Positions 1 to 64,000 of a DNA stretch of 64,000 bases are shown here, piece after piece. This DNA is from Firmicutes bacterium UBA3570 (GTDB lineage: Bacteria > Bacillota > Sulfobacillia > UBA3561): the NCBI GenBank assembly GCA_002376005.1, contig DFNJ01000022.1, positions 42,434 to 106,433 on the forward strand, given 5' to 3'. The position numbers and the translations under genes are program-made. The notes under the pieces were generated by a model, which ran no database searches, was not told the origin of the DNA, and worked only from the letters and a program-made list of their open reading frames with translations. Within the stretch, counting starts at the first letter, position 1, and each line of letters opens with the position of its first letter.

Positions 1-73
1 TCTATGGAAGGGCTATGCCCATCACCATCGCGCTCGAGTCCACTCCAATTCTAGTCTTACCATCGTTGCGGTG

Positions 74-712
74 TCAACCGCGACGTTCCTGGTCTTCCAG
101 TTCCCGCAGGGTAGCGGCTATGAGCTCCCAGCCGAAGCCCCGACGCCGCAGATACCCAGCCAACCGCCGGCGCCGCGTGGCGTGGTCCAGACCCCGATAC
201 CGCGCCCACGCCCGAAGGGCTGCCTGACGCGCCATCCGATCCTCGTCCTCTTCCTTTACCATCTGGCGCACCTTCTCCTCCGCCAGGGAGGGGGCGATCC
301 CCTGCTGCACCAGTTCCTGCCGGAGTCGGCGGGCGCCGGTGGGACGCGCGGTCAATCTGCCGCGCACCCAGGATTCGGCAAAGGCCTCATCGTCCAGCAG
401 CCCCTTCTCCTGTAGACCATCGATGACGGTCTCGATGATGCCCTCCTCAAAGCCCCGGCGGTGCAGTCTCTGTCGTATTTCCCGGGTGGTGCGCGCTCGG
501 TGGGCCAGCCACCGAATCGCCAGGCGGGTGGCAGCCAGCCGCTGCGCCGCCAGGTCGAGGCGAGCCCGGAGACTGGAGTCCACCTGCATGCCCGACTCCA
601 GCCGCCATTGCCGCACCTCCACGGGATCCACCTCCCACCGGGATCCGTCGGTGGCAGTCACCACGACAGCCTCGCCGCGCCGGCAGGGGCGGATATCCCT
701 CAGCTGGACCAT
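74..712 (-). CDS. recX: RecX regulatory protein; start ATG overlaps recA stop (TGATG)
   Basis: 212-aa ORF immediately downstream of recA with translational coupling; helical, Arg-rich RecX-like composition; conserved recA-recX arrangement. Confidence 0.8.
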   Translation of the reverse strand: MVQLRDIRPCRRGEAVVVTATDGSRWEVDPVEVRQWRLESGMQVDSSLRARLDLAAQRLAATRLAIRWLAHRARTTREIRQRLHRRGFEEGIIETVIDGLQEKGLLDDEAFAESWVRGRLTARPTGARRLRQELVQQGIAPSLAEEKVRQMVKEEDEDRMARQAALRAWARYRGLDHATRRRRLAGYLRRRGFGWELIAATLRELEDQERRG

Positions 713-1767
713 CAGCTTTCCTCCCGGGCATCCGGGGCGTCGGACGCCGGCTTCACCGGACCCAGATTGAGAGCCTGGCGGATCTTGGTCTCGATCTCAT
801 GGGCCAGCTCCGGCTCCGAGCGGAGGTAATCGCGGGCGTTCTCTCGTCCCTGCCCTAGCCTGAGGTCACCGTAGGAGTACCACGCGCCGCTCTTGGTGAT
901 GATGCCAGCCTCCACTCCGAGGTCCAGCAGGCACCCCTCGCGCGATATGCCTTCCCCGTATATGATGTCGAATTCGGCCTGTTTGAAGGGCGGTGCCACT
1001 TTGTTTTTGACCACCTTCACCCGGGTCCGACTGCCCAGGATCTCCGTCCCCTGCTTGAGGGTTTCTACTTTCCGCACCTCCATCCGCACCGTAGCGTAGA
1101 ACTTGAGCGCGCGGCCACCCGGCGTCACCTCGGGATTGCCGAAGATGACCCCTACCTTCTCCCGGATCTGGTTGATGAAGATGGCGGTGGTCTTGGACTT
1201 GGAAATCGCCCCTGCCAGCTTGCGCAAGGCCTGCGACATCAGCCGGGCCTGCAGCCCCACGTGGGCGTCACCCATCTCTCCCTCCAGCTCCGCCCGCGGC
1301 ACCAAGGCGGCCACCGAGTCGATGACCACCACGTCCACCGCACCGCTGCGCACCAGGGCTTCCGCAATCTCCAGCGCCTGTTCCCCGGTGTCCGGCTGGG
1401 ATATCAGGAGGTTGTCGATGTCCACGCCCACCCGGCGCGCATACGCGGGGTCCAGAGCGTGCTCCGCGTCGATGAACGCTGCCACTCCTCCCGCCTTTTG
1501 CGCCTCGGCGATGATGTGCAACGCCACCGTGGTTTTGCCGGACGCCTCGGGACCGTATATCTCCACCACCCGTCCCCGGGGGACTCCCCCTACCCCCAGG
1601 GCCAGATCAAGCGCCAGAGAACCCGTCGGTATCACCTCGACGTTCATCCGTGCCGACGCTTCGCCCAGCCTCATTATGGCCCCCTTGCCGAACTGCCGCT
1701 CGATTTGCGCCAGGGCCATCTCCAGGGCCTTTTCCTTCTCCGACAAGCTCCCACCCCCGCTTACCAT
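712..1767 (-). CDS. recA: Recombinase RecA
   Basis: 351 aa; unmistakable RecA sequence ([23 protein letters not shown], Walker [10 protein letters not shown], ...[29 protein letters not shown]...); strong RBS GGTGGAGG 7 nt upstream of the ATG at 1767. Confidence 0.97.
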
Positions 1768-1782
1768 ATATTTCCTCCACCA

Positions 1783-1810
1783 GTATACTGGAAGTCTTCC
1801 CGCCTCACAA
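1783..1810 (-). promoter_or_regulatory. recA promoter: -35 TTGTGA (1810-1805), 16-nt spacer, -10 TATACT (1788-1783); spacer contains palindrome GGAAGACTTCC (1790-1800)
   Basis: Read on minus strand ...TTGTGAggcgGGAAGACTTCCagTATACTggtggaggaaatatATG; lies in the 3' end of thpR. Confidence 0.45.
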
Positions 1811-2365
1811 GGAGCAATTCCCCCGGAACGCCACGCACCTCAGAGCCCGGTAGATGGGCCCAGTGGGTCGGAGTACGCTCTGGTACAGTATCATCTCCTG
1901 CACCAGCATCCGTCCCAGGATCCGTTTCGCTGTTGTCTCCAGCGCCCTCCGCGGGCAAGCGCCCTTCACGCGACCCAGGGTGAGGTGGGCGTGCCAGGGC
2001 CGCTCTTCCCCCGGCAGCCCCACCTGCACGGCGATGCGATTTACCTCCCGCGCCAGGGCCTCCAGTTCTGCCGCACCGGCAGGCACTCCCGCCCATATGA
2101 CCCGAGGCCGTCCCCGGGGTGGGAAGGTTCCCAGTCCCCCTATCTGTACCCAAAATGGAACCATCTTTTCGCCCAAGGATTCCAGTTGCTGGCCGAGACA
2201 GCTTGCCTGAGACTCGGGTATCTCGCCCAGGAAGCGCAAGGTGAGGTGAAGGTTTTCCCCTTCCACCCATTTGGCCCTGACGCCCTCCTGCTCCAGTTCC
2301 CGCTGCAGCTGGGTTGCGGCCTGCCGCACATCCTCGGACACCGGCACGGCCACGAAACATCTCAT
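1805..2365 (-). CDS. thpR: RNA 2',3'-cyclic phosphodiesterase / 2'-5' RNA ligase (2H phosphoesterase, ThpR/LigT)
   Basis: Two H-x-T-x motifs (HLTLRFLGE and HAHLTLGRV) in a ~186-aa protein starting MRCFVAVPV; the track's 236-aa ORF is over-extended from a TTG. Coordinates approximate to +/-1 nt. Confidence 0.7.
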
Positions 2366-2385
2366 TGCTCGTCCCTCCACCACAT

Positions 2386-3642
2386 TCAGGTCAGCCGCTG
2401 CAGGGTGAGATACAGCCACGCCAGAGATTCCATGGCCGCTCGCTGTCTGACCAGTTCCCGTGGTCCGGGGTACCATCTCTCGCGGAGCTTGGTGCCCCAG
2501 GGGCCCAGCAGGCAAGCATAAACGGTGCCCACCGGCCGGCCATCTTCTTCCCTGCCCGGCCCCGCCAAGCCGGTCAGGGCCAGCGACACGTCAGCCCCCA
2601 GCAGCCGCGCCACTCCTCGGGCCATGGCTTCGCTAACCTCTGGGCTCACCGGGCCGTAGCGCTCCAGGAGGTCTGGGCCAACTCCCAGCAGGCACCTCTT
2701 GGTCTCCTGATCGTAGGCCACCACGCCCCCGAGAAAGTACCGGGAGGCCCCCGGAGCGGAGACGATCAGATCCGCCACTCTCCCGCCGGTCACCGACTCG
2801 GCGGTGGCCAAGGTGAGCTGCCGTTGCACGAGCCGGGCACCCAGGGCGGCGGGTAGCGTCTGCTCGTCCACCCCGAAGACGTGGTCGCCCAGCGCTGCCC
2901 GCAGATTAGCCTCTGCCCTCGCCAGCTGCTCCTGTCCACGGGGACCGGGTTGGGTAGCTGTCAGCCGTACCTGTATCTCACCGGGAAAGGAGTAGATCCC
3001 CACTTCCACGCCGGTCAGGGAGATTTGGGATATGCGGTGCTGGACCTGCGCTTCTCCCATCCCGCATACGCGCAACGTCATGGTTGGCGCGGGCCTTGGC
3101 CGCTCCCCCGGCAGCTGGCTGAGCAGCACCTTCTCGGCGTGCTCTGTCCACATCGTCCTGAGCTCGTGCGGCGGACCGGGAAGGCAGATCAACAGCTTCT
3201 GCTGCCAGCGCAGCCAGAACCCGGGGGCGGTACCCACCGAGTTGGGCAGCGGACTGGCTCCCTGCGGCAGCCGCGCTTGACGGAGATCTTCCTCCTGCGG
3301 TATGCCACCTCTCCGGCAGTACAGCTGGCGGGTGCTATCCCATAGCTGGGGTCGGAACTGGAGGGATAAGCCGAGGGCAGAACACACCGCCTCCCGGGTG
3401 AGATCGTCGCCGGTGGGGCCGAGCCCGCCGGTGACAATGACCACCTTCACTCGCGACAAGGACTGCCGAATGGTCTCGTCAATCTCCTCCACCCGGTCAC
3501 CAACTGTGTGTACCGCCCGCACGCGAAACCCGAGTTCGTGCAGGCGGCTGCCCAGGTAGACCGCGTTGGTGTTCACCACCGACCCGTCGAGCAGTTCCTC
3601 TCCCACGCACACGATCTCGACTGCAGTCAGCCGCCTCACCAC
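2386..3642 (-). CDS. cinA: Competence/damage-inducible protein CinA (MocF-like N-domain + CinA/PncC C-domain)
   Basis: 418 aa; N-terminal VEIVCVGEELLxG...VVIVTGGLGPTxDDLT (MoaB/MogA-like) and C-terminal LATAESxTGG...CinA domain; GTG start; classic cinA-recA neighbourhood. Confidence 0.88.
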   Translation of the reverse strand: MVRRLTAVEIVCVGEELLDGSVVNTNAVYLGSRLHELGFRVRAVHTVGDRVEEIDETIRQSLSRVKVVIVTGGLGPTGDDLTREAVCSALGLSLQFRPQLWDSTRQLYCRRGGIPQEEDLRQARLPQGASPLPNSVGTAPGFWLRWQQKLLICLPGPPHELRTMWTEHAEKVLLSQLPGERPRPAPTMTLRVCGMGEAQVQHRISQISLTGVEVGIYSFPGEIQVRLTATQPGPRGQEQLARAEANLRAALGDHVFGVDEQTLPAALGARLVQRQLTLATAESVTGGRVADLIVSAPGASRYFLGGVVAYDQETKRCLLGVGPDLLERYGPVSPEVSEAMARGVARLLGADVSLALTGLAGPGREEDGRPVGTVYACLLGPWGTKLRERWYPGPRELVRQRAAMESLAWLYLTLQRLT

Positions 3643-3774
3643 CCGCCGTCATCTTCGCCGTGGTGGCCGCGACCACCTGCCTAGCGTAGTAAGGGAAGGG
3701 GTTCTACCAGGAGCGCAAGCACAGGTGGCATCTTGGTTGGAAGTGCCCCAGGGTGGTAAGGAATCGCCGATCTG

Positions 3775-3799
3775 GCGGCAACGAAGAGGACGTTGCCGC
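3775..3799. repeat. Perfect 9-bp GC-rich inverted repeat (GCGGCAACG-aagagga-CGTTGCCGC), stable stem-loop in the cinA upstream gap
   Basis: Read directly from the sequence; both arms exactly complementary, 7-nt loop; no U-tract on either strand so not a canonical intrinsic terminator. Confidence 0.5.
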
Positions 3800-4000
3800 T
3801 CCCTTCGTTCGGCAACCTGGCTTCCGGGCGGGGTCCCGCTGCTCACAGCCCTGGCGGCCCGCGGCCAACCCGACCACGTCGCCTCTGGGAAGCTCAGGAG
3901 AGAGGCGGGAGCCAAGGGGAGGCAGTTGCTCCAGGAGGCGCTGGATCTCGGCCCTACGGGCCGGGTACTGGCCTGGGACAGGTGGAATCAGTTCCACCTG

Positions 4001-4303
4001 ATGATGGCCCGCGGGCCGAATGCATACTGTTGCCTGGTCCTGGTGCTCGAGGATACACCCGACGGGCAACTCGACCCTCACGGAGGGATCCGCTTCAGGC
4101 GCGCGCTCCGCGCAGGGCAGCTGCGCGAGCACAGCTTCGACGTCGCCCTGGGCAACGATGGTCCTGCTGTTCTGTGGGCATTCGTTGCCCGGAACGCGCA
4201 CGCCGTGGAGGTCTTCTACGGCAGGATCGTCCGGAAGGAGACCGCAGGAAAGTCGGGAGCAATCGTCGTCCTTGAGCCCCAGCCGAGCCCCGCTGGTAAA
4301 TGA
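4001..4303 (+). CDS. Hypothetical small protein (100 aa from ATG 4001; alternative TTG start 3926 gives 125 aa)
   Basis: Only frame in the 1.2 kb gap with gene-like codon-position GC pattern (GC1 and GC3 high, GC2 ~47%, counted by hand) and non-repetitive amino-acid composition; no recognisable family; weak RBS. Confidence 0.25.
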   Translation: MMARGPNAYCCLVLVLEDTPDGQLDPHGGIRFRRALRAGQLREHSFDVALGNDGPAVLWAFVARNAHAVEVFYGRIVRKETAGKSGAIVVLEPQPSPAGK

Positions 4304-4830
4304 CCCGAACTAGGCCGGATGAGGGCCCTGGATGCCCACGGGCGGGCACTCCGAGAGCAGCTAGCCCTGTCGGGTACTGAAAACGCCTGGTGTGGACGAA
4401 GCCCCGCAACACCACTACCCAAAGGCAGGGTGTTCCTGGCGACCCAGGAAGCCAGCCGGAAGCTGCGAGCCCATGCGCACGAACTTCGGACGCGCTCGGG
4501 TAGCTTGGGCAAGTCCGCAGGGCAAGCAAGCCGCAGACCGTCCATGGGCCCGTGACCCAAACACGGTGGTTGGCAGGGAAACCACTCGCTCCTGCCCCAG
4601 GAGGGCGTCACTTTATGCCCACGACGGCAGCCAAGAGGCTGCACTGAGGTGACAGACCCCGAGCTCCCGGTACCCGCAGGCACCGAGCAGGCGCAGTTCG
4701 ATAGCTTCAGGGCGTCGTTGCGACTGCCAGACCACACCGCCGGCAGGCGTCCGGGTGCCGGATGGGAGGCAATCCTGCTTTCCCCGGCCGTTACCACGCA
4801 GGCCGTAGCGCACTCTCACAGCCAGGTAGG

Positions 4831-6315
4831 TCAATCTCGATGGGCCGTTTCCTCCGCCTCTTGAAGCATCTGTCGTAGTTCGTCGCCGCTCAGCCGTTCC
4901 TTTTGAGCCAGCTGTTCAGAAACATGCACCAGGAGGCGACGCCTCCCTTCCAGCAGCTGGCGAACCCGCTTCTCCTCAGTCGCCAGTACTTCCCGTACCG
5001 TGCTGAACATTACGTCCCGGGGGATGCTTTCCGCATCCACAATTCCCAGGGGACTCAATCCCGACAAAACCAGGCGCCGTGCCAGGCGCGCTGCCTGATC
5101 GAAGTCGTCGGCGGCACCCGTACTTCGCGTGCCGCACACCAGTTCTTCTGCCACCGCCCCGCCCAGGAGGGCGGCAATTTCCACCCCGATCTCCTGGGGA
5201 CAAAACAGACGGCGGTCACGGTCGCGCCGGTGCCGCACGTATCCCAAGCTAGCTCCCCGCGGGGACACCGCCACCGCGGACACCGAGCCGGGCCGCAGTA
5301 GCTCGCTGACCAGGGCGTGCCCGGCTTCGTGGACTGCCACCCGAAGCAGCTCCTCCCGAGTGGGCACTCGGTCGCTCTTTTCACCCATCAGAACCTTCTC
5401 CACCGCTTCGCGGAAGTGCTGCTGGCTTATGCGATCCCGGCCGGCCCGCAGGGCGAGGATGGCGGCCTCGTTGGCCACCATCTCCAGGTGAGCCCCCGAA
5501 AAGCCAAAGGTCTCGCCGGCGATCTCCGCCAGGTCCACGTCGCAGTCCAAAGGCTTGTCCCGAGTGTGAAGCTTCAGGATGCTCAGGCGCCCCTCGCGGT
5601 CGGGAAGAGGAACCTGCAGGATCCGGTCAAACCGTCCGGGTCTCAGGAGTGCTTCATCCAGCAAATCCGCTCGGTTGGTGGCACCGATCACCAGTATCCG
5701 GATCTCGTCATCGGGACCAAGACCGTCCATCTCCACCAACAGCTGGTTCAGGGTCTGGTCGTACTCCAAATGAGAGGAGTGCCTGCCGCGCTTGCCTCCC
5801 AGCACCTCCAGCTCGTCGATGAAAACGATGGCACTGTTCTTCCCCCTGGCTCGGGCCAGTTCTCTGGCCCGCTGGAAGAGAGATCTCACCCGCTGGGCGC
5901 CAACTCCCGCGTACACCTCCACGAACTCGCTGCCGGAAGCGCTGACGAAAACCGAGTCCGTGTGGGTAGCCGCCGCCTTGGCCAACATGGTCTTGCCGGT
6001 CCCAGGAGGACCGGTGAGCAGGATGCCCCGTATGGGGCGTATTCCCAGCTGCCGTACGCGGCGGGCACACTTCAGGAAATCCAGTGCTTCCCTCAGCTCA
6101 CGCTTGGCTGGCTCCTGGCCTCCGATGTCTGAGAAGGTCACGCCGGTTGCGCCCGCGGCGGCGCCCACAGTGGCCCGCTGGCTGAAGGCACCTCCCGACA
6201 GTCCCACCGCCCGCGACAGGACGTAAAGCAACCCCCCCAGAAACAGCAGGGGCCACAGGTTATAGCCGCGCAGGATGCAGAACAGCAGCAAGCCCGCGGC
6301 GACGCCCAGCGCCAC
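4831..6315 (-). CDS. FtsH-like AAA+ ATP-dependent zinc metalloprotease, short form (494 aa, TM hairpin, no periplasmic domain)
   Basis: Walker A GPPGTGKT, Walker B IVFIDELE, second region of homology ATNRADLLDEALLRPGRFDR, zinc site HEAGHA; N-terminal two hydrophobic helices separated by 2 residues. Confidence 0.85.
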   Translation of the reverse strand: MALGVAAGLLLFCILRGYNLWPLLFLGGLLYVLSRAVGLSGGAFSQRATVGAAAGATGVTFSDIGGQEPAKRELREALDFLKCARRVRQLGIRPIRGILLTGPPGTGKTMLAKAAATHTDSVFVSASGSEFVEVYAGVGAQRVRSLFQRARELARARGKNSAIVFIDELEVLGGKRGRHSSHLEYDQTLNQLLVEMDGLGPDDEIRILVIGATNRADLLDEALLRPGRFDRILQVPLPDREGRLSILKLHTRDKPLDCDVDLAEIAGETFGFSGAHLEMVANEAAILALRAGRDRISQQHFREAVEKVLMGEKSDRVPTREELLRVAVHEAGHALVSELLRPGSVSAVAVSPRGASLGYVRHRRDRDRRLFCPQEIGVEIAALLGGAVAEELVCGTRSTGAADDFDQAARLARRLVLSGLSPLGIVDAESIPRDVMFSTVREVLATEEKRVRQLLEGRRRLLVHVSEQLAQKERLSGDELRQMLQEAEETAHRD

Positions 6316-6323
6316 GTCCAGCT

Positions 6324-6857
6324 TCAGCGTGGTTCACCCCCCAGGGATGCTGTCCAGGGGCAGACCTGGTACAGCCAGTGGTCGCCCTGCTGAAGGCTGA
6401 CGTAAACTGCATGGTCATCCACCTGAAGGGTGCAGTCCACTCCCGACTGCCGGGCCAGGGCTAGTGCGCGCTCCCGCATCTCGGTGAGTCGACCGGTGGC
6501 CAGCCCTTCGTAGATGATGAAGCTCATCCCTTCCCAACAGCTGGCCAGCTCGGCACTGGGATTGTCCACGATCACCAACCGAAAGGGCTGCTCGCCCAGG
6601 GTGCGCCGACTGATGTCCTGCAATTCGGTCCAGACGGCGCGTAAATCCTGCCCGGGTGCCAGGTGCGCGTAGGCGATCACCTCATTCGCCCGCACGGTTA
6701 CCCGTGCGTCCACCACTCCCGGCATCTCTCCAAAGGCGCGCTCCAGCGGCATCTGCCACCGCTGGCTTCGCCACAGGGTGCTTCCCGCCAGCAGCAGGCC
6801 GACCACCGCCACCGCGGTCAGAATCACCACCGGAATGCGTCTCTCCTTCCACCACAA
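6324..6857 (-). CDS. Hypothetical membrane-anchored protein (177 aa, single N-terminal TM)
   Basis: ORF tightly packed (8-nt gap) upstream of the FtsH-like gene; N-terminal hydrophobic helix VVILTAVAVVGLLLAG; no family recognised. Confidence 0.5.
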   Translation of the reverse strand: MWWKERRIPVVILTAVAVVGLLLAGSTLWRSQRWQMPLERAFGEMPGVVDARVTVRANEVIAYAHLAPGQDLRAVWTELQDISRRTLGEQPFRLVIVDNPSAELASCWEGMSFIIYEGLATGRLTEMRERALALARQSGVDCTLQVDDHAVYVSLQQGDHWLYQVCPWTASLGGEPR

Positions 6858-6936
6858 GGGAATGCACCCTCCCAGGGTTACATAATGCCGCGTAAAGATT
6901 ATACCATCAGATGAGCACCGAGCACGGTGGTAATGT

Positions 6937-8262
6937 CTAGCAAGACGGGGGAAGCAACTCCGCGAAGAGGTCGTAGCCGTGGTTGCCCACCACCCGCACC
7001 TTCACGAATGTGCCGGGAGTGGGACATCGGCCGAAAATGTAGGTAATGCCGTCCACCTCCGGCGCTTGCCTCCAGATCCGGCCCCGCGCGAGACCATCAG
7101 AGATTATCTCCTCCACCACCGCTTCGGCGATCATACCCACCAGCCGGCGGTTGGCGCGGTGGGCCACCTGCCAGGCCTGCCTGATCAGCCGACGGCGGCG
7201 CCGCTCGCGAACGGCGACCGGAACCTGAGGCCTCATGCGGGCGGCAGCCGTTCCTTCCTCGGGACTGAAAGCGAAGACCCCCACGTGGTCCAGCCGGAAC
7301 CGCCGCACGAAGGCCAACAATGCCAGGAAATCCTCCCAACCCTCTCCGGGATGACCCACCATGAAGGTGGCGCGTATGGAAGGATCATGCAGGTAATTCC
7401 GAACCATGGCGATGCACCTGCCCGGATGGCCGAGGTCGGCCCTGCCCATTCTGCGCAGCACCCGCGGGCTGGCGTGCTGGAACGGAATGTCCAAATATGG
7501 CAGGGTGCGCCGCGACCCGGCCATCACCCGCAGCAACCGGGGGGTGATGCCCGCGGGGTGGGCGTACATGAGTCGTATCCACCTCACGGGTAGCTGATCC
7601 ATCTCGACCAACAGATCGACGAGATCCGGTCCCCCCGGAACGTCCCGCCCATAGCTGGTGGTATCCTGGGCCACCAGGATCAGCTCGCCCACTCCCCGCT
7701 GGGCCAGCTTGCGAGCCGCCCCCAGCACCTCCTCCAGGGGACGGCTGTGCACTTTTCCCTTGATGGCGGGAATGGTGCAGTAAGAACAACCACGATCGCA
7801 CCCGTCTCCCAGTAACAGATACCCGTAATGTGCTGGGGTGCTGAGGATTCGATCCGCGGAAGCTGTCGCCGAGGGAATCCGACGCTCCATCTGCCCGTGA
7901 AGGGCCTGCCACACCCGGCGAGCCACCAAGTGGTACTCATTGGCTCCCAGCCACAGGTCCACCTCCGGAAGTGCACGTCGGGCCTCGCTGCCGTAGCGGG
8001 CAGGGAGACACCCCACCACCGCCAGCAACTGACAGCGGCCGCTCCGGCGGTACTGCGCGCAGCGCAGGATGGCATCCACCGACTCCTGGGCGGCGTCCTC
8101 GATGAAGGCACAGGTGTTGACCACGATGACATCCGCATCCTCCGGGTTGGGGTGTGGCTGCAGGCCCGCGGCGGCCAGCGCCCCCAGCATTTCCTCGCAG
8201 TAGACGCGATTCTTGTCGCACCCCAGCCAGATCACGCACGCCCGCAGCTGCCTCGCCGACAC
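6937..8262 (-). CDS. rimO: Ribosomal protein S12 methylthiotransferase RimO (radical SAM MiaB family + TRAM)
   Basis: 441 aa; N-terminal MTTase domain (WLGCDKNRVYCEEM...VNTCAFI), radical-SAM CxxxCxxC (CDRGCSYC), C-terminal TRAM; position upstream of cinA as in Clostridia. Confidence 0.85.
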   Translation of the reverse strand: MSARQLRACVIWLGCDKNRVYCEEMLGALAAAGLQPHPNPEDADVIVVNTCAFIEDAAQESVDAILRCAQYRRSGRCQLLAVVGCLPARYGSEARRALPEVDLWLGANEYHLVARRVWQALHGQMERRIPSATASADRILSTPAHYGYLLLGDGCDRGCSYCTIPAIKGKVHSRPLEEVLGAARKLAQRGVGELILVAQDTTSYGRDVPGGPDLVDLLVEMDQLPVRWIRLMYAHPAGITPRLLRVMAGSRRTLPYLDIPFQHASPRVLRRMGRADLGHPGRCIAMVRNYLHDPSIRATFMVGHPGEGWEDFLALLAFVRRFRLDHVGVFAFSPEEGTAAARMRPQVPVAVRERRRRRLIRQAWQVAHRANRRLVGMIAEAVVEEIISDGLARGRIWRQAPEVDGITYIFGRCPTPGTFVKVRVVGNHGYDLFAELLPPSC

Positions 8263-8265
8263 CCT

Positions 8266-9387
8266 TCACGCGCCCCTCCGGGAGGCCAGGATCTCCCGGT
8301 AGAACTCTTCATACGCGTCCACCAGGCGTTGGGCATCGAATTGTTCCGCTCGCCGTCGCGCACCTTCCGAGTAGTCCTCCCAGACCCCTTGCTCGGACAT
8401 GATCTGCACCGCGCTACGCGCCATCCCTTCGAGGTCCTCCACTTCATGCAGCCGCCCGGAGTGCTCATCCACCACTTCCGGCAGCCCCCCCACCCTGCTC
8501 GCCACCACCGGGACCCCGCAGGCCATGGCTTCCAGGGCGGCCAGACCGAAGCTTTCCTGCGCGGAGGGCAACAGAAACAGATCGGCCACCGACAGCAGTG
8601 GCACCAAATCGTCCTGACGTCCCACGAACAGTACTGCCTCCTCCAGCCCCAGTTCCCTCGTACGCCTGCGGGCCGCCGGGACATCGGGGCCATCGCCCAC
8701 CAGGAGCAGGCGTACCGGCAGATACTCGCGGATCTGAGCCACAATCTCCACCACCGCCAGCACCCTCTTGACCGGACGGAAATTGGATACGTGAATGACG
8801 ATCTTCTCCCCACCAGGGGCGAAACAGCGCCGGAGCTCGGGATTGGGACGCCTCCGGTACGCCTGCAGGTCAACGAAGTTGGGAATCACCCGGATGGGTC
8901 GGTGAACGGTGAAGCGACGGTAGGTTTCCGCCCGCAAACTCCGCGAAACCGCAGTTACCCCGTCGCTGCGATTGATGGCAAAGCTGATTATTTCGCTAAA
9001 AGAGGGATCCGACCCTACCAGGGTGATGTCCGTCCCATGCAGGGTGGTGATGGTGACCACTTCAGGTACCAGCTGTTTCGCCAAGTAGCTGCTGACCGCA
9101 TGCGGTATGGCGTAATGGGCGTGTATGATGTCCAGACACCCGTAGCGCGCCAGCTCCACCAGCTTGTTGGTCAGGGCCAGCACGTAAGGAGGATATTTGA
9201 ACAAGGGGTAGGTGGGTACCTCCACCTGATGAAAGATGATGGCGTGCTGGTACCCGCGTAGCCTGAAGGGCAGCTCGTAGCTGACGAAATGCACCTGATG
9301 GCCGCGAGCTGCCATGGCCTTTCCCAGCTCGCTGGCCACCACGCCCGATCCTCCATAGGAAGGATAGCACACCACGGCAATCCTCAT
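8266..9387 (-). CDS. bshA: N-acetyl-alpha-D-glucosaminyl L-malate synthase BshA (GT4 glycosyltransferase)
   Basis: Start [22 protein letters not shown] typical of BshA; GT4 C-terminal [20 protein letters not shown]; coupled to bshB1 (shared nucleotide at 9387). Confidence 0.8.
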
Positions 9388-10100
9388 CAGTCGGGTCTGC
9401 CTCCTCGTCCCAGGAACACATCCAGGTCGTCCACCCACCAGCCACCGGCCATCATGAACCCCTCCGCCGCCTCCACCCCCCGCAGGGCGCCGAAGTACCG
9501 GTCCCGGGCGAGGATGTACTGCAGGTAGGCAGGCCGGTTGAGAACGGTAACGCGGCGACCGCGCGGACAGAACTGCGAACGGTAGGTGGCCAGCGCCTTC
9601 CTCTTGAGGTGGTGAACGCCACTGACGTCTACCAGCACCTGGGGATGCGTATGCTCGTTGATGAAGTACTGCAAGATCACCCGCGGTCGCCAGGGTTCCC
9701 CCGGAACCCGGTACCGGGGGAGGCCGGCCAGGTGTGCTGCCCGGGGGAGCAACTGGCCCGCCACCTGATGATCGGGGTGCCGGTCCCGGTGGTACGGGCC
9801 CATGAGGATCTGCGGCCGGTGGCTTCTTACCGCCGCCACCACCTGCCGGAGCGACGAGGCCGCTTCCAGCTGCCCGTCGGGCAACCCCGCGCAGTGCCGC
9901 TCGGCTACCCCCAGAAGCCGGGCCGCCTGGCGGGCTTCCGCCTCTCGTTCCTCAGGGCTGGCGTTGCTGGCCATCTCTCCCCGCGTCAGGTCCAAGATGA
10001 CCACCCGCCAGCCCTGCGAGGCGGCCAGCGCCAGGGTTCCGCCGCACCCCAGCTCGGCGTCGTCTGGGTGGGGCGCGATCACCAGCAGCGTGCGCTCCAT
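9387..10100 (-). CDS. bshB1: N-acetyl-alpha-D-glucosaminyl L-malate deacetylase BshB1 (LmbE/PIG-L family)
   Basis: LLVIAPHPDDAELGCGGTLA PIG-L signature; start trimmed to MERTLLV (ORF over-extended in the track); bshB1-bshA order as in B. subtilis. Confidence 0.75.
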   Translation of the reverse strand: MERTLLVIAPHPDDAELGCGGTLALAASQGWRVVILDLTRGEMASNASPEEREAEARQAARLLGVAERHCAGLPDGQLEAASSLRQVVAAVRSHRPQILMGPYHRDRHPDHQVAGQLLPRAAHLAGLPRYRVPGEPWRPRVILQYFINEHTHPQVLVDVSGVHHLKRKALATYRSQFCPRGRRVTVLNRPAYLQYILARDRYFGALRGVEAAEGFMMAGGWWVDDLDVFLGRGGRPD

Positions 10101-10156
10101 TCCTTCCGCTCCTCCTGCAGGAAAGTGCTTCTGCGCGTTCGGGCATGTTCCTTCCG

Positions 10157-10185
10157 TTGACGCAAACAACTGTTCGTGTTATGAT
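10157..10185 (+). promoter_or_regulatory. Sigma-A-type promoter for mrfA: TTGACG -17- TATGAT
   Basis: -35 TTGACG at 10157-10162, 17-nt spacer, -10 TATGAT at 10180-10185, then RBS GGGAGAGG 7 nt before the GTG at 10208. Confidence 0.45.
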
Positions 10186-10207
10186 CGAGTTCGGGAGAGG
10201 ATGAACG

Positions 10208-12466
10208 GTGGGGCAGTTTTGGGAGTTCCTGCTCGGCAATGAGCGGTTTCGCCGTAACCTGACCGCCTACCGGACGATTCCACCACAAACGCCGCACTGG
10301 GCCGATTTTCCCGCCGATTTGGATCCCCGGCTGCCCCGCGCACTGGCAGAACTGGGCATCCGAAGGCTGTATTCCCATCAGGCAGAAGCCTGCCGGGAAG
10401 CGATGAGAGGGCGCGATGTGGTGGTGGTCACCCCCACCGCCTCCGGCAAGACCCTCTGCTACAACTTGCCGGTGCTGGATGCGGTCCTGAAGAATCCCCA
10501 GACGCGGTCGCTTTACCTGTTCCCCACCAAGGCACTCTCCCAGGATCAGCTGGACGAGCTGCACGGGCTGATAGACCGTCTGCGCGAGCCAATACGCACC
10601 TTCACTTACGACGGTGACACTCCCGCTTCGGCACGGCCCACCATCAGGAAAGCAGCCCAGATCGTGGTCACTAACCCCGATATGCTGCACGTGGCCATCC
10701 TGCCACACCACACCAAATGGCTTCGCTTGTTTCAGAATTTGCGCTACGTGGTGATAGACGAACTGCACCAGTACCGGGGTGTATTTGGCAGCCACGTGGC
10801 TTGTGTCATCCGACGGTTGAACCGGTTGTGCGAATTTTATGGTTCGCGACCGACGTATATTTGCTGTTCTGCCACCATTGCCAACCCGGAGGAGATGGCC
10901 CAGCTTCTGTTGGGGAGACCGGTCCACCTGGTGGACCGGAGCGGTGCACCCAGGGGGGAGAAACACTTCTTCTTTTACAACCCGCCGGTGGTGAACCGAG
11001 AGTTAGGAATTCGCCGTTCCGCCCTGCTGGAGAGCAAGGAAATTGCCGCCCGGCTGGTGGAGGCGGGCGCCCAGACCATAGTGTTCTCCCGCAGCCGGCT
11101 CAACGTGGAGGTACTCTCCACCTACCTGAAGCACCGGTTTCCCCCCGGCCCGGGACAGAGAGAGGTGGTCAGGGGTTACCGGGGGGGATACCTGCCTCGA
11201 GAGCGGCGCGAGATCGAGCGGGACCTCCGGGAGGGACGGATCAAGGCGGTGGTTTCCACCAATGCCCTGGAACTGGGGATTGACATCGGGACCCTCAACG
11301 CTGCGGTGCTATGTGGCTATCCGGGGACTATAGCCAGCACCTGGCAGCAGGCGGGCCGGGCGGGGCGGGGCCAGGGGGCCAGCGTGGCGGTGCTGGTAGC
11401 GTCCAGCAGTCCCCTGGACCAGTTCATCATCACCCATCCCGACTATTTTTTCGCGCGCAGCCCGGAGCACGCCCTGTTGAATCCCGACAACCCGTACATC
11501 CTGGCCAGTCACTTGAAATGCGCGGCCTTCGAACTGCCCTTCCGGGTAGGGGAAAGCTTCGGCGGGCGTGACCCCAGTGAGTACCTGGAGGAGCTGGCCA
11601 AGCATCAGGTGCTTCACCGCAGCGGCGACCGCTACTATTGGGCCACCGAAGGCTTTCCGGCCGAAGAGGTGAGCCTGCGTTCGGCCACCTGGGAAAACTT
11701 CGTGGTGGTGGACATCAGCGACCAGCCCCGGGTCATAGGGGAAGTTGACCGCTTCAGCGCGCCCTTGCTCCTGCACGAGGAAGCCATATACCTTCACGAG
11801 GGGCAGCAATACCAGGTGGAGAAGCTGGACTACCCGGAGAAGAAGGCCTACGTGCGGCGCGTCCGCGTGAACTACTACACCGACGCCCAGCTGGCGGTGG
11901 ACGTGCAGGTGTTGGATGTGCTGGGAGACAGGGCCTCGCAGAGCTACCGCAGCCATTGGGGCGAGGTACTGGTACGGGCCCGCCCCACCATGTTCAAGAA
12001 AATCAAGTTCTACACCCACGAGAATCTGGGCACCGGCCCCATAAACTTGCCCGAAGAGCAGATGCACACCACCGCGTACTGGCTTTGCCTTACTGCCGCG
12101 CCGGCACGAGTGTCTCGTGAGGCCCTCCAGGGAGGATTGGCAGGGGTAGCGCAACTCCTGGCCAACGTGGCACCGCTGTACCTCATGTGCGATCCCGGCG
12201 ATCTGAGGGTTTTCCCCCAGGTGCGATCACCTTTCACCGAACTGCCCACCATATACCTCTATGACCGCTATCCGGGGGGGACGGGCTTGGCGGAACGCGC
12301 CTTCGAGCTGGAACAGCAGCTGCTGGAGGCCGCCGCTGAGCTGCTGGAGGGTTGCTCCTGCGCCTCCGGCTGTCCCTCTTGCGTGGGAGCTCCCCAGGAA
12401 GTGGGGGTGGAGGCCAAGGAGGCGGCACGGGCCATTCTCAGCATGCTGGTGGGTGAGCCGCGGTGA
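10208..12466 (+). CDS. mrfA: DEAD/DEAH-box helicase with C-terminal DUF1998 (MrfA/YprA-like, crosslink repair helicase)
   Basis: 752 aa; helicase motifs (TPTASGKT, DELH, SAT, VSTNALELGIDIG, QQAGRAGR) plus C-terminal four-Cys cluster GCSCASGCPSCVG characteristic of DUF1998. Confidence 0.8.
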   Translation: MGQFWEFLLGNERFRRNLTAYRTIPPQTPHWADFPADLDPRLPRALAELGIRRLYSHQAEACREAMRGRDVVVVTPTASGKTLCYNLPVLDAVLKNPQTRSLYLFPTKALSQDQLDELHGLIDRLREPIRTFTYDGDTPASARPTIRKAAQIVVTNPDMLHVAILPHHTKWLRLFQNLRYVVIDELHQYRGVFGSHVACVIRRLNRLCEFYGSRPTYICCSATIANPEEMAQLLLGRPVHLVDRSGAPRGEKHFFFYNPPVVNRELGIRRSALLESKEIAARLVEAGAQTIVFSRSRLNVEVLSTYLKHRFPPGPGQREVVRGYRGGYLPRERREIERDLREGRIKAVVSTNALELGIDIGTLNAAVLCGYPGTIASTWQQAGRAGRGQGASVAVLVASSSPLDQFIITHPDYFFARSPEHALLNPDNPYILASHLKCAAFELPFRVGESFGGRDPSEYLEELAKHQVLHRSGDRYYWATEGFPAEEVSLRSATWENFVVVDISDQPRVIGEVDRFSAPLLLHEEAIYLHEGQQYQVEKLDYPEKKAYVRRVRVNYYTDAQLAVDVQVLDVLGDRASQSYRSHWGEVLVRARPTMFKKIKFYTHENLGTGPINLPEEQMHTTAYWLCLTAAPARVSREALQGGLAGVAQLLANVAPLYLMCDPGDLRVFPQVRSPFTELPTIYLYDRYPGGTGLAERAFELEQQLLEAAAELLEGCSCASGCPSCVGAPQEVGVEAKEAARAILSMLVGEPR

Positions 12467-13593
12467 ACCCGGATCAGCTGGCTGCGCAATTGGGAAGCTC
12501 CGTGCTTGACGCCGGGAGAGGCCCCTGCTTGGTGAAGAGGGGCTGGCTGGGCGAACTGCACATCAATCTCGGCTGCGAGCAGATCTGGCAGCTGCTGGGC
12601 CTCCGGCGGCCACCAGCGGATGGGATAGTACTGATGGACGCCGAGACCACCGGCTTGGGCTCGGCGGCTGGCGTGTTCATCTTCCTGGTGGGAGTGGCAC
12701 GTTACCAGCACGGACGACTCCATTACAGCCAGTACCTGATGCTTGATCCCGCGTGGGAGCCCTCCCTGCTCGCCGCGCTGGCCGGGGAGCTGGCGACAGT
12801 GCACACCCTGGTGACCTTCAACGGCAAGGCCTTCGACTGGCCGCTGCTGGAAGCCCGGTACGTGCTGTGCAGGATGCAGCATCCCGGGGAACCGGCTCAG
12901 CATCTGGATCTGTTGCACCTCGCGCGCAGGCTGTGGCGGGACATGGTGCCGCGCTGTGCTCTCACCACCCTGGAAGCTGCGGTGCTGGGGCGACCCCGGA
13001 GTTGGGACATCCCCAACCATGAGGTGCCCAAGATGTACTTCGCCTTTCTCCGCCGGCGCGATCCCCACCTGCTGCAACCGGTGCTGGAGCACAACCGCCA
13101 CGACCTGTGGGCGCTGGCACAACTCCTCGGCCTCCTCACCCACCGCCTGCAGAGCGGTGCCAGTTCCCATCCCGAAGAGATGCTGGCCCTCGCGCTGCTG
13201 CATCTGGACCGCGGAAGCCCGGCGCGGGCGGTGGAGTTGGCGGAGCGCAGCTTCCGCCTGAGCGCGGGATGGCTGCGCACCAGGGCGGCCTACGCCCTGG
13301 CGCGCTGCTACAAGAGGTTGGGGCGCTGGCAGCAAGCCGTGGAGCCGCTGCAGGTGCTGGCGCAGTCCAACTCTCCCCGGGCTGCGTGGGCAGCCGTAGA
13401 GCTGGCCAAAATATTCGAACACCGGCTCCACCGCTACCGGGAAGCTCTACACTGGGTGGAACAGGCCCGCCGCCTCCGCGGACAGACCTCGCTGGGGGGA
13501 CAGGCCATCTCATCCACCGCTCTCCGGCAGCGGGAGCTGCGCCTGCGCCAGAAGTTAGCGCGGAGGATGGCCGAGGCGGGCAGCAACAACTAA
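12463..13593 (+). CDS. mrfB: DEDD-family 3'-5' exonuclease with C-terminal TPR-like helical domain (MrfB/YprB-like)
   Basis: Exo motifs VLMDAETTGL, FNGKAFDWPLL, HNRHDLWAL; helical repeat C-terminus; ATGA overlap with mrfA stop (operon). Confidence 0.7.
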   Translation: MNPDQLAAQLGSSVLDAGRGPCLVKRGWLGELHINLGCEQIWQLLGLRRPPADGIVLMDAETTGLGSAAGVFIFLVGVARYQHGRLHYSQYLMLDPAWEPSLLAALAGELATVHTLVTFNGKAFDWPLLEARYVLCRMQHPGEPAQHLDLLHLARRLWRDMVPRCALTTLEAAVLGRPRSWDIPNHEVPKMYFAFLRRRDPHLLQPVLEHNRHDLWALAQLLGLLTHRLQSGASSHPEEMLALALLHLDRGSPARAVELAERSFRLSAGWLRTRAAYALARCYKRLGRWQQAVEPLQVLAQSNSPRAAWAAVELAKIFEHRLHRYREALHWVEQARRLRGQTSLGGQAISSTALRQRELRLRQKLARRMAEAGSNN

Positions 13594-13770
13594 CCCTCGT
13601 GGCCAACCTGTTCGCGTGCCGGCAGGCTCCTCCCCTTCCGGTGCATCCCCGGCCAGTGGTGAGAATTCGCAGTGACCAGGGCTACGCATGCGCGTGGGTC
13701 CCCTGCCAGGCTCAGTCATAGCAGTCACGGGGAGAGAATAGATAATAGCTAGCCTACTGTCTCGGGAGGG

Positions 13771-14514
13771 ATGCCTCCCATGTTGATGATTGTCCTGCGT
13801 CGTTCCACCCGCAAACGCCTACTGGTGCTGGCGGGGCTGTGCGCTCTGGTGGTCCTGGTCACCGCCGCCACCGGTCGCCTTTCCCGCACCGTACTGGGCA
13901 CCGGCCTCCGGCCGCTGTGTAAGGTGGACACGGACAACAAGATCATTGCCCTGACCTTCAACGTCCGCCCCGGGACCGGCAGTCTCACCCGCATCCTGGC
14001 CACCCTGGCTGAAGCGGAGGTGGTCGCCACCTTCTTCCTGTCGGGAGAGTGGGCGGAACAGAACCCCCAGACGGTGCGGCAGATCATCGACGGCGGACAT
14101 GAGATAGGAATCGTCGGCTACCGCGCGGTTCCGCTGGTGCGGCTGTCCAGCGAGGAAATCAGGGAGGAACTGCAGCGCGCCCGCCAGGTGCTTTTGGATG
14201 TCTTCGGTCTCCAGATCCACTATCTGCGACCGGCTGATGGACGCTTCAACGACCAGCTGATCCAGGAAGCCCTGCGCCAGGGACTCACCCCCGTGAAGTG
14301 GTCTTTGGACTCCTGGGACTCCCGCAACGCCAGTGCCGGTTTCTTGGTCCGCCGCGTCATCAGCAGGGCACGGCCCGGTGGCATCGTCCTGCTGCATGCT
14401 GACGACCAGATACCCGCCACTCCCGAGGCGCTGCCCGAAATCATAGGAACCCTCAAGAGTCGGGGCTTCGTGGTCACCACCCTGAGCGAACTCTTACGCT
14501 CCGAGGAGGACTAA
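13771..14514 (+). CDS. Polysaccharide deacetylase family protein (NodB domain, PdaA/PdaB-like)
   Basis: N-terminal TM anchor, NodB-like motifs (ALTFNV..., HEIGIVGY, LLHADD); 247 aa. Confidence 0.8.
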   Translation: MPPMLMIVLRRSTRKRLLVLAGLCALVVLVTAATGRLSRTVLGTGLRPLCKVDTDNKIIALTFNVRPGTGSLTRILATLAEAEVVATFFLSGEWAEQNPQTVRQIIDGGHEIGIVGYRAVPLVRLSSEEIREELQRARQVLLDVFGLQIHYLRPADGRFNDQLIQEALRQGLTPVKWSLDSWDSRNASAGFLVRRVISRARPGGIVLLHADDQIPATPEALPEIIGTLKSRGFVVTTLSELLRSEED

Positions 14515-15059
14515 GGAGAAAGCTGTCGTGCAATGACGCGGGTCTGCTCCAGCAAGCGGTAGCCGGCACGGAGGTCTCCTTGGCCCCGATAGGCGCTGGA
14601 GTGTTCGGCCCAGGCATAAAGTTCTCGGGCTACCTTGCCCAGCCACGCCCTCTCCTGCTGCAGTTGCCCCTGCAGCTCGCCGGACAACGCCAGCAGTGCT
14701 AAGGCCAGGGTGCGTTTGTCCTCACGGACGCGCTCGCCAGCACCTCGGGCCAGGCTGCGACGCAGCCACTGCAGCCGCCGTCGGGCTTCCGCGGGCTCGA
14801 GACCAATCCCTGATTGAGCCAGCCTGGCAATCACTTCCTCTCGCAGGGTTTCCCGGCCCTGCCGTCTGTCCCACAGTGCGAGCACGGCGGGCAGGAGCCG
14901 GTGCGGTTCCAGCAGCGAACCCAGGGCACCATCCAGGCAATCATCGAGGACCTTTTCCGCCAGGTAGATGACCATGTCCCGATCGGCATGCCCGTGGTCC
15001 AGCAGCGCTTTCGCTGCCTCCAGGGGTGCCATGGAGCCCGCGCCAGTATGGGCGGTCAC
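14511..15059 (-). CDS. Hypothetical all-helical protein (182 aa) translationally coupled to the CooC-like ATPase
   Basis: ATGA overlap with upstream gene (15056-15059); stop codon overlaps the stop of the convergent deacetylase gene; no family recognised. Confidence 0.45.
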   Translation of the reverse strand: MTAHTGAGSMAPLEAAKALLDHGHADRDMVIYLAEKVLDDCLDGALGSLLEPHRLLPAVLALWDRRQGRETLREEVIARLAQSGIGLEPAEARRRLQWLRRSLARGAGERVREDKRTLALALLALSGELQGQLQQERAWLGKVARELYAWAEHSSAYRGQGDLRAGYRLLEQTRVIARQLSP

Positions 15060-15844
15060 GACGGTTGCACCTCCGCCCGCAGGCGCCGAGCCAGGACGCC
15101 GATCTCCCGCCGAAGCAACGGGCTGGCCTCCCAGACACCGGTATCGAGCATGTCCGCTCTCCTGAGCTGGGGATCATGGGGCAAACAATGCAGCAGGGGC
15201 AAGTTAAGATGGGCCTCGACGAAATCTCTCTGCTCGGGATCAGCCACCTTATTGGCCACCGCCACCACCCGGCGCAGTCCGAGCTCGCTGGCCAGCGCGG
15301 CCACCGCGTGGGCAGTCTGGAGACTGCGATGGCTGGGCTCCACCACCACCAGCAACCGATCCACTCCATGTGCGGTACCGCGACCCAGATGTTCCAGACC
15401 CGCCTCCATGTCGCAGACCAGCTCTTCCTCGCGGCCCAGCACCAGGTGGCGAAGCATGGCCTTCAGTAGGGCATTCTCCGGACAAGCACAGCCCGCTCCC
15501 CCACCCCGGATACCCCCCATGACCAGCAGTCTGACCCCGCGATCTTCAACCCATAGTTTCTCGGGGAGATCCTCCACCCGAGGGTTGAGGATGAACCACG
15601 ACCCCACCTGACCGGGTCGTGCCCCCGTGCGCTCTCTCACCAGTTCCTCCATGCGGGCAATGGGAGTGATCCTTGCTAACACTTCCTCGGGTATACCCAG
15701 GGCCGATCCCAGGTTGGCATCGGGATCCGCATCCACCGCGATCACTCTGCGGCCTTCTTCTGCCCAGCGTCGGGCCAGGAGGGCGGCAACGGTGGTCTTT
15801 CCTACCCCGCCTTTGCCGGCGATGGCCAGCTTCAAAAGTCCCAC
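15056..15844 (-). CDS. CooC/AcsF-family P-loop ATPase (metal-centre maturation ATPase, MinD/ParA superfamily)
   Basis: Deviant Walker A GKGGVGKT, CooC-specific CxC motif (GGAGCACPEN) and DMEAGLEHLGRGTA segment. Confidence 0.75.
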   Translation of the reverse strand: MGLLKLAIAGKGGVGKTTVAALLARRWAEEGRRVIAVDADPDANLGSALGIPEEVLARITPIARMEELVRERTGARPGQVGSWFILNPRVEDLPEKLWVEDRGVRLLVMGGIRGGGAGCACPENALLKAMLRHLVLGREEELVCDMEAGLEHLGRGTAHGVDRLLVVVEPSHRSLQTAHAVAALASELGLRRVVAVANKVADPEQRDFVEAHLNLPLLHCLPHDPQLRRADMLDTGVWEASPLLRREIGVLARRLRAEVQPS

Positions 15845-15848
15845 CTCC

Positions 15849-16637
15849 TCACGGTTCCCGGCGCACCACCCGAACGTTCATGGGGACCCCGCCGGTGCTC
15901 ACCGGTCCGATGTCAACCCCGCATATCTCGAGATGTAGCACCGCCGGATTGCCCACCCGCAACAACAACTCGGACCGGGCCGTGAAAACCCGCACTTCTG
16001 GCGGCTCCAGGGTCCGTTCCATGACCCGTTCGCCGTCCGCCAGCACCCGTACCCAGCAACGTCCCTGCCAGGTCAGCTTCAATATCAGCTGGGGGGCGTA
16101 GGCCACGTAGGTGACATCGGTGGGGCCCAAGTCCTCCCGGATTACCCGTGGGGGTGGCGCCGGCGGCTCAGCTGGTTGCTCGGGGGCTGGCCCGGGTTCC
16201 TCCCCTGGGGCGGTGGGCGGCTCCGCCGGCTGCCCCCCGGGCTCTCCGGGTACGGCGGGCTGTTGTTCCTCGCGGGCAGAGGACCAGGGGCGAACCACGA
16301 GCAGGATCGCCGCCAACAGGACCGCTACCACCGCAACCACCACCCACCGCCGCGCAAACCGAGCTGGACGGGAAGGTGGAACGACCTCGTTGGCGGGAGT
16401 GCTAGCTTCCGCCCGCTCCTCATACTCTTTCAGGATTGCCCGGGCATCCAGTCCCACGCACTCGGCATAAGCGCGCAGAAATCCCTTCAGGTAGACCTCT
16501 CCGGGCATGACTTCCCACTGTCCTTCCTCCAGGGCCCGCAGGTATTTCTTGCGTATCTTGGTGCGCGCCTGCACGTCGTCGAGACTCAACCCCAGCTCCT
16601 CGCGACGCCGTCGCAGGCGCTCGCCCAGCTGACGCAC
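15849..16637 (-). CDS. rodZ: Cytoskeleton protein RodZ-like (HTH XRE N-domain, TM, Pro-rich linker, C-terminal DUF4115-like)
   Basis: N-terminal LGERLRRRREELGLSLDDVQARTKIRKKYLRALEEG HTH, then TM VVVAVVAVLLAAILLVV and Pro-rich linker; start trimmed to GTG with AGGAGG RBS 9 nt upstream (track ORF overlaps asnS). Confidence 0.65.
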   Translation of the reverse strand: MRQLGERLRRRREELGLSLDDVQARTKIRKKYLRALEEGQWEVMPGEVYLKGFLRAYAECVGLDARAILKEYEERAEASTPANEVVPPSRPARFARRWVVVAVVAVLLAAILLVVRPWSSAREEQQPAVPGEPGGQPAEPPTAPGEEPGPAPEQPAEPPAPPPRVIREDLGPTDVTYVAYAPQLILKLTWQGRCWVRVLADGERVMERTLEPPEVRVFTARSELLLRVGNPAVLHLEICGVDIGPVSTGGVPMNVRVVRREP

Positions 16638-16660
16638 TGGCCAGTCTACCTCCTGTGCCT

Positions 16661-17962
16661 TCACGGGTACAGCCGGTTCAGCATGCGGGGGAAGGGTATG
16701 GCCTCCCGCACGTGACGGAGACCACATATCCAGGCCAGCAGCCGCTCTATCCCCAGGCCGAACCCCGAATGCGGCACCGAGCCGAAGCGCCGTAGGTCCA
16801 GGTACCAGCGATATGCCTCTTCAGGAAGATGGTGTTCTCGGAACTTGCTGACCAGCAGCTCGGAACCGGCCAGACGTTGCCCGCCTCCGATGATCTCCCC
16901 GTAGCCCTCAGGAGCGAGCACGTCCATAGCCAGCACCACTTCGGGGCGCTGGGGGTCGGGTTCCATGTAGAATGCCTTACACGCTGCCGGATAGCGGTGG
17001 ACGACCACCGGACGGTCGAACTCCAGGGAGATGAGCGTCTCCTCCGGCGCCCCGAAATCGTCTCCCCACTCAAACTGGCGTCCCTTGGCCTGCAGGAGCT
17101 GCACCGCCTGGTCATAGCTCAGGCGTGGAAACGGCGGCTTCACGTGAGTCAGCGGTTCCAGCTTGCGGCCCAGCAGTTCCAGCTCCGATCGGCAGTGTCG
17201 CAGCACCTCTTCCGTCACCACCGTCAGCATCTCTTCCGCCAGAGAAATACAATCCTCCAGGTCAGCGAAGGCCATCTCAGGCTCCACCATCCAGAACTCC
17301 ATGAGATGCCGTCGCGTCTTGGACTTTTCCGCTCGGAACGCCGGACCGAAGCAGTAGACCTTGCCCAGGGCCATGGCTGCCGCCTCCATGTACAGCTGGC
17401 CGCTCTGAGTCAGGTAGGCAGAACGACCGAAGTAGTCGGTGCGAAAGAGGGTGGTGGTGCCCTCGCACGCCGCCCCCGTGAGAATGGGGGCATCCACCAA
17501 CACGAAACCTCGCTCATCCAGGAAGTCCCGGCAGGCCTTCACCACCCGATGGCGCACCCTCATTATCGCCACCTGACGCGGGGTGCGCAGCCAAAGATGG
17601 CGATGATCGAGCAGGAACTCGATGCCGTGCTCCTTCAGGCTCAATGGGTACTCTTCCGCCCGCTGAAAGATCTCCAGCGCCGTCACCTGCAGTTCATACC
17701 CACCAGGGGCCCTGGGATCCGCACGCACCGTTCCCCGCACCCGAAGGGAGGACTCCTGAGTCAGCCGGTCTGCCGCCCGGAAGGTCTCCTCATCCACGCT
17801 GTCCCTGCTCACCACCGCCTGCACGAAGCCGGTGCCGTCGCGTAGGATCAGGAACAAGATCTTGCCGCTGGATCGCTTGTTGTACAGCCAACCGCAGACC
17901 ACCACCTCCTGGCCCTGGTGGTGGGCCAGCTGATCAAGGCGTACCGTCTTCACCGCGGGCAT
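16661..17962 (-). CDS. asnS: Asparaginyl-tRNA synthetase (class IIb; cannot exclude archaeal-type AspRS)
   Basis: 433 aa; OB-fold N-domain then class II motifs ([36 protein letters not shown]); true start may be GTG at 17953. Confidence 0.75.
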
Positions 17963-18731
17963 CTTCCCCCTCGTCTTGGGCGATGAATGCTCGGAGGAAC
18001 TCCTCCGCCCGGTCCAGCGCTACCCGGATTATCTCTTCCCCCAGCTCGCGGCTGGCCCGGGAGGCATCGCCCAGGGCACCATTGCTGGTGATTTCATCGA
18101 AGGTCGCAGCCACCTCGATGGCCCGGCTCCACTCCCGCGCCCAGTGTTTGCGCCCCCATTCGGTGATCTTTCCCGCCGCCAGCTGATCCTGCTTGACCGT
18201 GCGGGGCGCCAGATACAGCCCCTGGGATACCTCGTTCTCGCACGCGTGGCCAAGCAGCGGGGAACTGGTGCGCTCTCGAATCACATCCCCTGCCAGGCTG
18301 GTGAAGGAAGTCCAGGCCGCCCGCACGTCGGTGTCCTTCCTCAAGCGACCCATCAGCAGGGTGAGGGCGGCGCGATTGCCCCCGTGGCCATTGACGAAGA
18401 AAAAGTGCTTGATGCCGTGCCGTCGCAAGGAGCGCACTATTTCCTCACACACCCGCATGAAGGTCTCGGGCTCCAGGCTAATGGTACCGGGAAAGTTCAG
18501 GTGATGGGGCGACACCCCAAAGGGCACCGGCGGTACCACCAGTGCCGCCTCGCCCAGCCGTGCCCCCAGCAGCTTGGCGAACTCGTACGCGCGGGCGGTG
18601 TCAGTTTCAAACGTCATGTTGGGGCCATGCTGTTCGGTCGACCCCACCGGTATCAGGGCAACCTTGATCTCCCTGAGCTTCTCCGCCAATTCGGGCCAGG
18701 AAAGATCCCACAGGATTACAGGCTGACTCAT
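17934..18731 (-). CDS. Creatininase-family amidohydrolase (paralog A)
   Basis: 265 aa; creatininase-family signature [13 protein letters not shown]...[13 protein letters not shown]...FVNGHGGN; ATGA overlap with UPF0182 gene. Confidence 0.75.
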
Positions 18732-21457
18732 GGTGAACCCCCTTCTGGTGATTGCAGCAGCCTCTCCAGACGCTCCAGCAACTGACCCAGTTCTTCGATG
18801 GCTTGACCGTAACCGGCCCAGTCGCCCGACCGGAGTCTCTCCTGGGCGGTCTGGTACACCTGCCGTGCTCGCTCCGCCAGCTGGGCGGCAGTCAGCGCTT
18901 CCGGTGGAGCACCGGGCGCGGTGGGCTCCTCCGGCACTGCGGGTGCCTCACCGAACACCCTTCGCAGGGCGGCGTCCACCGACGTATCCATGGCCACGCG
19001 GTCTCCGTACGCCACGATCACCCTCTTGAGCTCCGGAAGCTGAGTGGCCTCCGCCTGCAGATAAAGCGGCTCAACGTAGATGATGGAATCATTTATCGGG
19101 ATGACCAGCAGATTCCCGCGGATCACGTCCGATCCCAGCTGTCCCCACAGGGTCAGCAGCTGGGAGATCTCCGGCTCCTGGTCGATCCGGGCCTCGATCT
19201 GCATGGGTCCGAAGATGAGTCGTTCCTTCGGGAACCGGTACACGAACAGCTCGCCGTATTTCGGAGGGTCGCAGCGGGCGGCCAACCAGGCGATCATGTT
19301 GTCTTTGCGCACCGGAGTGAAGGGAACCATGAGGAGGAACTCGGGCTGTTCCTCTCCCGGCACCGTCATGATGATGTAGTAGGGATCCATGGGCTGGTGC
19401 TTGCCCATGTACAGCTCGTTAGGTATCTCCCACAGGTCCTCCTTGTTGTAGAACACCACCGGATCGGTCATGTGGTACACTGCGTACATCTCCGCCTGGA
19501 TGCGGAAAAGATCCTCGGGGTATCGGATGTGTCGCGCCAAGTCTGCGGGCATTTCCGAGAACGGCCGGAACAGATCCGGGAAGATGCGTCGCCAGGTCTG
19601 GATGATGGGGTCCTGATCGTCGATGACGTAAAAGATGGTGTCGCCATGGTAGGCATGAATCAGCACTTTCACCGAGTTGCGGATGTAGTTGAGTTCGCCG
19701 CGCCACGGCTCACTATAGGGGAATTCCAGGGAGGTGGTGTAGCCATCCATGATCCAGTATAGATGTCCATCTTCCCCGATGACCACGTACGGGTCCTTGT
19801 CGTATCTCAGGAACGGGGCCAGCACTTTCACCCGTTTTACGATATCCCGGTACATGAGGATCTTGCTCTCGTTGGTGATGGCCCCGCTCAACATCATCTG
19901 GTAGCTCCCATACCGCACGGCGAACAGCGCCCGCACCAGCTGGTTGCGCAGGACCACGCCCGCCCGGCCGTCGTAACGGGTATAGGCATTGGTGGCACCC
20001 ACCGGGTAGTCAAATTCCTCCTCCCGGGTATTCACGATCACGTGTTCCCCTGACAGCTCCCCGAAGTAGACCCGGGGCTGAGTGATTTGGGGCGCCCCCG
20101 GCCGCGAAGCGGGCGGTATGTCCTTGATCAGGAAGGCGGGCAGACCGTCTTCCGTCATCTCGGAGGCAGGAGACATCACCACCCCGAAGCCATGAGTGAA
20201 CTTGAGATAGCGGTTTACCCAAGTCTGGGCTTCCGCCGGCAGCCTGTCCCGCACCAGCTCCCGAGCCGAGATCATCACCTGCCGGTACTGTCCGTCGATG
20301 TAATATCTGTCCACGTCCACGTCAAAAAAGCTATAGTACAGCCGGATTTCTTGCATCTGGCTGTAGGTGTCCCGCAGGGCCCGCCAGTCCCACAGCCTGA
20401 TGTTCTCCACCGTGCCTCGCTCCGCGACCACCTGCTCGTACGTGAGATCCATGGTCGCCGGATAGGGGTGCTCGGCTATGGCCCCGAGACCGTAAGCGAA
20501 ACGGGTGGCAGCAATGTTGTGCTCCAGGAAGGGACGTTCCATAGCGATCTCGTTGGGTGCTACCCGCACCTGCTGCACGAAAGACGGGTACAGGTTCCCC
20601 AGCAGGAAGGAGGTCACCGTCAGGGCCACCACTGCCACCACGAAGGGCCTCACGCCCCGGGTGAAGATGTTCACCACCGTGGCCACCGCTCCCAGGGCCG
20701 CCATTACCATCAAGATCCGCAGCACCGGCAGAACGGCGTGGATGTCGGTGTAGCTCGCCCCGAAAACCACTCCCCGTGGGGAATACACCAGTCGCTGGAT
20801 CCGGAGGTAGTAGTCCACCACCTTGAGGAGGAAGTACGAGGCAGCCAGGATTGCCAGGTGAGCCTTGGCCCGACGGGCGATGCTCACATGGCCGGCCACA
20901 TAGGTCACCGCCCCGGTGAGGAAATAGATGAAGGCGGAAGCGATGAAGGAAAGGGCCAGCAGCAGAGTGAGGTAGCGATGCACCAGGGACAACATGGGCA
21001 GCACGAACACGTAGAATGCCGCGTCCCGGCCGAACAGGGGATCGGTGAAACCAAAATCGCTGCGGTTGAAGTACTTCAGCACCACCGCCCACTGGTCCGA
21101 AGCCACCACGCCCGCCACCAGAGAACCCGCCACCAGAGCTACCAGCATCAGTAGCGAGACCCGCTGCCACTGCAAGCCAGTGGGCAACCCCCGCTCGTCC
21201 AGCACGGTGATGGGTATCCGACGTCTGAGGCGGCGGGCGAAGATCACATTGGCCCCGAGGAACGCCCCGAACAGGGCTCCCGCCACCAACCCCACCGCCA
21301 GCTTTGCCTTGTAGGTGGTCAGAAAGACCGAGCCGTAGCCCAAACTCTCAAACCACAGCCACTCCGTGTACAGGCGCGAGCCTACGAAAAGGAAGAACAC
21401 GAGCAGGGCAACCGCTATGGCCAGAACGGTGAGCGCGGCTCGCGGCAGGTTCGTCAC
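18728..21457 (-). CDS. UPF0182-family large integral membrane protein (909 aa)
   Basis: Seven hydrophobic helices in the N-terminal ~280 aa followed by a ~600-aa soluble region; size and architecture match UPF0182. Confidence 0.65.
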   Translation of the reverse strand: MTNLPRAALTVLAIAVALLVFFLFVGSRLYTEWLWFESLGYGSVFLTTYKAKLAVGLVAGALFGAFLGANVIFARRLRRRIPITVLDERGLPTGLQWQRVSLLMLVALVAGSLVAGVVASDQWAVVLKYFNRSDFGFTDPLFGRDAAFYVFVLPMLSLVHRYLTLLLALSFIASAFIYFLTGAVTYVAGHVSIARRAKAHLAILAASYFLLKVVDYYLRIQRLVYSPRGVVFGASYTDIHAVLPVLRILMVMAALGAVATVVNIFTRGVRPFVVAVVALTVTSFLLGNLYPSFVQQVRVAPNEIAMERPFLEHNIAATRFAYGLGAIAEHPYPATMDLTYEQVVAERGTVENIRLWDWRALRDTYSQMQEIRLYYSFFDVDVDRYYIDGQYRQVMISARELVRDRLPAEAQTWVNRYLKFTHGFGVVMSPASEMTEDGLPAFLIKDIPPASRPGAPQITQPRVYFGELSGEHVIVNTREEEFDYPVGATNAYTRYDGRAGVVLRNQLVRALFAVRYGSYQMMLSGAITNESKILMYRDIVKRVKVLAPFLRYDKDPYVVIGEDGHLYWIMDGYTTSLEFPYSEPWRGELNYIRNSVKVLIHAYHGDTIFYVIDDQDPIIQTWRRIFPDLFRPFSEMPADLARHIRYPEDLFRIQAEMYAVYHMTDPVVFYNKEDLWEIPNELYMGKHQPMDPYYIIMTVPGEEQPEFLLMVPFTPVRKDNMIAWLAARCDPPKYGELFVYRFPKERLIFGPMQIEARIDQEPEISQLLTLWGQLGSDVIRGNLLVIPINDSIIYVEPLYLQAEATQLPELKRVIVAYGDRVAMDTSVDAALRRVFGEAPAVPEEPTAPGAPPEALTAAQLAERARQVYQTAQERLRSGDWAGYGQAIEELGQLLERLERLLQSPEGGSP

Positions 21458-21463
21458 CGTCCA

Positions 21464-22864
21464 TCACTCCCTTCCTCCGCCAGCTGACGGGTCCCGTCTT
21501 CCACGTAGCACTTCTTCCCACATCTTCAAGTACCCTTCCTTGCTGTAGCGAGGATTGTATTCTCGGAGGACTCGTCGCGCTTTGACCGCTCCATCATACA
21601 GGAGGTCAATGCAGGTCAGGGCCATGGCCTTGGCGGGCACCACGTAAGCCAGCTCCTCGTCCACCACCCGGAAGGAATCTGAATGCCCCGTGCCCTCGCA
21701 GCCTCCGATCATGGGATGAATCGCCGGTATCAGGTGCATTAGGTCCCCCATGTCGCTCGATCCAGCAGCGTGCCCCCCTTCCCCCACCGCATCTTCTCCC
21801 AGCAACTCGACGAGGTTGGTGCGAAAGATAGCGGTCAACCTGGGTTCGTTGAGGCGCGGGAGGTACCCCGGCAGTTCGGTGATCGTCACCTCCGCCCCCA
21901 CTGCGTAGGCACCCGCCTCCAGCGCCCGGTTCACTTTACGGTTGGCATCCAGCATTGCTTCCACCGTTTTGGCCCGGACGTAAGTCTCCAGCCGCACGTC
22001 GGCCGGTATGATGTTCACCAGGTCCCCACCCCTGGTGATCACCGGATGCACCCGCACCGTGTCCTCGTCCCTGAACGTCTCCCTCAGGCAGTGTATCCCC
22101 ATGATGCCCAGCAGCGCGGCGTTGAGGGCGTTGACCCCGGCGTGGGGCGCGGCACCCGCGTGCGCTTCCTTTCCTCGGTATCTCACCAGCTTGCCGATGA
22201 AGCCGTTACTGGTCCCTCCCACCGTAGCCCGCTTGTCCCGCAGCGAGCTCAGGTGAACCATCATCGCCAGGTCCACGTCGTCGAACTCCCCGCGGGCGAT
22301 CAGCTCCTGTTTGCCCCCGAGAAACGAGATAATGCCCTGCTGGCGCAGGGCGTACCGGTACTCAATTTCCACGTATTCCTCCGCCGGTACGGCCATGAAC
22401 GCCACCGAGCCGTCGAGCTCATCGATAACCTGAGATTTGACCAGCCCGATGGCCACCCCCACCATTGCCGCCAGCTGCCCGTGGTGACCGCAGGCGTGGG
22501 CAGCTCCCGTCTCCCCGTTGGCCTGGGGATGCCCCGGACATACCACCGCGTCCAGCTCCCCCAAGACCGCCACCCGGGGCACCGGGTGCCGTCCGACAGC
22601 CACCGCCTTGAGCCCGGTGATCGCCAATCCCGTCCTGGGCTCCAGACCACACCCCCGCAGGGCCCGCTCAACCATGGCGGAAGTCGAATGTTCCTTGAAC
22701 CCTAACTCTGGGCAGCGGGCAAGTTCCCGCGCCAGACCCACGATTTCCCTGCGGTGCGCGTCGATGGCCTCCAGAGATCTTTGCTTCAGCTGCTGCACCG
22801 TCAACGGTTCGCCCTCTCCCTTCGCTGCCCACCTTCGAATTTCGCTTCCTTTAGCTTTTTCCAC
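21464..22864 (-). CDS. M20-family amidohydrolase/peptidase (M20D, AbgB/hippurate hydrolase-like)
   Basis: 466 aa; HACGHHG metal-binding motif, dimerisation-domain insert, C-terminal EGTGHSDSF; start uncertain (GTG 22864 overlaps regulator; GTG 22798 does not). Confidence 0.8.
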   Translation of the reverse strand: MEKAKGSEIRRWAAKGEGEPLTVQQLKQRSLEAIDAHRREIVGLARELARCPELGFKEHSTSAMVERALRGCGLEPRTGLAITGLKAVAVGRHPVPRVAVLGELDAVVCPGHPQANGETGAAHACGHHGQLAAMVGVAIGLVKSQVIDELDGSVAFMAVPAEEYVEIEYRYALRQQGIISFLGGKQELIARGEFDDVDLAMMVHLSSLRDKRATVGGTSNGFIGKLVRYRGKEAHAGAAPHAGVNALNAALLGIMGIHCLRETFRDEDTVRVHPVITRGGDLVNIIPADVRLETYVRAKTVEAMLDANRKVNRALEAGAYAVGAEVTITELPGYLPRLNEPRLTAIFRTNLVELLGEDAVGEGGHAAGSSDMGDLMHLIPAIHPMIGGCEGTGHSDSFRVVDEELAYVVPAKAMALTCIDLLYDGAVKARRVLREYNPRYSKEGYLKMWEEVLRGRRDPSAGGGRE

Positions 22865-24672
22865 AAAGTGGTGCGGGAAATGCCCAGCTGCTTGGCCAGG
22901 GCGGTCCGGCTGCCCGGAAAGCGCTCCGCCATCTGGCAGATGATCTGTCTCACCATGTCATCCAGCTTCCCCACGCTGACCACCAGGAGGTCCCCCACCT
23001 TGGGGGCCTCGACCCAGCCCGGAGTGCGGAGCTCTCTCAGTGCTGCCTCCTCTACGAAGGATTGCGGCAGCAACGGCATGCCGCGCCGTAGCCTGAGATA
23101 GATGCGGACGAAATTGGCCAGCTCCCGCACGTTACCCGGCCACCGGTGCTCCAGCAAGCGCTGCAGCGCCTCCTCGGACAGCTCCATTTCCTCGCCCCGC
23201 GCACCCTCGGCCGCCAGCAGGTCTCGCAGCAGGCCCGGCAGATCCTCCCGGCGTTCCCGCAGCGGCGGGACGTGCAGCACGCTAGCCGACAGTCGGAAGA
23301 ACAGCTCGGGCAGGAAGCAGCCCGCATCGACCAAAGGGGTGAGATCCGCCCGACTGATGGCCACCAACCGCGGCACGCCAGACGGCCCAACCGGACCCAT
23401 TTCCGCCATCATCGCCACCAAGCGAGCCTGCGCCGGTTCCCGCAGGGCACCAACCTCATCCAGCACCAGGGTACCACCCTGCGCCTGATCCCACAGGCCG
23501 GCACCTTCTTCCGCATCTCCGAAGAGCTGGCGGACCTGCCAGGTTCCATCGCCAGCCGCACACCGCATGATCACCAAGGGCCCGTCGCCTCTGGGACCGG
23601 CCCGATGCAGCGCATGTGCCAGCACTTCTTTGCCTGTCCCCGCTTCGCCGAGTATGAGGACGGGCTCGCTGGTGGCGGCCACTTGCTGCGCCCGGGCCAT
23701 CAGCTGCCTCATGGCGGGACTTTGAGCCCAAAGGTCTTCCAGAGACCATCGGGCCCGGTGCTCCGGCTTTGCCACCGGTCGCCCGACTTCCGCCCACCAC
23801 TTCTGCAGCCGATCGACACCGATCACCGCCGCCAACCAGTGTCCAGCAGCTCCCGGCCGGGCATCCAGCAGCGCCACCACCCTACCCGAGCGCCGTATCC
23901 GGACCAGTTGCGGTTTGCCTCCCTGTGCGATGCGCGCCAGCAGCCTTGTGAGATGGGGGGGAAGGGCTGGGGCATCCTGCAGGTCCACCAGTTCGGCGGC
24001 CGACGGGCTACTCAGCACCACCCGGCCTGCCCCATCGCCCAGCAGGATTCCCACCGGTAGCCGGCCCAAGGCATCTCTCAGCATCCTGAATCCGCTGGCA
24101 TGCGCCGCCGAGGCTGCCAGCACGGCGTCCGCCTGGGCAACTAGCGTCCTGGCGGTCACCGGCCCCAGCTTGACTTCCTCGGCCTCCAGCCCCACCTCGC
24201 GGGCCAGGCGACAGACCACCGGCCCCGCCACCACCACCCCTCCCCGCGATTTCAGGCCCTGCAGGAACTGACGTATGCCGCCCACCGAGCGCGGCGGCCG
24301 ATGGATGCAAACTGGCACCCGACACAGCTCCTGGAGTTCCCCCGCCGGCATGGGTGTAGCATCGAAGTGCACCACGTGGGCCGGGGACGCCTTTCGCTTC
24401 CTGGCCCGAATGATGGCCGTCGCTACGTCAGCCAGGGACGGCGTGAGTGGTAGCACGGGGAGCAGGGGGATGCTGGCCAGCTGTCCCAGCAGAACCACGG
24501 GCGCGAACACCAGATCGGGCAGCCGATCGAGCACGCGGCGGACCAACTCCGCATGATTGGTTGCCTCCGCATCCAGTGCCACCACGCGGTGTCCCCGTTC
24601 CTGTGCCGCCTCCCGGAAGCAGGCAACCGTCTCCGGGCTGGCACCGGTCAGTGCCAGTAGGCGCTCCGGCAT
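22801..24672 (-). CDS. Sigma-54-dependent transcriptional activator with PrpR-type N-terminal sensor domain
   Basis: AAA+ sigma-54 activator core (ILGEAGTGKEV, GAFTGA-like GDAEEGAG region, ESELFG-like ELFFRL), C-terminal Fis-type HTH (RTALAKQLGISRTTLWKKLK); N-terminus MPERLLAL trimmed from over-extended ORF. Confidence 0.8.
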   Translation of the reverse strand: MPERLLALTGASPETVACFREAAQERGHRVVALDAEATNHAELVRRVLDRLPDLVFAPVVLLGQLASIPLLPVLPLTPSLADVATAIIRARKRKASPAHVVHFDATPMPAGELQELCRVPVCIHRPPRSVGGIRQFLQGLKSRGGVVVAGPVVCRLAREVGLEAEEVKLGPVTARTLVAQADAVLAASAAHASGFRMLRDALGRLPVGILLGDGAGRVVLSSPSAAELVDLQDAPALPPHLTRLLARIAQGGKPQLVRIRRSGRVVALLDARPGAAGHWLAAVIGVDRLQKWWAEVGRPVAKPEHRARWSLEDLWAQSPAMRQLMARAQQVAATSEPVLILGEAGTGKEVLAHALHRAGPRGDGPLVIMRCAAGDGTWQVRQLFGDAEEGAGLWDQAQGGTLVLDEVGALREPAQARLVAMMAEMGPVGPSGVPRLVAISRADLTPLVDAGCFLPELFFRLSASVLHVPPLRERREDLPGLLRDLLAAEGARGEEMELSEEALQRLLEHRWPGNVRELANFVRIYLRLRRGMPLLPQSFVEEAALRELRTPGWVEAPKVGDLLVVSVGKLDDMVRQIICQMAERFPGSRTALAKQLGISRTTLWKKLKEAKFEGGQRRERANR

Positions 24673-24694
24673 GCTCCCCGCTCCCTTCCACCGG

Positions 24695-26350
24695 TCAACG
24701 CATGGGGATTCGGAGTCCCGCCCTTTCTGCCGCCCGTATCGCCCTTTCGTAACCGGCATCCGCGTGTCTCAGTATCCCCAGACCCGGATCGGCGTTCAGC
24801 ACCCGCTCCAGGCGGGCGTCCGCTTCCGTGGTTCCGTCCGCCACCACCACCATTCCCGCGTGCAGGGAATAACCGATGCCCACTCCGCCGCCGTGGTGAA
24901 CGGACACCCAGCTGGCCCCGCAGACGGCATTGAGGAGGGCATTCAAGATGGGCCAGTCAGCGATGGCATCGCTGCCGTCTCGCATGCCCTCCGTCTCCCG
25001 GTTGGGAGAAGCCACCGATCCCGCATCCAGGTGATCCCTGCCGATGACCACCGGGGCCTTGATCTTGCCCTCGCGCACCAGCTGGTTTATCGCCAGACCG
25101 AAACGCGCGCGTTCGCCGTAGCCCAGCCAGCAGATGCGGGCCGGCAGCCCCTGGAAGGGCACCTTGTCCCGGGCCTTCCGGATCCAGCGGGCCAGGGATT
25201 CATCTTCCGGGAACTCCCGCAGGACCACTTCGTCGGTGACGTAGATGTCCTGCGGATCGCCCGACAGGGCCACCCAGCGGAAGGGCCCGCGGCCCTCGCA
25301 GAACAGCGGGCGGATGTATGCAGGGACGAAGCCGGGGAAGGAAAAGGCTTCCTTCAGTCCCCCTTCCCGAGCCTGACCGCGGATGTTGTTTCCGTAATCG
25401 AAAACTACCGCACCCCTCATCTTGAACTCCACCATTGCCTGCACGTGGACCACCACACTGTCCCGGGCCCGCCGCAGGTACTCCTCCGGCTGGCGCTGCC
25501 GAAGCTCTCTCGCTTCTTGTACGGTTAGTCCGGCGGGGATGTACCCGTCCAGCAAGTCGTGCGCTGCGGTCTGGTCGGTGACCACGTCGGGGATGATGTT
25601 CCGGCGCGCCAGCTCCGGGTAGACCTCAGCGGCGTTCCCCAGCAGGGCTACCGACAATGCACGGCCCTCCGCGGCCGCCGACTGAACCAACCGCAGGGCC
25701 TCATCCAGGTCCTCGCAGGCGCGATCGCAGTATCCGATGTCCACTCTCCTGCGAATCCGCTCTGGATCCACTTCCACCACCAGCGCGGCACCCTCGTTCA
25801 TGGTGATGGCCATGGGTTGCGCGCCCCCCATGCCGCCCAACCCTGCCGACAGCACCCACTTGCCTTTGAGGGTTCCCCCGAAGTGCTGGCGGGCCACCTC
25901 CGCGAAGGTCTCGTAGGTACCCTGGAGGATCCCCTGAGTACCGATGTATATCCACGACCCGGCGGTCATCTGCCCGAACATGATCAGGCCCTTGGCCTCC
26001 AGCTTCCAAAACTCCTCCCAGTTGGCCCAGGCGGGTACCAGCAGCGAATTAGCTATGAGCACCCTCGGGGCCCACTGGTGGGTGGGAAGAACGCCCACCG
26101 GCTTGCCCGACTGTACCAGTAAGGTCTCGTCGTTTTCCAGCTCTTCCAGACACCGGACGATGGCCTCGAAGGCCTCCCAGTTGCGCGCCGCCTTGCCCGT
26201 CCCTCCGTAGACTATGAGCTGGTCGGGTTTCTCGGCCACCTCCGGGTCCAGATTATTCATCAGCATCCTGAGAGCGGCTTCCTGCTGCCACCCCTTGCAG
26301 CGCAGGGCCGTCCCTCGCGGTGCCCTCACCGTCCGCACCTTGGATTTCAC
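24695..26350 (-). CDS. hutU: Urocanate hydratase (urocanase family)
   Basis: 551 aa; full-length urocanase-family sequence with NAD-binding GGMGGAQP and conserved C-terminal half; GTG start with AGGAGGGGG RBS. Confidence 0.88.
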
Positions 26351-26389
26351 CCATTTCCCCCTCCTTTGGTGGGCATGATGTACGCGCAG

Positions 26390-27019
26390 TCACCCCCGCG
26401 GGCGACGGTTAACCACCACCACTCTGGGCTGCCCCGGCCGCGGACGAAGACCTTCCAGGAACAGCGATTCTACCGCCCCCGCTGCACCTTCCGGTATCCG
26501 GCCTTCCCGCAGCTGATAGTATCTCGAGGCCCCGCTCAGCAGCCCTATCAGCGCGCTGGCCGCCAGACAAGGGTCCACGGGCTGCAGCTGGCCTTCCTCA
26601 CATCCCCGTCTGATGATCTCGGCGATGAACCTTACGTACTCCCTCGCCACTCCCTCCAGGCGCTCCAGCAGGCCCCGCGGCCCCTCCCCCGATCGGCACG
26701 ACAGCAGCCTGTCCAGGTGTCGGTGGTTGTTTGCTTCCTGCAAGTGAAGCCGGATGAGTAGCCGCAACTGGCTCAAGGGAGTGGGCTCTTCCGCCACCCT
26801 CCTGGCGATCCTCTCCGCGGCCTCACGGAGCCAATCCACCAGGGCACAGCCGTACAGCTCTTCCTTGCTCTTGAAGTACAAGTAGACGGTCCCCTTGGCG
26901 ACGCCGGCGGCCTGCGCCACCTCCTCCATGGTCACCTCGTGAAAATCGCGCCGATCGAACACTGCCAGTGCTGCGCGCAAAATGCTCTCTCGCCGTTTTG
27001 CCTCCGTCTTACCCGACAT
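26390..27019 (-). CDS. TetR/AcrR-family transcriptional regulator
   Basis: 209 aa; N-terminal TetR HTH (ILRAALAVFDRRDFHEVTMEEVAQAAGVAKGTVYLYFKSKEEL). Confidence 0.8.
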   Translation of the reverse strand: MSGKTEAKRRESILRAALAVFDRRDFHEVTMEEVAQAAGVAKGTVYLYFKSKEELYGCALVDWLREAAERIARRVAEEPTPLSQLRLLIRLHLQEANNHRHLDRLLSCRSGEGPRGLLERLEGVAREYVRFIAEIIRRGCEEGQLQPVDPCLAASALIGLLSGASRYYQLREGRIPEGAAGAVESLFLEGLRPRPGQPRVVVVNRRPRG

Positions 27020-27035
27020 GACCCACCACCTTGTT

Positions 27036-27053
27036 CGACTGACTGGTCAGTCG
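27036..27053. promoter_or_regulatory. Perfect 18-bp palindrome CGACTGAC-TG-GTCAGTCG, candidate TetR operator
   Basis: Read from sequence; 8-bp arms, 2-nt centre, lies 17 nt upstream of the TetR ATG and overlaps the HAD stop codon; loop too short for a terminator hairpin. Confidence 0.45.
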
Positions 27054-27904
27054 CCCACTCCTAGCACCTGCAGTATCTCCAGTACCCCTTCCGCGCAACA
27101 GTTCCTGGCCACCATATCAGCGTGAGGATGCAGCTCCGCCGGTGCGTTTCCCACCAGGGCCCCCACGCCAGCCACCTCCAGCATCTCCATGTCATAATGC
27201 CCATCTCCGATGGCCAGGACCTGCTCAGGCGTCAGCTCCATTAGCTCCGCCAGCTGACGCAACGCCCATCCCTTGCTCGCCTGGTGGTGCTGGATGTCCA
27301 CGTAATGGGGCATGGAACTGGTGACCCGTAGTTCCCGCGGCAGCCGACCCTGCAGGTGCGCCCGCAGGGCCGGTGCCTCCTGAGGATCGACCAGGAGGAG
27401 GATGCGAGTGGGTGCGCGCCCTTCGTCAACGAGGCGTCGCACCAACCCCGGATCGGGCGGAATCGGCTGTTGCAGTATCCCTTCGTAGCGGCGCCGGTGC
27501 TCGCTGTCCCGGTTGGTATAAACCTCGTCACCGAAGAACGCGTAAATCTGATGTCCCAGGCCGGCGATGGCACACATCACCTGGCCCAGCGCCGCCCGCG
27601 GGATGCACAAATGCCGGTACCTCTTGCCGCTCAGCGGGCATCCGATCACTGCTCCACCATCGGTGATAATGGGGTGCCGGATCCCCAGCCTGAGAGCCCA
27701 GCTCCGGGCGGAGGCGAAGATCCTCCCGGTGGCGATGCTGAAGGCACGACCCGTGGCCAGCGTACGTCGCACCGCCTCTTGTGCCACCGAAAGGTCAGAC
27801 TCAGCGCAAATCAGGGTGCCGTCCAGGTCGGTTACCACCAGCCGAAGACGAGCAGCGTCCATCACTCGCTGGGGAATAGGGTGACCCTTGCCCTTCATCC
27901 CCAT
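27047..27904 (-). CDS. Cof-type HAD-IIB family hydrolase
   Basis: VVTDLDGTL motif I, ...GDGHYDMEMLEVAGVGALVGNA motif III; start trimmed to MGMKGKGH (27904). Confidence 0.75.
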   Translation of the reverse strand: MGMKGKGHPIPQRVMDAARLRLVVTDLDGTLICAESDLSVAQEAVRRTLATGRAFSIATGRIFASARSWALRLGIRHPIITDGGAVIGCPLSGKRYRHLCIPRAALGQVMCAIAGLGHQIYAFFGDEVYTNRDSEHRRRYEGILQQPIPPDPGLVRRLVDEGRAPTRILLLVDPQEAPALRAHLQGRLPRELRVTSSMPHYVDIQHHQASKGWALRQLAELMELTPEQVLAIGDGHYDMEMLEVAGVGALVGNAPAELHPHADMVARNCCAEGVLEILQVLGVGD

Positions 27905-28280
27905 GGCTCCCCCATCTTCTTCCCCTCCCCGGCAATGATCCCCCTGGGTCAACGGGCCCGGCGCGGGGGCAAGGCACCACCTGCGCACCGCCTCACGGAA
28001 AGTAACGCCGCGCGGCGGCTGCTGCTTGCCACGGCCACTCCAAACGCCCCGCCCGTGTGAACCGGTGATCACCCCTACCCCGGCATCCACCCCGTTCCTC
28101 GCCCGCCGCCCCACGGTATTCAGCCTGACTACCGTTCGGGTGGGGTGAATCCAGCTGCCGAATCTCCGTCTCCACCAGGAGGGGAACCGCTGCTACGAGA
28201 TACCGCCACCACACAATGGGGATGGGCCCGTCCCCGCCGCCGTGCCGCTTCCAAATTTCATTATATCAGCACCCCGCTCA

Positions 28281-28628
28281 TCAGCTCGGCCTGGGTCCAC
28301 CACGCCATCTGCGCCATGCGACGATCCCCAGCAAGAGCGCCATCACCGGGCTGAGGATGATCCGTTGGTACTGGTGGTATGTCCATTCCAGGCCCAGCAA
28401 CGCGCCGCTGGCGCAGACCCACAGCACCACATTCTCCACCAGCCACCGCTGTCGGGGGCGTCCGCGGAATCGCTGTCGGGTCCAGATGGTGAGCGGCCAG
28501 GCCGCCAGCCCGAGCGACACCCAACCCGTCCACTGAGCCACGCCATCGGGATGGGCATCGAGGGCGAACATCACTATGGAGACGACCCCCCAGGCGGTGG
28601 CCGCGTCTCTCCAGTTCCTGACGGACAT
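28281..28628 (-). CDS. Hypothetical small membrane protein (115 aa, ~3 TM, Trp-rich)
   Basis: ORF between HAD and M14 genes with three hydrophobic segments; no homology recognised. Confidence 0.3.
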   Translation of the reverse strand: MSVRNWRDAATAWGVVSIVMFALDAHPDGVAQWTGWVSLGLAAWPLTIWTRQRFRGRPRQRWLVENVVLWVCASGALLGLEWTYHQYQRIILSPVMALLLGIVAWRRWRGGPRPS

Positions 28629-28666
28629 TCTTCACCGCCGCCTTCGTCCTCCAGTTCGGGAGCAGG

Positions 28667-30370
28667 TCATGGTTGCGAATCGCACTGCCCCAGCCGGCCC
28701 TCCCACCGCGCTACGCCCGCCCGGTCGCCGCGCGCCGTCACCCGGACCGGTGCGCCCGCCGTGCCCTTGATGGCCCACTGGAGTCGTTTCTCCCGCGCCG
28801 GCAGCCCTCCGCCGTACGGCCCCCGGGTGGCCTTGTACCTCCCGTCCAGGTGCTCCAGGTCCTCGCTCTGCCGCCCGTAAACCAGCTGGGCCCCCTCCGG
28901 CAGCTCCAGCTCCACCCGCAGCGGCCGCAGGAACCCAGTGGTCTTGGCCTGCTCGGAGCCGGACGTGGGCAGGTACCCCCGATTGCGGAGGGTGATGGAA
29001 AGCTTGTACACGTCCTCACCCAGCCGTTCCCAGCGAGGGTTGACCAGCACCAGTTCGGGGAGGGCACGACAATGGGCCAGCGTGAACATGGCGTTCTTGC
29101 GGCACTCGGCCTCCAGGTAGGAAGTGGGCGGATTGATGAGGAAAAACTTGCTGTCCCAGCCGCCGATCTCCACCTCACCCAGCTGGGGATGCTTGAAGGG
29201 GCGCCAGGGCACGAATCCCCTTCCCGCCAGCTCTCTGTCGTTCCAGGCCAGGAGTTTCAGCTGTTCTTCCTCGCTCCACTGCCGTCGGCGCGTGAAATCC
29301 GGTGGGATGCCCGCCCGCTGCGCGGCGTCCCACAGCTCGGTGGAAAAGGTAATGATGCCCAGATGCTCGTACAGCCAGTCCATGAACACCCCCAGCAATG
29401 GTTTCCTTTTGTCAACCAGGAACCGTTCATACACCGAGATGCAGGGGTAACCCACCAGCTTTTCGCCTCGCCGTCCCAGGGCCTGGTAGATGGCAAGGTC
29501 CCCCGGGGGCATCTCGGCATCGCCTTTGGTGCAGTAGGGGCGCAGGATGGCCCCGGCGGTGGTATGGTAGGACATGGCCCCCGCCACGTTGCGGTGGGTG
29601 CTCAGGAACTCGGCGATGCTGCGCGTCTCCGGTTCGGAAAGTGGGTACGGACCGGCACCCGGCTGTCTGGATTCCACATCCCAGTGAGCGGGGTAGTTCC
29701 GGTTGATGTCCAGGCCCCAAGGAGACCGCGCCAGCCGGATCTCGCCGCCGTCCCAGTCATGAAGCATCCCTTCTGGCAGCAGGCGGTAGTACTGCCCACC
29801 CTCCTCGTCCGGCTCCCGGGGAATCATCAGGCGCGGATCGCGGCTAGATACTTTCCATTCTCCGTCTGGATCGGGCACCCGCATCTGCAGGATCCGGCCG
29901 TCCCCATCGATGTCCTCCCGCACCAGGCCCTTCGGTTCCTCCTTCCAGGGATAGGGCCGGGTGCTGGACCTGAGCAGGTGCGGCGTGGTGAGAAATAGCT
30001 CCGCACCGTCCGCGGACACCCGTGGCAGGATGTAGAAGGTCCTCCTCCTGAGCAGGTCCACGATCTCGTGGTTCCCCTGCTCGTGCTGGGTGATGAGATA
30101 GTCAATGGTCCAGAGACATACCGCGGAACCCGTTACCTCCCCTGCGTGATGATTGCCGTCGATGTACAAAGCTGGTTTGTCCTCCGGGGAGCCCGTCTGC
30201 ATGTCGGTGACACACATCAACCACAGGTCCCTTCCCTCGAAGGTCTTCCCTATCGATTCGAGGCGGCACAACCCGGGAAACTGCTCGGCCCACTTCTTGA
30301 GAAGATGGGTCATTTCATCGTAAAGGTAGTACCTGTCGGGCTGATAGCCCGTGACAGTGGTCGTGGCCAT
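28667..30370 (-). CDS. M14-family zinc carboxypeptidase (567 aa)
   Basis: HxxE zinc motif in YIDGNHHAGEV, downstream NRN and catalytic-region conservation typical of M14. Confidence 0.78.
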   Translation of the reverse strand: MATTTVTGYQPDRYYLYDEMTHLLKKWAEQFPGLCRLESIGKTFEGRDLWLMCVTDMQTGSPEDKPALYIDGNHHAGEVTGSAVCLWTIDYLITQHEQGNHEIVDLLRRRTFYILPRVSADGAELFLTTPHLLRSSTRPYPWKEEPKGLVREDIDGDGRILQMRVPDPDGEWKVSSRDPRLMIPREPDEEGGQYYRLLPEGMLHDWDGGEIRLARSPWGLDINRNYPAHWDVESRQPGAGPYPLSEPETRSIAEFLSTHRNVAGAMSYHTTAGAILRPYCTKGDAEMPPGDLAIYQALGRRGEKLVGYPCISVYERFLVDKRKPLLGVFMDWLYEHLGIITFSTELWDAAQRAGIPPDFTRRRQWSEEEQLKLLAWNDRELAGRGFVPWRPFKHPQLGEVEIGGWDSKFFLINPPTSYLEAECRKNAMFTLAHCRALPELVLVNPRWERLGEDVYKLSITLRNRGYLPTSGSEQAKTTGFLRPLRVELELPEGAQLVYGRQSEDLEHLDGRYKATRGPYGGGLPAREKRLQWAIKGTAGAPVRVTARGDRAGVARWEGRLGQCDSQP

Positions 30371-30385
30371 CCGTCGCCTCTCCTT

Positions 30386-31159
30386 TCAGGACAAGATCAC
30401 CGCGAAGTCCCCGAAATCCCCCCCTGTCCCGGTGGCTTCCAACTGCTGGGCCGCCCTCTCAACCCTCTCCAGGATGTGCGAGGAGAGGGGAGCGGTACCT
30501 CGACCGGGGAGCAGCAGGGTCGTCTCACCGCGCACCGATGCCAACCGTCGCCAGCTGGACGCCAGCGCCCTCATCCCTCCCGCCTCTTCCCCGCACCTGA
30601 CGCATCCCAGGTGAAAAGTATCGCCGGTGAAAAGCCATCCCTCCCGGGCTTCCCAGAGGGAGAGGGAACCAGCCGTGTGCCCCGGGGTCTCCCATACTGC
30701 CAGACGCCTGTCCCCAAGGTCCAGCACCTGTCCCTCGGCGATCTCGTGGATGTCCAGAGCCGGCAGCTGGCGCCACCAGCGGTCGGGGTCGAATCCCTGC
30801 GGTAGGGCCCTGGTCAGAGAATCCCCGCCCAGCAGCCGGCGAGGATCCTCCGGCATCACTTCCGCCAGGCGTTCTCGCTCCCGCCGATCTACGTACAGCC
30901 TCAGCCCGGGCCAAAGACCCCCCAGGCGATCCCAGTGGACGTGCGTGGCCACCGCCACCACCGGCAGGCGCACCAGCGATCGCACCACTTCTGCCAGAGG
31001 GCCGATCCCCGTACCGGCATCCACCAGCAGTGCCCTCGAACTGCCGGCCACCAGATAGGACACCGGGCATCCCCGGTAGCCCGGCTCGGCCAGCATCCAC
31101 AGGCCACTGGCCAGCCTTACCACCTGGTACCAGCCTTCCAGCGGGTTCCCCTCCCTCAA
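30386..31159 (-). CDS. MBL-fold metallo-hydrolase
   Basis: HxHxDH motif THVHWDRLGG plus downstream TPGHTAGS and D/H ligands. Confidence 0.75.
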   Translation of the reverse strand: MREGNPLEGWYQVVRLASGLWMLAEPGYRGCPVSYLVAGSSRALLVDAGTGIGPLAEVVRSLVRLPVVAVATHVHWDRLGGLWPGLRLYVDRRERERLAEVMPEDPRRLLGGDSLTRALPQGFDPDRWWRQLPALDIHEIAEGQVLDLGDRRLAVWETPGHTAGSLSLWEAREGWLFTGDTFHLGCVRCGEEAGGMRALASSWRRLASVRGETTLLLPGRGTAPLSSHILERVERAAQQLEATGTGGDFGDFAVILS

Positions 31160-31962
31160 TCCGACGGGATCTTCTTCCAGAGCTCCACCAGCTTGATGAG
31201 CTTTTCCACGCCTTTGGCCATTTCCTCTTTCAGCTTCTCGGGATCGGCTTCATTGGGATCGGCGAACCCCCACACGCCGGAGCTGGTGAGTAGGTGACTG
31301 TCGGGAATGTAAGCGCTCAACAGCTGGGCGGCGAGGACGGCCTCCTCTCCCCGGGCTTTCCGCAGCTCCTCCAGAGGAGCCCTCAGCCGGGTGGTGGACT
31401 GGAATCCCTTCACCCGCTCCATTTCCACCAGCTCGGGGAAGAAGGCGAGGGCGAAGCTGGTCTCCCGGGGACCAGAGTGCACATCCATGCGTTCCAGGAA
31501 TGCTTCTGCCTGCTTCTGGGGATCCTGGAGGCCGCGAGTATCGGGAACGATGACCACCGATCCAAACCGCCTGCGGGCCAGACGGGCCACATAGGCCACG
31601 ATCTGGGCATTGCCCCCGTGGGCATTGATCAACAGGATCTTCTTGATCCCGTGGTGCGCCAGGCTCTCTATGGTATCGAGCAGCACTGCCACCAGTGTCT
31701 CCGCCTTCAGGGTGATGGTGCCCTTGAACCCCATGTGATGCGGGCTGAAGCCCGGCCAGCACGGCTGCACCACCAGGCACCCCGTGGCTTCCGCCACCTG
31801 TCGCGCCACGGCCAGAGCACCGTAGCTGTCGGTCCCCAAAGGGAGATGGGGGCCGTGTTGTTCGATGGATCCCAGGGCGATTATCACCACGGGATCCGGG
31901 TTCTCCCTCAGGTACTCTTCGAACGCCGGCCTGGTGAGATCGTGCAGCATTACCTTTTTCAC
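31156..31962 (-). CDS. Creatininase-family amidohydrolase (paralog B)
   Basis: LGSIEQHGPHLPLGTD...SPHHMGFKGTITL...INAHGGN; ~35% identical by eye to paralog A. Confidence 0.75.
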   Translation of the reverse strand: MKKVMLHDLTRPAFEEYLRENPDPVVIIALGSIEQHGPHLPLGTDSYGALAVARQVAEATGCLVVQPCWPGFSPHHMGFKGTITLKAETLVAVLLDTIESLAHHGIKKILLINAHGGNAQIVAYVARLARRRFGSVVIVPDTRGLQDPQKQAEAFLERMDVHSGPRETSFALAFFPELVEMERVKGFQSTTRLRAPLEELRKARGEEAVLAAQLLSAYIPDSHLLTSSGVWGFADPNEADPEKLKEEMAKGVEKLIKLVELWKKIPSD

Positions 31963-33341
31963 GCTTTCGCTCCCCCTTCCTCTGAAAATGGCATCCTGCC
32001 CGTGTACTTCAACACCTCCAGGAAACCCAGCTGCTCCATGAGGTCGCGAACTTCATCCCGCGTCCGCCGCCTTCCGGGCCACTCCGGCCAGCAGGCCATG
32101 CGCAGGACCAGCCGGGCCACCAGCATGGAATCCAGGCGCAACCAGCGGGGGGACACCTTGTCCAGGGTGTCGGCGGCCGTGTGTCCCCAGTTGCGGCCAG
32201 TCCGCACTTCTTCCATCACCGCCAGGTAGCCACTGGGAACTCCCGCCAGAGAGAAGGGATACATGTCCGAATGCAACCCAAAGTTGGAGTCCACCAGCAG
32301 CGGCTCCTTCATGTCGGCGGCCACGCGCCTGAAGTATGGGATGAGCTCGATGCACCCCTGCAGGGCCAGACCCTTGTCCCCCTCTCGTCCCGCCCCGTCC
32401 AGGTTCAGCATGAACTTCAGCTGGTCCAGTTCGTCGGCATGCTGGGCCACGTAAGCATGGGACCCAAACAGACCCAGCTCCTCAGCACCGAAACACACGA
32501 ACCGGACCGTGCGTCCCAATACTTCCCTATGACGGCTGAGCAGGCGCGCCGCCTCCATGACCACCGCAGTACCAGAGGCGTCGTCCTGGGCCCCCACCGC
32601 GATATCGTGGCCGTCCACGTGTGCCCCGACCAGGATCACCTCGCCCGGACGGTCCCGGCCCTCCAGCTCTCCCACCACGTTCCAGGAAGTACGTTGCTCG
32701 ATGACGTTGTCGGTGCGAATGCGCACCCTGACCGGGCCCTGTCGCAGCAGCCGCCGGATGCGGAGGCCGTCCTCCCGGGTCACCGCCACCCCGGGGATTT
32801 CCGCTCCTGGACGCAATGCTCCCGTCTCCACCAAGTGGCCAGCCTGGTCGCGCATCCAGATGAACCCCACAGCGCCGGCAGCCACTGCCCTCCCGTACTT
32901 CTCCATACGGTGTATGCCGCGACGGAAGTAGGCGGGAGACTTGGCATCCACCAGCACTATCCTGCCGGCAATCTCTGCCGCCATGCTGTCAAACAGCGCC
33001 GGGGTCCCGTACCCCACATCCACCACTTCCGCCTCCACATCGAACGTCCCGGTGTGCGGGAGGCTGATTGCTGGCAGCTGGTGCTCCTCGGGAGCTACGA
33101 TGTCAAGCTGGCAGCTCCCCCGGGTCCAGCCTGGATACTCAAAAGGTTCCAGACGTACGTTGCTAAGCCCCCACCGGTTCATTTGCGCCACCAACAGCTC
33201 TGCCGCCTCACGCTCCCCAGGGGTCCCGGGAAACCGGCTCCCGCACGCGCAGAGTCGTTCCACCAGCTCGTAAGCGGCGTCCGACGTCCAGGCATCGGCG
33301 ATGATCTGTCGATCCACCTCTCTGAGCGATGCCATTGGCAT
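31959..33341 (-). CDS. M28-family aminopeptidase with PA domain
   Basis: 460 aa; M28 zinc ligands (HVDGHD...GAQDDASG, FVCFGAEELGLFGS, NLDGAG), PA-domain insert. Confidence 0.78.
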   Translation of the reverse strand: MPMASLREVDRQIIADAWTSDAAYELVERLCACGSRFPGTPGEREAAELLVAQMNRWGLSNVRLEPFEYPGWTRGSCQLDIVAPEEHQLPAISLPHTGTFDVEAEVVDVGYGTPALFDSMAAEIAGRIVLVDAKSPAYFRRGIHRMEKYGRAVAAGAVGFIWMRDQAGHLVETGALRPGAEIPGVAVTREDGLRIRRLLRQGPVRVRIRTDNVIEQRTSWNVVGELEGRDRPGEVILVGAHVDGHDIAVGAQDDASGTAVVMEAARLLSRHREVLGRTVRFVCFGAEELGLFGSHAYVAQHADELDQLKFMLNLDGAGREGDKGLALQGCIELIPYFRRVAADMKEPLLVDSNFGLHSDMYPFSLAGVPSGYLAVMEEVRTGRNWGHTAADTLDKVSPRWLRLDSMLVARLVLRMACWPEWPGRRRTRDEVRDLMEQLGFLEVLKYTGRMPFSEEGGAKA

Positions 33342-33352
33342 TCCCCCTTCCT

Positions 33353-33868
33353 TCAGAATTCCACGCCCGGCTGGGCCGCGACACCTTCCCGGTAATGATG
33401 GCGACGCTCAACCACTTCGCTCACCAGATCGGCCCGTTCCAGCAATTCCGCCGGCGCATACCTCCCGGTCAGCACCACATGCACCTCGGGGGGACGCAGG
33501 GTGAGCAGCTCCAGCACTTCGGACAACGCCACCACCCCGTAATCCACGGCCACGTTGATCTCGTCCAGGATCAGCATGTCGCAGGCGCCCTCGCGGAGCG
33601 CCTCCTCCGCCAGCATGAGCCCTCGGCGCGCATGCTGGATGTCCTCCTCATCGGGCTCGCCTCGCTTGACGAAGGAATCGCGACCGCATTGCACAATCCG
33701 GAAGTCCACCAATCCACACTTCCGCAGCGCCAGAATTTCCCCATAGACATTGCCGGGGCCCTTCATGAACTGGATCATGAGCACCTTCATGCCGTGACCG
33801 GCCGCCCGCAATCCCTGCCCGACGGCGGCAGTGGTCTTCCCTTTGCCGTCTCCCGTGAACACCATCAC
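33353..33868 (-). CDS. cobO: Cob(I)yrinic acid a,c-diamide adenosyltransferase (CobA/CobO/BtuR family)
   Basis: 171 aa; P-loop FTGDGKGKTTAA and the conserved LILDEINVAVDYG...VVLTGR core. Confidence 0.78.
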   Translation of the reverse strand: MMVFTGDGKGKTTAAVGQGLRAAGHGMKVLMIQFMKGPGNVYGEILALRKCGLVDFRIVQCGRDSFVKRGEPDEEDIQHARRGLMLAEEALREGACDMLILDEINVAVDYGVVALSEVLELLTLRPPEVHVVLTGRYAPAELLERADLVSEVVERRHHYREGVAAQPGVEF

Positions 33869-33938
33869 CAGTCCGCGCCTGGTCAGTTCGCTTCACCTCC
33901 CACCCTCACCAAAGAGGACCGCCCCTGGCCCCCTTCCT

Positions 33939-35543
33939 TCAGGGTCGCCCCTGCCGGCTGTCCAGCACCTCCCCAGGTCGCGCGCCAGTAGGCTGCCCGT
34001 CGAAGACCACGGCAGTACCGTTGACGAAGACATGGATGATGCCGGTGGGGAACTGATGAGGTTCGGTATAGGTGGCGAGATCAGCCACCCGCGCGGGGTC
34101 GAACACCACCACGTCCGCGCAATCTCCCCGGCGCAGTCTGCCCCGTCCCCGCAAGCCCAATCGACGGGCGGTGCCCCAGGTCATCTTGTGGATGGCCTCC
34201 TCCCAGCTGAGCAGACCCTCCTCTCTCACGTACCGCGCAAGGACGCGGGGGAAAGTACCGTAGGCGCGCGGGTGGGGCTTGCTGCCCTCCGCCTGGTCGG
34301 GGTCAACTGCTGACGCGTCCGAGCCGATCACCGACAGGGGATGAGCTATCACGCGGCGGACGTCTTCCTCATCCATCATGAACAGCACCACCCCCACCGC
34401 GCCCCTTTCTTCCAGCAGCAGATCGAAGATGGCGTCGCGGGGATCAACTCCCTTGCGGGCCGCCCACTCGGCCACCGTCATACCCACTGCTTGGCGGTTG
34501 GCGGGGGATCTGGTACGGGTTATGAGGACATTGTCGTACCCCGCCATCCCTCCTAGATTCTCCCAGCCCGGGATCCCCTCGGCCATCTGCCGCTTCAAGA
34601 TGACCCGCTGCTCGGGGTCCGCCAGCCTGCGCAGCATCTGCTCCATCCCTCCGGAATGGGCCCAGCTGGGCACCAGGGCACCCAGGGAGGTGCTGCCCGC
34701 GGTGTAGGGATAAACGTCGCAGAAGATTTCCCCGCCCTCCTCGCAGGCCTCTTCCATCCTTCGCAGGGTCTGTCGGGTCTTACCCCAATGGGGCTTGCCC
34801 GCCGCCTTGTGATGAGAAATGCAAACCCTGACGCCTGCCGAGCGGCCTACGGTTATGGCTTCTTCCAGCGCCTCCAGCAGGCCGTCGCCCTCGCTGCGCA
34901 GGTGGGTGACGTACACCCCCCCGTAATCCGCCAGCACCCTGGCCAGGGCCTCCAGCTCCGGGGTGCGGCTGTAGCAGCCCGGGGGGTATATGAGACCGGT
35001 GGACATCCCGAAGGCCCCCTGCTGCATGCCCTCTGCCAGCAGCTGCTGCATGCGAGCAAGTTCGGTATCGTTGGGGGACCGATCCTCCGGGCCCAGCACC
35101 GCCAGACGCAGGTTGCCGTGCCCGACGAGACAGGCCAGGTTGGCCGCCACCCCCTGTCGCTTGACCGCGCGCCGGAATCCTTCCAAGTCTTCCCAATCCA
35201 GATCCACCTTCCATTCCTTCACGCGCCGTTCCGCCTGCGCTCGCGCCGCTCCCACCAGCGGTGCTGCCGAGATGCCGCACTGCCCAATCACCTCGGTGGT
35301 GACGCCCTGGCGGACCTTGCTGGGCAAGTCCGGGCACACCAGCGCCGCCAGGTCGGAGTGCGAGTGGGCATCGATGAAGCCGGGAGCTACCGCCAGGCCA
35401 TCCGCCTCCACCCGCAAGCGCGCCGGCCCGTCCTCATCCCCTACGTGAGCGATGTACCGGTCGGCGATGGCCACGTTGGCCCGTCGGCCCGGGCGCAGGG
35501 TGCCGTCGTACACCATGCCTCCTGCGATCAGTACGTCCCACAT
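33939..35543 (-). CDS. N-acyl-D-amino-acid deacylase (D-aminoacylase) family amidohydrolase
   Basis: ~534 aa; GFIDAHSHSD metal-binding start of TIM-barrel amidohydrolase, D-aminoacylase-like insert and C-terminus; start trimmed to MWDVLIAGG. Confidence 0.8.
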   Translation of the reverse strand: MWDVLIAGGMVYDGTLRPGRRANVAIADRYIAHVGDEDGPARLRVEADGLAVAPGFIDAHSHSDLAALVCPDLPSKVRQGVTTEVIGQCGISAAPLVGAARAQAERRVKEWKVDLDWEDLEGFRRAVKRQGVAANLACLVGHGNLRLAVLGPEDRSPNDTELARMQQLLAEGMQQGAFGMSTGLIYPPGCYSRTPELEALARVLADYGGVYVTHLRSEGDGLLEALEEAITVGRSAGVRVCISHHKAAGKPHWGKTRQTLRRMEEACEEGGEIFCDVYPYTAGSTSLGALVPSWAHSGGMEQMLRRLADPEQRVILKRQMAEGIPGWENLGGMAGYDNVLITRTRSPANRQAVGMTVAEWAARKGVDPRDAIFDLLLEERGAVGVVLFMMDEEDVRRVIAHPLSVIGSDASAVDPDQAEGSKPHPRAYGTFPRVLARYVREEGLLSWEEAIHKMTWGTARRLGLRGRGRLRRGDCADVVVFDPARVADLATYTEPHQFPTGIIHVFVNGTAVVFDGQPTGARPGEVLDSRQGRP

Positions 35544-35568
35544 GTCAGTTCCCCTTTCCATGCCAACC

Positions 35569-36552
35569 TTATAGCTGGGGCGCTCCGTCTTCTTCCAGCA
35601 ACCCCAGTCTCCGTCCCAGGAATGAGGCCAGCGGGCCCATCACCGCCAGGGCCAGGGCCAGCATCACCAGCTGGGTCAGCAGGTGGTGGACCCAGGGATT
35701 CAGCCTGGTGGCTCCCAGCAGCTGGGGAAACAAATAACGGTTGTTCATGTTATGCGACACATGCACCAGCGTCACCGGCAGCAAGTATGGGAGGCGGCGA
35801 TAGATGACGCCGAAGCTCACTCCCGCCACCGCTGCGAAGAGCACGTAGCCGGCCATCAGGCTCCAGCGTGGAGGGAACAGGTGATAGTTGATGTGATACA
35901 GCCCAAACAGCAGGGCCTGGGCTACCATCCCCCAGCTGCCCCCGTATCCCTCGCTCAATACCCGTAACGCGTACCCCCGGAAACATACCTCCTCCGCGAA
36001 GTTAGAATATCCGTACGCCAGCAGTTGCTTGGGGAAGGCCTCCAGGGGAGAGGATGTGACCAGCTTCACTCCGTACACGCTACCGAAGCAGGCCGTGGGC
36101 ACCAGCTGGGCGACAAACCGGCATGCGGCGTAGCACAACACCAGCACCAGCCCCGCGCAGAGCTGCGCCTTCAGGTGCCGACCACGAAGTCCGAACTCGG
36201 CAGGGGCTGTCCTTTCCAGCACCAGCAGGGCGCACAAAGCCGCCGCTGCCATGGGGACCTTCTCCGCATTCAACCCCAGCCAGTAGTTCCCCGCCAGACG
36301 CACCGCCATGGAAAGGCCAAACACCAGCAACACCCGGGCCGCGGCGGGCATGGCCAGCCAGCGGGCATCTGCCGGCAGGTCCTGCCGCGACAGGTGCTTC
36401 AGGTAGCAGCCAGCTGCCACGACCGTCGCCGCATTGGCCACCGCCATGAAGCCACTACCCGTCCCCTGCAGGGCCAGCAGCATCCACAACAGGGACACCG
36501 CCGCCGTCGTGGAGAATGTCACCAGCAGGAGCCCCAACGAATTCTCCCCCAA
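35569..36552 (-). CDS. CPBP-family intramembrane glutamic metalloprotease (CAAX protease / Abi family)
   Basis: Multi-TM protein with CPBP motifs EEVCFRGY, FGLYH, HVSHN. Confidence 0.75.
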   Translation of the reverse strand: MGENSLGLLLVTFSTTAAVSLLWMLLALQGTGSGFMAVANAATVVAAGCYLKHLSRQDLPADARWLAMPAAARVLLVFGLSMAVRLAGNYWLGLNAEKVPMAAAALCALLVLERTAPAEFGLRGRHLKAQLCAGLVLVLCYAACRFVAQLVPTACFGSVYGVKLVTSSPLEAFPKQLLAYGYSNFAEEVCFRGYALRVLSEGYGGSWGMVAQALLFGLYHINYHLFPPRWSLMAGYVLFAAVAGVSFGVIYRRLPYLLPVTLVHVSHNMNNRYLFPQLLGATRLNPWVHHLLTQLVMLALALAVMGPLASFLGRRLGLLEEDGAPQL

Positions 36553-36616
36553 AAAGCTATGAGGCCCGAACTGCCGACTCCTTCTGCAGCCCGGCCCTCT
36601 TTCCCTTCAGTCCAGC

Positions 36617-37492
36617 TCAATCCCGCAGCCTGGGATCCAGGGCATCCCGCAGGCCATCCCCCAGCATGTTGAAGCTGAGCACGGTGACCAGTATGGCCAG
36701 GCCGGGGAACACCGACAGCCACCAGGCTTCCCGGATGTAAGCCTGGCCCTCGTACAGCATGTTACCCCAGCTGGGGGTGGGTGGCTGTACTCCCAGCCCC
36801 AGGTAGCTGAGGGTGGATTCCACCAGGATGGCGGCGGCCACGCCCAGGGTGGCCGCTACGATGATGGGGCCCATGGCATTGGGCAGGATGTGCCGGAATA
36901 TGATGCGGTTGTCCCCGGCGCCCAGGGCGCGCGCGGCCTCGGTGAAGTCCTGCTCCCGCAAACTCAGGAACTGTCCCCTGACCAACCGCGCTACTCCTGG
37001 CCAGGAGGTCAGCCCGATCACCAGCATGATGTTGTATATGCTGGGGCTGATCAGGGAAACCACGGTGATGATCAGGAACAGGACCGGGATGGATATCACC
37101 ATGTCCACCATTCGCATCAGCACGTTATCGATCAGGCCGCCGTAATACCCGGCGATGGCACCCACCATAGTCCCGATGGTGATGGATATCCCCACCGACA
37201 CGAATCCCACGCTGAGGGAGATCCGGGATCCGTATATCATCCTGGACAGTACGTCGCGTCCATATATATCCGTGCCCAGCGGGTGCTGGCGACTGGGGGG
37301 CTCCATTCGATTTCTCAGGTTGATGACGGTGGGATCGTACGGGGCCAGCTGAGGCGCGAATATGGCTACCGCGTAGAGGACCAACATCAGCACCGCACCG
37401 GCCATTGCCAAACGATTTCGGCGGAAGCGGGCAAAGGCGATGGCCCAGAACGACTGACTGCGCTGTTCCCTTCCCGGTTTCAGTTGCCGCAT
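36617..37492 (-). CDS. Peptide/nickel ABC transporter permease (DppC/OppC-like)
   Basis: 291 aa, 6 TM, EAA-type loop (AARALGAGDNRIIFRHILPN). Confidence 0.85.
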   Translation of the reverse strand: MRQLKPGREQRSQSFWAIAFARFRRNRLAMAGAVLMLVLYAVAIFAPQLAPYDPTVINLRNRMEPPSRQHPLGTDIYGRDVLSRMIYGSRISLSVGFVSVGISITIGTMVGAIAGYYGGLIDNVLMRMVDMVISIPVLFLIITVVSLISPSIYNIMLVIGLTSWPGVARLVRGQFLSLREQDFTEAARALGAGDNRIIFRHILPNAMGPIIVAATLGVAAAILVESTLSYLGLGVQPPTPSWGNMLYEGQAYIREAWWLSVFPGLAILVTVLSFNMLGDGLRDALDPRLRD

Positions 37493-37509
37493 CCTCTCAG
37501 TACCTCCAC

Positions 37510-38460
37510 TCAGTCGTACCTTATCCGTGGGTCAACGAATCCGTAGGCCAGGTCGGCGAGCAAGTTCCCCAGCACCACCATACTGGCGGCGATGACCAGT
37601 ACGCCCATGGTCACCGGGTAGTCGCGGGTGAAGGCCGCCTGCACCGCCAACCTCCCCATGCCTGGCCAGGCGAAGACGTTCTCCACCACCACCGCGCCCC
37701 CGAAGAGGCCGGGCAAGGAGAGCCCCAGGATGGTGATCACGGGAATCAAGGCGTTGCGCAGCGCGTGCTTGTATATGACCACCCGTTCGTGCAACCCCTT
37801 GGCGCGGGCGGTACGGATGTAATCCTGGCGGACCACTTCCAGCATGCTGGAGCGGGTGTACCTGGTCAGTCCCGCCAGCTGTCGGAGGCCAAGGGCAAGC
37901 ATGGGCAGGATCAGATGCCGGAGCTGGTCAACCAGGGAAAAGGGCGCACCATACGTGCGCATGCCATGTGATGGCAGCCACCGCAACCAGACGCAAAACA
38001 CCAGAATGAGCATGAGGGCGAACCAGAAGCTGGGCATGGACACCCAGATGAAAGCGAAAACGGTGGACAGATAATCGAGAATGGAATACTGCTTGGTAGC
38101 ACAGATGATCCCCAGTGGGACGGCGATGATCAGCGCGAACAACAGCGCGCATCCGGTCAGCTTCAGGGTGTTCGGCAGCCTGTTGGCGATCTTCCGGAAT
38201 ACCTCCTCGCCGTCCAGAAAAGACCGGCCCATGTCACCCCGCAGCATGCTGGTGAGCCACCGCCAATACTGGACGTACACCGGTTTGTCCAGGCCCAACG
38301 CGGTCCTGATCCGCGCCACGTCCTCCGCCGAGGCCTCGGGATTGATGAGTATCTGAGCCGGGTCCCCAGGCGCCGCCTGGATGATCAGGAAGGACAGCAG
38401 AGTTATGCCCAGGAGCAAGGGTATGGCCTGAAGAGTTCGGCGTATGGCATATTGTTGCAT
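37510..38460 (-). CDS. Peptide/nickel ABC transporter permease (DppB/OppB-like)
   Basis: 316 aa, 6 TM, conserved N-terminal ILRRLLQAIPxLLGITLLSFLI and EAA loop (RTARAKGLHERVVIYKHALRNA). Confidence 0.85.
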   Translation of the reverse strand: MQQYAIRRTLQAIPLLLGITLLSFLIIQAAPGDPAQILINPEASAEDVARIRTALGLDKPVYVQYWRWLTSMLRGDMGRSFLDGEEVFRKIANRLPNTLKLTGCALLFALIIAVPLGIICATKQYSILDYLSTVFAFIWVSMPSFWFALMLILVFCVWLRWLPSHGMRTYGAPFSLVDQLRHLILPMLALGLRQLAGLTRYTRSSMLEVVRQDYIRTARAKGLHERVVIYKHALRNALIPVITILGLSLPGLFGGAVVVENVFAWPGMGRLAVQAAFTRDYPVTMGVLVIAASMVVLGNLLADLAYGFVDPRIRYD

Positions 38461-38542
38461 CCTCCTTCACCTCCACACAATCAGGGGAAGGCCGGTACCC
38501 TGGCTAACCCGGGCACCGGCCTATCCCCGATGGTCACCTAGA

Positions 38543-40321
38543 TCATTGGGTCGGCTTCACTGGCCCACCCTGCAGGTCCTTGGGGATCCACCACTTCTCT
38601 ATATTCCACCGGATTCCCGCAGGAGTGGCGGTGATGGGTCCCTTGACTCGGACGTTGACGGCGGTCAGGGCGTTCGGGAAGTACAGGAACAGATACGGCT
38701 GCTCTTCGGCCAGGATCTTCTGGAACTCGGCGTAGATCTCCTTGCGCTGTTCCTGATCCATGACCTTGCGTCCCTGCTCCAGCAAGTAGTCCACGCGCTC
38801 GTTCTGGTAGGAGATGAAGTTGAACGGCCCGCCCTCAGAGTGCCATATGCTGAAGGCGTCCGGATCCACACCCAGAGCCCAGCCAACGATGACTGCCTCG
38901 AAGTTCTTCGCCAGTAGCACCTTGTTGACGAAGGTGTTCCACTCCACCAGCTCCACTTCTACCTCGATGCCCACTTCCTTCAGCTGCTGCTGGATGATGA
39001 CTGCCGCCTGCTCGCGGATCTTGTTGCCCTGGTTGGTCTGCAGCAAGAACTTGAACTTCACGCCGTCCTTGTCCAGGATGCCGTCGTTGTCGGTGTCTTT
39101 CCAGCCAGCCTCGGCCAGCAGCTGCTTGGCCTTCTCCGGATCGTACTCGAACTTGGGTACGTCGGGGTTGTAATCCCACCGGGCCGGCGATCCGTGCGAC
39201 CAGGCGGGAATGCCGTGTCCCTGGAACAGCTCCGCCACGATGGTTTCCTTGTCGATGGCGTGGGCGATGGCCTGGCGCACCCTGACATCCTGGAACAGCG
39301 GATTGGTGAGGTTATAACCCATGTAGGTGTAGCTGAAGGTGGGTCCTTCGAAGATCTGCAGGTGCTTCATCTGGCTGAACCGCTCGAAAGCCTCGGGGGT
39401 GATGCCTCCCATGTCGATTTCTCCGGTCTCAAGTGCAGCCATCACCGTGTTCTGGTCGGGGATGATCTTGACCACGATCTCGTCCAGATAGGGTCGGCCT
39501 TCATAGTACTCGTCGTTGGCTACCACCGAGATGTACTCGCCGGTCTTCCACTCCTTGAACTTGAACCTGCCGGTGCCGATGGGCTTACGGGTGAAGTCGT
39601 GGTCCTTCATGGTGGCACCCATGTGGTCCTTGAGGATGTGCTCGGGGATGATTCCCATGGCCATCGACTGAACCAGGAAAGGCGCGTATGGTTCGGAGAG
39701 GGTGAACTGGATGGTGTGATCGTCGATGATCTTGATGGCACCACCGGCCTTGAATTCCTCGAAGGCCTCCATGATGGCCTGCTTGTACTCTTCTTCAGTT
39801 ATTTTCTTGTCCTTATAATCGCTGCGGATTTGGCTGAGCTTTTCCTGATACTCATCAAACCCCAGCAGGCTGGAATAGTTGCGCAGGCGGACGCCGGTGT
39901 ATTCCGGATGCAGGATACTCAGGAAGGTGAAGGCCACATCGCGGGCGGTGAAGGGCTGTCCATCGTGCCATTTAACCCCTTCCCGCAAGTGGAATACCCA
40001 CACCTTACCGTCTTCGGAGACCTCCCAGCTGGTGGCCAGCTTGGGAACCACGTTGATCTTGTCGTCGAAATCGACCAGGCTGCTGTGCACGTAGTCGGAG
40101 ATCAACCCCGATGCGGTGTCGTTGACGTGAATCGGATTGAAGGTGGTGGCATCTCCGATGCTGGCATCAAACAAGATGCCGCCGGTTACCGGCCCCTCAG
40201 GTTTCTCCTCCTCGGGCGGGGGAGCCTCGGCTTCCTCCCGCGGCGCACAGCCCGCCGCGACCAGACTCACGGCCAGAAGCATCACCAGCAGGAGATGTAG
40301 ACCCCTCAGTCGACTGCTCAT
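38543..40321 (-). CDS. ABC transporter substrate-binding lipoprotein, family 5 (peptide/nickel)
   Basis: Lipoprotein signal peptide with lipobox LVAAGC; SBP_bac_5 architecture; start trimmed to MSSRLRG (track ORF over-extended by 23 codons). Confidence 0.82.
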   Translation of the reverse strand: MSSRLRGLHLLLVMLLAVSLVAAGCAPREEAEAPPPEEEKPEGPVTGGILFDASIGDATTFNPIHVNDTASGLISDYVHSSLVDFDDKINVVPKLATSWEVSEDGKVWVFHLREGVKWHDGQPFTARDVAFTFLSILHPEYTGVRLRNYSSLLGFDEYQEKLSQIRSDYKDKKITEEEYKQAIMEAFEEFKAGGAIKIIDDHTIQFTLSEPYAPFLVQSMAMGIIPEHILKDHMGATMKDHDFTRKPIGTGRFKFKEWKTGEYISVVANDEYYEGRPYLDEIVVKIIPDQNTVMAALETGEIDMGGITPEAFERFSQMKHLQIFEGPTFSYTYMGYNLTNPLFQDVRVRQAIAHAIDKETIVAELFQGHGIPAWSHGSPARWDYNPDVPKFEYDPEKAKQLLAEAGWKDTDNDGILDKDGVKFKFLLQTNQGNKIREQAAVIIQQQLKEVGIEVEVELVEWNTFVNKVLLAKNFEAVIVGWALGVDPDAFSIWHSEGGPFNFISYQNERVDYLLEQGRKVMDQEQRKEIYAEFQKILAEEQPYLFLYFPNALTAVNVRVKGPITATPAGIRWNIEKWWIPKDLQGGPVKPTQ

Positions 40322-40501
40322 CCGCGCTCTTACCCCCTCTTCTGGTAACCACGTCACTGCCGGCCGCCCGCGGCGATCATCGGGCAGCATCCGTCACTGT
40401 TGCCTTGCAACCCCCCTTTCCGCAGCCGACATTTCGCCATCCGCGGCGCGAAACCCTCCCGAAGGGGATGGATTCTTCCCCGCGGGGGAGGGAGGATTCG
40501 C

Positions 40502-41161
40502 GTGCTGGAGCAGCGAACCGTGGCTCGGGGGTACGCGGTGAACACCCGGCAGCGCCATCCGCTGTTGTGCTGTCTGATCATCGCCGTCACCGTGGCATAC
40601 TGGACAGTGGCGATCCCCGCCATGTACCGGTACACCGACGGTGACCGGTGGTCATCGGAAGAGTATGGGGTTTCCTTTCGCTTGGTGCGCTCTCTGGAGG
40701 GTTGGCACTTTTCGGAAATACCCCATGCCTTGGAATTCCCTGCCACCCACGTGCTCTGCCGGGCTCGAACCAGGCTCGGTCTCGCCGCCGTGACGGTGGC
40801 CTTGCTCCAGCTGGGTTCGCATCCGTCCGTGCAAGCACTGGCCGAGGCCATCGAGAGGGAGCGAGGACGGCGGTTTCAGGGCGTTCAGCTCTTCTGGAAG
40901 TCAGACCTCAGCAGCGCCTGGCGCTTCGACCGCTCCTTCCGCGGGCAGGAGGGCCTGAGGACCATAAAATACATCACCCGAAGCTGGGGCCCTTTCGGCG
41001 TTCAGTACCTGCAGTTCGACCATTACGTACGAGTTGATGACTCTACGGTATTGCACGTGTCCGCCTTCGTGCCGAGGTTCCTGTTCCGCTACTACGAGAT
41101 GGACCTCAAGTATATCCTGGCCAGCTTTCGCCTGCTGAGTCGCCGGGGTGGCAGTCGGTGA
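40502..41161 (+). CDS. Hypothetical membrane-anchored protein (219 aa from GTG 40502)
   Basis: GGAGGGAGG RBS 6 nt upstream of the GTG; single TM (LLCCLIIAVTVAYWTVAI) followed by a ~170-aa domain; no family recognised. Confidence 0.45.
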   Translation: MLEQRTVARGYAVNTRQRHPLLCCLIIAVTVAYWTVAIPAMYRYTDGDRWSSEEYGVSFRLVRSLEGWHFSEIPHALEFPATHVLCRARTRLGLAAVTVALLQLGSHPSVQALAEAIERERGRRFQGVQLFWKSDLSSAWRFDRSFRGQEGLRTIKYITRSWGPFGVQYLQFDHYVRVDDSTVLHVSAFVPRFLFRYYEMDLKYILASFRLLSRRGGSR

Positions 41162-41493
41162 CCTATCTGGCTTACCTGGGGTTACTGATTTCCGGCTTCG
41201 CGGCTGCCGGCGCCCTCCAGCAGCTGCTAAATCGGCGGGGTCGGCGACCGGGAAGGCGCCTGTCGCCGCCCAGCGAGGCCTTCCTGTCCTTGTTGCTTCC
41301 GGGGCTGGGAGCCCTGCTCAACGGGCGCCTCGCCCGGGGCTCCTTTCTTCTCGGCGGCCTGTTAGGAGTACTGTTCTTCATCCCCTTGCCCCCGCAGATG
41401 GTGGGCGTGCCCCTGCGCTTGCTGGTGGGACCATTCTGGTTGCTGTCGTGTATAGATGCCCTGGGGGAACTCCGCAGGCAACGTGGCACGTAG
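41158..41493 (+). CDS. Hypothetical small membrane protein (111 aa, Gly/Leu-rich TM helices)
   Basis: GTGA overlap with upstream gene; two to three hydrophobic helices (LLLPGLGALLNG..., LLGGLLGVLFFIPL). Confidence 0.4.
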   Translation: MTYLAYLGLLISGFAAAGALQQLLNRRGRRPGRRLSPPSEAFLSLLLPGLGALLNGRLARGSFLLGGLLGVLFFIPLPPQMVGVPLRLLVGPFWLLSCIDALGELRRQRGT

Positions 41494-41505
41494 ACTGGTA
41501 TCAGA

Positions 41506-42144
41506 ATGGCTCCTGATCAATGCCACGTACACTTGCAGGTTAACGTGGAATCGCTCACCCTGCATCTGCTGCAGGGCAGCCGGGTGCTCCGCACGTACCC
41601 GGTGGCACTCGGCAAACCCTCCACCCCCACTCCGGTGGGCCGGTGGCGCATTCGCACCAAGCTGGTGAATCCTGCCGGGGTTCTGGGCACCCGGTGGATG
41701 GGGCTGAACGTGCCCTGGGGCAATTACGGAATACACGGCACCAACAGTCCCTGGTCCATCGGCCGCTACGTCTCCGGTGGGTGCATCAGGATGTACAACC
41801 ACCACGTGGAGGAAGTTTACGAGCGGGTAATCATAGGCACACCGGTGGCAGTGGTGGGGCGGTACCCCGGACAGCCTCGGGTCCTGACCCGAGGGATGAG
41901 AGGCCCACAGGTAGCCGCGGTGCAGCAGCGCCTCCGGCAATTGGGGTATGACCCGGGTCCGGTGGATGGCATCTTCGGGCCCCGCACCGAAGAAAGCGTG
42001 CGCCGTTTTCAGCGCGATCGTGGCCTGGTCCCCGACGGGGTGGTGGGAGAAGAGACCAGGGACCACCTGTTCTCAACCGCTGCGGCCGGGCGAGAAGATG
42101 CGGTCGTAATCCTCGAGGGTAACGTAGACTTCACGAGGCTTTGA
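41506..42144 (+). CDS. L,D-transpeptidase (YkuD domain) with C-terminal peptidoglycan-binding domain
   Basis: YkuD catalytic motif HGTNSPWSIGRYVSGGCIRM; PG_binding_1-like repeat LGYDPGPVDGIFGPRTEESVRRFQRDRGLVPDGVVG. Confidence 0.8.
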   Translation: MAPDQCHVHLQVNVESLTLHLLQGSRVLRTYPVALGKPSTPTPVGRWRIRTKLVNPAGVLGTRWMGLNVPWGNYGIHGTNSPWSIGRYVSGGCIRMYNHHVEEVYERVIIGTPVAVVGRYPGQPRVLTRGMRGPQVAAVQQRLRQLGYDPGPVDGIFGPRTEESVRRFQRDRGLVPDGVVGEETRDHLFSTAAAGREDAVVILEGNVDFTRL

Positions 42145-44229
42145 GCCCTCGAATCCGCCAATCCAGCCGCGTGCTTCCATGATGTCGATGATCCGCGCCG
42201 CCCGGGTGTAACCAATCCGTAACTTCCTCTGCAACAAGGAAACAGAGGCATGGCCCGCTTCCACCACCACCCGCAGTGCCTCGGGGAGTAGCTCATCCTC
42301 CTTGGCGGTGGCGGTGCCCCTGCGTCCGTTTCCCGCCAACTGTTCGGGGGCCTTTAGTATCTCCTCGTTGAACTCGGGCTCCGCCTGCCGCGAAACGAAC
42401 CTCACCAGGTTCTCGCGCTCCCGTTCGGAAATGTAGGCGCCCTGCACCCTTACGGGCTTGCTGGCTCCCACGGGATAGAACAACATGTCACCGCGGCCCA
42501 GCAGCCTCTCCGCCCCGGGTACATCCAGGATGGTGCGGGAGTCCACCTGCGAGGAGACGGCGAAAGCTATGCGGGAGGGAATGTTAGCCTTGATGGTACC
42601 GGTGAGGACATCCACCGACGGGCGCTGGGTGGCCACCACTAGATGGATGCCCGCAGCCCGCGCCATCTGTGCCAGGCGGAAGATGGCATCCTCCACTTCC
42701 ACAGGAGCAGTGGTCATCAGGTCCACCAGTTCGTCAACCACCACCACCACGTATGGCAGCCGCGAACCCTCGTCGGGAACCCGTTCGTTGTACCGCTGGA
42801 TGTTCCGTACCCCGCATCCCGCGAACAGCTCGTACCGCCGTTCCATCTCGCCCACCAGCCACTGCAAAGATGCCGCTGCCCGCCTGGGATCGGTGATGAC
42901 GGGAGCCAGCAGATGAGGAATCCCGTCATAACCGGACAATTCCACTACCTTGGGGTCGACCAGGAGAAGCTTCACCTCGTCGGGGCGCGCCTTGAAGAGT
43001 ATGCTGGCAATGATGCTGTTGATGCAGACGCTCTTGCCGGAGCCAGTGGCCCCTGCGATGAGAATGTGTAGCATTTCCTCCAGACTGGGCACCACCGGAC
43101 GACCGGCGATATCCTTCCCCAAACCCACCGCCAGCTTGCTGGGATGCTCGCGGAACTCCCTGGTTTCCAATACTTCCCGAAGGTGCACCATCGAGATCTC
43201 CTCATTGGGCACCTCAATACCCACTACGCTCTTGCCGGCGACTGGCGCCTCCATGCGCACGCCGGAGGTAGCCATGCTGAGGGCAATGTCGTCCGCGAGG
43301 GCCATGATGCGAGAGACCTTCACACCGGGTTCCGGCTGCAGCTCGAAACGGGTGACCGCTGGCCCTCGGCGCACACTGACCACCTTGGCCCGAACCCCGA
43401 AACTGGCCAGGGTCTGTTCCAATCGGCGGCTGCGATCCGCCAGCATGCGCTCCGACGGGATCTCTTCCGCGGCAGCTTTATCCAGAAGAGACAGCGGCGG
43501 CAGCTGGTAGAGAATCCGCGGATCCATGCTGAGCTGTTCGTAGGCCACCTCTGCGTCAATCCCCTTGATGGTGTGCCGAGGTGCCTTCACTCGGGGCTGC
43601 GGGCGCACGGCCTCTTCTGGTGGCGGAGCCGGCGGCACGGCTGCCTCCCCCGCCCGCCCCGCCTCTTCTTCTGCCAGGATCAACTCGCCCACGGCACTCT
43701 TCAACCAGCTGAAACCCCTTCTCATCGCATTCAACAGCCTCACGAGGGTGACAGTCAGACTGCGCTGCATGCACAAGGTAAATCCCGCCAAGGCAGACCC
43801 TGCCAGCACCAGCCAGCGGCCCACGGGGCCGAAGGCGCGCAGGAACGCCCAGGCCAGAGCCGCCCCCACCACCCCACCTCCCATCCCGGCCAGCCCGTGT
43901 TCCCATTCTAGACCCGCAGGCAGGCGGGCGTGCAACAACGTCAACCAGCATCCCATCAGCATGCAGGCCCCTAGCGCGCGCCCCGGGGGGAACAGTTGGA
44001 CCCGGCGGTACATCCTGGAAAAGCCCCAGGCACAGAGAAAGAGCGGCACCAACCACGCTCCTTCCCCGAGGCCGAGGCGCAAGGTTCTGCCCACCAGCCT
44101 TCCCACCGAACCAGTAGCATCGCTGTAAAGGCTGGCTACACTTAACGCAGCGCCCAGCAGGAGGAGGATTCCTTCCAGGTCACCGCGGACATCCTCCGTC
44201 ACCCGCGCCCACAGCCGCCTCAACCCCAA
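42073..44229 (-). CDS. spoIIIE: DNA translocase FtsK/SpoIIIE
   Basis: 718 aa; N-terminal TM segments, motor-domain Walker A (GATGSGKSV), C-terminal gamma domain (winged helix); tepA-adjacent as for B. subtilis spoIIIE. Confidence 0.9.
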   Translation of the reverse strand: MGLRRLWARVTEDVRGDLEGILLLLGAALSVASLYSDATGSVGRLVGRTLRLGLGEGAWLVPLFLCAWGFSRMYRRVQLFPPGRALGACMLMGCWLTLLHARLPAGLEWEHGLAGMGGGVVGAALAWAFLRAFGPVGRWLVLAGSALAGFTLCMQRSLTVTLVRLLNAMRRGFSWLKSAVGELILAEEEAGRAGEAAVPPAPPPEEAVRPQPRVKAPRHTIKGIDAEVAYEQLSMDPRILYQLPPLSLLDKAAAEEIPSERMLADRSRRLEQTLASFGVRAKVVSVRRGPAVTRFELQPEPGVKVSRIMALADDIALSMATSGVRMEAPVAGKSVVGIEVPNEEISMVHLREVLETREFREHPSKLAVGLGKDIAGRPVVPSLEEMLHILIAGATGSGKSVCINSIIASILFKARPDEVKLLLVDPKVVELSGYDGIPHLLAPVITDPRRAAASLQWLVGEMERRYELFAGCGVRNIQRYNERVPDEGSRLPYVVVVVDELVDLMTTAPVEVEDAIFRLAQMARAAGIHLVVATQRPSVDVLTGTIKANIPSRIAFAVSSQVDSRTILDVPGAERLLGRGDMLFYPVGASKPVRVQGAYISERERENLVRFVSRQAEPEFNEEILKAPEQLAGNGRRGTATAKEDELLPEALRVVVEAGHASVSLLQRKLRIGYTRAARIIDIMEARGWIGGFEGSKPREVYVTLEDYDRIFSPGRSG

Positions 44230-44286
44230 ATCACCTCGCGTGTCATGACTTCTTTCTCCATGTGCCCACCATTTACCTGTAGCCGT

Positions 44287-45069
44287 TTACCGCAGGGCAA
44301 ACAGCGCCACAGCGGCAACCACCCAGCAATACCAGGCGAATGGCCGGAGCCCGCGTGACCTCACCACCACCAGCAGCCATCGGATGGCCAAATAACCAGC
44401 TACTGCTGCCGATGCCACCGCCCACAGGGCGCCGGGCACCAGATTACCTTCCAGTCTCAAGACATCCAGCAGGCAGGCCCCGGAGATGGCAGGAATGGCC
44501 AACAAAAACGAAAAGCGGGCGGCGTCCCGGCCGGACAACCCCAAGGCCATGCCCGCTGCTATGGTCAGCCCGGAGCGAGAAAGTCCCGGGACGAGGGCAA
44601 AGGCCTGGGCGACACCTATGCCGAGAGCCTCCCACGCATCCATCTCTCCCAAACACGTCCGCTGGCGGGTACGCCGGGAAGCAAAAAGAACGCAACCGGT
44701 TACAACAAGCGCCCAGGCGGTCAACCGCGGCGAGTCAAAGGCAACCGCCAGCAGATCTGCACCCAGTATGCCGAAAATAGCTGCAGGTACGGTGCCGATG
44801 AGCAGGTTTCTCAACAGACGGCGTTGCGTCCGGACCTCCTCGGCCCCCCGCAATCCCACCGCTCCTGTCAGCAAGGCGATCAGCTGGGGCCAAAAGACCG
44901 CCACCACTGCCACCAGGGTGCCGAGATGGACCAGCACTTCCAGGGTCAAGCCGGGAGCAGCGACGTCAAGGAAGTGTTGCGCCAGGACCAGGTGACCAGA
45001 ACTGGAAACGGGCAAGAACTCGGTCAGGCCTTGCAGTACTCCCAACAGCACCGCATGCCAGGTGCTCAT
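44287..45069 (-). CDS. uppP: Undecaprenyl-diphosphate phosphatase UppP (BacA)
   Basis: GVLQGLTEFLPVSSSGHL signature and multi-TM body; start trimmed to MSTWHAV. Confidence 0.85.
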   Translation of the reverse strand: MSTWHAVLLGVLQGLTEFLPVSSSGHLVLAQHFLDVAAPGLTLEVLVHLGTLVAVVAVFWPQLIALLTGAVGLRGAEEVRTQRRLLRNLLIGTVPAAIFGILGADLLAVAFDSPRLTAWALVVTGCVLFASRRTRQRTCLGEMDAWEALGIGVAQAFALVPGLSRSGLTIAAGMALGLSGRDAARFSFLLAIPAISGACLLDVLRLEGNLVPGALWAVASAAVAGYLAIRWLLVVVRSRGLRPFAWYCWVVAAVALFALR

Positions 45070-45321
45070 CCCCTCCACCTCCGGGGGCTCTTTGTTCGCC
45101 GTCGGGAGTGCCATGCCTGCCTAGCCGGCACCACATAGTACCCGGGTTGAACCGACGGTCAAGGTACCTGGCGGGATCGGTGGATACCAGGGACAGTACC
45201 TCCCATCCGCAGGTGGTCCACCTCAGGCGCACCACAACTCCCTGGTGGCAAACCTCCCGCACCGGGACCTGTGGCTCCTCCAGCACGTTCAAAGGGGGAG
45301 GAGGCTGATACAGCAGCATCT

Positions 45322-46053
45322 TCAGGCCGTGCCCCCCATCATTTCCCGCAGCTTCCGGATGGCGTGGGTAATCCCGCCCACCTCATCGATCAGGCCCTCC
45401 CTGACCGCGTCTTTGCCCACCAGGACGGTGCCGATGTCGCGGGCCAGCTCCCCAGTCCGGAACATGAGGTCCCGATACCGCTCCTCGCTGACCCGAGAGT
45501 GCTCCACAATGAAGCGCACCACCCGATCCTGCATTTTTTCCAGATATTCGTAGGTCTGTGGGCCCCCGATGAGCATGCCGGTGAGCCTGAGGGGATGAAT
45601 GGTCATGGTGGCGGTATGGGCGATGAAAGAGTACCTGGCGGCCACCGCGATGGGAACCCCGATGGAGTGCCCACCACCCAGTACCAGCGACACCGTAGGC
45701 TTGGACATACTCGCAATCATCTCGGCAATCGCCAGACCCGCTTCTACGTCGCCGCCCAACGTGTTCAGTACCACCAATAGGCCGCCAATATCCTGAGCGT
45801 CCTCCACCGCCACCAGCTGCGGGATGACGTGTTCGTACTTGGTGGTTTTGTTTTGTGAGGGTAGCAACGCGTGTCCTTCCACCTGCCCAATAACCGGCAG
45901 ACAATGAATCCGCCGTGGCCCAGCGGGCAGGCGTACCGTCCCCAGTTCCTTGAGCTGTTCTACCGCAGAGCTGTGGGTCGCTGCGCTCATTTCATCAGCA
46001 GGCACCAGCTGCACACCCCGCAATGTATTATGCCCATCCCGAAGGGTGGTCAC
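45322..46053 (-). CDS. tepA: ClpP-class serine peptidase family protein, TepA/YmfB-like (translocation-enhancing protein)
   Basis: 243 aa; ClpP-fold ([44 protein letters not shown]); position between rnj and spoIIIE as in B. subtilis. Confidence 0.7.
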
Positions 46054-46102
46054 GGCGGATGCGGGGTGGCGCCGCCGCCTGTCGGAGCAGTCCCCCCGAG
46101 GG

Positions 46103-47806
46103 TCAGACTTCCACTATGATGGGTAGAATCATCGGCCGCCGGCGCGTTCGCTCGTACACGAACCTCCCCAGCACTTCTCTCACCACTGATTTGACCGCCG
46201 ACCAGTCGCGCAAATCCAATTCCTCTCGCTTCAGGACCTCGAGCACCGCCCTGGCTGCCTCGGTCAACAGTTCCTCGGACTGGCGCATGTACACGAATCC
46301 CCGCGAGATCAGGTCGGGGCCGGCCACCAGCTCACCGGTACTGGCCCGGGCTGCCAGTACTGCCACCAGTATGCCGTCTCGTGCCAGCTGGTGCCGGTCC
46401 CTCAGCACCACACTGCCCACATCTCCCACGCCGAGACCGTCCACCAGCACCTGTCCGGAGGGTACCCGTCCCGCAATCCGACCGTGGCCTTGGGAGAAAG
46501 CGAATACAGTGCCGTTCTCGCCAAATAATACTTGCCCCTCGCCGAGGCCTACCTCCCGCGCCAGAGCAGCATGGTGCACCAGGTGGCGGTACTCGCCGTG
46601 AATGGGGATGAAGTACCGCGGGCGGACCAGATTGATCATCATCTTGAGCTCTTCGCGGCTGCCGTGGCCCGACACATGCACGCCGGACTCCGGACCGTAG
46701 ATCACCTCCGCGCCCCGACGGAACAGATTATCGATGGTGCGGTGTACCAGCTTCTCATTGCCCGGTACCGGGGTAGCGGCAATGATCACCACGTCCCCCG
46801 GCGCCAGGCTGATGGCCCGGTGCTCACCCACCGACATCCGCGCGAGGGCGGAGAGAGGTTCCCCCTGACTGCCGGTGCATAAAACCACGCATTGTGCGGC
46901 GGGAAGGCGGCACGCTTCCTCCACGGAAACGATCAGATCGGGCGGCGCATGCAAGTAACCGAGCTGCATGGCTATGGCCACGGTGTCCTGCATGCTCCGG
47001 CCCACCACGCACACCTTACGACCCAGTGAACAGGCCGCGTCCAACACTTGTTGTATGCGGTGGACGTTGCTGGCGAAGCTGGCCACCAATATCCTTCCGC
47101 GCTTTGTTCGCATGATCTCATAAAGGGTCTCACCCACCACTCTCTCGGAAGGCGTGTAGCCGGGTCGCTCGGCATTGGTGCTGTCGGAAAGCAGGAGCAG
47201 CACCTCGGATCTCCCCAGCTCCGCCAGCTTGTGGTAATCCGTCACCTGACCGTCCACCGGGGTTTGGTCGAACTTGAAGTCTCCGCTGTGCACCACGATA
47301 CCCGCCGGGCTGTGGATGGCCAGCCCCACGGTATCAGGAACCGCGTGGTTCACCCGGAAGAATTCCACCTGGAAGCAACCGATCTCCACCCGCTGCCCGG
47401 GCCTCACGGGCCGGAAATCCACCGACCCGCTTTCGCCCTTCTCCCTCACCTTCGCCTCGGCCAGGCCTAGAGTCAGCGGGGTCCCAAACACCGGAGCATC
47501 CAGATCGTGCAGCAGGTATGGCAGGGCCCCGATGTGGTCCTCGTGTCCGTGAGTCAGCACCACCCCCACCACTTTCCCGCTGCCTTCCTTGAGAAAGGTG
47601 ATGTCGGGAATCACAACGTCGATGCCCAGCATCTCTTCCTCGGGAAAGGCAAGGCCGGCATCAATGATCAATATGTCTCCCTCGTAACACAACGCGATCA
47701 TGTTCTTGCCGATTTCTCCCACCCCACCCAGGGGAACCACTCGCAGTGTACCGGTTGCCGTCACCGTTGTCGTCTCCTCCCCATGCCGCGCGTTGCCACG
47801 TGCCAT
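46103..47806 (-). CDS. rnj: Ribonuclease J (MBL/beta-CASP RNase)
   Basis: [25 protein letters not shown], beta-CASP and C-terminal domain; start trimmed to MARGNARH (track ORF over-extended). Confidence 0.88.
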
Positions 47807-48034
47807 TATACCATAGCCGGCCTTCGCGCCAGCACGAGGGAACATCACCGCCCTTCCTGGTAGCAATCAAATGTCAAACCGGGCATGCATGAGGGTATTC
47901 CACCCCGGAAATGCTCAGTCAGCACCGGAAAGGCTTGGTCGCCTCGCGCCGCGGTAAGGCGTCAGATGCCGGGAGGCCCTCAAACGGATGGGGTGCGGGC
48001 AGCCCCGCCCGGCTCCCCGCACCGCGCATGCACC

Positions 48035-48928
48035 TCATGCCAGGATCCCCGTCTGCTCCATGGCGCGCCGGACCTGCTCCACCACGCCTGCGGGGGCGGG
48101 ATACAGGGGAGGTCGACATTCTCCCACCGGCCAACCCAACAGCCGCAAGGCCGCCTTGAGGGGAATGGGATTGGTGGCCACGAAAAGGGCCTTGAACAGC
48201 GGCAGCAACTCCAGGTGTATATCTCGCGCCTCATCCACCCTTCCCTGGCCGAATAGTGCCATCATGCGGGCCAGCCGTGGACCCACCAGGTGAGAAGCCA
48301 CGCTCACCACGCCCTGAGCTCCTACCGCCAGAGCCGGCAGAGTCAGGGAGTCGTCCCCGCTGTACACCAGGACCCTACCTCCAGTCAGCCGTATCAGCTC
48401 CCCCATCTGCTGGACGCTGCCTGATGCCTCTTTCACCGCGCGGACATGCTCGCTGCACTGCAGTAGTTGGTTGACCGTCTCGGGCAACAGGTTGCAACCG
48501 GTTCTGGACGGAACGTTGTACAGCATGATGGGTAGATCCACCGACTCCGCCAGTTGCCGGAAGTGTTCGAGCAGGCCCGCCTGGGGCGGACGGTTGTAAT
48601 AAGGAGTTACCACCAGGAGCCCATGGGCACCAGCTTCGTGGGCTCGCCGTGACAGCTCGATAGTAGTGCGGGTATCATACGTTCCCGTTCCCATCAGGAC
48701 CGGCAGCCGGTCTCCCACCGTCTCCAGCACCCGCTCCAATAGCTGCAACTTCTCCCGCACGGTCAGAACCGGCGCTTCTCCGGTGGTACCGCACACCACC
48801 AGGGCATCCGATCCCGATGCAGCTAGATATTCTGCCAGCTCCGCGGCCATGGTCAGATTGAGGCTGCCGTCACCTTGAAAGGGAGTGACCATGGCGGTTA
48901 TCAACCTGCCAAAAGGCAATTTGCTCAC
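48035..48928 (-). CDS. dapA: 4-hydroxy-tetrahydrodipicolinate synthase DapA
   Basis: 297 aa; TAMVTPF...GTTGEAPVLT motif, catalytic-region conservation. Confidence 0.9.
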   Translation of the reverse strand: MSKLPFGRLITAMVTPFQGDGSLNLTMAAELAEYLAASGSDALVVCGTTGEAPVLTVREKLQLLERVLETVGDRLPVLMGTGTYDTRTTIELSRRAHEAGAHGLLVVTPYYNRPPQAGLLEHFRQLAESVDLPIMLYNVPSRTGCNLLPETVNQLLQCSEHVRAVKEASGSVQQMGELIRLTGGRVLVYSGDDSLTLPALAVGAQGVVSVASHLVGPRLARMMALFGQGRVDEARDIHLELLPLFKALFVATNPIPLKAALRLLGWPVGECRPPLYPAPAGVVEQVRRAMEQTGILA

Positions 48929-48938
48929 CTCCTCGCTT

Positions 48939-50135
48939 TCATGTTTGCGTGGTCAGACCGAAGGTGCGATGCAGCACCCTGAGTGCTCGCGTCAGGTCGG
49001 CGGCAGCAACCGCAAAGCGGATGTACAGCGGGGTGTGATACATGGCCAGGGTCTCCACCGCCGCCGTCCGCAGATCCCGGTATGCCGCCAGCGGGAGCTC
49101 CGGTTCCTCGGCTAGCCGGTAACCCACCGCCGTGGCCTCAGCACAGGGTCGCTCCAGTGCCAGTCGCCACCCGGCAGTGGCCAGTGCCTCTGCCCAGGCA
49201 CCGCTGGGATACGCGCCGGTGCACAGCATGCAGCCGCTGGGGTCCACCATCCCGCAGGACAGCCCCCTCAGCGCCTGCGTGGGCTTCTGCCGGCTGCCGA
49301 CCCGGTCGTCATATATCAAGTAGGCCAGGGACACCCGCTCCCGGTGCGCGATGGCTTTCACTGCAGAAGGGGCTGAGCAGCTTGGGTGGCGGTGATCTAT
49401 GAGAGTGCCCTCGTCTTCGCTGAAGTTGCCGCGTACTCGTATGGGCAGTCGGTGCGTGGCGGCCAAGCGAATGGCACGCGGGTGTACTATCCGCATGCCG
49501 GAGGAAGCCAGCAACCACGCTTCGTCGTAGGTAAGGTGCGGCACCGCACCCGCCTCGGGAACCACCCGGGGATCGGCGGTTCTGACCCCGTCAACATCAG
49601 TGTAGATTTCTATCAACTCCGCCCCCACTGCCGCGGCCAGCGCAGCAGCTGTGGTATCGCTGCCACCACGGCCCAGAGTGGTGATCTTGCCAGAACGGGT
49701 GGTCCCCTGAAATCCGGCAACTACCACCACGTAGCCCTGGTGCAGGTGATGAAGTACGGTCTCAGGACGTACCTCTACGATGCGGGCATCTCCGTGTCCA
49801 TCATCGGTGATGATGCCCGCCTGGGGTCCGCTGAGCACCACCACGCGATCCAGACCGCCGCGGCGGAAGCTGTTGGCCACCACCACGCACGCAATCAGCT
49901 CACCGCAAGACAGCAACAGATCCAGCTCGTCGGGAGGGCCGGTCGGCCACACCCCTCGGGCCAGGGCCAGAAGGGTGTCGGTAGCGTAGGGGTGGCCGGA
50001 CCGCCCCATGGCTGAGACCACCACCAGCACTCGGTAGCCCGCCTCCACCGCCCGCATGACATGGGCCAGCGCCCGGCAGCGGGCGTGGGGGGTATGCACG
50101 GATGTACCACCGAACTTCTGGACCAGGACTCGCAT
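48939..50135 (-). CDS. dapG: Aspartate kinase (DapG-type, sporulation-associated position)
   Basis: VQKFGGTSV start, kinase core and two C-terminal ACT domains; start trimmed to MRVLVQKFGG. Confidence 0.85.
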   Translation of the reverse strand: MRVLVQKFGGTSVHTPHARCRALAHVMRAVEAGYRVLVVVSAMGRSGHPYATDTLLALARGVWPTGPPDELDLLLSCGELIACVVVANSFRRGGLDRVVVLSGPQAGIITDDGHGDARIVEVRPETVLHHLHQGYVVVVAGFQGTTRSGKITTLGRGGSDTTAAALAAAVGAELIEIYTDVDGVRTADPRVVPEAGAVPHLTYDEAWLLASSGMRIVHPRAIRLAATHRLPIRVRGNFSEDEGTLIDHRHPSCSAPSAVKAIAHRERVSLAYLIYDDRVGSRQKPTQALRGLSCGMVDPSGCMLCTGAYPSGAWAEALATAGWRLALERPCAEATAVGYRLAEEPELPLAAYRDLRTAAVETLAMYHTPLYIRFAVAAADLTRALRVLHRTFGLTTQT

Positions 50136-50236
50136 TGACGTACACCAACCATTCCAGGCTCTCGAGGGTACAGCTCCTCTTGGCACACACAGACAGCGCA
50201 TGAGTGCAATGGCGTTACCCACCCGGAAATCCTGCC

Positions 50237-50827
50237 TCAAGCTTGGCGCCCTATCAGCAGCGGTTGCAGCTGCTCCCCTTGAAGCGCTCGCTCGGCAGCC
50301 AGGATGATGAGTTCTAGGTCCGATTGCAGGGAGCGGGGCTTCCCCGTCGGGTCATCCTGGCCGAAGGGAACGAAGTATATGTCCCTGACCACTAGCAGGC
50401 GCGCGAGATTGACGGCGTTTAACCCCAAGAGATCATTGCTGGATACGGCCAGGAGCACCGGCCGCCGATTGCGGAGTTGAGCCTTGACCGCCATGGTGAC
50501 CGGACCGTCGGTTATGGCGTTGGCGATCTTGGCCAGGGTGTTCCCGGTGCAGGGAGCCACGATCAGGAGATCCAGCAACTTCTGAGGACCTATCGGTTCC
50601 GCCTCCACCACCGATGTCCAGAGCCGATGGCCACATATGGCCTCCAGCTCCGCACGCCACTGCTCGGGAGCCCCGAACCTGGTGGGTTCACTCAGCACTG
50701 CAGGCGAGGCGATGGGACGGACCTCGGCACCCATGTCCACTAGCCTCCTCATTTCGGGCAACACGCGCGATATCGTGCAGTGAGACCCGGTGACCGCCCA
50801 ACCAATCCGTTTACCGCGGAAATCCAT
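50237..50827 (-). CDS. dpaB: Dipicolinate synthase subunit B (DpaB/SpoVFB, flavoprotein family)
   Basis: IGWAVTGSHCT flavoprotein N-terminus, ~196 aa; directly downstream of dpaA. Confidence 0.8.
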   Translation of the reverse strand: MDFRGKRIGWAVTGSHCTISRVLPEMRRLVDMGAEVRPIASPAVLSEPTRFGAPEQWRAELEAICGHRLWTSVVEAEPIGPQKLLDLLIVAPCTGNTLAKIANAITDGPVTMAVKAQLRNRRPVLLAVSSNDLLGLNAVNLARLLVVRDIYFVPFGQDDPTGKPRSLQSDLELIILAAERALQGEQLQPLLIGRQA

Positions 50828-51719
50828 CAACTTCACCTCCCAGGTGGCGGGACTCTTGCAGCACGTGGGTTAGAACCCAAAACAACACCCGGCCGGCGCT
50901 CACCGGGGCAACCCGGGCGGGCAACCCGGGAGCGAGGATGGTCCTCAGGCCCAACTGTCTGGCCGCCTCGTGGTCGACCCCGCCCGGCGCGCTGGCTATG
51001 TCCACGATGACCAGTTGCCTTGGCGCGCACATCAGCACTTCGGCGGTCACCACGGGAGCGGGTATGGTGTTGAACAGCACGTCGGCGCGGCGGATGAATT
51101 CGCCCAATCGTTCCAGCGACTGCGCGCAGCAGCTCATTTGCCACGCGCGGGCACACGAGGCCGGGTTTCGGGCCAGGGCGTACACTCTTGCCCCCATCCG
51201 TTCTAGCAGCCAGGCCAGAGTCAACCCCATGCGACCCAGCCCCAGAACCAGCGCGCGGCTGCCGTGCACGGTAACCGGCATCATCTCCATGGCCAGAGCC
51301 AGGGCACCTTCCGCGGAGGCGACCGAGTTGTAAATCGCGAAGTCATCGCGCTGCCGGTACTCGCACACGCTCCACGGGCCCTGATCCAACAGCTTCCGGA
51401 AGGTGGGATCAATCTTGCCCACAAATAACAAGCACCCCGGGGACAGCATTCCCAGTTCCCGGGATGCCAGCCGAAGTCCACTGTCGGGCGGAGACAGGAT
51501 GTAGCCTTCGCCGTCGATTCCACTAACGGGACCTACCACTACCTGGGCGCCCCGGAGAGCCTCGGGCCAGCCGCTGATGTTCACTGCTGGTGGTGGCTCC
51601 TGTCGCCAGGGAACCCCTACCGCCCGCACCAGCCATCCGGCCGCAGCGCATAATCTCGCCGTTTCCCTCTCCCGGCCATCACCGCCAACAAACGTTACCA
51701 CCAATGGGGGCCAGCGCAT
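50811..51719 (-). CDS. dpaA: Dipicolinate synthase subunit A (DpaA/SpoVFA)
   Basis: 302 aa; NAD(P)-binding Rossmann core LVLGLGRMGLTLAWLL and DpaA-like N-terminus VTFVGGDGRE. Confidence 0.8.
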   Translation of the reverse strand: MRWPPLVVTFVGGDGRERETARLCAAAGWLVRAVGVPWRQEPPPAVNISGWPEALRGAQVVVGPVSGIDGEGYILSPPDSGLRLASRELGMLSPGCLLFVGKIDPTFRKLLDQGPWSVCEYRQRDDFAIYNSVASAEGALALAMEMMPVTVHGSRALVLGLGRMGLTLAWLLERMGARVYALARNPASCARAWQMSCCAQSLERLGEFIRRADVLFNTIPAPVVTAEVLMCAPRQLVIVDIASAPGGVDHEAARQLGLRTILAPGLPARVAPVSAGRVLFWVLTHVLQESRHLGGEVDGFPR

Positions 51720-51798
51720 CCCTCGTCACCCCTGAGTCCCGCTCATTCGTCGCTTTCAGTATATGAGGTGCTGGGGACAGGGGTTATCGGGATCGCGC

Positions 51799-52320
51799 TT
51801 ACTGAATCTCCACGTCGAACGCTCCGTGGCGACGGAGGATCTGGGCCGCCCGTAACAGGCGATCCTCTTGGGACCGAACTATAACCAGCACATTCCCTTC
51901 CTTCACGCGCCTTTCGTAGTGTCGGGCCCGCTGGTCCGGCAACCCCAGGTCCACCAGTCCACCGGCGATACCCCCGCTGACCGCGCCAGCCACCGCCGCG
52001 GTGATGGGACCAGCTGCCAGAACTGCACCCACACCAGGTACCGCCACCGCACCCATACTGGTCACCAATCCCCCGAAGGCTCCCGCTAGGGTTCCGTTGA
52101 GGGTGCCATCGGCGTAGCCGATCTCCTCCTGGCCTACCGCAGCCTCGCGGGCTTCTGCACTTGCCCCCGGTGGCCGCTCCGGACGCCTGGCAACAAGGGA
52201 GATTTCCTCCGGGCCCAACCCCTCCTCCCACCGGAGGTCGTGCAGCGCTTCTCGCGCCTGGTCCGCAGCCCGGAACACGCCTGCGAGCGTCTTCGTCACC
52301 GGCTGCTCGCTCCTTTCCAT
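51799..52320 (-). CDS. General stress protein 17M / YflT-like (DUF1269, glycine-zipper C-terminus)
   Basis: N-terminal AGVFRAADQAREALHDLRWEEGLGPEEISLVARR and Gly-zipper segment; start trimmed to MERSEQ. Confidence 0.55.
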   Translation of the reverse strand: MERSEQPVTKTLAGVFRAADQAREALHDLRWEEGLGPEEISLVARRPERPPGASAEAREAAVGQEEIGYADGTLNGTLAGAFGGLVTSMGAVAVPGVGAVLAAGPITAAVAGAVSGGIAGGLVDLGLPDQRARHYERRVKEGNVLVIVRSQEDRLLRAAQILRRHGAFDVEIQ

Positions 52321-52333
52321 CAGCTTCCGAAGC

Positions 52334-52582
52334 CTAGTGTGACCCCGGCTGCTTTTCCCTATGCCGAGCATCCGTGGGACATATTTGCGCAAATACGGTC
52401 CCCAGACCCAGGCGAAGGAACGTCCCCGGTGAGACCAGTACTACCATGCCGGCCTTCCAGCGCTCCGGTGGGCTCAGATGGAGGCACAGGCAGCCGTTCT
52501 CCATGGTAGCTGCGCGTATCATTCCCACGACTTCGCCCCTGCCAAGGTCCACCAGCTGCCGGTGCTCCAGCTGCTCCGGCAT
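52334..52582 (-). CDS. Putative PRC-barrel small protein, YlmC/YmxH-like (82 aa); not in the ORF track as a separate gene
   Basis: Fits exactly between the membrane-protein gene and the YflT-like gene; pattern LVDLGRGEVVGMIRAATMENGCLCLHLSP resembles the YlmC/YmxH PRC-barrel motif; B. subtilis has ymxH directly upstream of spoVFA; GGAGTGA RBS 8 nt upstream. Confidence 0.3.
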   Translation of the reverse strand: MPEQLEHRQLVDLGRGEVVGMIRAATMENGCLCLHLSPPERWKAGMVVLVSPGTFLRLGLGTVFAQICPTDARHREKQPGSH

Positions 52583-52590
52583 ACTTCCGG

Positions 52591-52926
52591 TCACTCCTTG
52601 GGTCGCGCCCCAATGGGTAGGTATGGCTGGAGAACGGCCAGGAGGAAAGAGAATGCAGCCAACGGGTCGAACTTGAATGTTCCCCATTGGACCTCGCGAG
52701 GGATGTCCAGGGACAGGAATGCCCCCAGCGCCATCAAAACCAGGTATACGCCTCCGGCCACCGCCACCCAATCTCGAATGGCGTTGCTCAGCACCGATTC
52801 CCTGGGTTCGACGGGAAAGTCCTTTTCTTTTGGGTACAACCGCGTGTAGTTGCTGATTCGACGGCGCATGGAGCACACAAAGAGCACCAGCACCACCACT
52901 GTGGGCAAAATCCAGTCAAAAGACAT
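52591..52926 (-). CDS. Hypothetical small membrane protein (111 aa, 3 TM)
   Basis: Start MSFDWILPTVVVLVLFV with GGGGGTGA RBS 5 nt upstream; track ORF over-extended. Confidence 0.4.
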   Translation of the reverse strand: MSFDWILPTVVVLVLFVCSMRRRISNYTRLYPKEKDFPVEPRESVLSNAIRDWVAVAGGVYLVLMALGAFLSLDIPREVQWGTFKFDPLAAFSFLLAVLQPYLPIGARPKE

Positions 52927-53042
52927 GCCATCACCCCCGCAACCATAATATGTAGCGCGAGAGTGCGGGATGATGGCACCGGCGCGGGCAGGAAAAAAGC
53001 AGAACCGATACCGGTCCCGCCCGGAAAGAACCAAAATGTCAG

Positions 53043-53219
53043 TCAGGAATGCTTCCGCTTGAGATACTGAACGATCAGGGCATCCAGCTGGCGACTCACT
53101 TCGCGCACTTCCAGGTGGTTGAAGCTCCTTTTCTGATGATTGATCAGGTTGTGCAATCGGCCTCTCAATTCCTCCATACGTCGAACCATCTCCGCTTCGC
53201 TCAGATGACGCTGGGGCAA
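53043..53219 (-). CDS. Spo0E-family sporulation regulatory protein (aspartyl-phosphate phosphatase-like), 48 aa from ATG 53189 or 58 aa from TTG 53219; absent from the ORF track (<60 aa)
   Basis: Hand translation: (MPQRHLSEAE)MVRRMEELRGRLHNLINHQKRSFNHLEVREVSRQLDALIVQYLKRKHS; matches Spo0E family pattern; GGGAGAGG RBS upstream of TTG. Confidence 0.5.
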   Translation of the reverse strand: MPQRHLSEAEMVRRMEELRGRLHNLINHQKRSFNHLEVREVSRQLDALIVQYLKRKHS

Positions 53220-53336
53220 TTGTCCTCTCCCTTTCTTACTTGATGTAGGTGTGCGTGTATCAAGGGAAAGTTGAAAGCTCCGCTCATCATCCTCCAGCTT
53301 GTGGCCTCCTCGCGGCTACCGCTCCCCCCTCCCTTC

Positions 53337-53789
53337 TCATTTAATACCGCTATGGCCGAATCCCGCCTCCCCCCTTCCGCTGGCGGGCAGCTGTTCCACC
53401 GAACAGTACCGGGCACGGGCTACGGGCACGATCACCAGCTGCGCAATTCGATCCCCGCGCGCGATGCGGAACGGACGCTTCCCCAGGTTCACCAGCAGTA
53501 CTTGTACCTCCCCCCGGTAGTCGCTGTCGATGGTCCCCGGTGCGTTGAGTACCGTAACCCCATGCTCCAGGGCCAGACCACTACGGGGTCGTACCTGTCC
53601 CTCGTACCCGGGCGGTATGGCCACCTTCATCCCGGTGGGAACCAAGGCTGCCTCCCCGGGAGCCACCACCATCTCCTTGGGCACCGCGGCCCGCAAGTCC
53701 ACGCCCGACGAGCCCTCGGTTGCCGGCTCCGGCAGCGGTAGTCCGCGGCCGTGGGGAAGCTTCTGAACCAGTACCTCCACCCTCTCCAC
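53337..53789 (-). CDS. dut: dUTP diphosphatase (trimeric dUTPase)
   Basis: 150 aa; dUTPase motifs (ATEGSSGVDLRA, RSGLAL, GTIDSDYRGE, RIAQLVI, C-terminal GxGxxG-like RGEAGFGHSG). Confidence 0.85.
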   Translation of the reverse strand: MERVEVLVQKLPHGRGLPLPEPATEGSSGVDLRAAVPKEMVVAPGEAALVPTGMKVAIPPGYEGQVRPRSGLALEHGVTVLNAPGTIDSDYRGEVQVLLVNLGKRPFRIARGDRIAQLVIVPVARARYCSVEQLPASGRGEAGFGHSGIK

Positions 53790-53802
53790 ATGTCACCCCT
53801 CC

Positions 53803-55299
53803 TCATGGCCCCTTCCACGGTCCTAACCGGGTCCCCGGGTAGAAAAACTGAAGAATCTGGCCGTGCGTCCACCCGTCCAGGGCCAGACCTTGGGCCCCCC
53901 ACTGGCTCATGCCCACCCCGTGGCCGAAACCATCACCCCAGAACACCCAGAGCGGCTCCTGCCTCGTACAGTAAGAAACCCCCAGCGCGGGAGCCGGTAC
54001 CAGGCGCGTGATGCGCACAGGGTCACCCGCCGGCAGGACGGCTGCCACTTGGGCGGCCGACATGCCCAGTATCATGGTCCTTTCTTGTCCTTTGGCCACT
54101 TCCCAGAATCCGCTTCGCACCCGGGTGGCCCCGATGGCCGACCTCAGGCGTTCTGCTGAGACCACGTATTGCCCAGAAGGCGTAACCAGGCTGACGCGGC
54201 GCACCCTGCCGCTGGGAAACCATTGCAACACGTTGAATTCGACCAGCGGTCCCTCCACCTCCTGCCTTACCACTCGGGCCAGAGCCTGCAGCAGTTCCAC
54301 CTCGGGCAGCATCCAGCTCCATAGACGGGGCGGTTCGGCGGGCACAGGCCGCCCGCGGAGATACGGCACCGCGCTGCCCCATATCTGCTCGGCATCCTCA
54401 GTGCGCCCGCCGGCGTGGGCGTGGTAGACGGTATCCGCCAGTCGATCCCCAAACCACAGCACGACACCCTGGGTGTCCTTCACCGCCCGGTCCGTGCGCG
54501 GATGTTCCCTCCCCGCTCCCGCGTATACCTGGCAGTGGGTGCCGTCACACAGGTCGAAGCCCTCATGACGACCACCAGCCACACAGTGGCGAAGCGCATA
54601 GGTGCGCGCGGCAATGGCCTGCGCCTTCAGGGCTTCCAGGGGCCACTCCGCGGGCATCTCCGCCGGCACCACGCCCCGCAGGTACGCCTCCAGGTCCACC
54701 TCGTTGATTACCTGTACTGTTCCGTCCGGCAACCCCCAAATGTGCACCTCACCACGGTATTGACGCCCATCCACGGTGAAGGACGTCCCGCTGGCCCGCA
54801 CGAGCTCCCCCACCCTGGAGACGGGTTGCAGGGCGCCCCCGCGCCAGCTTATGGTGAGCTCCCCCTCCGGATGGTACGCCCAGACCACCCTTGCCGGGAT
54901 GCCCGCTTGCTGCGCCTGCTTCGCCGCACTCCACGCCTCGCTGCCACTGACGAAGGGACCGAGGTAGGCGATCCAGCTCCCCTGGAGATACCGGTAAGTC
55001 ACCGGCAGCTCTACACTGCCCAGTGCCTCAGCCATCTGCTGTGCGACCCACCGGGGTCCCGACCGCCCCAGCTGCACCATAGCCCGGGCCAGCCCCACCC
55101 ACACCCAATCACCCGGTGCCAGAGCTACGGTGTCGCCCCCGGGAAGCACCAGCTGAGCCCCAGCGGGAAAGCCCAAGCTGACGGCAGCACGCCCGCTCCC
55201 CAAGCCCACCTGCAGGGTTCGTGCCTCGCTGGGGACCGCAGCCATGGTCAGCCACGTGATGATGATGGCAGCCACCAACAGAGCACGCGCGCCGCTCAT
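53803..55299 (-). CDS. SpoIID/LytB-domain protein (cell-wall lytic transglycosylase/amidase-enhancer family)
   Basis: SpoIID-domain segment ...EAYLRGVVPAEMP...EALKAQAIAARTYAL... plus C-terminal signature GHGVGMSQWGA; signal/TM at N-terminus; start trimmed to MSGARALL (ATGA coupling with nfo). Confidence 0.75.
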   Translation of the reverse strand: MSGARALLVAAIIITWLTMAAVPSEARTLQVGLGSGRAAVSLGFPAGAQLVLPGGDTVALAPGDWVWVGLARAMVQLGRSGPRWVAQQMAEALGSVELPVTYRYLQGSWIAYLGPFVSGSEAWSAAKQAQQAGIPARVVWAYHPEGELTISWRGGALQPVSRVGELVRASGTSFTVDGRQYRGEVHIWGLPDGTVQVINEVDLEAYLRGVVPAEMPAEWPLEALKAQAIAARTYALRHCVAGGRHEGFDLCDGTHCQVYAGAGREHPRTDRAVKDTQGVVLWFGDRLADTVYHAHAGGRTEDAEQIWGSAVPYLRGRPVPAEPPRLWSWMLPEVELLQALARVVRQEVEGPLVEFNVLQWFPSGRVRRVSLVTPSGQYVVSAERLRSAIGATRVRSGFWEVAKGQERTMILGMSAAQVAAVLPAGDPVRITRLVPAPALGVSYCTRQEPLWVFWGDGFGHGVGMSQWGAQGLALDGWTHGQILQFFYPGTRLGPWKGP

Positions 55300-56165
55300 A
55301 CCGTCAGCTCCCGCGGTGGCTCCGGCAGGGTCAACAGCCACCGCAGACGTCTCAGGTTGCGGGCATCATCCCGGACATCCTTCTTAGGGGTCTCGATGAC
55401 CGCAGGTAGCCCCGAGAACTCCGGTCGACGCAGGAGATACCAGAACGCAGCCGGCCCTAACGCCCCCAGCCCTATTTCCTGGTGCCGGTCGCGGCGGCTT
55501 CCCAGTCCCGCCCGCGAGTCGTTTAAATGGATCAGCCGCACTGCCTCCAACCCCACGTGCCGCCGCACCTCGCTCAGGAAGGCGTCCCATCCTTCCTCCG
55601 TCCTCAGCTCATAACCGGCGGCAAAAGCATGACAGGTATCCAGACATATTCCCACTGCCGGTCCGCCCCGCAAGGCCCGCAGCAACCAGCCCAGCTCCTG
55701 GAGGGTGCTTCCCAACTCGTTGCCTTGCCCCGCAGTGTTCTCCAGTAGTAGCACCGGTAGTTGCCTGGCCTCGCCACTCATCTCCCATGCCTCCCGCAGG
55801 GATTGAACCACCCTCTCGAGGCCCGCTGCGCGGTCTCCTCCCGCGTGACCCACGTGGGTTACCAGCGCTACCGCTCCCAGCACCGCCGCCCGCCGCCAAT
55901 CTTCCGCCAGCAGTCGAACGGCCGCATAGCGCTTTTCCTCGGCCTCTGCTGCCAGGTTGAGGATGTAGGGGGTGTGAACGAACAAAGGCCCGCGTTCCAG
56001 CATCTCCTGCCGGAAGCGGACCACCTCCTCTCTTACCAGGGGCCGGGCGGGACCGCCGCGCGGACTGCGGGAGAACACCTGCACCGCCTCACACCCCAGC
56101 ATGGCAGCGGTGGCCGCCACCTGGAGCCAACCTTTCCCGATGGACAGGTGAGCGCCGAGCAACAC
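55296..56165 (-). CDS. nfo: Endonuclease IV (Nfo, AP endonuclease family 2)
   Basis: 289 aa; LLGAHLSIGKG start, Zn-ligand motifs (HxPYxxNLA, HAGG, CLDTCHAFAAGY, IHLNDS). Confidence 0.85.
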   Translation of the reverse strand: MLLGAHLSIGKGWLQVAATAAMLGCEAVQVFSRSPRGGPARPLVREEVVRFRQEMLERGPLFVHTPYILNLAAEAEEKRYAAVRLLAEDWRRAAVLGAVALVTHVGHAGGDRAAGLERVVQSLREAWEMSGEARQLPVLLLENTAGQGNELGSTLQELGWLLRALRGGPAVGICLDTCHAFAAGYELRTEEGWDAFLSEVRRHVGLEAVRLIHLNDSRAGLGSRRDRHQEIGLGALGPAAFWYLLRRPEFSGLPAVIETPKKDVRDDARNLRRLRWLLTLPEPPRELTV

Positions 56166-56187
56166 GGTATGCCTTCCCCGCCTGGTG

Positions 56188-58401
56188 CTACCTCCGCGGC
56201 CGCCGCGGACCGCGCCTATTCCATGATCGCCCGGAATCCGACCTCGACTCGCTGCCGCCCGCAGCCTGCTGCCGCTGGCTCTTCAGTGCCTCTTTGCGGG
56301 ATAGGTTGATGCGGCCGAGCCGGTCGATCTCAGTTACCTTGACCAGCACTTCATCTCCCACCTGCACCACGTCCTCTACCCTGCCCACTCGTTCCTCCGC
56401 CAGCTGCGATATATGTATCAGGCCCTCTTTGCCCGGCAGGATCTCCACGAAGGCTCCGAAGCTGGTGATGCGGACCACCTTGCCCAGGTAGATGCCCCCC
56501 ACGTCCACGTCGCGGGTTAGCGCTTCAATCATCTTCACCGCCTTTTCCCCGCGTTCCATATCGGCGGCCGCTATGTAAATCCGGCCGTCCTGTTCAACGT
56601 CTATCTTGGCGTCAGTTTCCGCGATGATCTGGTTGATGTGCTTGCCTCCCGGTCCGATCACATCGCGGATCTTTTCCGGGTCAATCTGCATCACCAGGAT
56701 GCGCGGCGCGTAAGGAGACAGTTCCTTTCGTGGCTCGGCAATAGCTTCCTTCATCTTCTGGAGGATGTGCAAGCGCCCGCGGCGAGCCTGCTCCAAGGCT
56801 CGGCGGAGGACCTCAGCCTCCAGTCCCGCCTCCAGCTTGATGTCCATCTGCAGAGCGGTAATGCCCCGTTCGGTGCCCGCCACCTTGAAGTCCATATCCC
56901 CCAAAGCATCTTCCATCCCCTGGATGTCGCTCAGGATGACAATCTGATCCTCCTGCCGGATCAGTCCCATGGCCACTCCCGCTACCGGGGCCGCCAGGGG
57001 TACACCGGCATCCATCAGGGCCATGGACGATGCGCAGACGCTGGCCATGCTGGTGGAACCGTTAGACTCCAACACCTCGGATACCACGCGGATGGCGTAT
57101 GGGAACTCGGTCTCTGACGGAAGCAGCGGCTCGATGGCCCTGCCCGCCAGGGCACCGTGCCCCACTTCCCTTCGGCTGGGAGCCCGTAAAGGTCTCGTCT
57201 CCCCCACGCTGAAGGGCGGGAAGTTGTAATGGTGCATGAACCGGCGATACTCTTCTTCGCTGATGGTATCGAGGAATTGCACATCGCCCACTGCCCCCAG
57301 CGTCACCACGCTCAGCACCTGCGTCTGGCCGCGAGTGAACAGCGCCGAACCGTGAGTGCGCGGCAGGATGCCCACTTCGCAGCTGATGGGCCGTATTTCC
57401 TCCGCAGTGCGACCGTCGGGCCTGATACCCTGCTGAGTCACCAGACGGCGGAATTCCTCCTTGAGGATCCGGCGCAGCACAGCACCGATTTCCTCATCTC
57501 GCTCCGCGAACTGCTCCGCCAGCTGTTGCCGCACCGACTCTTCTACCGCCCGAATGGCCTCCTCGCGGGCCTGCTTGTCGCTTATCCGGACCGCCTCGCG
57601 CAGCGGCTCGGTGGCCAGCCCCCGTACCGCCTGGTCTACGTCGTCATCGGGGAGGTACAGCGTCACCTCCGCCTTGGGGCGTCCGTATTCGGCCACGATG
57701 TCCTTCTGGAAACGCACCAGCTCCTTAATGGTCTCGTGGGCGGTAGCAATGGCCTCCAGAATGCGTTCCTCAGGGACCTCACGGGCCCCTGCCTCCACCA
57801 TCACCACTGCTTCCGCGGTCCCCGCCACCATCAGCTTCAGGTCGCTGCGCGCCGCCTGTTCCCGGGTGGGATTGAGGATCACCCCCCCGTCCACCAGTCC
57901 CACGTCAACGGCACCTATCGGGCCCGCAAAGGGGATGTCTGACAGCGCGAGGGCCAGAGAAGCACCCATCATCGCACAGACCTCGGGAGAGCAGTCCTGA
58001 TCCACCGACAGCACGGTGGCAATCACCTGCACATCGTTACGCATTCCCTCAGGGAAGAGGGGACGGATGGCCCGATCGATGAGCCGGGCGGCGAGGATAG
58101 CCTCTTCCGGTGGTTTCCCTTCCCGACGTCCCCAGCTGCCCGGTATGCGTCCCACCGCATACAGGCGTTCCTCGAAGTCTACCGTCAGGGGAAAGAAATC
58201 CACGCCCTCCCGGACCGTCGAGGACATGGTGGCGGTAACCAGCACCACTGTCTGGCCGTACCGCACCAGTACCGATCCGTTGGCCTGCCGGGCCAGCTTT
58301 CCGAACTCAAAAGTCATTTCCCGGCCGGCTACCTGCAGCGTGCGGACGATCGCCGGAGTTGGGCCGACCGGCAACGACTTGGAATCCAATTGGCTTGACA
58401 C
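56188..58401 (-). CDS. pnp: Polyribonucleotide nucleotidyltransferase (PNPase)
   Basis: 737 aa; two RNase PH domains, KH and S1 domains, Arg-rich tail; GTG start with [10 protein letters not shown]. Confidence 0.95.
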
Positions 58402-58409
58402 TCCACACT

Positions 58410-58432
58410 GCCTCCTTCAGCAAAACCCCAGG
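58410..58432 (-). terminator. rpsO-pnp intercistronic short GC hairpin followed by UUUU (partial terminator/attenuator candidate)
   Basis: Minus-strand reading GCCCCCUGGGGUUUUGC between rpsO stop and pnp RBS; loop is very short, so weak. Confidence 0.25.
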
Positions 58433-58442
58433 GGGGCAAATA

Positions 58443-58712
58443 TCAACCCCGTATGCCCAGTCTTTCGATCAGCTTCTGGTAGCGTTCGGGGTCTCGGTCT
58501 TTCAAGTACCGCAGCAGCCTCCTCCGGCGCCCCACCATCTTCAGCAGTCCGCGCCGGGACTGAAAGTCCTTCTTGTGCTCCTTGAGGTGCTCAGTCAGAT
58601 AATTGATCCGTTCCGTCAGGATGGCCACCTGCACCTCCGGAGAACCGGTATCTTCCTCGTGCAACCGATACTGATTCATGATCTCCTGCTTCCGCCTGCG
58701 ATCCAACACCAT
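58443..58712 (-). CDS. rpsO: 30S ribosomal protein S15
   Basis: 89 aa; ...[46 protein letters not shown]...; AGGAGGTG RBS. Confidence 0.95.
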
Positions 58713-58817
58713 TGGACACGCACCTCCTGGTCATCAATCGCCTCCCGCTCAGCAGTCCGCCGGAGCAACGCGACCCCGAGCGTGAGGTTCACCACTGTCT
58801 CTCAGTATTTTACCACA

Positions 58818-59800
58818 CTACGAATCCGGCCGAAGGGCAGCACTCATGGGGCGTGCCCGGCACCGCCGCCCCTGCAAGATTGCCCGGGCAGTGGCGACGT
58901 CGCGGGCGATCTGCCTCCGCAAAGCTTCCGCACTGGGAAAACGCTCCTCCGGGCGGATGCGCGCGCGGAAGAATAAGCGTACCGTTTGACCGTACAGCGT
59001 ACCCTGAAACTCCATGAGATGAGCTTCCACCACCAGCTCGCCTCCACCGAAGGTAGGCCGGTAACCCACGTTGGCCACCGCGGGCCAGCGACCTCCGTGT
59101 GGCAAGCGCACCTCAGCCGCGTACACTCCGGGGGCGGGAAGCAGCTTTGCCGCCTCCCACTGGAGATTGATGGTGGGGAAGCCCAGCTTCCTGCCACGTC
59201 CCCGACCCCCGACCACCGTGGCGGTGAGAAAGTGAGGACGACCCAACATCGCCTGCGCCTGTTCCACGCGACCCTCGAGGAGCAGGGCCCGAACCAGCGT
59301 GCTGGAGACCACTTGTTCTCGTATCCTTACCGGCGGGCATACGTACACTTCAAATCCCAGCTGGCGGCCCAGCTGCACCAGCAGAGAGGGATCCCCGCCT
59401 CCTCCCTTGCCGAAGGTGAAATTGAAGCCCACAAATACTTTAGCCGCGCCCAACGCCTCTTTGAGGTAGGTGCGGGCAAACACCGCCGGGCTCTGCTCCG
59501 CGAACTCCCGCGTGAATCGCGCTAGAAGAAGCCGATCCACGCCCATACTATGTAACAGCTCGGCCTTCTCGTCTAACGTGGTGAGGAGAAACGCACCGTT
59601 CTGACCCAGGACGTAGACGGGGTGTGGCTCGAAGGTCAGTACCGCAGCTTCCCGCCGGGCTCGCCGGGCTGCCCCTATCATCCGGCGCACCAGCGCCTGA
59701 TGACCCAGGTGTACCCCGTCGAAGCAGCCTAGCGCCACCACGGCTCCTGCCTCATGAGCACATGCGTTACCTGGTTCGACCTCGATTATACGCACGGCGT
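58818..59800 (-). CDS. ribF: Bifunctional riboflavin kinase / FMN adenylyltransferase RibF
   Basis: VVALGCFDGVHLGHQ N-terminal FAD-synthetase motif, C-terminal riboflavin kinase (PTINL, GxY); start approximate (GTG near VRIIEVEPG), track ORF over-extended. Confidence 0.82.
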
Positions 59801-59833
59801 TCCTCCTCCGCGCTGGCCCGCAGACTGCATCCT

Positions 59834-60748
59834 TCAGGGCGCAAACACTTTCTCCAGCCTCACTCTCCGTCCTGTCCTTCCGCCGTGCTCCATCCGTCCC
59901 ACCGCCACCAGGTTTCCCCGGTCGTCCACTATCCTGATCCCGCCTTCGGCATGGCCCGAAACCTGCGCTGCCAGTGCTTGGCCATCCCGCACCGGCAGGT
60001 CCCCGTGCCGGAGACGCCACAGCAGCTGGCGATCAGTCACCGTGACCCGCGGCCAGAACCAGAGCACCTCTGCCATCGGCACCATGAGTTTCTCCACCGC
60101 ATCTGCCTGAGCCACCTGCTCCAGCAGTGTCGCCTCTCGCAGGGAGAACGGTCCCACCCGGGTACGCACCAGAAACGAAAGATGTGCTCCGCAGCCCAGG
60201 GCTTCGCCCAGGTCACGGGCCAGCGCGCGGGCATACGTGCCACTGGAACATCGCATGTCCACAAGCGCCCGGGGGTGCTCTCCGGGCCACCAATGCAACA
60301 GCTCCAGCCGATGGATACGCACCTCTCGTTCCGGCGGCACCACCTGCTCCCCCCGGCGGGCCAATCGGTAGAGCCTCTCTCCCCCGACCTTAACCGCCGC
60401 ATAGCGGGGCACCCTCTGTCGTACTGTACCCCGAAATCTCTCCAGGTGCTGCCGTACTTCAGCCGGGGTGAGCCGCGAAGCATCCCGACACGTGGTGACC
60501 TTCCCTTCGGCGTCCCCCGTCTCGGTAGCAATGCCGAAGGTGAATTCCATGCGGTAGGATTTGTCCAGCCTCACCAGGTACTCGGCCAGTCGAGTGGCCG
60601 CACCGACGCAACACAGCAACAGCCCTGCTGCCTGACGATCCAGTGTACCGGCATGCCCCACCCTTCGACCCAGACGACGGCGTAGCCAGGCCACGACATC
60701 GTGGGAAGTCATGCCCGGCGGTTTCAGGATCAGCAACATCCCGTTCAT
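59834..60748 (-). CDS. truB: tRNA pseudouridine(55) synthase TruB
   Basis: MNGMLLILKPPGMTSHDVVAWLRR...GHAGTLD catalytic motif; start trimmed. Confidence 0.85.
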   Translation of the reverse strand: MNGMLLILKPPGMTSHDVVAWLRRRLGRRVGHAGTLDRQAAGLLLCCVGAATRLAEYLVRLDKSYRMEFTFGIATETGDAEGKVTTCRDASRLTPAEVRQHLERFRGTVRQRVPRYAAVKVGGERLYRLARRGEQVVPPEREVRIHRLELLHWWPGEHPRALVDMRCSSGTYARALARDLGEALGCGAHLSFLVRTRVGPFSLREATLLEQVAQADAVEKLMVPMAEVLWFWPRVTVTDRQLLWRLRHGDLPVRDGQALAAQVSGHAEGGIRIVDDRGNLVAVGRMEHGGRTGRRVRLEKVFAP

Positions 60749-61722
60749 CCGCGCGCTTGGGCCACCACCTGCTCGACTCTGCGTATAACGGTTTCCACCA
60801 CCGACCACAACGGCCCCTCCAGGACGCAGCCTGCCGCTCGAGGGTGTCCTCCACCCCCCCACTCTCGTGCCAGTGCAGCCACGTCGGTGCAGCGCCGCGA
60901 GCGAAAAGTAACGCGGACCTGTCCGTCCTCCATTTCCCGAAACAAGACCGCCACCTCGACTCCGGCGATAGTACGGGGATAGTCCACCAGACCCTCGCAG
61001 TCTCCGTCCGTCGCCCCCACCTCGCGCATCATGCGTCGGCTGATGACCATCCAGGCCACGGTACCCTCATGACTCAAACGCAGGGTATCCAGCCCTTTGC
61101 CCAGCAGCTTCAGCGCCGCCAGCCGGCGCCGCTCGAACAGATTTTCCACCACCTCGCGCGGCCGGGCCCCCATTCTGACCAGTTCTCCCGCGATGCGGTG
61201 GGTAATGGCTGTGGTGTTCTGGTAGGAAAAAGACCCGGTATCGGTGACCAGGGCCGCGTACAGGCAAGTGGCTGCCTTGTCATCAATGGGCAATCCCGCC
61301 TCCACCAATAATCTGAACACCTGCTCCCCTACCGCAGCCGCCGAAGGATCCACGTAATTGAGATCACCAAACTGCTCGTTGGTGATGTGGTGATCGATGT
61401 TGACCACCGTCCTGCAGCGGTGTAGCAGCTTGGCCGCCTCCCCCAGGCGGCGTGGGTGGGTGGTGTCGAGCACCATCCCCGCCCCCAGAGGGCCCTCAGG
61501 TAGCATGTGGGGAGTGAGCACCTCGCCCGCCCCCGGCAGGAAACGGTAATGTGGCGGTATCTCGTCAGTACTCACCACCAGCACTTGCCTACCAGCAGTG
61601 CGCAACACCCAGGCCAGCCCCAGGGAGGATCCCACCGTATCGCCGTCCGGCAACCGGTGAAGGAGCAGCAAGAAGCGAGATTCCCGCTTGAGCAAATCCA
61701 CGATGGCTCCGAAGTCATCCAT
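60745..61722 (-). CDS. nrnA: DHH-family phosphoesterase NrnA (oligoribonuclease / pAp phosphatase)
   Basis: DHH motifs (LHRLPDGDTVGS, VNIDHH), DHHA1 C-domain with GGGH; start trimmed to MDDFGAIV. Confidence 0.75.
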   Translation of the reverse strand: MDDFGAIVDLLKRESRFLLLLHRLPDGDTVGSSLGLAWVLRTAGRQVLVVSTDEIPPHYRFLPGAGEVLTPHMLPEGPLGAGMVLDTTHPRRLGEAAKLLHRCRTVVNIDHHITNEQFGDLNYVDPSAAAVGEQVFRLLVEAGLPIDDKAATCLYAALVTDTGSFSYQNTTAITHRIAGELVRMGARPREVVENLFERRRLAALKLLGKGLDTLRLSHEGTVAWMVISRRMMREVGATDGDCEGLVDYPRTIAGVEVAVLFREMEDGQVRVTFRSRRCTDVAALAREWGGGGHPRAAGCVLEGPLWSVVETVIRRVEQVVAQARG

Positions 61723-62080
61723 CTGTCTCCTCCGCCTTCTTGCCGCGCATTTCCTCCAGCAGTCGGGCGATACGCACTCCCTCCTCAATGGATTCGTCCA
61801 GCCGGAACTTCAGCTCGGGGACGTGTCGCAGCCTCAGCCGGCGTCCCAGCTCACTCCGAATGAAACCAACGGCCTGTTCCAGAGCCTGCAGGGTGTTGCG
61901 TTTGGCGTCTACATCGCCCAATACGCTGACCCCCACCTTGGCGTGCCTCAGGTCTCGCGACACCTCCACCTTGACCACCGATACGAACCCTAGGCGAGGA
62001 TCCTTCATCTTGTTGGCCAGGATGTCGCTGACCTCTTCCTTGATGGCTTCGGCCACTTTCGCCGCGCGTCCAGACGCCAT
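61715..62080 (-). CDS. rbfA: Ribosome-binding factor A
   Basis: 121 aa; KH-like RbfA pattern ...RAAKVAEAIKEEVSDIL...DPRLGFVSVVKVEVSRDLRHAKV... Confidence 0.85.
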   Translation of the reverse strand: MASGRAAKVAEAIKEEVSDILANKMKDPRLGFVSVVKVEVSRDLRHAKVGVSVLGDVDAKRNTLQALEQAVGFIRSELGRRLRLRHVPELKFRLDESIEEGVRIARLLEEMRGKKAEETDG

Positions 62081-62093
62081 GTGCCAACCACCC

Positions 62094-62375
62094 CTACAGG
62101 ATTTCGGTTTCCCGGTACCACACCTGACCCGGCAGGTTCGCCTCCAGCCAGCGCATCACTTCCTGCAGCACCCTGTCCACGTGGCGACGGGAATTGCCCA
62201 CGCACGCTATTGCCAGCGCGCACCGCTGCCAGTTGTCCTGACCATCCATCTCGGCTATGGATACGTTGTAGCGCCGCCGCGTCCGGTCGATCAAGCTACG
62301 CAGGATGCGTCTTTTGGCCTTGAGAGAATCATTCCCGGGAAGCACTATTTCCACCCGGCACAGACCCACCACCAC
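62094..62375 (-). CDS. ylxP: DUF503-family protein (YlxP-like)
   Basis: 93-aa ORF between infB and rbfA, the conserved position of ylxP in Firmicutes. Confidence 0.55.
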   Translation of the reverse strand: MVVGLCRVEIVLPGNDSLKAKRRILRSLIDRTRRRYNVSIAEMDGQDNWQRCALAIACVGNSRRHVDRVLQEVMRWLEANLPGQVWYRETEIL

Positions 62376-62388
62376 GGCGCAACACCGC

Positions 62389-64000
62389 CTACTCGGCAGG
62401 AGTCACCGCTTTAACCAGGTACGCCTCGATGATATCCCCTTCCTTGAGATCCTGGAACCGCGCCAGGCCCACCCCGCACTCGTACCCGGAAGAGACTTCT
62501 CGCACGTCGTCCTTGTACCGCTTGAGAGAAGCGATGGTGCCTTCGTGCACCGTGACGCCATCGCGAATCACTCGCACTTGAGCATCGCGCGTGATGCGGC
62601 CATCGGTAACGTAGCACCCGGCCACCGTGCCCACCCGGGGAATCCGGAACAGGGCGCGTACTTCCGCATGGCCGATGATCTCCTCCACCATCTCCGGCTC
62701 CACCAGCCCTTTGAGCATGGCCTCTACTTCCTGCAGGGCTTCGTAAATGACGCGGTACGTCTTTATGGTCACTCCCTGGGCATCGGCTTCTCTGCGAGCC
62801 ATGGCGTCAGGGCGGACATGAAAGCCAATTATGATGGCCTCGGAGGCAGAAGCCAGCATAACATCGGACTCGCTGATGGCCCCCACACCTTCGTGGAGGA
62901 TGTTCACCTTGATATCCTCCCGCGAAAGGCGCAGCAGCGCATCGCGCAGCGCTTCCAGTGAACCGTGAACATCCGCCTTCAGGATAAGGCGAAGCTCCTT
63001 GCTCTCTCCCTCGCGGATCTGTCTCAACAGCTCCTCCGCCGTGTACCGGCGGGTTGCCTCCGTCTCCCGCGCCCGCTGCCATTCCTGCCGCTTGCTGGCC
63101 AGCTCCCGGGCACGTCGCTCATCCCGGACCACAACCAGCTTGTCGCCAGCGCGGGGCACGTCGACCAGGCCGAGCACCTCAACCGGCATGGAGGGTCCGC
63201 ATTCTCTGACCCGACGGCCCCTGTCGTCCATCATGGCCCTTACCTTCCCGTAGGTCAAGCCCACCACGAAACAGTCCCCAATCCGCAGGGTACCTTCGCT
63301 GACCAGGACCGTGGCCACCGGCCCCCGCCCTCTGTCCAGCTTGGCCTCGATCACGGTGCCTCTAGCCGGTTTGTCGGGGTTGGCTTTAAGTTCCTCCAGC
63401 TCCGCCACCAGGAGTATCATCTCTAGTAAGTCATCCAGACCCCGCTTCTGGATGGCGGATACGGGAACGCACACCACGTCGCCTCCCCAGTCCTCCGGTA
63501 CCAGGCCCCGCTCTGCCAGCTGCTGCTTGGTGCGCTCGACATTGGCGTTTTGCTTATCGATCTTGTTGATAGCCACGATGATGGGTACGTTGGCGGCCCG
63601 GGCATGGTTGATGGCTTCCACCGTTTGAGGCATGACTCCATCGTCCGCCGCCACCACCAGCACAGCGATGTCGGTGACCTGTGCCCCTCGCGCCCGCATG
63701 GCGGTGAACGCTTCATGGCCTGGGGTATCCAGGAACACGATCTTCTTCCCCTGGTACTCCACCACCGAAGCGCCGATGTGCTGGGTAATACCTCCGGCTT
63801 CCCGGGCCGCCACGTTGGTAGCGCGAATGGCATCGAGCAGCGTTGTCTTCCCGTGGTCCACGTGGCCCAGGACCGTCACCACCGGCGCCCTCGGCCTCAG
63901 CTGGTCGGGCCGATCGGGCGCCGACGGGATCTCCCAGATGTCTTCTTGTTGCGTTCCTGGCTCTTGCTTCACCGTATACCCCATGGCTTCGGCCACCGTG
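62389..64000 (-). CDS. infB: Translation initiation factor IF-2 (C-terminal ~535 aa; N-terminus beyond window end)
   Basis: GTP-binding domain ([30 protein letters not shown]), domains II/C1/C2; ORF runs off the 3' end of the window. Confidence 0.95.

Follow-up and report, generated by a model that had tools for sequence, protein, structure and literature searches.

A putative sigma-A promoter with probably incidental palindromes at recA, and a canonical Cheo box at mrfA, in an uncultured high-GC Bacillota genome

Introduction

The LexA motif of Firmicutes is GAAC-N4-GTTC, and LexA motifs differ between phyla (PMC4951493). Nor is recA always a member of the LexA regulon: Geobacter supplies a precedent for a recA gene lying outside it (Jara 2003, cited in PMC3789691). 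Here we describe the recA region of an uncultured Bacillota genome in a 64-kb stretch of DNA with a G+C content of 64%, referred to below as the window. The identical sequence is also found in the MAGs GCA_002376165.1 and GCA_004366965.1 and in the JGI metagenomes 3300032172 and 3300032190. An initial annotation of the recA promoter had singled out a GGAAG-N-CTTCC palindrome and proposed that it takes the place of the Cheo-type SOS box, either as a divergent LexA operator or as the site of some other regulator. We sought to establish what kind of promoter recA possesses, whether its palindrome stands out from chance, and how LexA sites are distributed at this and comparable loci.

The recA locus and its promoter

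The locus lies on the minus strand and comprises cinA (3642-2386), thpR, which encodes an RNA 2',3'-cyclic phosphodiesterase (1805-2365; TIGR02258 at 2e-44), recA (coding region 712-1746, or from 1767 if an upstream start is used) and recX (712-74). Spacing between the genes is tight, with 20 nt separating cinA from thpR, 37 nt separating thpR from recA, and the recA stop overlapping the recX start at 712. Beyond recX, outside the window, lie rny, ymdB and spoVS. A sequence scan found no terminator for thpR, a consensus scan detected no convincing promoter 5' of cinA, and no regulator gene adjoins recA. A strong promoter-like site, TTGACA-18-TAGAAT (11/12), is present at 48-77 on the minus strand, directly past recX and 5' of rny. 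On the other side of the locus, a gene at 4831-6315 (minus strand), flanked by a miaB-like gene and cinA, encodes a 494-aa FtsH-like protein with an AAA domain and part of peptidase M41. Because this protein aligns to the FtsH model from position 114 on, with a score below the model cutoff, it lacks the N-terminal membrane part.

The initial annotation placed a near-consensus promoter, TTGTGA-16-TATACT, at 1783-1810, 14 nt from the recA ATG and inside the 3' end of thpR. The two hexamers and the 14-nt distance are as described, but the spacer is 17 nt long and the match to the consensus, at 9 of 12 positions, is moderate. Read along the minus strand, the region consists of the -35-like hexamer TTGTGA (1805-1810), the spacer GGCGGGAAGACTTCCAG (1788-1804), the -10 hexamer TATACT (1782-1787), GGTGGAGGAAATAT and then the ATG at 1767. 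The -10 therefore ends at 1782, and the feature spans 1782-1810. The -35 is weak (4/6) and is formed by the last sense codon (TTG) and the stop (TGA) of thpR. It is this hexamer (1810-1805) that overlaps thpR, the spacer and the -10 being intergenic. Hexamers 16-18 nt apart and 5' of a gene, the arrangement that defines a sigma-A promoter, are thus present at 1810-1782, and the consensus scan gives an expectation of ~0.3 sites like TTGTGA-17-TATACT per 5 kb.

Because AGTATACT is self-complementary, a mirror promoter (TTACCA 1761 / TATACT 1789), directed antisense into thpR, is called on the plus strand as well. No signal of RNA structure is seen in the recA promoter region (z = -0.13), ruling out a hairpin or Shine-Dalgarno-sequestering structure at this position; a 1-nt loop is in any case sterically impossible for an RNA hairpin. 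Competence control of the operon was likewise rejected, as no cin-box was found near cinA or recA.

For comparison with other organisms, RecA homologues were searched for in GTDB genomes and in a set of 5.8 billion proteins. RecA identity falls from 100% (same species, identical sequence) straight to 85% or below, and the ThpR proteins of the best relatives are 38-44% identical to that of the window; these searches found no close relative of the species. Since the recA intergenic regions of the relatives do not align, their promoters could be compared only by anchoring on the -10. On this basis five other thpR-recA lineages have a promoter sequence just past the thpR stop, in four cases with TTGnnn-17: TTGCAC-17-TATACT in L085-87, which are the closest RecA relatives, TTGTCG-17-TATACT in L090, TTGATG-17-TATACT in L091, TTGTCC-17-TAAGCT in L013, and TATACT with a poor -35 in L174. 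The position of the promoter is thus conserved, with TATACT recurring in L085-87, L090, L091 and L174, and the spacers are wholly different among the lineages. We infer that recA-recX is transcribed from its own sigma-A type promoter at 1782-1810. The earlier suggestion that recA has a transcript apart from cinA-thpR is borne out to the extent that a plausible promoter of its own sits at the thpR stop and has the same placement in relatives.

Among the sampled lineages, TATACT is the usual recA -10 in those with the thpR-recA order and no Cheo box (L013 having TAAGCT), and the -10 is mostly TATAAT in those with a Cheo box. TATACT also occurs in the high-GC mrfA promoters L105 and L109, and may simply be a favoured -10 variant in high-GC Bacillota. 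One further locus, L084 (JGI 3300071821, a 2.2-kb contig from an organism of 68% G+C), encodes a 544-aa 'RecA' in which RecA_N occurs twice, perhaps through a partial tandem duplication or a chimeric assembly.

Palindromes in the recA promoter

The perfect 5-1-5 palindrome to which the initial annotation drew attention, GGAAGACTTCC, is present in the promoter spacer at 1800-1790 on the minus strand. A second perfect palindrome had been overlooked: CCAGTATACTGG, with 6+6 arms and no gap, lies at 1780-1791, is centred on the -10, has CC in common with GGAAGACTTCC, and is lineage-specific.

Perfect inverted repeats whose 5-bp arms lie up to 6 nt apart occur in 4.4% of 17-nt, 14% of 29-nt and 20% of 37-nt segments of this sequence, and since such repeats occupy 4-20% of similar-sized segments, the palindrome alone is not beyond chance. 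Gapless 12-nt palindromes number 26 in the 64 kb, and three of the six pairs of CCAGTATACTGG come free with G+TATAC. The joint chance of two overlapping perfect palindromes in one 29-nt promoter is lower, at roughly 0.2-1%, this being a post hoc estimate.

The search for further copies, which had been put forward as a check on the motif, covered ~84 kb of the genome. The exact motif GGAAGNCTTCC has a single copy in the window, at 1800-1790. A further 10 kb of the genome and the other organisms' loci searched contain none, and no second copy of the dyad was found in the 84 kb. Five copies with one mismatch occur in the window, all within coding sequence, and the dyad is absent from the mrfA promoter and from every other promoter seen. 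The palindrome looks like a chance sequence within an ordinary housekeeping promoter and is not evidence of an operator.

The one-mismatch dyad GGAAGCATTCC (53046) forms the end of a small ORF at 53045-53225 on the minus strand, which ends ...QLDALIVQYLKRKHS, falls outside the gene list and by eye resembles Spo0E-family phosphatases. Looser matches to several dyads exceed the numbers expected from dinucleotide shuffles about two- to threefold: 34 against 17 for GAAC-N4-GTTC with one mismatch, 68 against 36 for GGAAGNCTTCC with two mismatches, and 9 against 2.7 for CCTTC-N5-GAAGG with one mismatch. Codon structure, lost in dinucleotide shuffles, is the probable source of this surplus.

We consider it unlikely, although less so than the other alternatives, that one or both dyads form an operator at which a repressor other than LexA blocks the recA promoter, with a related factor acting on ACCTTC-N5-GAAGGT in L085-87. 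Two perfect palindromes do overlap in the promoter core, one in the spacer and the other over the -10, and a recA gene without a LexA box leaves room for another regulator. In addition, the spacer of L085-87 carries a 6-5-6 dyad, ACCTTC-tcccg-GAAGGT, which contains the GAAG/CTTC word of the window, with the order reversed and a gap of 5 nt, and which is invariant in three strains whose upstream flank varies. Each of these observations is nevertheless within chance. Shuffling of the spacers gives 5-bp inverted repeats in at least two of the six lineages in 9% of trials, and a 4-mer repeat word common to at least two in 16%, so that the partial echo in L085-87 is not significant. The order and spacing of the half-sites differ between the lineages (5-1-5 vs 6-5-6), and no such dyad occurs in the spacers of L090, L091, L174 and L013, that is, in four of the five other lineages. 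The half-sites of the recA dyad are 6 bp apart centre to centre, as opposed to 8 bp in the Cheo box, and a typical helix-turn-helix dimer requires a longer distance than 6 bp. No second copy was found in the 84 kb, and no regulator gene neighbors recA. The recA dyad displays neither the symmetry beyond chance nor the conservation or repetition that characterize repressor operators in general.

The recA start codon

Gene calls for recA differ. The JGI and NCBI calls use the ATG at 1765-1767, which yields a protein of 351 aa with an unusual 7-residue N-terminal extension, and other gene callers (P0002 and P0003) use the TTG at 1744-1746, which yields 344 aa beginning MSEKEKAL. The ATG follows a GGAGG Shine-Dalgarno sequence (1774-1778) at a distance of 6 nt; the TTG is preceded by the Shine-Dalgarno-like GGGGGTGGGAG (1758-1748). 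The N-terminal lengths of homologues make the TTG the likelier start. Of the 119 listed RecA homologues with an FGKG motif, 100 have it at index 17-19, and in the window's RecA its index is 18 when counted from TTG 1746 and 25 when counted from ATG 1767. The distance from the -10 to the start codon, which is 44-66 nt in relatives, is 35 nt here with TTG 1746. Promoter geometry predicts a transcription start at ~1775, inside the GGAGG at 1778-1774. In our reading recA probably starts at TTG 1746 rather than ATG 1767, and the start in the public recA annotation of the MAG (ATG, 351 aa) probably lies 7 codons too far upstream.

The same features have a bearing on whether the promoter is active. 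If it were not, the hexamers would be coincidental, and recA would have no transcript but that of cinA-thpR-recA-recX, with its translation starting at ATG 1767 by way of GGAGG 1778-1774. This arrangement would fit the short gaps between the genes and the lack of a detectable terminator, as well as the in-frame GGAGG-6-ATG and its use by two of the gene calls; a transcript starting ~7 nt past the -10 would, moreover, cut the GGAGG. It is nonetheless improbable in our assessment. Promoter-like sites are rare in this sequence, as the scan expectation given above indicates, and promoter hexamers occupy the same place past the thpR stop in other lineages. TTG 1746 provides the modal RecA N-terminus and has a Shine-Dalgarno-like sequence of its own, and the upstream end of such an operon, 5' of cinA, is where no convincing promoter was detected.

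Cheo boxes at recA and mrfA

Cheo boxes were scored with a matrix built only from the recA boxes of 13 other Bacillota, the training sites of which score 16.7-20.6 bits. The best scores obtained are 0.4 bits in the 300 nt 5' of recA and -0.6 bits 5' of cinA, in agreement with the initial annotation, which saw no Cheo-like box at either gene. Matches with up to one mismatch are absent 5' of both genes; those that the region does contain are confined to coding sequence, in recA at 1689-1702 and in cinA at 3525-3538. The latter, CGAACTCGGGTTTC, is ~100 nt into the cinA coding region, has one mismatch and a low matrix score, and was judged to be a chance occurrence. The recA dyad itself does not conform to the Cheo operator (consensus CGAACRNRYGTTYG, GAAC-N4-GTTC). 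More broadly, a Cheo-like core is present within 250 nt upstream of recA in 72 of 93 recA loci, and is absent in all the thpR-recA lineages compared.

The accompanying claim that mrfA, too, has no CGAAC-N4-GTTCG motif upstream does not hold. A perfect Cheo-type LexA box, CGAACAGTTGTTTG in the minus-strand reading, lies at 10163-10176, 32 nt ahead of the mrfA GTG at 10208 and 8 kb from the recA promoter. It fills positions 1-14 of the spacer of the mrfA promoter, a strong site of the extended -10 type, TTGACG-17-TGtTATGAT (plus strand, 10157-10185), which matches the consensus at 10 of 12 positions, carries a TG extension and ends 22 nt before the GTG. The site is thus a GAAC-N4-GTTY dyad overlapping a promoter. 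The protein was recognized as MrfA from three domains, DEAD, Helicase_C and MrfA Zn-binding. The window holds no perfect CGAACN4GTTYG other than this box, 0.13 being expected, and the 16-nt GCAAACAACTGTTCGT at 10162-10177 scores 18.2 bits, within the range of the training sites and above the maximum of all 30 shuffles.

The box is conserved at orthologous mrfA promoters. Among 47 metagenomic mrfA homologue loci, nine have a site of at least 14 bits within 150 nt upstream, compared with none of 282 coding controls, and ~24 have GAAC/GAAT-N4-GTTC. This recurrence suggests that mrfA is a recurrent member of the SOS/LexA regulon.

Further observations concern the surroundings of the box. In many other Bacillota metagenome contigs, mrfA homologues have GAAC/GAAT-N4-GTTC 30-90 nt upstream. 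In the window, the promoter with its Cheo box is directly 5' of mrfA-mrfB (10157-10210). Divergent from mrfA, at 8266-10100 on the minus strand, are genes for a PIG-L deacetylase and a GT4 glycosyltransferase, a pair that resembles bshB and bshA of bacillithiol synthesis and that has the 107-nt region with the Cheo box in common with mrfA.

A tblastn search with B. subtilis LexA as the query found no lexA in the window, and none was found in the 10 kb beyond recX or in 173 loci, including the mrfA loci with their 10-kb flanks; the latter loci also contain no recA. The presence of LexA is nevertheless implied by the mrfA box, and the canonical LexA operator is most likely the one in use in this lineage.

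A broader scenario would have a deep-branching, high-GC, spore-forming cinA-thpR-recA clade take recA out of the LexA regulon and place it under a repressor that reads the GAAG/CTTC dyads of the spacers, LexA boxes being kept at genes like mrfA; we regard this combination as speculative and decidedly doubtful. Neither the MAG accessions nor the dyad sequences led to any relevant literature. That GGAAG-N-CTTCC is a diverged LexA operator replacing the Cheo box in this lineage is scarcely credible: the palindrome overlaps the recA promoter, a frequent place of LexA boxes, and LexA motifs vary among phyla, but a diverged motif is contradicted by the canonical, high-scoring Cheo box at mrfA in the same window, recurrent at mrfA homologues, and the dyad is statistically unremarkable, unrepeated at mrfA or any other promoter seen, not conserved in relatives, and spaced unlike any LexA motif in PMC4951493.

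Discussion

The explanation that we favor, and consider probable on the sequence evidence, is that recA is served by an ordinary sigma-A promoter in which the palindromes are incidental, and that recA is outside the direct control of LexA, with LexA keeping canonical boxes elsewhere. RNA polymerase would recognise TTGTGA and TATACT at a distance of 17 nt and start near 1775, giving a recA-recX transcript that adds to read-through from cinA-thpR. The ~29-nt leader of this transcript would carry GGGGGTGGGAG, with translation most likely beginning at TTG 1746. GGAAGACTTCC in the spacer and the adjoining CCAGTATACTGG over the -10 would be incidental features rather than an operator. LexA, if present as the mrfA box implies, would recognise the canonical Cheo box. 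As recA carries no such box, it would escape direct repression by LexA, like the recA genes of other thpR-recA lineages. Most likely recA has dropped out of direct LexA control, as appears to be the case in its nearest thpR-recA relatives.

Several observations count against this explanation. The two palindromes overlap, and the L085-87 lineage has a GAAG/CTTC dyad in the same spacer. The promoter comparison had no close relative to draw on, the searches covered ~84 kb of the genome, and lexA was found in none of the sequences searched. Finally, the predicted transcript would cut into the GGAGG-6-ATG at 1767, which has the form of a textbook start site.

In itself the recA result matters little, amounting to an ordinary promoter with a chance palindrome. 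Of wider relevance is the identification of an uncultured high-GC Bacillota clade with the thpR-recA gene order in which recA is apparently outside direct LexA control and canonical Cheo boxes are kept elsewhere. SOS regulons are known to be plastic, and the clade provides an example from the Bacillota. Similarly, mrfA, the mitomycin-repair helicase gene, has Cheo boxes in many lineages and looks like a recurrent member of the LexA regulon.

When set beside described systems, the recA promoter resembles the sigma-A promoters of Bacillota in its TTGnnn/17 nt/TAnnnT layout, in its location directly 5' of the gene and in occupying the same place in orthologous loci. It differs from them in having a weak -35 (4/6) that also provides the stop of the gene before it, and a -10 that is TATACT instead of TATAAT and leaves only 14 nt before the first in-frame ATG. 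The order cinA...recA and the likely co-transcription recall the streptococcal cinA-recA competence operon, which is under a sigma-X cin-box (TACGAATA), but here thpR is inserted between the two genes and neither cinA nor recA has a cin-box nearby. As with the Cheo box at B. subtilis recA, a palindrome overlaps the recA promoter. The resemblance does not extend to the recA dyad itself, which has GGAAG in place of the GAAC half-site, N1 in place of N4 spacing and a score of 0.4 bits, whereas the mrfA site CGAACAGTTGTTTG is a full match. A further parallel is with recA of Geobacter (Jara 2003, cited in PMC3789691): both organisms combine an apparent LexA system with a recA promoter that has no LexA site, although Geobacter belongs to another phylum and has another LexA motif, and the LexA-independence of recA proposed here is deduced from DNA sequence.

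Follow-up and report, generated by a model that had tools for sequence, protein, structure and literature searches.

Genes are closely spaced in the 64,000-nt stretch of DNA from Firmicutes bacterium UBA3570 analyzed here (the window; GC content 65-67%). The median intergenic distance is 38 nt, as measured with a crude phase-based gene caller. Between cinA (2386-3642, minus strand) and the gene of a short, 494-aa FtsH-like AAA/M41 protein (4831-6315, minus strand), 1188 nt are left (3643-4830). What do they contain? The first-pass annotation described this gap as a stretch with no confident gene in a tightly packed chromosome. The gene coordinates confirm the gap, and no other interval of the window that lacks a family-assignable gene is as large. 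However, the absence of a confident gene did not hold: public gene calls already place an ORF of 192 or 125 aa there, and this ORF has paralogues. Two other large 'gaps' produced by the crude caller are real genes, a 551-aa ORF (24695-26350) and a 342-aa ORF (59834-60862), whose translations look like those of hutU and truB, respectively. The window is identical to contig DFNS01000151.1 of GCA_002376165.1, an uncultured Bacillota metagenome-assembled genome (MAG), and to a contig of ENA ERZ529318.

The interval in distant Bacillota

The gap interrupts a series of genes on the minus strand. rimO (6937-8262) is followed by the gene of a 177-aa membrane protein (6324-6857), which belongs to no Pfam or NCBIfam family and is located directly upstream of the FtsH-like gene. 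The latter ends with a TGA at 4831-4833. On the other side of the gap, cinA is followed by a LigT-type gene, recA and recX. The first-pass annotation expected pgsA between rimO and cinA and regarded the locus as odd. We compared it with 80 loci from distant Bacillota, in which the short FtsH-like protein is 50-61% identical. A search of genome contigs with the FtsH-like protein found no closer relatives, none exceeding 61% identity. The order rimO, 177-aa protein, short FtsH-like protein, cinA and recA recurs in dozens of these organisms, and the argument from pgsA therefore fails. What sets this organism apart is the additional ~1 kb, not the gene order. The 177-aa protein and the short FtsH-like protein, usually encoded before cinA and recA, are kept together across dozens of distant Bacillota MAGs and isolates. 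By its conservation, the pair looks like a module of two genes.

In 45 loci, cinA directly follows the FtsH-like gene on the same strand. The spacer between them has a median length of 111 nt and ranges from 3 to 547 nt, apart from a single spacer of 1070 nt. A homologue of the ORF in the gap is present in none of the 80 loci. A tblastx comparison of the gap with these loci produced scattered, non-collinear and GC-rich matches whose E-values derive from sum statistics, and they were dismissed as compositional noise. The two largest spacers among the relatives hold extra genes. In one (L062), a 328-aa ORF with the motif GRWGNFFNQELFG is located on the opposite strand (9409-10395, minus strand). 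In the other (L082), a stand-alone 185-aa ORF is found (9491-10048, plus strand). Read from their translations, they look like lgt and a CinA-C/PncC-type pncC, respectively. Since both spacers also carry an extra gene, the spacer between the FtsH-like gene and cinA appears to be a recurrent insertion site. Like the window, these loci accept a gene on either strand with the order from rimO to recA unbroken. Unlike the window ORF, to which they are unrelated, the two inserts are housekeeping-type genes by their look.

A plus-strand ORF and its two paralogues

Long ORFs were noted in all six frames of the gap. They are expected at 66% GC, and most of them lack codon phase. This would agree with the gap being pure spacer and its ORFs artefacts of GC composition, a description that is adequate for 4361-4830. 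It is refuted for 3791-4360, where the plus-strand ORF has highly significant paralogues and a clear codon phase, and for the gap as a whole its probability is negligible.

The ORF (P0001/P0004 in the gene calls L001 and L002; public label, hypothetical protein) encodes 192 aa and occupies 3725-4303 on the plus strand. Its frame is open from 3566. The two candidate starts are the GTG at 3725, with an AGGAG 11 nt upstream of it (3709-3713), and a TTG at 3926, which is preceded by an RBS-like GGGGAGG and gives the 125-aa version called by one assembly (3926-4303). The first-pass annotation singled out this frame by its codon-position GC. The signal is real, with GC1/2/3 of 0.72/0.47/0.77 over 3926-4303, and the frame is the true coding frame. 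The proposed starts at 4001 or 3926 are too late, because homology already begins at 3791 and the coding region is longer (3791-4360). Three-base phase in codon-position GC is found only between about 3820 and 4300, and the coding score is positive only in this frame, at 3841-4220. A minus-strand ORF (3704-4201) shares the codon phase and the low-GC second position, and was considered as a gene. Homology is found in the plus frame only, and the minus-strand ORF is therefore a shadow of the plus-strand gene. Since the ORF has paralogues in its own frame, the plus strand is the sense strand.

The ORF was also said to match no known family, and database searches agree. No ORF in the gap matches Pfam or NCBIfam at E≤1, and no protein at the locus of its paralogues matches Pfam at this threshold. 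The sole Pfam match at E≤10 is a chance-level one (E 2) to one of the paralogues, P0002. A word-indexed homologue search returned only the ORF itself. Using phmmer against 1.84 billion representative proteins, we recovered only the ORF and P0002, with an E-value of 2.6e-23 and 44% identity over the whole 161-aa query. BLASTP aligned the two with 41% identity and an E-value of 5e-35. P0002 (217 aa, L085 6124-6777) and its tandem neighbor P0003 (234 aa, L085 6978-7682) are encoded in the ilvC-nadA interval on contig DFNS01000057.1 of the same MAG, GCA_002376165.1. They are 62% identical to each other, and the window copy is 40-44% identical to them. A profile built from the three sequences recovered only these three from 5.8 billion clusters, and the family is so far known, from sequence databases, only in this organism.

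The relationship extends over the full length of the proteins. In tblastn, residues 14-209 of P0002 align with the window from 3791 to 4360 (E 6.5e-40), and residues 44-224 of P0003 from 3827 to 4360 (E 8.6e-42). Both alignments read through the stop of the ORF. Frameshift-tolerant alignment of 3791-4360 with the paralogues scored 310-328, compared to a mean of 40 for shuffled sequences. Only in-frame gaps are found across 170 aligned codons, and the ORF is intact for 192 codons. The three-way alignment contains 58 invariant columns. The identity covers the whole β-domain and the helix preceding it in the window copy, including the shared motifs GP..RV.AW..W.Q.HL..ARG, LE..PDG, G.DGPA, VAR..H.VEV.F.GR..RKET.G.S and LE..PSP. 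The full-length similarity among the three proteins is significant and places them in one family. It is almost certain that the ORF is a genuine coding, or formerly coding, paralogue. An ancestral N-terminus in another frame ('PSSSPWWPR', 3646-3672) was considered. Its score was reached by one of 200 shuffles with P0002 and there was no signal with P0003, and it is probably due to chance.

Between ilvC and nadA, five unannotated small genes form an islet that ends with P0002 and P0003 (L085 5155-7682, also L084 and L086). The five genes encode 73, 72, 150, 217 and 234 aa. The islet has a GC content of 0.49-0.62, compared to ~0.65 for the genome. Several of its genes encode signal-peptide or TM-like N-termini, and none belongs to a Pfam family. 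A variant of P0002 with about a dozen substitutions (~95% identity; P0007/P0010, on contigs of 1328 and 3935 nt) is present in other samples, and a second strain of the organism is therefore represented in public data. No contig of this strain over the cinA gap was found, and cluster look-ups returned neither the variant strain at this locus nor a longer, read-through version of the ORF.

The two ends of the window copy

Large differences between the window copy and its paralogues are found at both ends. P0002 and P0003 have strongly hydrophobic signal peptides that end in a lipobox (…LLLVTVGAC and …LLVTMVGAC). The lipoboxes, LVTVGAC and VTMVGAC, were identified by inspection, and the proteins are putative lipoproteins. 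The equivalent region in the window copy (3812-3862, plus strand) is degenerate. In the protein and DNA alignments it reads ATWLPGGVPLLTALAA-R, with …VPLLTALAAR at its end, and LAAR aligns with the VGAC of both paralogues. The lipobox Cys codon (TGT or TGC) is aligned with CGC, encoding Arg (3860-3862), and the TALAAR sequence does not fit the lipobox pattern [LVI][ASTVIG][GAS]C. The n-region, RQRRGRCRSLRS, is strongly basic. The hydrophobic core is broken by two Pro and two Gly, and the mean Kyte-Doolittle value of ATWLPGGVPLLTALAA, calculated by hand, is ~1.3, compared to ~3.0 for VVWVLGVILLLVTVGA in P0002. Judging from its sequence, the leftover VPLLTALAA could still serve as a Sec signal.

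At the other end, an in-frame TGA (4301-4303) cuts the ORF short, and the paralogues, which retain the full C-terminus, extend about 27-33 codons further. The copies of the locus in the window, L001 and L002 are identical, including this TGA. Homology continues beyond it in the same frame for 19 codons (57 nt, 4304-4360), where PELGRMRALDAHGRALREQ aligns with LVVTEVRALNAKGELLEKQ in the predicted C-terminal β-strands of the paralogues. Seven of these 19 codons are identical, about the same proportion as in the rest of the alignment, which suggests that the stop is recent compared to the duplication. A disabling stop with homology on its far side, here the TGA and the 19 codons after it, is a hallmark of pseudogenes. 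Programmed read-through of the UGA, as in a selenoprotein, was rejected. The TGA is aligned with a Pro codon in both paralogues, not with Cys or Sec; TGA also serves as the ordinary stop of the adjoining FtsH-like gene, and reading the sequence by eye identified no convincing hairpin directly downstream.

An AlphaFold2 model of P0002 based on the three-sequence alignment (mean pLDDT 63) predicts a signal or TM helix, a second helix and an all-β domain. The best-modeled strands, at residues 191-199 and 205-215 (pLDDT ~88-91), are in the part removed by the stop. A Foldseek search of the PDB with this model gave a best E-value of 0.02 and TM-scores of at most 0.32, and no fold family could be assigned. 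The single-sequence model of the 125-aa version is uninformative (pLDDT 43).

Codon usage in the window copy is also atypical. The log-likelihood ratio of sense versus antisense codons is 0.05-0.07 per codon, compared to 0.25-0.27 in the paralogues. It is at least 0.17 in nine correctly framed small genes tested, and does not fall below 0.08 when long genes are read in 100-codon windows. GC2 is 0.52-0.53 in the window copy and 0.47-0.48 in the paralogues. In contrast to the tandem arrangement of P0002 and P0003, the window copy stands alone and antisense within the rimO-recA gene string.

With dS near saturation (1.2-1.4), dN/dS is 0.37-0.41 between the window copy and its paralogues and 0.31 between P0002 and P0003. 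Three-point arithmetic on these distances, subject to the same saturation, gives ~0.43 for the branch of the window copy. A metagenome scan with cinA found only the same organism, on a low-coverage marine-sediment contig (L083, OSAI01001772) that aligns with 1163-4002 of the window. Compared to the window, it has an indel and two nonsynonymous differences in 360 nt of the gap, near the contig end, and one difference in 1257 nt of cinA. The same contig shows 92 differences (15%) in the covered 605 nt of recA and none in the LigT-type gene, which points to a chimeric assembly, or to a recA that is recombinant or a strain variant.

The first-pass annotation listed a novel small protein and a decayed gene remnant among its candidates. 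Both are alive, now in the form of a divergent paralogue that has lost the lipobox Cys and whose homology runs past a premature TGA. The ORF may encode a functional, neofunctionalised protein (192 aa, or 125 aa with the start at TTG 3926). It would be a β-sandwich that has lost both its lipid anchor and its C-terminal tail, and would be expressed divergently from cinA. Its frame of 192 codons is open, the core motifs of the family are conserved, dN/dS is well below 1, the coding score is positive, RBS-like sequences precede both candidate starts and independent pipelines call it as a gene. Moreover, a 15% C-terminal truncation is no proof of lost function. However, the stop appears to be young and removes the best-modeled part of the fold, the lipobox is lost, and the codon bias is near zero, unlike that of the correctly framed small genes. 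The L083 differences in the gap point in the same direction, as a weak argument from near a contig end. We consider a functional protein a serious but lesser possibility. Because the lipobox is lost, a young stop cuts into the fold and the codon bias has collapsed, we judge it slightly the likelier case that the copy is now crippled or decaying. That function is lost, and when the stop arose, are both inferred from these features.

The window copy resembles known bacterial pseudogenes of duplicated genes in its stop relative to intact paralogues, the homology downstream of it, a lost motif and a composition drifting to the background. It differs from them in having a single lesion and no frameshift, and in its dN/dS of ~0.4. 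The inactivation, if real, would therefore be recent.

Hairpins, the remaining DNA and the origin of the insertion

Several hairpins are found in the gap. The first, a perfect 9-bp GC-rich hairpin at 3775-3799 (GCGGCAACG-aagagga-CGTTGCCGC), was reported by the first-pass annotation, and it is indeed locally stable (z -2.3 and -2.6). Two further stem-loops reported there, at 4575-4610 and 4741-4763, fold no better than shuffled sequences (z +0.1 and +0.9). Perfect hairpins of at least 9 bp are not enriched in the window, with 3 observed and ~4.7 in shuffles, and two of the three fall in the gap. The second is a perfect 9-bp palindrome (3979-4000) inside the ORF, over R-W-N-Q-F-H-L. It extends GGTGG…CCACC, which is imposed by the W-K-Q-Y-H-L codons and present in the paralogues too. 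Homology to the paralogues starts with the 3' arm of the first hairpin, CGTTGCCGC, whose 9 nt are the codons R-C-R, and P0002 (L085 6163-6179) agrees with the window at 15 of 17 nt there. The 5' arm of the hairpin is an exact inverted copy just outside the homology. We speculate that the duplicated segment may have its 5' breakpoint at this hairpin, which could be, for example, a small inverted repair copy.

The gap also includes two non-coding parts. The first, 82 nt between the start of cinA (3642, minus strand) and the GTG of the ORF (3643-3724), is divergent, has no coding potential in any frame and presumably holds the 5' region or promoter of cinA. Scans for consensus sigma-70 promoters and for terminators identified none inside the gap. 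No LexA (Cheo) box is found in the non-coding parts of the gap, and the sole match with two mismatches in this interval, at 4126-4139, is inside the ORF. Elsewhere in the window, CAAACAACTGTTCG (10163-10176) matches the Firmicutes LexA (Cheo) box CGAACNNNNGTTCG with one mismatch. It straddles the start of a minus-strand ORF (9387-10169) and is ~30 nt upstream of a plus-strand gene for a 752-aa DEAD/Hrq1-like helicase (10208-12466).

The second part is 470 nt at the convergent 3' ends of the ORF and the FtsH-like gene (4361-4830). It shows sustained coding potential in no frame, and its RNA folding is not in excess of that of shuffled sequences (z -0.8 and -1.2). The first-pass annotation proposed a structured RNA and a search of Rfam. 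We scanned 3000-5500 on both strands with cmscan and found no match at E≤1; no tRNA or tmRNA genes were found. The 470 nt have no other explanation and the two perfect hairpins are locally stable (z -2.3 to -3.5). The gap, especially 4361-4830 or the hairpin at 3775-3799, could be imagined to encode a structured RNA that has escaped recognition, or a leader that regulates cinA-recA in cis. However, each of the two hairpins overlaps the ORF, and conserved codons largely dictate one of them. The 5' region of cinA (3643-3790, minus strand) folds like random sequence (z +0.16), and the absence of the segment from all relatives means that covariation is not demonstrable. Such an RNA is very unlikely.

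We also considered that the gap might be what a mobile element or prophage left behind, or the scar of a larger duplication in which the other genes have decayed. The insertion is lineage-specific, and the locus of the paralogues resembles a low-GC islet. Paralogue N-termini gave weak tblastn matches to the minus strand at 4551-4724 (E 0.25-0.66). Against this, a second decayed copy at this position was rejected, as its frameshift-tolerant scores of 37-42 are inside those of shuffles (~40±6). Alignments of the whole 4361-4830 region with the paralogue locus are likewise within the shuffle range on both strands. Neither the flanks of the paralogue locus nor plasmids and phages show DNA similarity to the gap. 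Terminal repeats, whether direct or inverted, were not found, nor were target-site duplications, tandem repeats or further copies in the window or L084. A scar of this kind has little probability, and 4361-4830 is best described as spacer, which keeps two convergent gene ends apart and has no other detectable function.

Taken as a whole, the observations are explained by a lineage-specific insertion that contains a truncated, decaying third paralogue. We assign this reading, decay included, a probability of about one half. The FtsH-like gene and cinA, which a short spacer normally separates, would have been moved apart by an insertion of about 1 kb. The core of the insertion would be the plus-strand gene at 3725-4303, antisense to the surrounding operon, which would have originated by duplication within a family of putative extracytoplasmic lipoproteins whose other two members form the ilvC-nadA tandem. 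The copy was probably under coding evolution for most of its history. Later, it would have lost the lipid-anchor Cys (TGY to CGC), its signal peptide would have weakened and its composition would have drifted toward that of the genome. Most recently, the TGA would have removed the last two strands of the predicted β-domain. The outcome would be a gene in early decay, a young pseudogene or a crippled paralogue, and the 57 nt after the stop would be a relic of its C-terminus.

A more far-reaching possibility is that the truncated, anchor-less copy is a functional new soluble or cytoplasmic β-sandwich encoded antisense to rimO-ftsH-cinA-recA, or that 4361-4830 is a lineage-specific non-coding RNA, or both. 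We consider this improbable. If true, the extent to which transcripts of the FtsH-like gene read through into cinA-recA could be modulated when this RNA or the antisense gene is transcribed.

The ORF was already known as a hypothetical protein, and its relationship to the tandem pair and the homology past its stop are new. The insertion is an ordinary feature of genome evolution rather than a new RNA or system, and it matters little beyond annotation. Nevertheless, an unexplained 1.2 kb now has a concrete description, and the arrangement of rimO, a short FtsH and cinA need no longer be seen as unusual. The window copy would neatly illustrate a paralogue shortly after it acquired a disabling stop, while the homology past the stop is still readable. 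The analysis also flags an orphan family of putative lipoproteins, which has three members and so far comes from one uncultured Bacillota lineage.

Follow-up and report, generated by a model that had tools for sequence, protein, structure and literature searches.

Probable lineage-specific patchwork of peptide-scavenging genes, with an embedded cobO, in an uncultured spore-forming Bacillota

Results

Gene content of the array

We analysed a 64-kb window (the whole stretch of DNA under study) and compared its gene calls with those of an identical public contig (L001). The array at 27047-40321 holds 12 ORFs, all on the minus strand in the ORF list, in agreement with the eleven or twelve genes of the initial annotation. 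Pfam profile searches upheld every family name given there, and the hydrolases, earlier counted as eight, number seven. The genes and features are as follows.

40322..40537, no strand: divergent intergenic region, 216 nt; upstream array boundary and presumed promoter region of the binding-protein (SBP) gene
38543..40321, minus: AppA-like oligopeptide substrate-binding lipoprotein (SBP), 592 aa; Pfam SBP_bac_5, E 9e-112
38480..38531, minus: very stable hairpin with no U-tract, in the 82-nt gap 3' of the SBP gene
37510..38460, minus: ABC permease, DppB/AppB type, 316 aa; Pfam BPD_transp_1, E 7e-47, plus BPD_transp_1_N
36617..37492, minus: ABC permease, DppC/AppC type, 291 aa; Pfam BPD_transp_1, E 3e-35, plus OppC_N
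36550..36599, minus: terminator-like GC-rich hairpin, then AUAGCUUUUUGG, between the second permease and CPBP genes
35569..36537, minus: CPBP (Rce1-like) intramembrane glutamic protease, 322 aa; Pfam Rce1-like, E 1.6e-13
33939..35543, minus: N-acyl-D-amino-acid deacylase (D-aminoacylase) family amidohydrolase (DAA), 534 aa; Pfam Amidohydro_3
33353..33865, minus: CobA/CobO-type ATP:corrinoid adenosyltransferase, 170 aa; Pfam CobA_CobO_BtuR, E 1.2e-59, whole profile
31959..33341, minus: M28 aminopeptidase with PA domain, 458-460 aa; Pfam M28, E 2e-37, plus PA
31156..31962, minus: creatininase-family metal amidohydrolase of an uncharacterised subfamily, 268 aa; Pfam Creatininase, E 6e-59
30386..31159, minus: metallo-beta-lactamase-fold (MBL) hydrolase, 257 aa; Pfam Lactamase_B, E 4e-15
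28667..30370, minus: M14 zinc carboxypeptidase of carboxypeptidase-T type with a ~200-aa C-terminal extension, 567 aa; Pfam E 4e-45
28281..28628, minus: small membrane protein, 97-115 aa, with about four hydrophobic segments in translation; no family match
28260..28268, minus: perfect extended -10 element TGATATAAT, at the head of a 376-nt gap
27047..27904, minus: Cof-type HAD-IIB phosphatase, 283-285 aa; Pfam Hydrolase_3, E 8e-41

Strand context and internal boundaries

Of the genes in the window, about 88% are on the minus strand. The unbroken minus-strand run extends beyond the array to ~14511 through ten more unrelated genes, among them those for TetR, urocanase, a sigma-54 activator, M20, UPF0182, a second creatininase paralog, an Asp/Asn-type tRNA synthetase, RodZ and a ParA-like ATPase, with gaps (-4 to 39 nt) equal to or tighter than those of the array. 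Given this bias and the continuing tight run, a tight co-directional array is no more than chance would give. On the other side of the array, plus-strand genes diverge from the SBP gene (40538-41161, 41158-41493 and an L,D-transpeptidase gene at 41506-42144 in the L001 calls), and no clear promoter consensus was found in the 216 nt between.

Spacing is tight from the CPBP gene to the M14 gene (-4 to 73 nt). All gaps had been put at -4 to 82 nt, but the largest, 376 nt, falls inside the claimed operon, 5' of the HAD gene (376-382 nt from the small ORF to the HAD start), and the supposed ATGA overlaps are in fact 4-nt overlaps of GTGA (31959-31962) and TTGA (31156-31159). The hairpin 3' of the SBP gene (MFE -43.9 kcal/mol, z -4.4; 0/200 shuffles as stable) is probably a stabiliser or attenuator within an operon. 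The hairpin after the second permease gene (-32.4 kcal/mol, z -3.0; 1/200 shuffles as stable) was missed by a generic terminator scan because its U-run begins 5 nt past the stem. Perfect TGNTATAAT sites occur three times in the window, all on the coding strand, versus 0.12 expected (0/100 shuffles reach three), and the one at 28260..28268 probably serves as a promoter of its own for the HAD gene and those that follow. The small ORF preceding it has a GC3 of 0.82, and its one match, to YwiC, is sub-threshold (E 0.006). In the longest HAD ORF the domain starts at residue 91-93; ATG starts lie at 27904 and at 27898, the latter preceded by a GGGGGAG ribosome-binding site, and the public call is 283 aa. 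As matches to sequence patterns, these signals point to two or more boundaries within the array; the HAD gene probably forms a transcription unit of its own, and the array as a whole probably spans several.

An App-like importer with no ATPase gene in the window

The best solved relative of the binding protein is B. subtilis AppA (1XOC, E 3e-118), and its N-terminus (...LVAAGC) is lipobox-like; its NCBIfam Opp4A score of 374 bits lies under the 650-bit cutoff. As the sequence is AppA-like, the ligands are probably oligopeptides. The reported absence of transporter ATPases was borne out across the window, where no ORF of the 64 kb has Walker A and LSGGQ together. Energisation by ATPases encoded elsewhere is plausible, since the nearest named relative, a predicted peptide fermenter, carries four Opp-type transporters (PMC10215811).

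Conceivably, the importer is instead a decaying or non-functional appABC remnant without appDF and without a role in uptake, with the hydrolases serving internal protein turnover. The B. subtilis app operon begins with appD and appF; here that position is occupied by the divergent promoter region and unrelated plus-strand genes. The lack of an ABC ATPase gene in the 64 kb and the absence of the importer from all related loci also fit decay. However, none of the three ORFs is truncated and their Pfam domains are complete, their GC3 (0.80-0.82) and codon-position GC pattern are as in neighbouring genes, they have strong ribosome-binding sites and a typical hairpin 3' of the SBP gene, and a close relative has several Opp-type systems able to lend ATPases. 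We consider a remnant improbable.

Hydrolases of the array

The best solved relative of DAA is the D-aminoacylase 1M7J (E ~5e-96 to 9e-96), followed by 3GIP (E 7e-94), and its catalytic residues are intact, with the HxH, Cys, His, HHK and Asp motifs all aligning. Its insertion domain has ~60 extra residues, and residues 288-353 are unmatched in the alignment to solved relatives; this domain determines substrate (PMC12017989). The M28 enzyme has 3IIB, 2EK8 and B. subtilis YwaD as solved relatives, with no evident signal peptide. The creatininase-family gene starts with the GTGA that overlaps the M28 stop codon, and its product scores under all NCBIfam equivalog cutoffs (creatininase 95.8/235, MftE 102.6/172, IolN 112.5/245). 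The MBL hydrolase carries a variant HxHxDR motif that reads THVHWDR; its TTGA overlap needs a TTG start that no clear ribosome-binding site precedes, the alternative being the GTG at 31123 with GGAAGG.

The M14 protein belongs to a widespread ~560-aa family in which the HAGE zinc motif and 80 further columns are invariant across 30 homologues. It resembles carboxypeptidase T, an enzyme of broad specificity (E 5e-21), rather than the gamma-D-Glu amidase MpaA, to which it gave no NCBIfam match. As it has no evident signal peptide, it is probably cytoplasmic, and none is evident in any soluble hydrolase whose N-terminus was read. The earlier idea that imported peptides are degraded in the cytoplasm is thus reasonable, given also the AppA-like SBP, the intact DAA active site and the distant DAA and M14 homologues that sometimes adjoin peptide ABC permease genes.

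The CPBP protein has the EEVCFR, FGLYH and HVSHN motifs. CPBP proteins are often tied to immunity, and the array could accordingly be read as a resistance or immunity module in which a bacteriocin-immunity CPBP protease is combined with an importer and hydrolases that take up and destroy a peptide antibiotic. The intact catalytic motifs agree with this, as do the MBL and D-aminoacylase folds, which are able to inactivate antibiotics. Yet bacteriocin, lanthipeptide and NRPS genes were not seen in the window, PADLOC gave no match, and the CPBP gene joins other array genes in no relative; L093 has PrsW, a membrane protease of another family, upstream of DAA with a PQQ-repeat gene between. An immunity function is therefore very improbable.

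Comparison with related loci

Neighbourhoods were compared across ~170 related loci, of which ~12 relatives, all at <=67% protein identity, were informative. The whole gene order was repeated in none, and the importer, CPBP and MBL genes were co-localised with the rest in no relative; sub-blocks did recur. The DAA-CobO-creatininase-M28 block is present in two relatives (L092, L093), and the 4-nt start/stop overlap of the creatininase-family and M28 genes is kept in both orders, M28-Creat in the window and Creat-M28 in L093. CobO-M14 recurs in six (L009, L012-L016): an ftsK-family gene is divergent from CobO-M14 in L009 and L013-L016, with a second M14 gene in four of the five, and L012 reads CobO-M14-M14 on a contig with only 1.7 kb upstream of CobO. 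No neighbour family is found at more than 8 of 80 M14 loci, and the CobO, creatininase-family, M28 and M14 genes are absent from 80/80 metagenome DAA loci. One archaeal DAA locus contains DAP-epimerase-family and S58 genes.

The segment lies in a conserved backbone that reads ...dpaAB-dapA-rnj-clpP-like-bacA-ftsK, then the variable segment, then UPF0182-(Asp/Asn-type tRNA synthetase)-rodZ...cinA-recA. L093 reads dapA-rnj-clpP-bacA-ftsK-(LDT)-PrsW-PQQ-DAA-CobO-Creat-M28-lactate permease-x-HAD...urocanase, and L175 reads ftsK-PQQ-DAA-UPF0182-(tRNA synthetase)-rodZ, with UPF0182 directly after DAA.

These maps, the kind of test named in the initial annotation, give a divided answer on the earlier proposal of a single dedicated 12-gene operon for taking up and breaking down one particular unusual peptide (for example a cell-wall or spore-cortex stem peptide, a D-amino-acid peptide or a peptide antibiotic). 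The tight CPBP-to-M14 spacing and the intact D-aminoacylase active site are in its favour. So are an M14 homologue locus (L010) adjoining S66 LD-carboxypeptidase, M55 D-aminopeptidase, MR_MLE epimerase and MlrC genes, the archaeal DAA locus, the L,D-transpeptidase gene and bacA just upstream, and a spore-forming host (dpaA, spoIID). However, the cluster itself has no S66, NlpC/P60, M55 or epimerase genes, the L,D-transpeptidase gene and bacA belong to the backbone and occur in L093 and L175 too, and L175 has DAA alone. The binding protein is closest to a general oligopeptide binder and the M14 protein to a broad-specificity enzyme without an MpaA match. With no recurrence of the whole order, and with a terminator-like hairpin and a probable promoter inside, we regard a dedicated operon as unlikely.

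Position and descent of cobO

CobO carries the P-loop GDGKGKTT. The public call (152 aa) is without the P-loop, and the start of the intact gene is at 33865/33868, reading MVFTGDGKGKTT; the protein scores 165.2 against NCBIfam cobA (cutoff 167.75). Across related genomes cobO stays near ftsK and the flanking metallohydrolases vary. CobO identity to the relatives is 45-59% where FtsK identity is 59-67%, values consistent with vertical descent. The initial annotation saw no obvious rationale for cobO here, a puzzle now partly resolved, as the position near such hydrolases is kept in the lineage. cobO is probably a vertically inherited housekeeping corrinoid adenosyltransferase gene, fixed near ftsK while hydrolase genes turn over.

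Discussion

The host is an uncultured, high-GC, spore-forming Bacillota whose nearest named relative is Ca. Fermentithermobacillus (class-level group DTU015); its spore-former markers include dpaA and spoIID. We favour, at a probability of roughly 0.55, the reading that the array, rather than being one conserved 12-gene operon, is a patchwork of peptide-scavenging genes specific to this lineage and located in a variable stretch of the chromosome. The segment would comprise three or more evolutionary modules: an App-like importer of oligopeptides (binding protein and two permeases) with borrowed ATPases, followed by the CPBP gene; a DAA-CobO-(M28/creatininase-family) block common to two relatives; and an MBL-M14 pair, the cobO...M14 linkage being common to six. 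The lipoprotein would bind oligopeptides and the permeases import them, after which M28 may trim N-termini and M14 C-termini. The D-aminoacylase homologue may cleave N-acyl-D-amino acids or L-Xaa-D-Xaa remnants, and the creatininase-family and MBL enzymes may remove other amide or ester groups. The most likely function is general oligopeptide uptake and breakdown, possibly of D-amino-acid peptides too, in a peptide-fermenting scavenger.

One point counts against a patchwork: cobO lies tightly between hydrolase genes in ten genomes and the creatininase/M28 overlap is kept, which could point to real functional coupling rather than to synteny kept passively. Accretion and differential loss from a larger ancestral cluster would explain the maps equally well. 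As a whole the array is an ordinary finding, and the recurrent cobO-hydrolase linkage is the minor point of remaining interest.

Peptide and amino-acid fermentation can use AdoCbl-dependent mutases, and the linkage might be functional, with AdoCbl supply co-regulated with such fermentation or with the amidohydrolases processing corrinoid amides after adenosylation. Indeed, cobO is co-directional beside DAA and Creat-M28 or M28-Creat (window, L092, L093) and beside M14 in six genomes, with gaps down to 9-22 nt; in L003 it lies beside a different creatininase paralog, with no ftsK-family gene in the 20.8 kb of that locus covered. Against this, L175 retains DAA without cobO, no B12-dependent enzyme, btu gene or further cob gene was seen in the window, no cobalamin riboswitch or other Rfam match was present in the window and eight related loci, and no paper in the literature library searched names a corrinoid adenosyltransferase and a creatininase together. 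Except for L003, all cases belong to one clade whose members share large-scale gene order around ftsK; inheritance therefore suffices to explain them, and we judge a functional link improbable. Compared with Salmonella CobA, the array CobO is a short form that lacks the N-terminal ~30 residues and aligns from CobA residue 27/32 to the C-terminus; the corrinoid-amide version of a functional link would resemble the archaeal CobA -> CbiZ route of cobinamide salvage.

Gene content of the array

An ORF scan of the window found twelve minus-strand ORFs between 27047 and 40321, which the initial annotation had read as one operon for the import and degradation of an unusual peptide. That description was partly confirmed and its interpretation partly supported. 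A Pfam search of each protein confirmed every family that it had named; the hydrolases, counted there as eight, number seven.

Genes of the array, with their Pfam matches
38543-40321, minus strand: SBP, AppA-like binding protein; SBP_bac_5, E 9e-112
minus strand: two BPD_transp_1 permeases, with OppC_N and BPD_transp_1_N domains
minus strand: CPBP, Rce1-like/CPBP protease, E 1.6e-13
33939-35543, minus strand: DAA, D-aminoacylase-family amidohydrolase; Amidohydro_3
33353-33868, minus strand: cobO; CobA_CobO_BtuR, profile positions 6-172 of 172, E 1e-59
minus strand: M28 with PA domain
31156-31962, minus strand: Creat, creatininase-family protein; Creatininase, E 6e-59
30386-31159, minus strand: MBL; Lactamase_B
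minus strand: M14, E 4e-45
28281-28628, minus strand: small ORF with about four hydrophobic segments
start at 27904/27898, minus strand: Cof-type HAD, E 8e-41

The HAD start was placed at 27904/27898 because the HAD domain begins only at residue 91 of the longest ORF (Pfam). The gaps of -4 to 82 nt described initially hold from SBP to the small ORF; they do not hold from there to HAD, where the gap of 376-382 nt is the largest in the run. The 4-nt overlaps, first given as ATGA, read GTGA and TTGA.

Strand bias and transcription units

The minus strand carries about 88% of the genes in the window (~65% G+C). By gene content the window is a classic Firmicute backbone, nearly all of it on the minus strand: infB...pnp...spoIID, dpaA/dpaB, aspartokinase, dapA, RNase J, ClpP-like, bacA, ftsK...rimO/miaB-like, cinA, recA, recX. 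The minus-strand run that begins with SBP passes beyond HAD through ten unrelated genes with gaps of -4 to 39 nt, including those for TetR, urocanase, a sigma-54 activator, M20, UPF0182, a second creatininase paralog, an Asp/Asn-type tRNA synthetase, RodZ and a ParA-like ATPase. Because the same packing continues past HAD in a window that is 88% minus-strand, the shared direction and tight spacing of the array are genome background. All array genes are co-directional, and such co-direction and spacing do not discriminate an operon here; the arrangement is not more than expected by chance. We caution that in strongly strand-biased Bacillota a long, tight same-strand run of plausible enzymes is no evidence for a pathway. 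Among the few plus-strand units of the window are a DEAD-box helicase gene with an MrfA Zn-binding domain (10208-12466) and, overlapping it by 4 nt, a gene for an RNase_H_2-fold protein with TPR repeats (12463-13593), a pair that resembles the mrfAB mitomycin-repair pair of B. subtilis.

The upstream boundary of the array is real: three plus-strand genes lie between ftsK and SBP and diverge from SBP across a 216-nt spacer. One encodes an L,D-transpeptidase (LDT); the two ORFs upstream of it (207 and 111 aa) had no family match. The LDT gene (41506-42144, plus strand; YkuD and PG-binding domain) converges on ftsK (42073-44229, minus strand), where the 3' ends of the two ORFs share about 70 nt, and the same convergence is seen in the related locus L093.

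Several signals lie within the array. A very stable hairpin (-43.9 kcal/mol, z -4.4) follows the SBP gene, a position at which stable hairpins are common in ABC importer operons. A GC-rich hairpin with CUUUUUG behind it (36550-36599; z -3.0) separates the second permease gene from CPBP and resembles a terminator or attenuator. The head of the gap that follows the small ORF (376 nt) carries a perfect extended -10 element, TGATATAAT (28260-28268, minus strand). Perfect TGNTATAAT sites number three in the window, where 0.12 would be expected, and each lies on the coding strand.

Perfect TGNTATAAT sites in the window
6898-6906, minus strand: within the intergenic gap 6858-6936
28260-28268, minus strand: after the small ORF
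47805-47813, minus strand: inside the longest RNase J ORF, upstream of the first Pfam-matched residue

The first and third sites both lie at gene 5' regions and, since the third precedes the Pfam match within the longest RNase J ORF, rnj probably starts further downstream. From these matches, the organism may rely on extended -10 promoters. For the array, these signals suggest that HAD and the genes that follow have a promoter of their own, and HAD is probably a separate unit. The initial view of a single operon across 27047-40321 is thus at odds with an internal terminator-like hairpin and an extended -10 motif, both of which are pattern matches. Neither the whole window (gathering thresholds) nor the 376-nt gap (E up to 1) nor any of eight related loci gave an Rfam match to a riboswitch or leader, and the window has no tRNA genes. 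A generic promoter and terminator scan gave counts at chance level, and the sigma-54 consensus matched 36 times versus 33 expected, with no match usefully placed.

Gene order in related loci

One metagenome contig (ENA ERZ529318) is an exact match to the window. Elsewhere, the nearest proteins share only 50-60% identity and belong to uncultured Bacillota, among them Ca. Fermentithermobacillus, a predicted spore-forming fermenter of peptides and amino acids in the class-level group DTU015 that carries four Opp-type transporters (PMC10215811). The window has genes for DpaA_N, flavoprotein-type DpaB (dipicolinate synthase subunits) and SpoIID (48939-51719 and 53803-55341, minus strand), which indicate that the source organism is endospore-forming.

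About 170 loci around Creat, M14 and DAA homologues were each searched for all window proteins. The full array order was present in none of them, and in none did the importer, CPBP and MBL genes lie beside the other array genes. Of the order on which the initial annotation had built, only two parts recur: DAA-CobO-Creat-M28 at 2 loci and CobO-M14 at 6.

Related loci with parts of the array (PrsW, a membrane protease family unlike CPBP; PQQ, a PQQ-repeat gene)
L093: dapA-rnj-clpP-bacA-ftsK-(LDT), then PrsW-PQQ-DAA-CobO-Creat-M28-lactate permease-x-HAD...urocanase
L092: DAA-CobO-Creat-M28-lactate permease
L175: ftsK-PQQ-DAA, directly followed by UPF0182, tRNA synthetase, rodZ
L009, L013-L016: ftsK-family gene divergent from CobO-M14; second M14 in 4/5
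L012: CobO-M14-M14, short contig
L003: PadR-CobO-(different creatininase paralog)-CoA transferase

L093 shares the window backbone dapA-rnj-clpP-bacA-ftsK-(LDT), and the whole stretch from cobO to M20 is missing in L175. In L003 the orthologues of Creat and M14 lie 7 and 16 kb beyond the CobO block. Around Creat, the gene neighbourhoods of L003, L005, L007 and L176 show no conservation with that of the window. A DAA profile scan found CobO, Creat, M28 or M14 near DAA in 0/80 metagenome loci, and peptide ABC genes nearby in 5/80. The segment between ftsK and UPF0182-(tRNA synthetase)-rodZ is variable, with content that differs in every genome examined.

Downstream of the array, the urocanase gene is tightly packed with genes for the TetR regulator, the PrpR_N-type sigma-54 activator and the M20 peptidase (21464-27019, minus strand); other hut genes were not seen in the window. 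L093 also has a urocanase downstream of its equivalent block. The second creatininase paralog (17934-18731, minus strand) is about 30% identical to Creat and overlaps by 4 nt the stop codon of the UPF0182 gene (18728-21457, minus strand), which encodes a 909-aa membrane protein. In L175 the tRNA synthetase gene directly follows UPF0182, without this paralog.

cobO keeps its position

The intact cobO encodes 170 aa (33353-33868, minus strand; start 33865/33868) with the P-loop GDGKGKTT, which some public calls (152 aa, start 33811) cut off. The protein narrowly missed the cutoffs of TIGR00708 (165.2, cutoff 167.75) and NF004637 (176.6, cutoff 185). In ten genomes cobO is tightly wedged among hydrolase genes: beside DAA and Creat-M28 or M28-Creat in three, M14 in six and a second, different creatininase paralog in one. 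In most of these an ftsK-family gene is near. CobO identity (45-59%) is in line with FtsK identity (59-67%). Thus, cobO keeps its position while the surrounding hydrolases change. A peptidase operon probably did not recruit cobO; peptidase genes more likely accumulated around it or underwent differential loss there. The lack of an obvious rationale for cobO, remarked on initially, is a puzzle that its kept position and the changing hydrolases largely remove.

The placement could instead reflect a true, undescribed functional coupling, either as corrinoid salvage or remodelling, in which amidohydrolases would act on adenosylated corrinoids by analogy with CobA then CbiZ, or as an AdoCbl supply obligatorily co-expressed with peptide and D-amino-acid fermentation. 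The tight placement among hydrolase genes in ten genomes speaks for it, including L003, where the 20.8 kb retrieved around cobO contain no ftsK-family gene, as does the 4-nt overlap of Creat and M28, which is kept in both gene orders (window and L093). However, the window and eight related loci contain no cobalamin riboswitch, no B12-dependent gene was seen in the window, and L175 has DAA but no cobO. We consider coupling improbable, even with both versions taken together. A literature search found no paper naming both a corrinoid adenosyltransferase and a creatininase. If functional, the linkage would offer a first hint of what the uncharacterised ~560-aa M14 family and this creatininase subfamily do. 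That cobO stays with changing metallohydrolase sets across a deep, uncultured DTU015-like clade is a small point for specialists.

Hydrolases and importer

DAA matched the D-aminoacylases 1M7J and 3GIP at E about 1e-95. Its motifs GFIDAHSHSD, GQCGIS, THLR, SHHK and GSDAS align to both and are invariant or nearly so across 30 homologues, and the metal and catalytic residues of subtype-V amidohydrolases (HxH, Cys, His, His, Asp) are all conserved where aligned. The insertion domain is the region that recognises substrate in OngB, which belongs to a sister clade of DAA and acts on a sugar acid (PMC12017989). Assignment of the DAA substrate through Arg295 of Bb3285 failed, as this position falls inside the unalignable insertion.

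Compared with solved structures, M28 is similar to 2EK8 and YwaD, aminopeptidases with a PA domain. Creat missed the equivalog level of TIGR04448, the model for creatininase proper (95.8, cutoff 235), and was also under the cutoffs of the MftE and IolN NCBIfam models; by these sequence matches, its creatininase membership holds at the Pfam family level only. Three relatives carry, upstream of the Creat orthologue and divergent from it, a gene for an S9 peptidase of ~740 aa whose N-terminal domains are Tricorn-like:

L003 7578-9827: S9/Tricorn-like peptidase, directly adjoining the Creat orthologue
L005 6958-9174: S9/Tricorn-like peptidase, with a flavodoxin-like gene between it and the Creat orthologue
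L176 2720-4942: S9/Tricorn-like peptidase, directly adjoining the Creat orthologue

This arrangement is a second, independent link of a creatininase-family protein to a peptidase. CPBP keeps its motifs EExxxR, FxxxH and HxxxN (EEVCFR, FGLYH, HVSHN). MBL reads HxHxDR (THVHWDR) where the canonical motif is HxHxDH, a variant that suggests an altered second metal site.

Among solved structures, the M14 protein comes closest to carboxypeptidase T (E 5e-21); carboxypeptidases A and B are also among its best matches there. Its ~560-aa family occurs in Bacillota, often as two to four tandem paralogs, and in Chloroflexota, cyanobacteria (Microcystis, Tolypothrix), Rubrobacter and Deinococcus (loci L009-L011, L012-L018, L021, L023, L031, L037 and L047). 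We found no characterised member of the family. Neighbour clustering gave no conserved M14 neighbour across phyla, the commonest neighbour family occurring in 8 of ~80 loci. The candidate identity as an MpaA murein tripeptide amidase was rejected because there is no NCBIfam match and the best solved relatives are carboxypeptidases T/A/B; 'MpaA' on homologues is JGI's own naming only.

SBP has a lipoprotein-type N-terminal signal. Its closest solved relative is B. subtilis AppA (1XOC, E 3e-118), and it matches MppA weakly (E about 1e-26). Of the PepT-family (Opp/App/Dpp) features, a family-5 SBP and two BPD_transp_1 permeases are present and OppD/OppF-type ATPases are missing. Walker A and LSGGQ occur together in none of the ORFs from all frames of the 64 kb, and Pfam scans found no ABC_tran domain, so the absence of transporter ATPase genes noted initially extends over the whole window. 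A PepT-family importer encoded without ATPases is a small point of possible specialist interest. The first and second codon positions account for the lower GC of the SBP gene (0.58). Its GC3 (0.80) is like that of its neighbours and so gives no support for horizontal acquisition of the importer.

A patchwork of known families

Taken together, known families make up the array, an ordinary assembly specific to this lineage. The window combines three modules: an App-like importer without ATPases plus CPBP, DAA-CobO-(M28/Creat), and an MBL-M14 pair. The lipoprotein SBP probably binds oligopeptides, which the permeases would import with ATPases encoded elsewhere; M28 and M14 may trim peptide ends, the DAA homologue may handle N-acyl-D or L-Xaa-D-Xaa remnants, and the creatininase-family and MBL enzymes may cleave other amide or ester bonds. 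The idea of one 12-gene operon for an unusual peptide was not upheld: its whole order occurs in none of the ~170 loci, and the SBP and M14 proteins look like generalists by sequence. A cell-wall or D-peptide emphasis of the array is possible. M14 paralogs lie beside S66, M55, MR_MLE and MlrC genes in L010, and an archaeal DAA locus carries DAP-epimerase-family and S58 genes; the cluster and window contain no S66 LD-carboxypeptidase, L-Ala-D/L-Glu epimerase, gamma-D-Glu endopeptidase or M55 D-aminopeptidase, the families that define murein-peptide recycling clusters of the dpp-ykf type. PADLOC gave 0 matches among ten proteins, and the array was rejected as an anti-phage defence system.

Comparison with known systems

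Like the D-aminoacylases of Alcaligenes faecalis (1M7J) and Bordetella Bb3285 (3GIP), DAA keeps the metal-binding and catalytic motifs; unlike them, it has an insertion domain ~60 residues longer that is not alignable. The window M14 shares the conserved HxxE zinc motif of carboxypeptidase T of Thermoactinomyces vulgaris (M14A) but is 567 aa long, extends by ~200 aa at the C-terminus and shows no evident signal peptide. With its start at 33865/33868, CobO can be aligned along the whole catalytic core of Salmonella enterica CobA (1G5R, 4HUT) and shares the P-loop GxGKGKTTAA; unlike CobA, it lacks the N-terminal ~30 residues, and its gene sits among hydrolase genes rather than cob genes. In Salmonella CobA the aromatic pair Phe91/Trp93 displaces the lower ligand; in this region GFTWE pairs with GRDSF, with no aromatic at those positions, in a gapped, low-confidence alignment.

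The importer resembles the B. subtilis App importer (appDFABC) in having an AppA-like SBP followed by two PepT-family permeases in A-B-C order, and differs in that appD and appF are absent and a CPBP protease gene follows the permeases. E. coli MppA-OppBCDF is an Opp-family transporter for murein-peptide uptake. Agrobacterium takes up murein peptides via another Opp-family transporter, YejBEF-YepA (PMC9790009). Both provide precedent for cell-wall peptide import, and the array shares with them an SBP_bac_5 family binding protein and two permeases; in contrast to both, no muropeptide-specific enzymes adjoin its importer.

The enzymes of B. subtilis dpp-ykf are the M55 DppA, S66 YkfA, enolase-type epimerase YkfB and NlpC/P60 YkfC. 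Those of the array are instead a D-aminoacylase homologue, M28, M14, creatininase-family and MBL proteins, and, unlike dpp (dciA)-ykfABCD, the array has no ATPases and shows no conservation as a whole. The likeness between the two is one of concept, namely a PepT-family importer next to cytoplasmic hydrolases, one of them D-amino-acid-specific.

Follow-up and report, generated by a model that had tools for sequence, protein, structure and literature searches.

A short gene between dut and the dpaAB region encodes a very probable Spo0E-family protein in a Bacillota genome

Gene organization of the locus

The stretch of DNA analyzed here, referred to as the window, spans 64 kb at a G+C content of 64%. 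On its minus strand it carries a small gene (53043..53219) that begins with TTG, ends with TGA, and codes for a protein matching the Pfam family PF09388. The reading frame is uninterrupted from the TTG at 53219 to the TGA at 53045-53043 and its product is MPQRHLSEAEMVRRMEELRGRLHNLINHQKRSFNHLEVREVSRQLDALIVQYLKRKHS (58 aa). According to the ORF list, this TTG is the first possible start downstream of an in-frame stop. Re-reading the DNA returned exactly the coordinates, strand, start codon, stop codon, and 58-aa translation given in the original prediction. The gene had also been described as unannotated and as missed by automated annotation. The first description holds for the ORF track of the first stage, which had a 60-aa cut-off, but not for public assemblies: an identical 58-aa gene, with a precomputed PF09388 match and without a product name, is present on at least seven public contigs (JGI, ENA, NCBI, Logan). 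Public contigs with the gene include some of 157-158 kb, and the source samples are JGI 3300032190 and 3300032171. The second description has to be abandoned because public gene callers already predict the 58-aa gene.

The neighborhood is rich in sporulation genes, as had been proposed, and domain matches identify its members. Upstream lies dut, whose product is a dUTPase (PF00692, E 3.5e-31). Other neighbors encode a SpoIID-domain protein (E 3.9e-32), DpaA (DpaA_N, E 1.3e-16), and DpaB (flavoprotein domain), and an ftsK/spoIIIE gene lies further downstream of the Spo0E-like gene. Across the window, the genes are ordered infB ... ribF-rpsO-pnp ... dpaA-dpaB-aspartokinase (dapG)-dapA-rnj-ClpP-like-uppP-ftsK/spoIIIE, an order that mirrors the same region of the B. 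subtilis chromosome. The gene order together with the dpaAB and SpoIID genes marks the host as an endospore-forming member of Bacillota.

The host appears to belong to an uncultured and poorly represented spore-forming lineage. Among the best 80 loci listed for the dUTPase from 185,579 species-representative genomes, none carried a dUTPase more than 66% identical to that of the window. These 80 loci came from many phyla, and none had a Spo0E-like ORF nearby. Likewise, no syntenic orthologue of the Spo0E-like gene was found among the dUTPase loci listed, in a metagenome scan with the subfamily profile A2, or among matches to a degenerate DNA pattern.

Several flanking genes differ in how their starts have been called. 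The next gene downstream encodes, from an ATG at 52926, a protein of 111 aa that has two to three hydrophobic segments and for which no Pfam or NCBIfam family was found. This is the product given by the public callers, and its ATG has a strong Shine-Dalgarno (SD) sequence, GGGGGUGAUGG (-16 kcal/mol). The mechanical ORF, in comparison, is a 147-aa frame from a TTG (52591..53034, minus strand) that overlaps a terminator-like hairpin and has almost no SD (-3.6 kcal/mol). Between this membrane protein gene and dpaA are two uncharacterized genes (about 51799..52580, minus strand; L001 6638-6886 and 6900-7421). One encodes 82 aa and has no family. The other encodes 173 or 197 aa, with a start that differs between public calls, and its product gives sub-threshold matches to the heat-induced stress protein YflT and to the glycine-zipper type DUF1269. 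Ambiguity also surrounds the start of the SpoIID-domain gene (53803..55341, minus strand). Its mechanical ORF of 512 aa begins with a GTG that has a poor SD (-2.9 kcal/mol) and overlaps the upstream AP-endonuclease gene by 46 nt. The product given by public callers has 498 aa. The N-terminal part of this protein shows a weak SPOR-domain match below threshold.

Transcription signals

A terminator-like hairpin (52989..53022, minus strand) was detected downstream of the Spo0E-like gene by a consensus scan and RNA folding. It has an 11-bp stem and a 4-nt loop, is followed by a U run, and begins 21 nt past the stop codon. Its folding energy is -19 kcal/mol, with a z-score of -2.15 relative to shuffled sequences. 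Upstream, a 117-nt spacer (53220..53336, minus strand) separates the dut stop codon from the TTG. The consensus scan found no recognizable sigma-70 promoter or terminator in this spacer, and folding found no stable structure (z-score -0.18). Across the whole 64-kb window, there were no tRNA or rRNA genes and zero matches to Rfam families. The sequence CGTCGAA at 53179, inside the ORF, matches the 0A box at 6 of 7 positions and was treated as a chance occurrence.

Expression of the gene is inferred. Its transcription would most likely come either from read-through out of the closely spaced genes upstream (AP endonuclease, SpoIID-like, and dut) or from an unrecognized promoter in the 117-nt spacer, and would end at the hairpin just past the stop codon.

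Family membership and relatives

The 58-aa protein is almost certainly a member of the Spo0E family. The HMM search against PF09388 (SpoOE-like), which had been suggested as a check of the original prediction, was positive, scoring 40.6 bits (E 2.5e-10) against a curated gathering score of 23 bits. The match places residues 13-54 on profile positions 3-42, covering 40 of the 42 positions. Against the NCBIfam models, the protein matched 0 families at E<=1. Nevertheless, its relatives are named Spo0E family proteins by NCBI.

These relatives were found with the profile A3, which retrieved 102 proteins, nearly all of them with PF09388. Where an informative name is given, it is in most cases "aspartyl-phosphate phosphatase Spo0E family protein" or the equivalent. 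Their hosts include Bacillus, Shimazuella, Planifilum, Desulfofundulus, and Pelotomaculum, among others. The query alignment for A3 took in an aligned fragment of 2bzb, a protein of B. anthracis, and the many matches from the Bacillus cereus group are partly due to that fragment. Four of the 61-aa PF09388 proteins (P0067, P0081, P0083, and P0086) carry the JGI name "two-component system, cell cycle response regulator", which looks misleading for a Spo0E-like hairpin protein.

Close relatives are few. An exhaustive HMMER search of 1.84 billion representative proteins at E<=1e-3 returned the protein itself, two true relatives, and one spurious match. The true relatives both have PF09388 and are P0003 (63 aa, 50% identical to the 58-aa protein) and P0004 (93 aa, 42% identical). 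The spurious match, P0002, is a repeat protein of 1009 aa without PF09388 whose score is a sum of weak repeated matches, and it was rejected as a relative. The metagenome scan with the A2 profile gave no matches. A degenerate DNA pattern for RQLDxLIVQY led to four further small ORFs with PF09388. The highest identity of the protein to anything else found was 53%. It is a somewhat divergent member of a well-known family that, like its motif and its fold, is already well described.

The relatives sit in unrelated genomic contexts. P0003 and P0008 (63-64 aa; L083 4892-5083, L088 2376-2570, and related loci) form an orthologue group of their own with a conserved context, in which a MarR-type regulator, a FabA-like dehydratase, and the Spo0E-like gene are followed by a gene for a 92-aa unknown protein, unlike the context in the window. 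P0047 (L109 6001-6255) is an 84-aa Spo0E-like relative from a distant organism, 51% identical in a BLASTP local alignment. Its gene comes after an AgrB-like gene and a histidine kinase gene, and lies 2.6 kb upstream of dapB-dpaA-dpaB-asd (L109 7958-10356). DpaA and DpaB of that locus are 39% and 51% identical to those of the window. The proximity to dpaAB that P0047 has in common with the window gene may be a coincidence, because the contexts of the other relatives are unrelated.

Signature motif and predicted fold

The Spo0E-family signature is SxxxD, which in B. subtilis reads SQELD (PMC11115286). In the window protein it is S42-R-Q-L-D46, encoded at 53082..53096 on the minus strand. S42, L45, D46, and L48 are invariant in the alignments A3 and A4, both of which include the aligned stretch of 2bzb (SRDLD). 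The signature aspartate is critical in B. subtilis Spo0E (PMC11115286; Diaz et al. 2008, cited in PMC3035606). By analogy, D46 is the presumed catalytic aspartate.

An AlphaFold (AF2) model of the 58-aa protein (pLDDT 83.7) predicts helices at residues 8-28 and 36-57. This is the two-helix hairpin expected of the Spo0E family, and the SxxxD motif falls in the N-terminal half of predicted helix 2. Members of the family are about 40-100 aa long and fold as two loop-connected antiparallel alpha-helices, the second of which carries the motif, and the window protein agrees with this description in both size and predicted fold. Together, the PF09388 score, the SxxxD motif, the predicted hairpin, and the size uphold the proposed assignment to the Spo0E-like family.

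The only significant PDB sequence match of the subfamily profile A2 was 2bzb_A (E 0.0038), in which SRDLDKLI aligns with SRQLDALI of the window protein. The PDB title of this entry is "conserved domain protein". We take 2bzb to be BA1655, whose structure was solved along with one other by Grenha et al. 2006 (ref. 15 in PMC11115286). It took the A2 profile to find this entry; a single-sequence phmmer search against the PDB returned only coiled-coil noise. Fold searches with the predicted model were non-discriminating; 2bzb was not among their top matches because generic helical hairpins swamp the list.

Coding status and translation start

An ORF of 58 aa is not beyond chance in DNA of 64% G+C. 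Within 6 kb, 85 ORFs reach a length of 30 aa or more, and the antisense strand over 53043..53219 carries an overlapping 64-aa ORF. The coding call therefore rests on homology and not on length. Could the frame be a chance ORF in G+C-rich DNA that encodes no protein? Besides the abundance of similar-sized ORFs nearby, the antisense one included, its GC3 of 0.66 lies somewhat under the 0.70-0.76 of its neighbors. However, the PF09388 score exceeds the curated cut-off by 17 bits, the invariant signature residues are common to the solved family member 2bzb, and the hairpin is predicted with confidence. Furthermore, a ribosome-binding site and a terminator bracket exactly the frame at 53043..53219, and a control search of the antisense 64-aa ORF gave zero Pfam family matches. 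A chance ORF is extremely improbable, and the HMM and motif results already effectively refute it.

The base composition of the ORF was compared with its surroundings. Its G+C content is 53%, below that of the window, and this lower value is largely due to a charged, helical amino-acid composition (GC2 0.31). The gap in G+C relative to the window and the neighbors is not significant at 59 codons.

Evidence of coding constraint came from relatives. The window is 100% identical to the JGI contig Ga0326344_1000127 (28 kb) over the 6 kb compared, and a variant contig (L002) that is 99.7% identical to the window has no substitutions within the Spo0E-like ORF, so that it yields no dN/dS information on the window's own gene. 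The two closest relatives with DNA sequence, P0003 and P0008, differ from each other by a dS of about 1.0 and a dN of about 0.12, and dN/dS is about 0.12. Purifying selection in the subfamily is clear from this pair, which does not include the window's own gene.

The coding frame appears to be translated from the TTG at 53219. The SD region AGAAAGGGAGAGG (53224..53236, minus strand) ends 4 nt before the TTG, and its core GGGAGAGG (53231..53224) had been named in the original prediction as the ribosome-binding site. The duplex with a Firmicute-type anti-SD tail is predicted at -11.6 kcal/mol, in line with the neighboring genes, which range from -11.6 to -16.0 kcal/mol, with dut at -13.5 and dpaA at -11.6.

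Alternatively, the gene could be real but translated from an internal ATG, either M11 at 53189 (48 aa) or M15 at 53177 (44 aa). As a start codon ATG is stronger than TTG, and the ATG at 53177 is preceded by an SD-like sequence, GGAGAUGGU, with a duplex of -12.0 kcal/mol. The 44-aa form would keep its PF09388 match (39.2 bits), and some members of the family have just 48-49 aa. However, E8 and A9 lie upstream of both ATGs and are invariant in the closest relatives (A2), and residue 8 is also where predicted helix 1 begins. The GGAG before the ATG at 53189 directly adjoins it, with no spacer (-7.6 kcal/mol), and a start at M15 would clip the beginning of the Pfam domain, which is matched from residue 13 onward. 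Moreover, wherever the gene is on record in public assemblies, it is called from the TTG as the 58-aa product. An internal start is unlikely on this evidence.

Comparison with characterized Spo0E-family proteins

The window protein resembles Spo0E, YisI, and YnzD of B. subtilis in several respects. It is small (58 aa, compared to about 55-85 aa), matches PF09388 above threshold, has an SxxxD motif with the aspartate at the start of helix 2, and is predicted to form a two-helix hairpin. Its host is likewise, as far as its genes tell, an endospore-forming member of Bacillota. Unlike the B. subtilis SQELD, its motif is SRQLD, which differs at motif positions 2 and 3, and it lacks the long C-terminal extension found in the 85-aa Spo0E of B. 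subtilis (PMC11115286). Its gene is also set apart from the B. subtilis members in that it lies between dut and the dpaAB region and belongs to an uncultured lineage of 64% G+C.

The motif SRQLD is close to the SRDLD of the solved 2bzb, to judge by the alignment. This B. anthracis protein has a similar length (62 aa) and the same S-R-x-L-D-x-L-I stretch, although identity over the aligned stretch is only about 29%.

Another likeness is to C. difficile Spo0E (53 aa), also a Spo0E-family protein of minimal length with SxxxD. C. difficile Spo0E represses sporulation and has been modelled as contacting the receiver domain of Spo0A via both helices (PMC11115286). The Spo0E family is regarded as species-specific, and the C. 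difficile protein has additional partners and species-specific interfaces (PMC11115286). It binds the RRNPP regulator RstA, whereas no RstA-like partner or comparable context is seen in the 64-kb window.

Proposed function

Spo0E-family proteins are aspartyl-phosphate phosphatases that act on Spo0A~P (PMC3035606). For the window protein, the best explanation by analogy is that it is a negative regulator that dephosphorylates Spo0A~P through hairpin docking and hydrolysis at D46, and this is probably correct. The product would be a small cytoplasmic protein folded as an antiparallel two-helix hairpin. By analogy with Spo0E, YisI, and YnzD of B. subtilis and with the B. anthracis homologues, the hairpin would dock on the receiver domain of Spo0A~P. 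D46 of the S42-x-x-x-D46 motif would then promote hydrolysis of the aspartyl phosphate. As a result, the level of Spo0A~P would fall, and entry into sporulation would be delayed or its threshold raised.

Does the protein act on Spo0A~P? It could be a genuine Spo0E-family protein that is not, or not only, a Spo0A~P phosphatase. Its partner could be an RRNPP/TPR-type regulator or a different response regulator. It could also inhibit Spo0A without catalysis, by obstructing the site of phosphorylation. Precedent comes from C. difficile, where Spo0E binds RstA besides Spo0A, has a Spo0A-independent control over toxin and motility, and fails to cross-complement Spo0E of B. subtilis (PMC11115286). 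Members of the family also occur in non-sporulating taxa (PMC11115286), and the explicit catalytic mechanism of the family has been described as unknown (PMC3035606). The window protein itself lies on a sparse, divergent branch with 2-3 true relatives at E<=1e-3 among the 1.84 billion representatives, and tblastn found neither Spo0A nor any receiver-domain gene in the 64-kb window. On the other hand, conservation is strict at S42 and D46 of the catalytic motif as well as at L45 and L48 beside them, and the endospore genes in this genome (dpaAB, SpoIID domain) make Spo0A an expected component. In addition, no target class other than Spo0A has been established by experiment in bacilli (PMC3035606). 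Another partner or a non-catalytic mode of action is considered unlikely, and the specific role as a Spo0A~P phosphatase, which is drawn by analogy, remains the fairly likely one.

A more far-reaching possibility is that the protein represents a sparse, deep-branching Spo0E subfamily, perhaps with a non-Spo0A partner or a functional coupling to the adjoining dipicolinate (dpaAB) region. Such a subfamily would be recognized by two stretches, LH-N-L of helix 1 and SRQLDxLIVQY of helix 2, and would have only a handful of relatives among the representative proteins searched. This proposal is quite doubtful.

With Spo0A~P as its probable target, the 58-aa protein would add one putative regulator that restrains the start of sporulation to the genes listed for this uncultured spore former of high G+C, a gain of small practical value. 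The gene is also confirmation that genuine regulators can go unseen under a 60-aa ORF cut-off.
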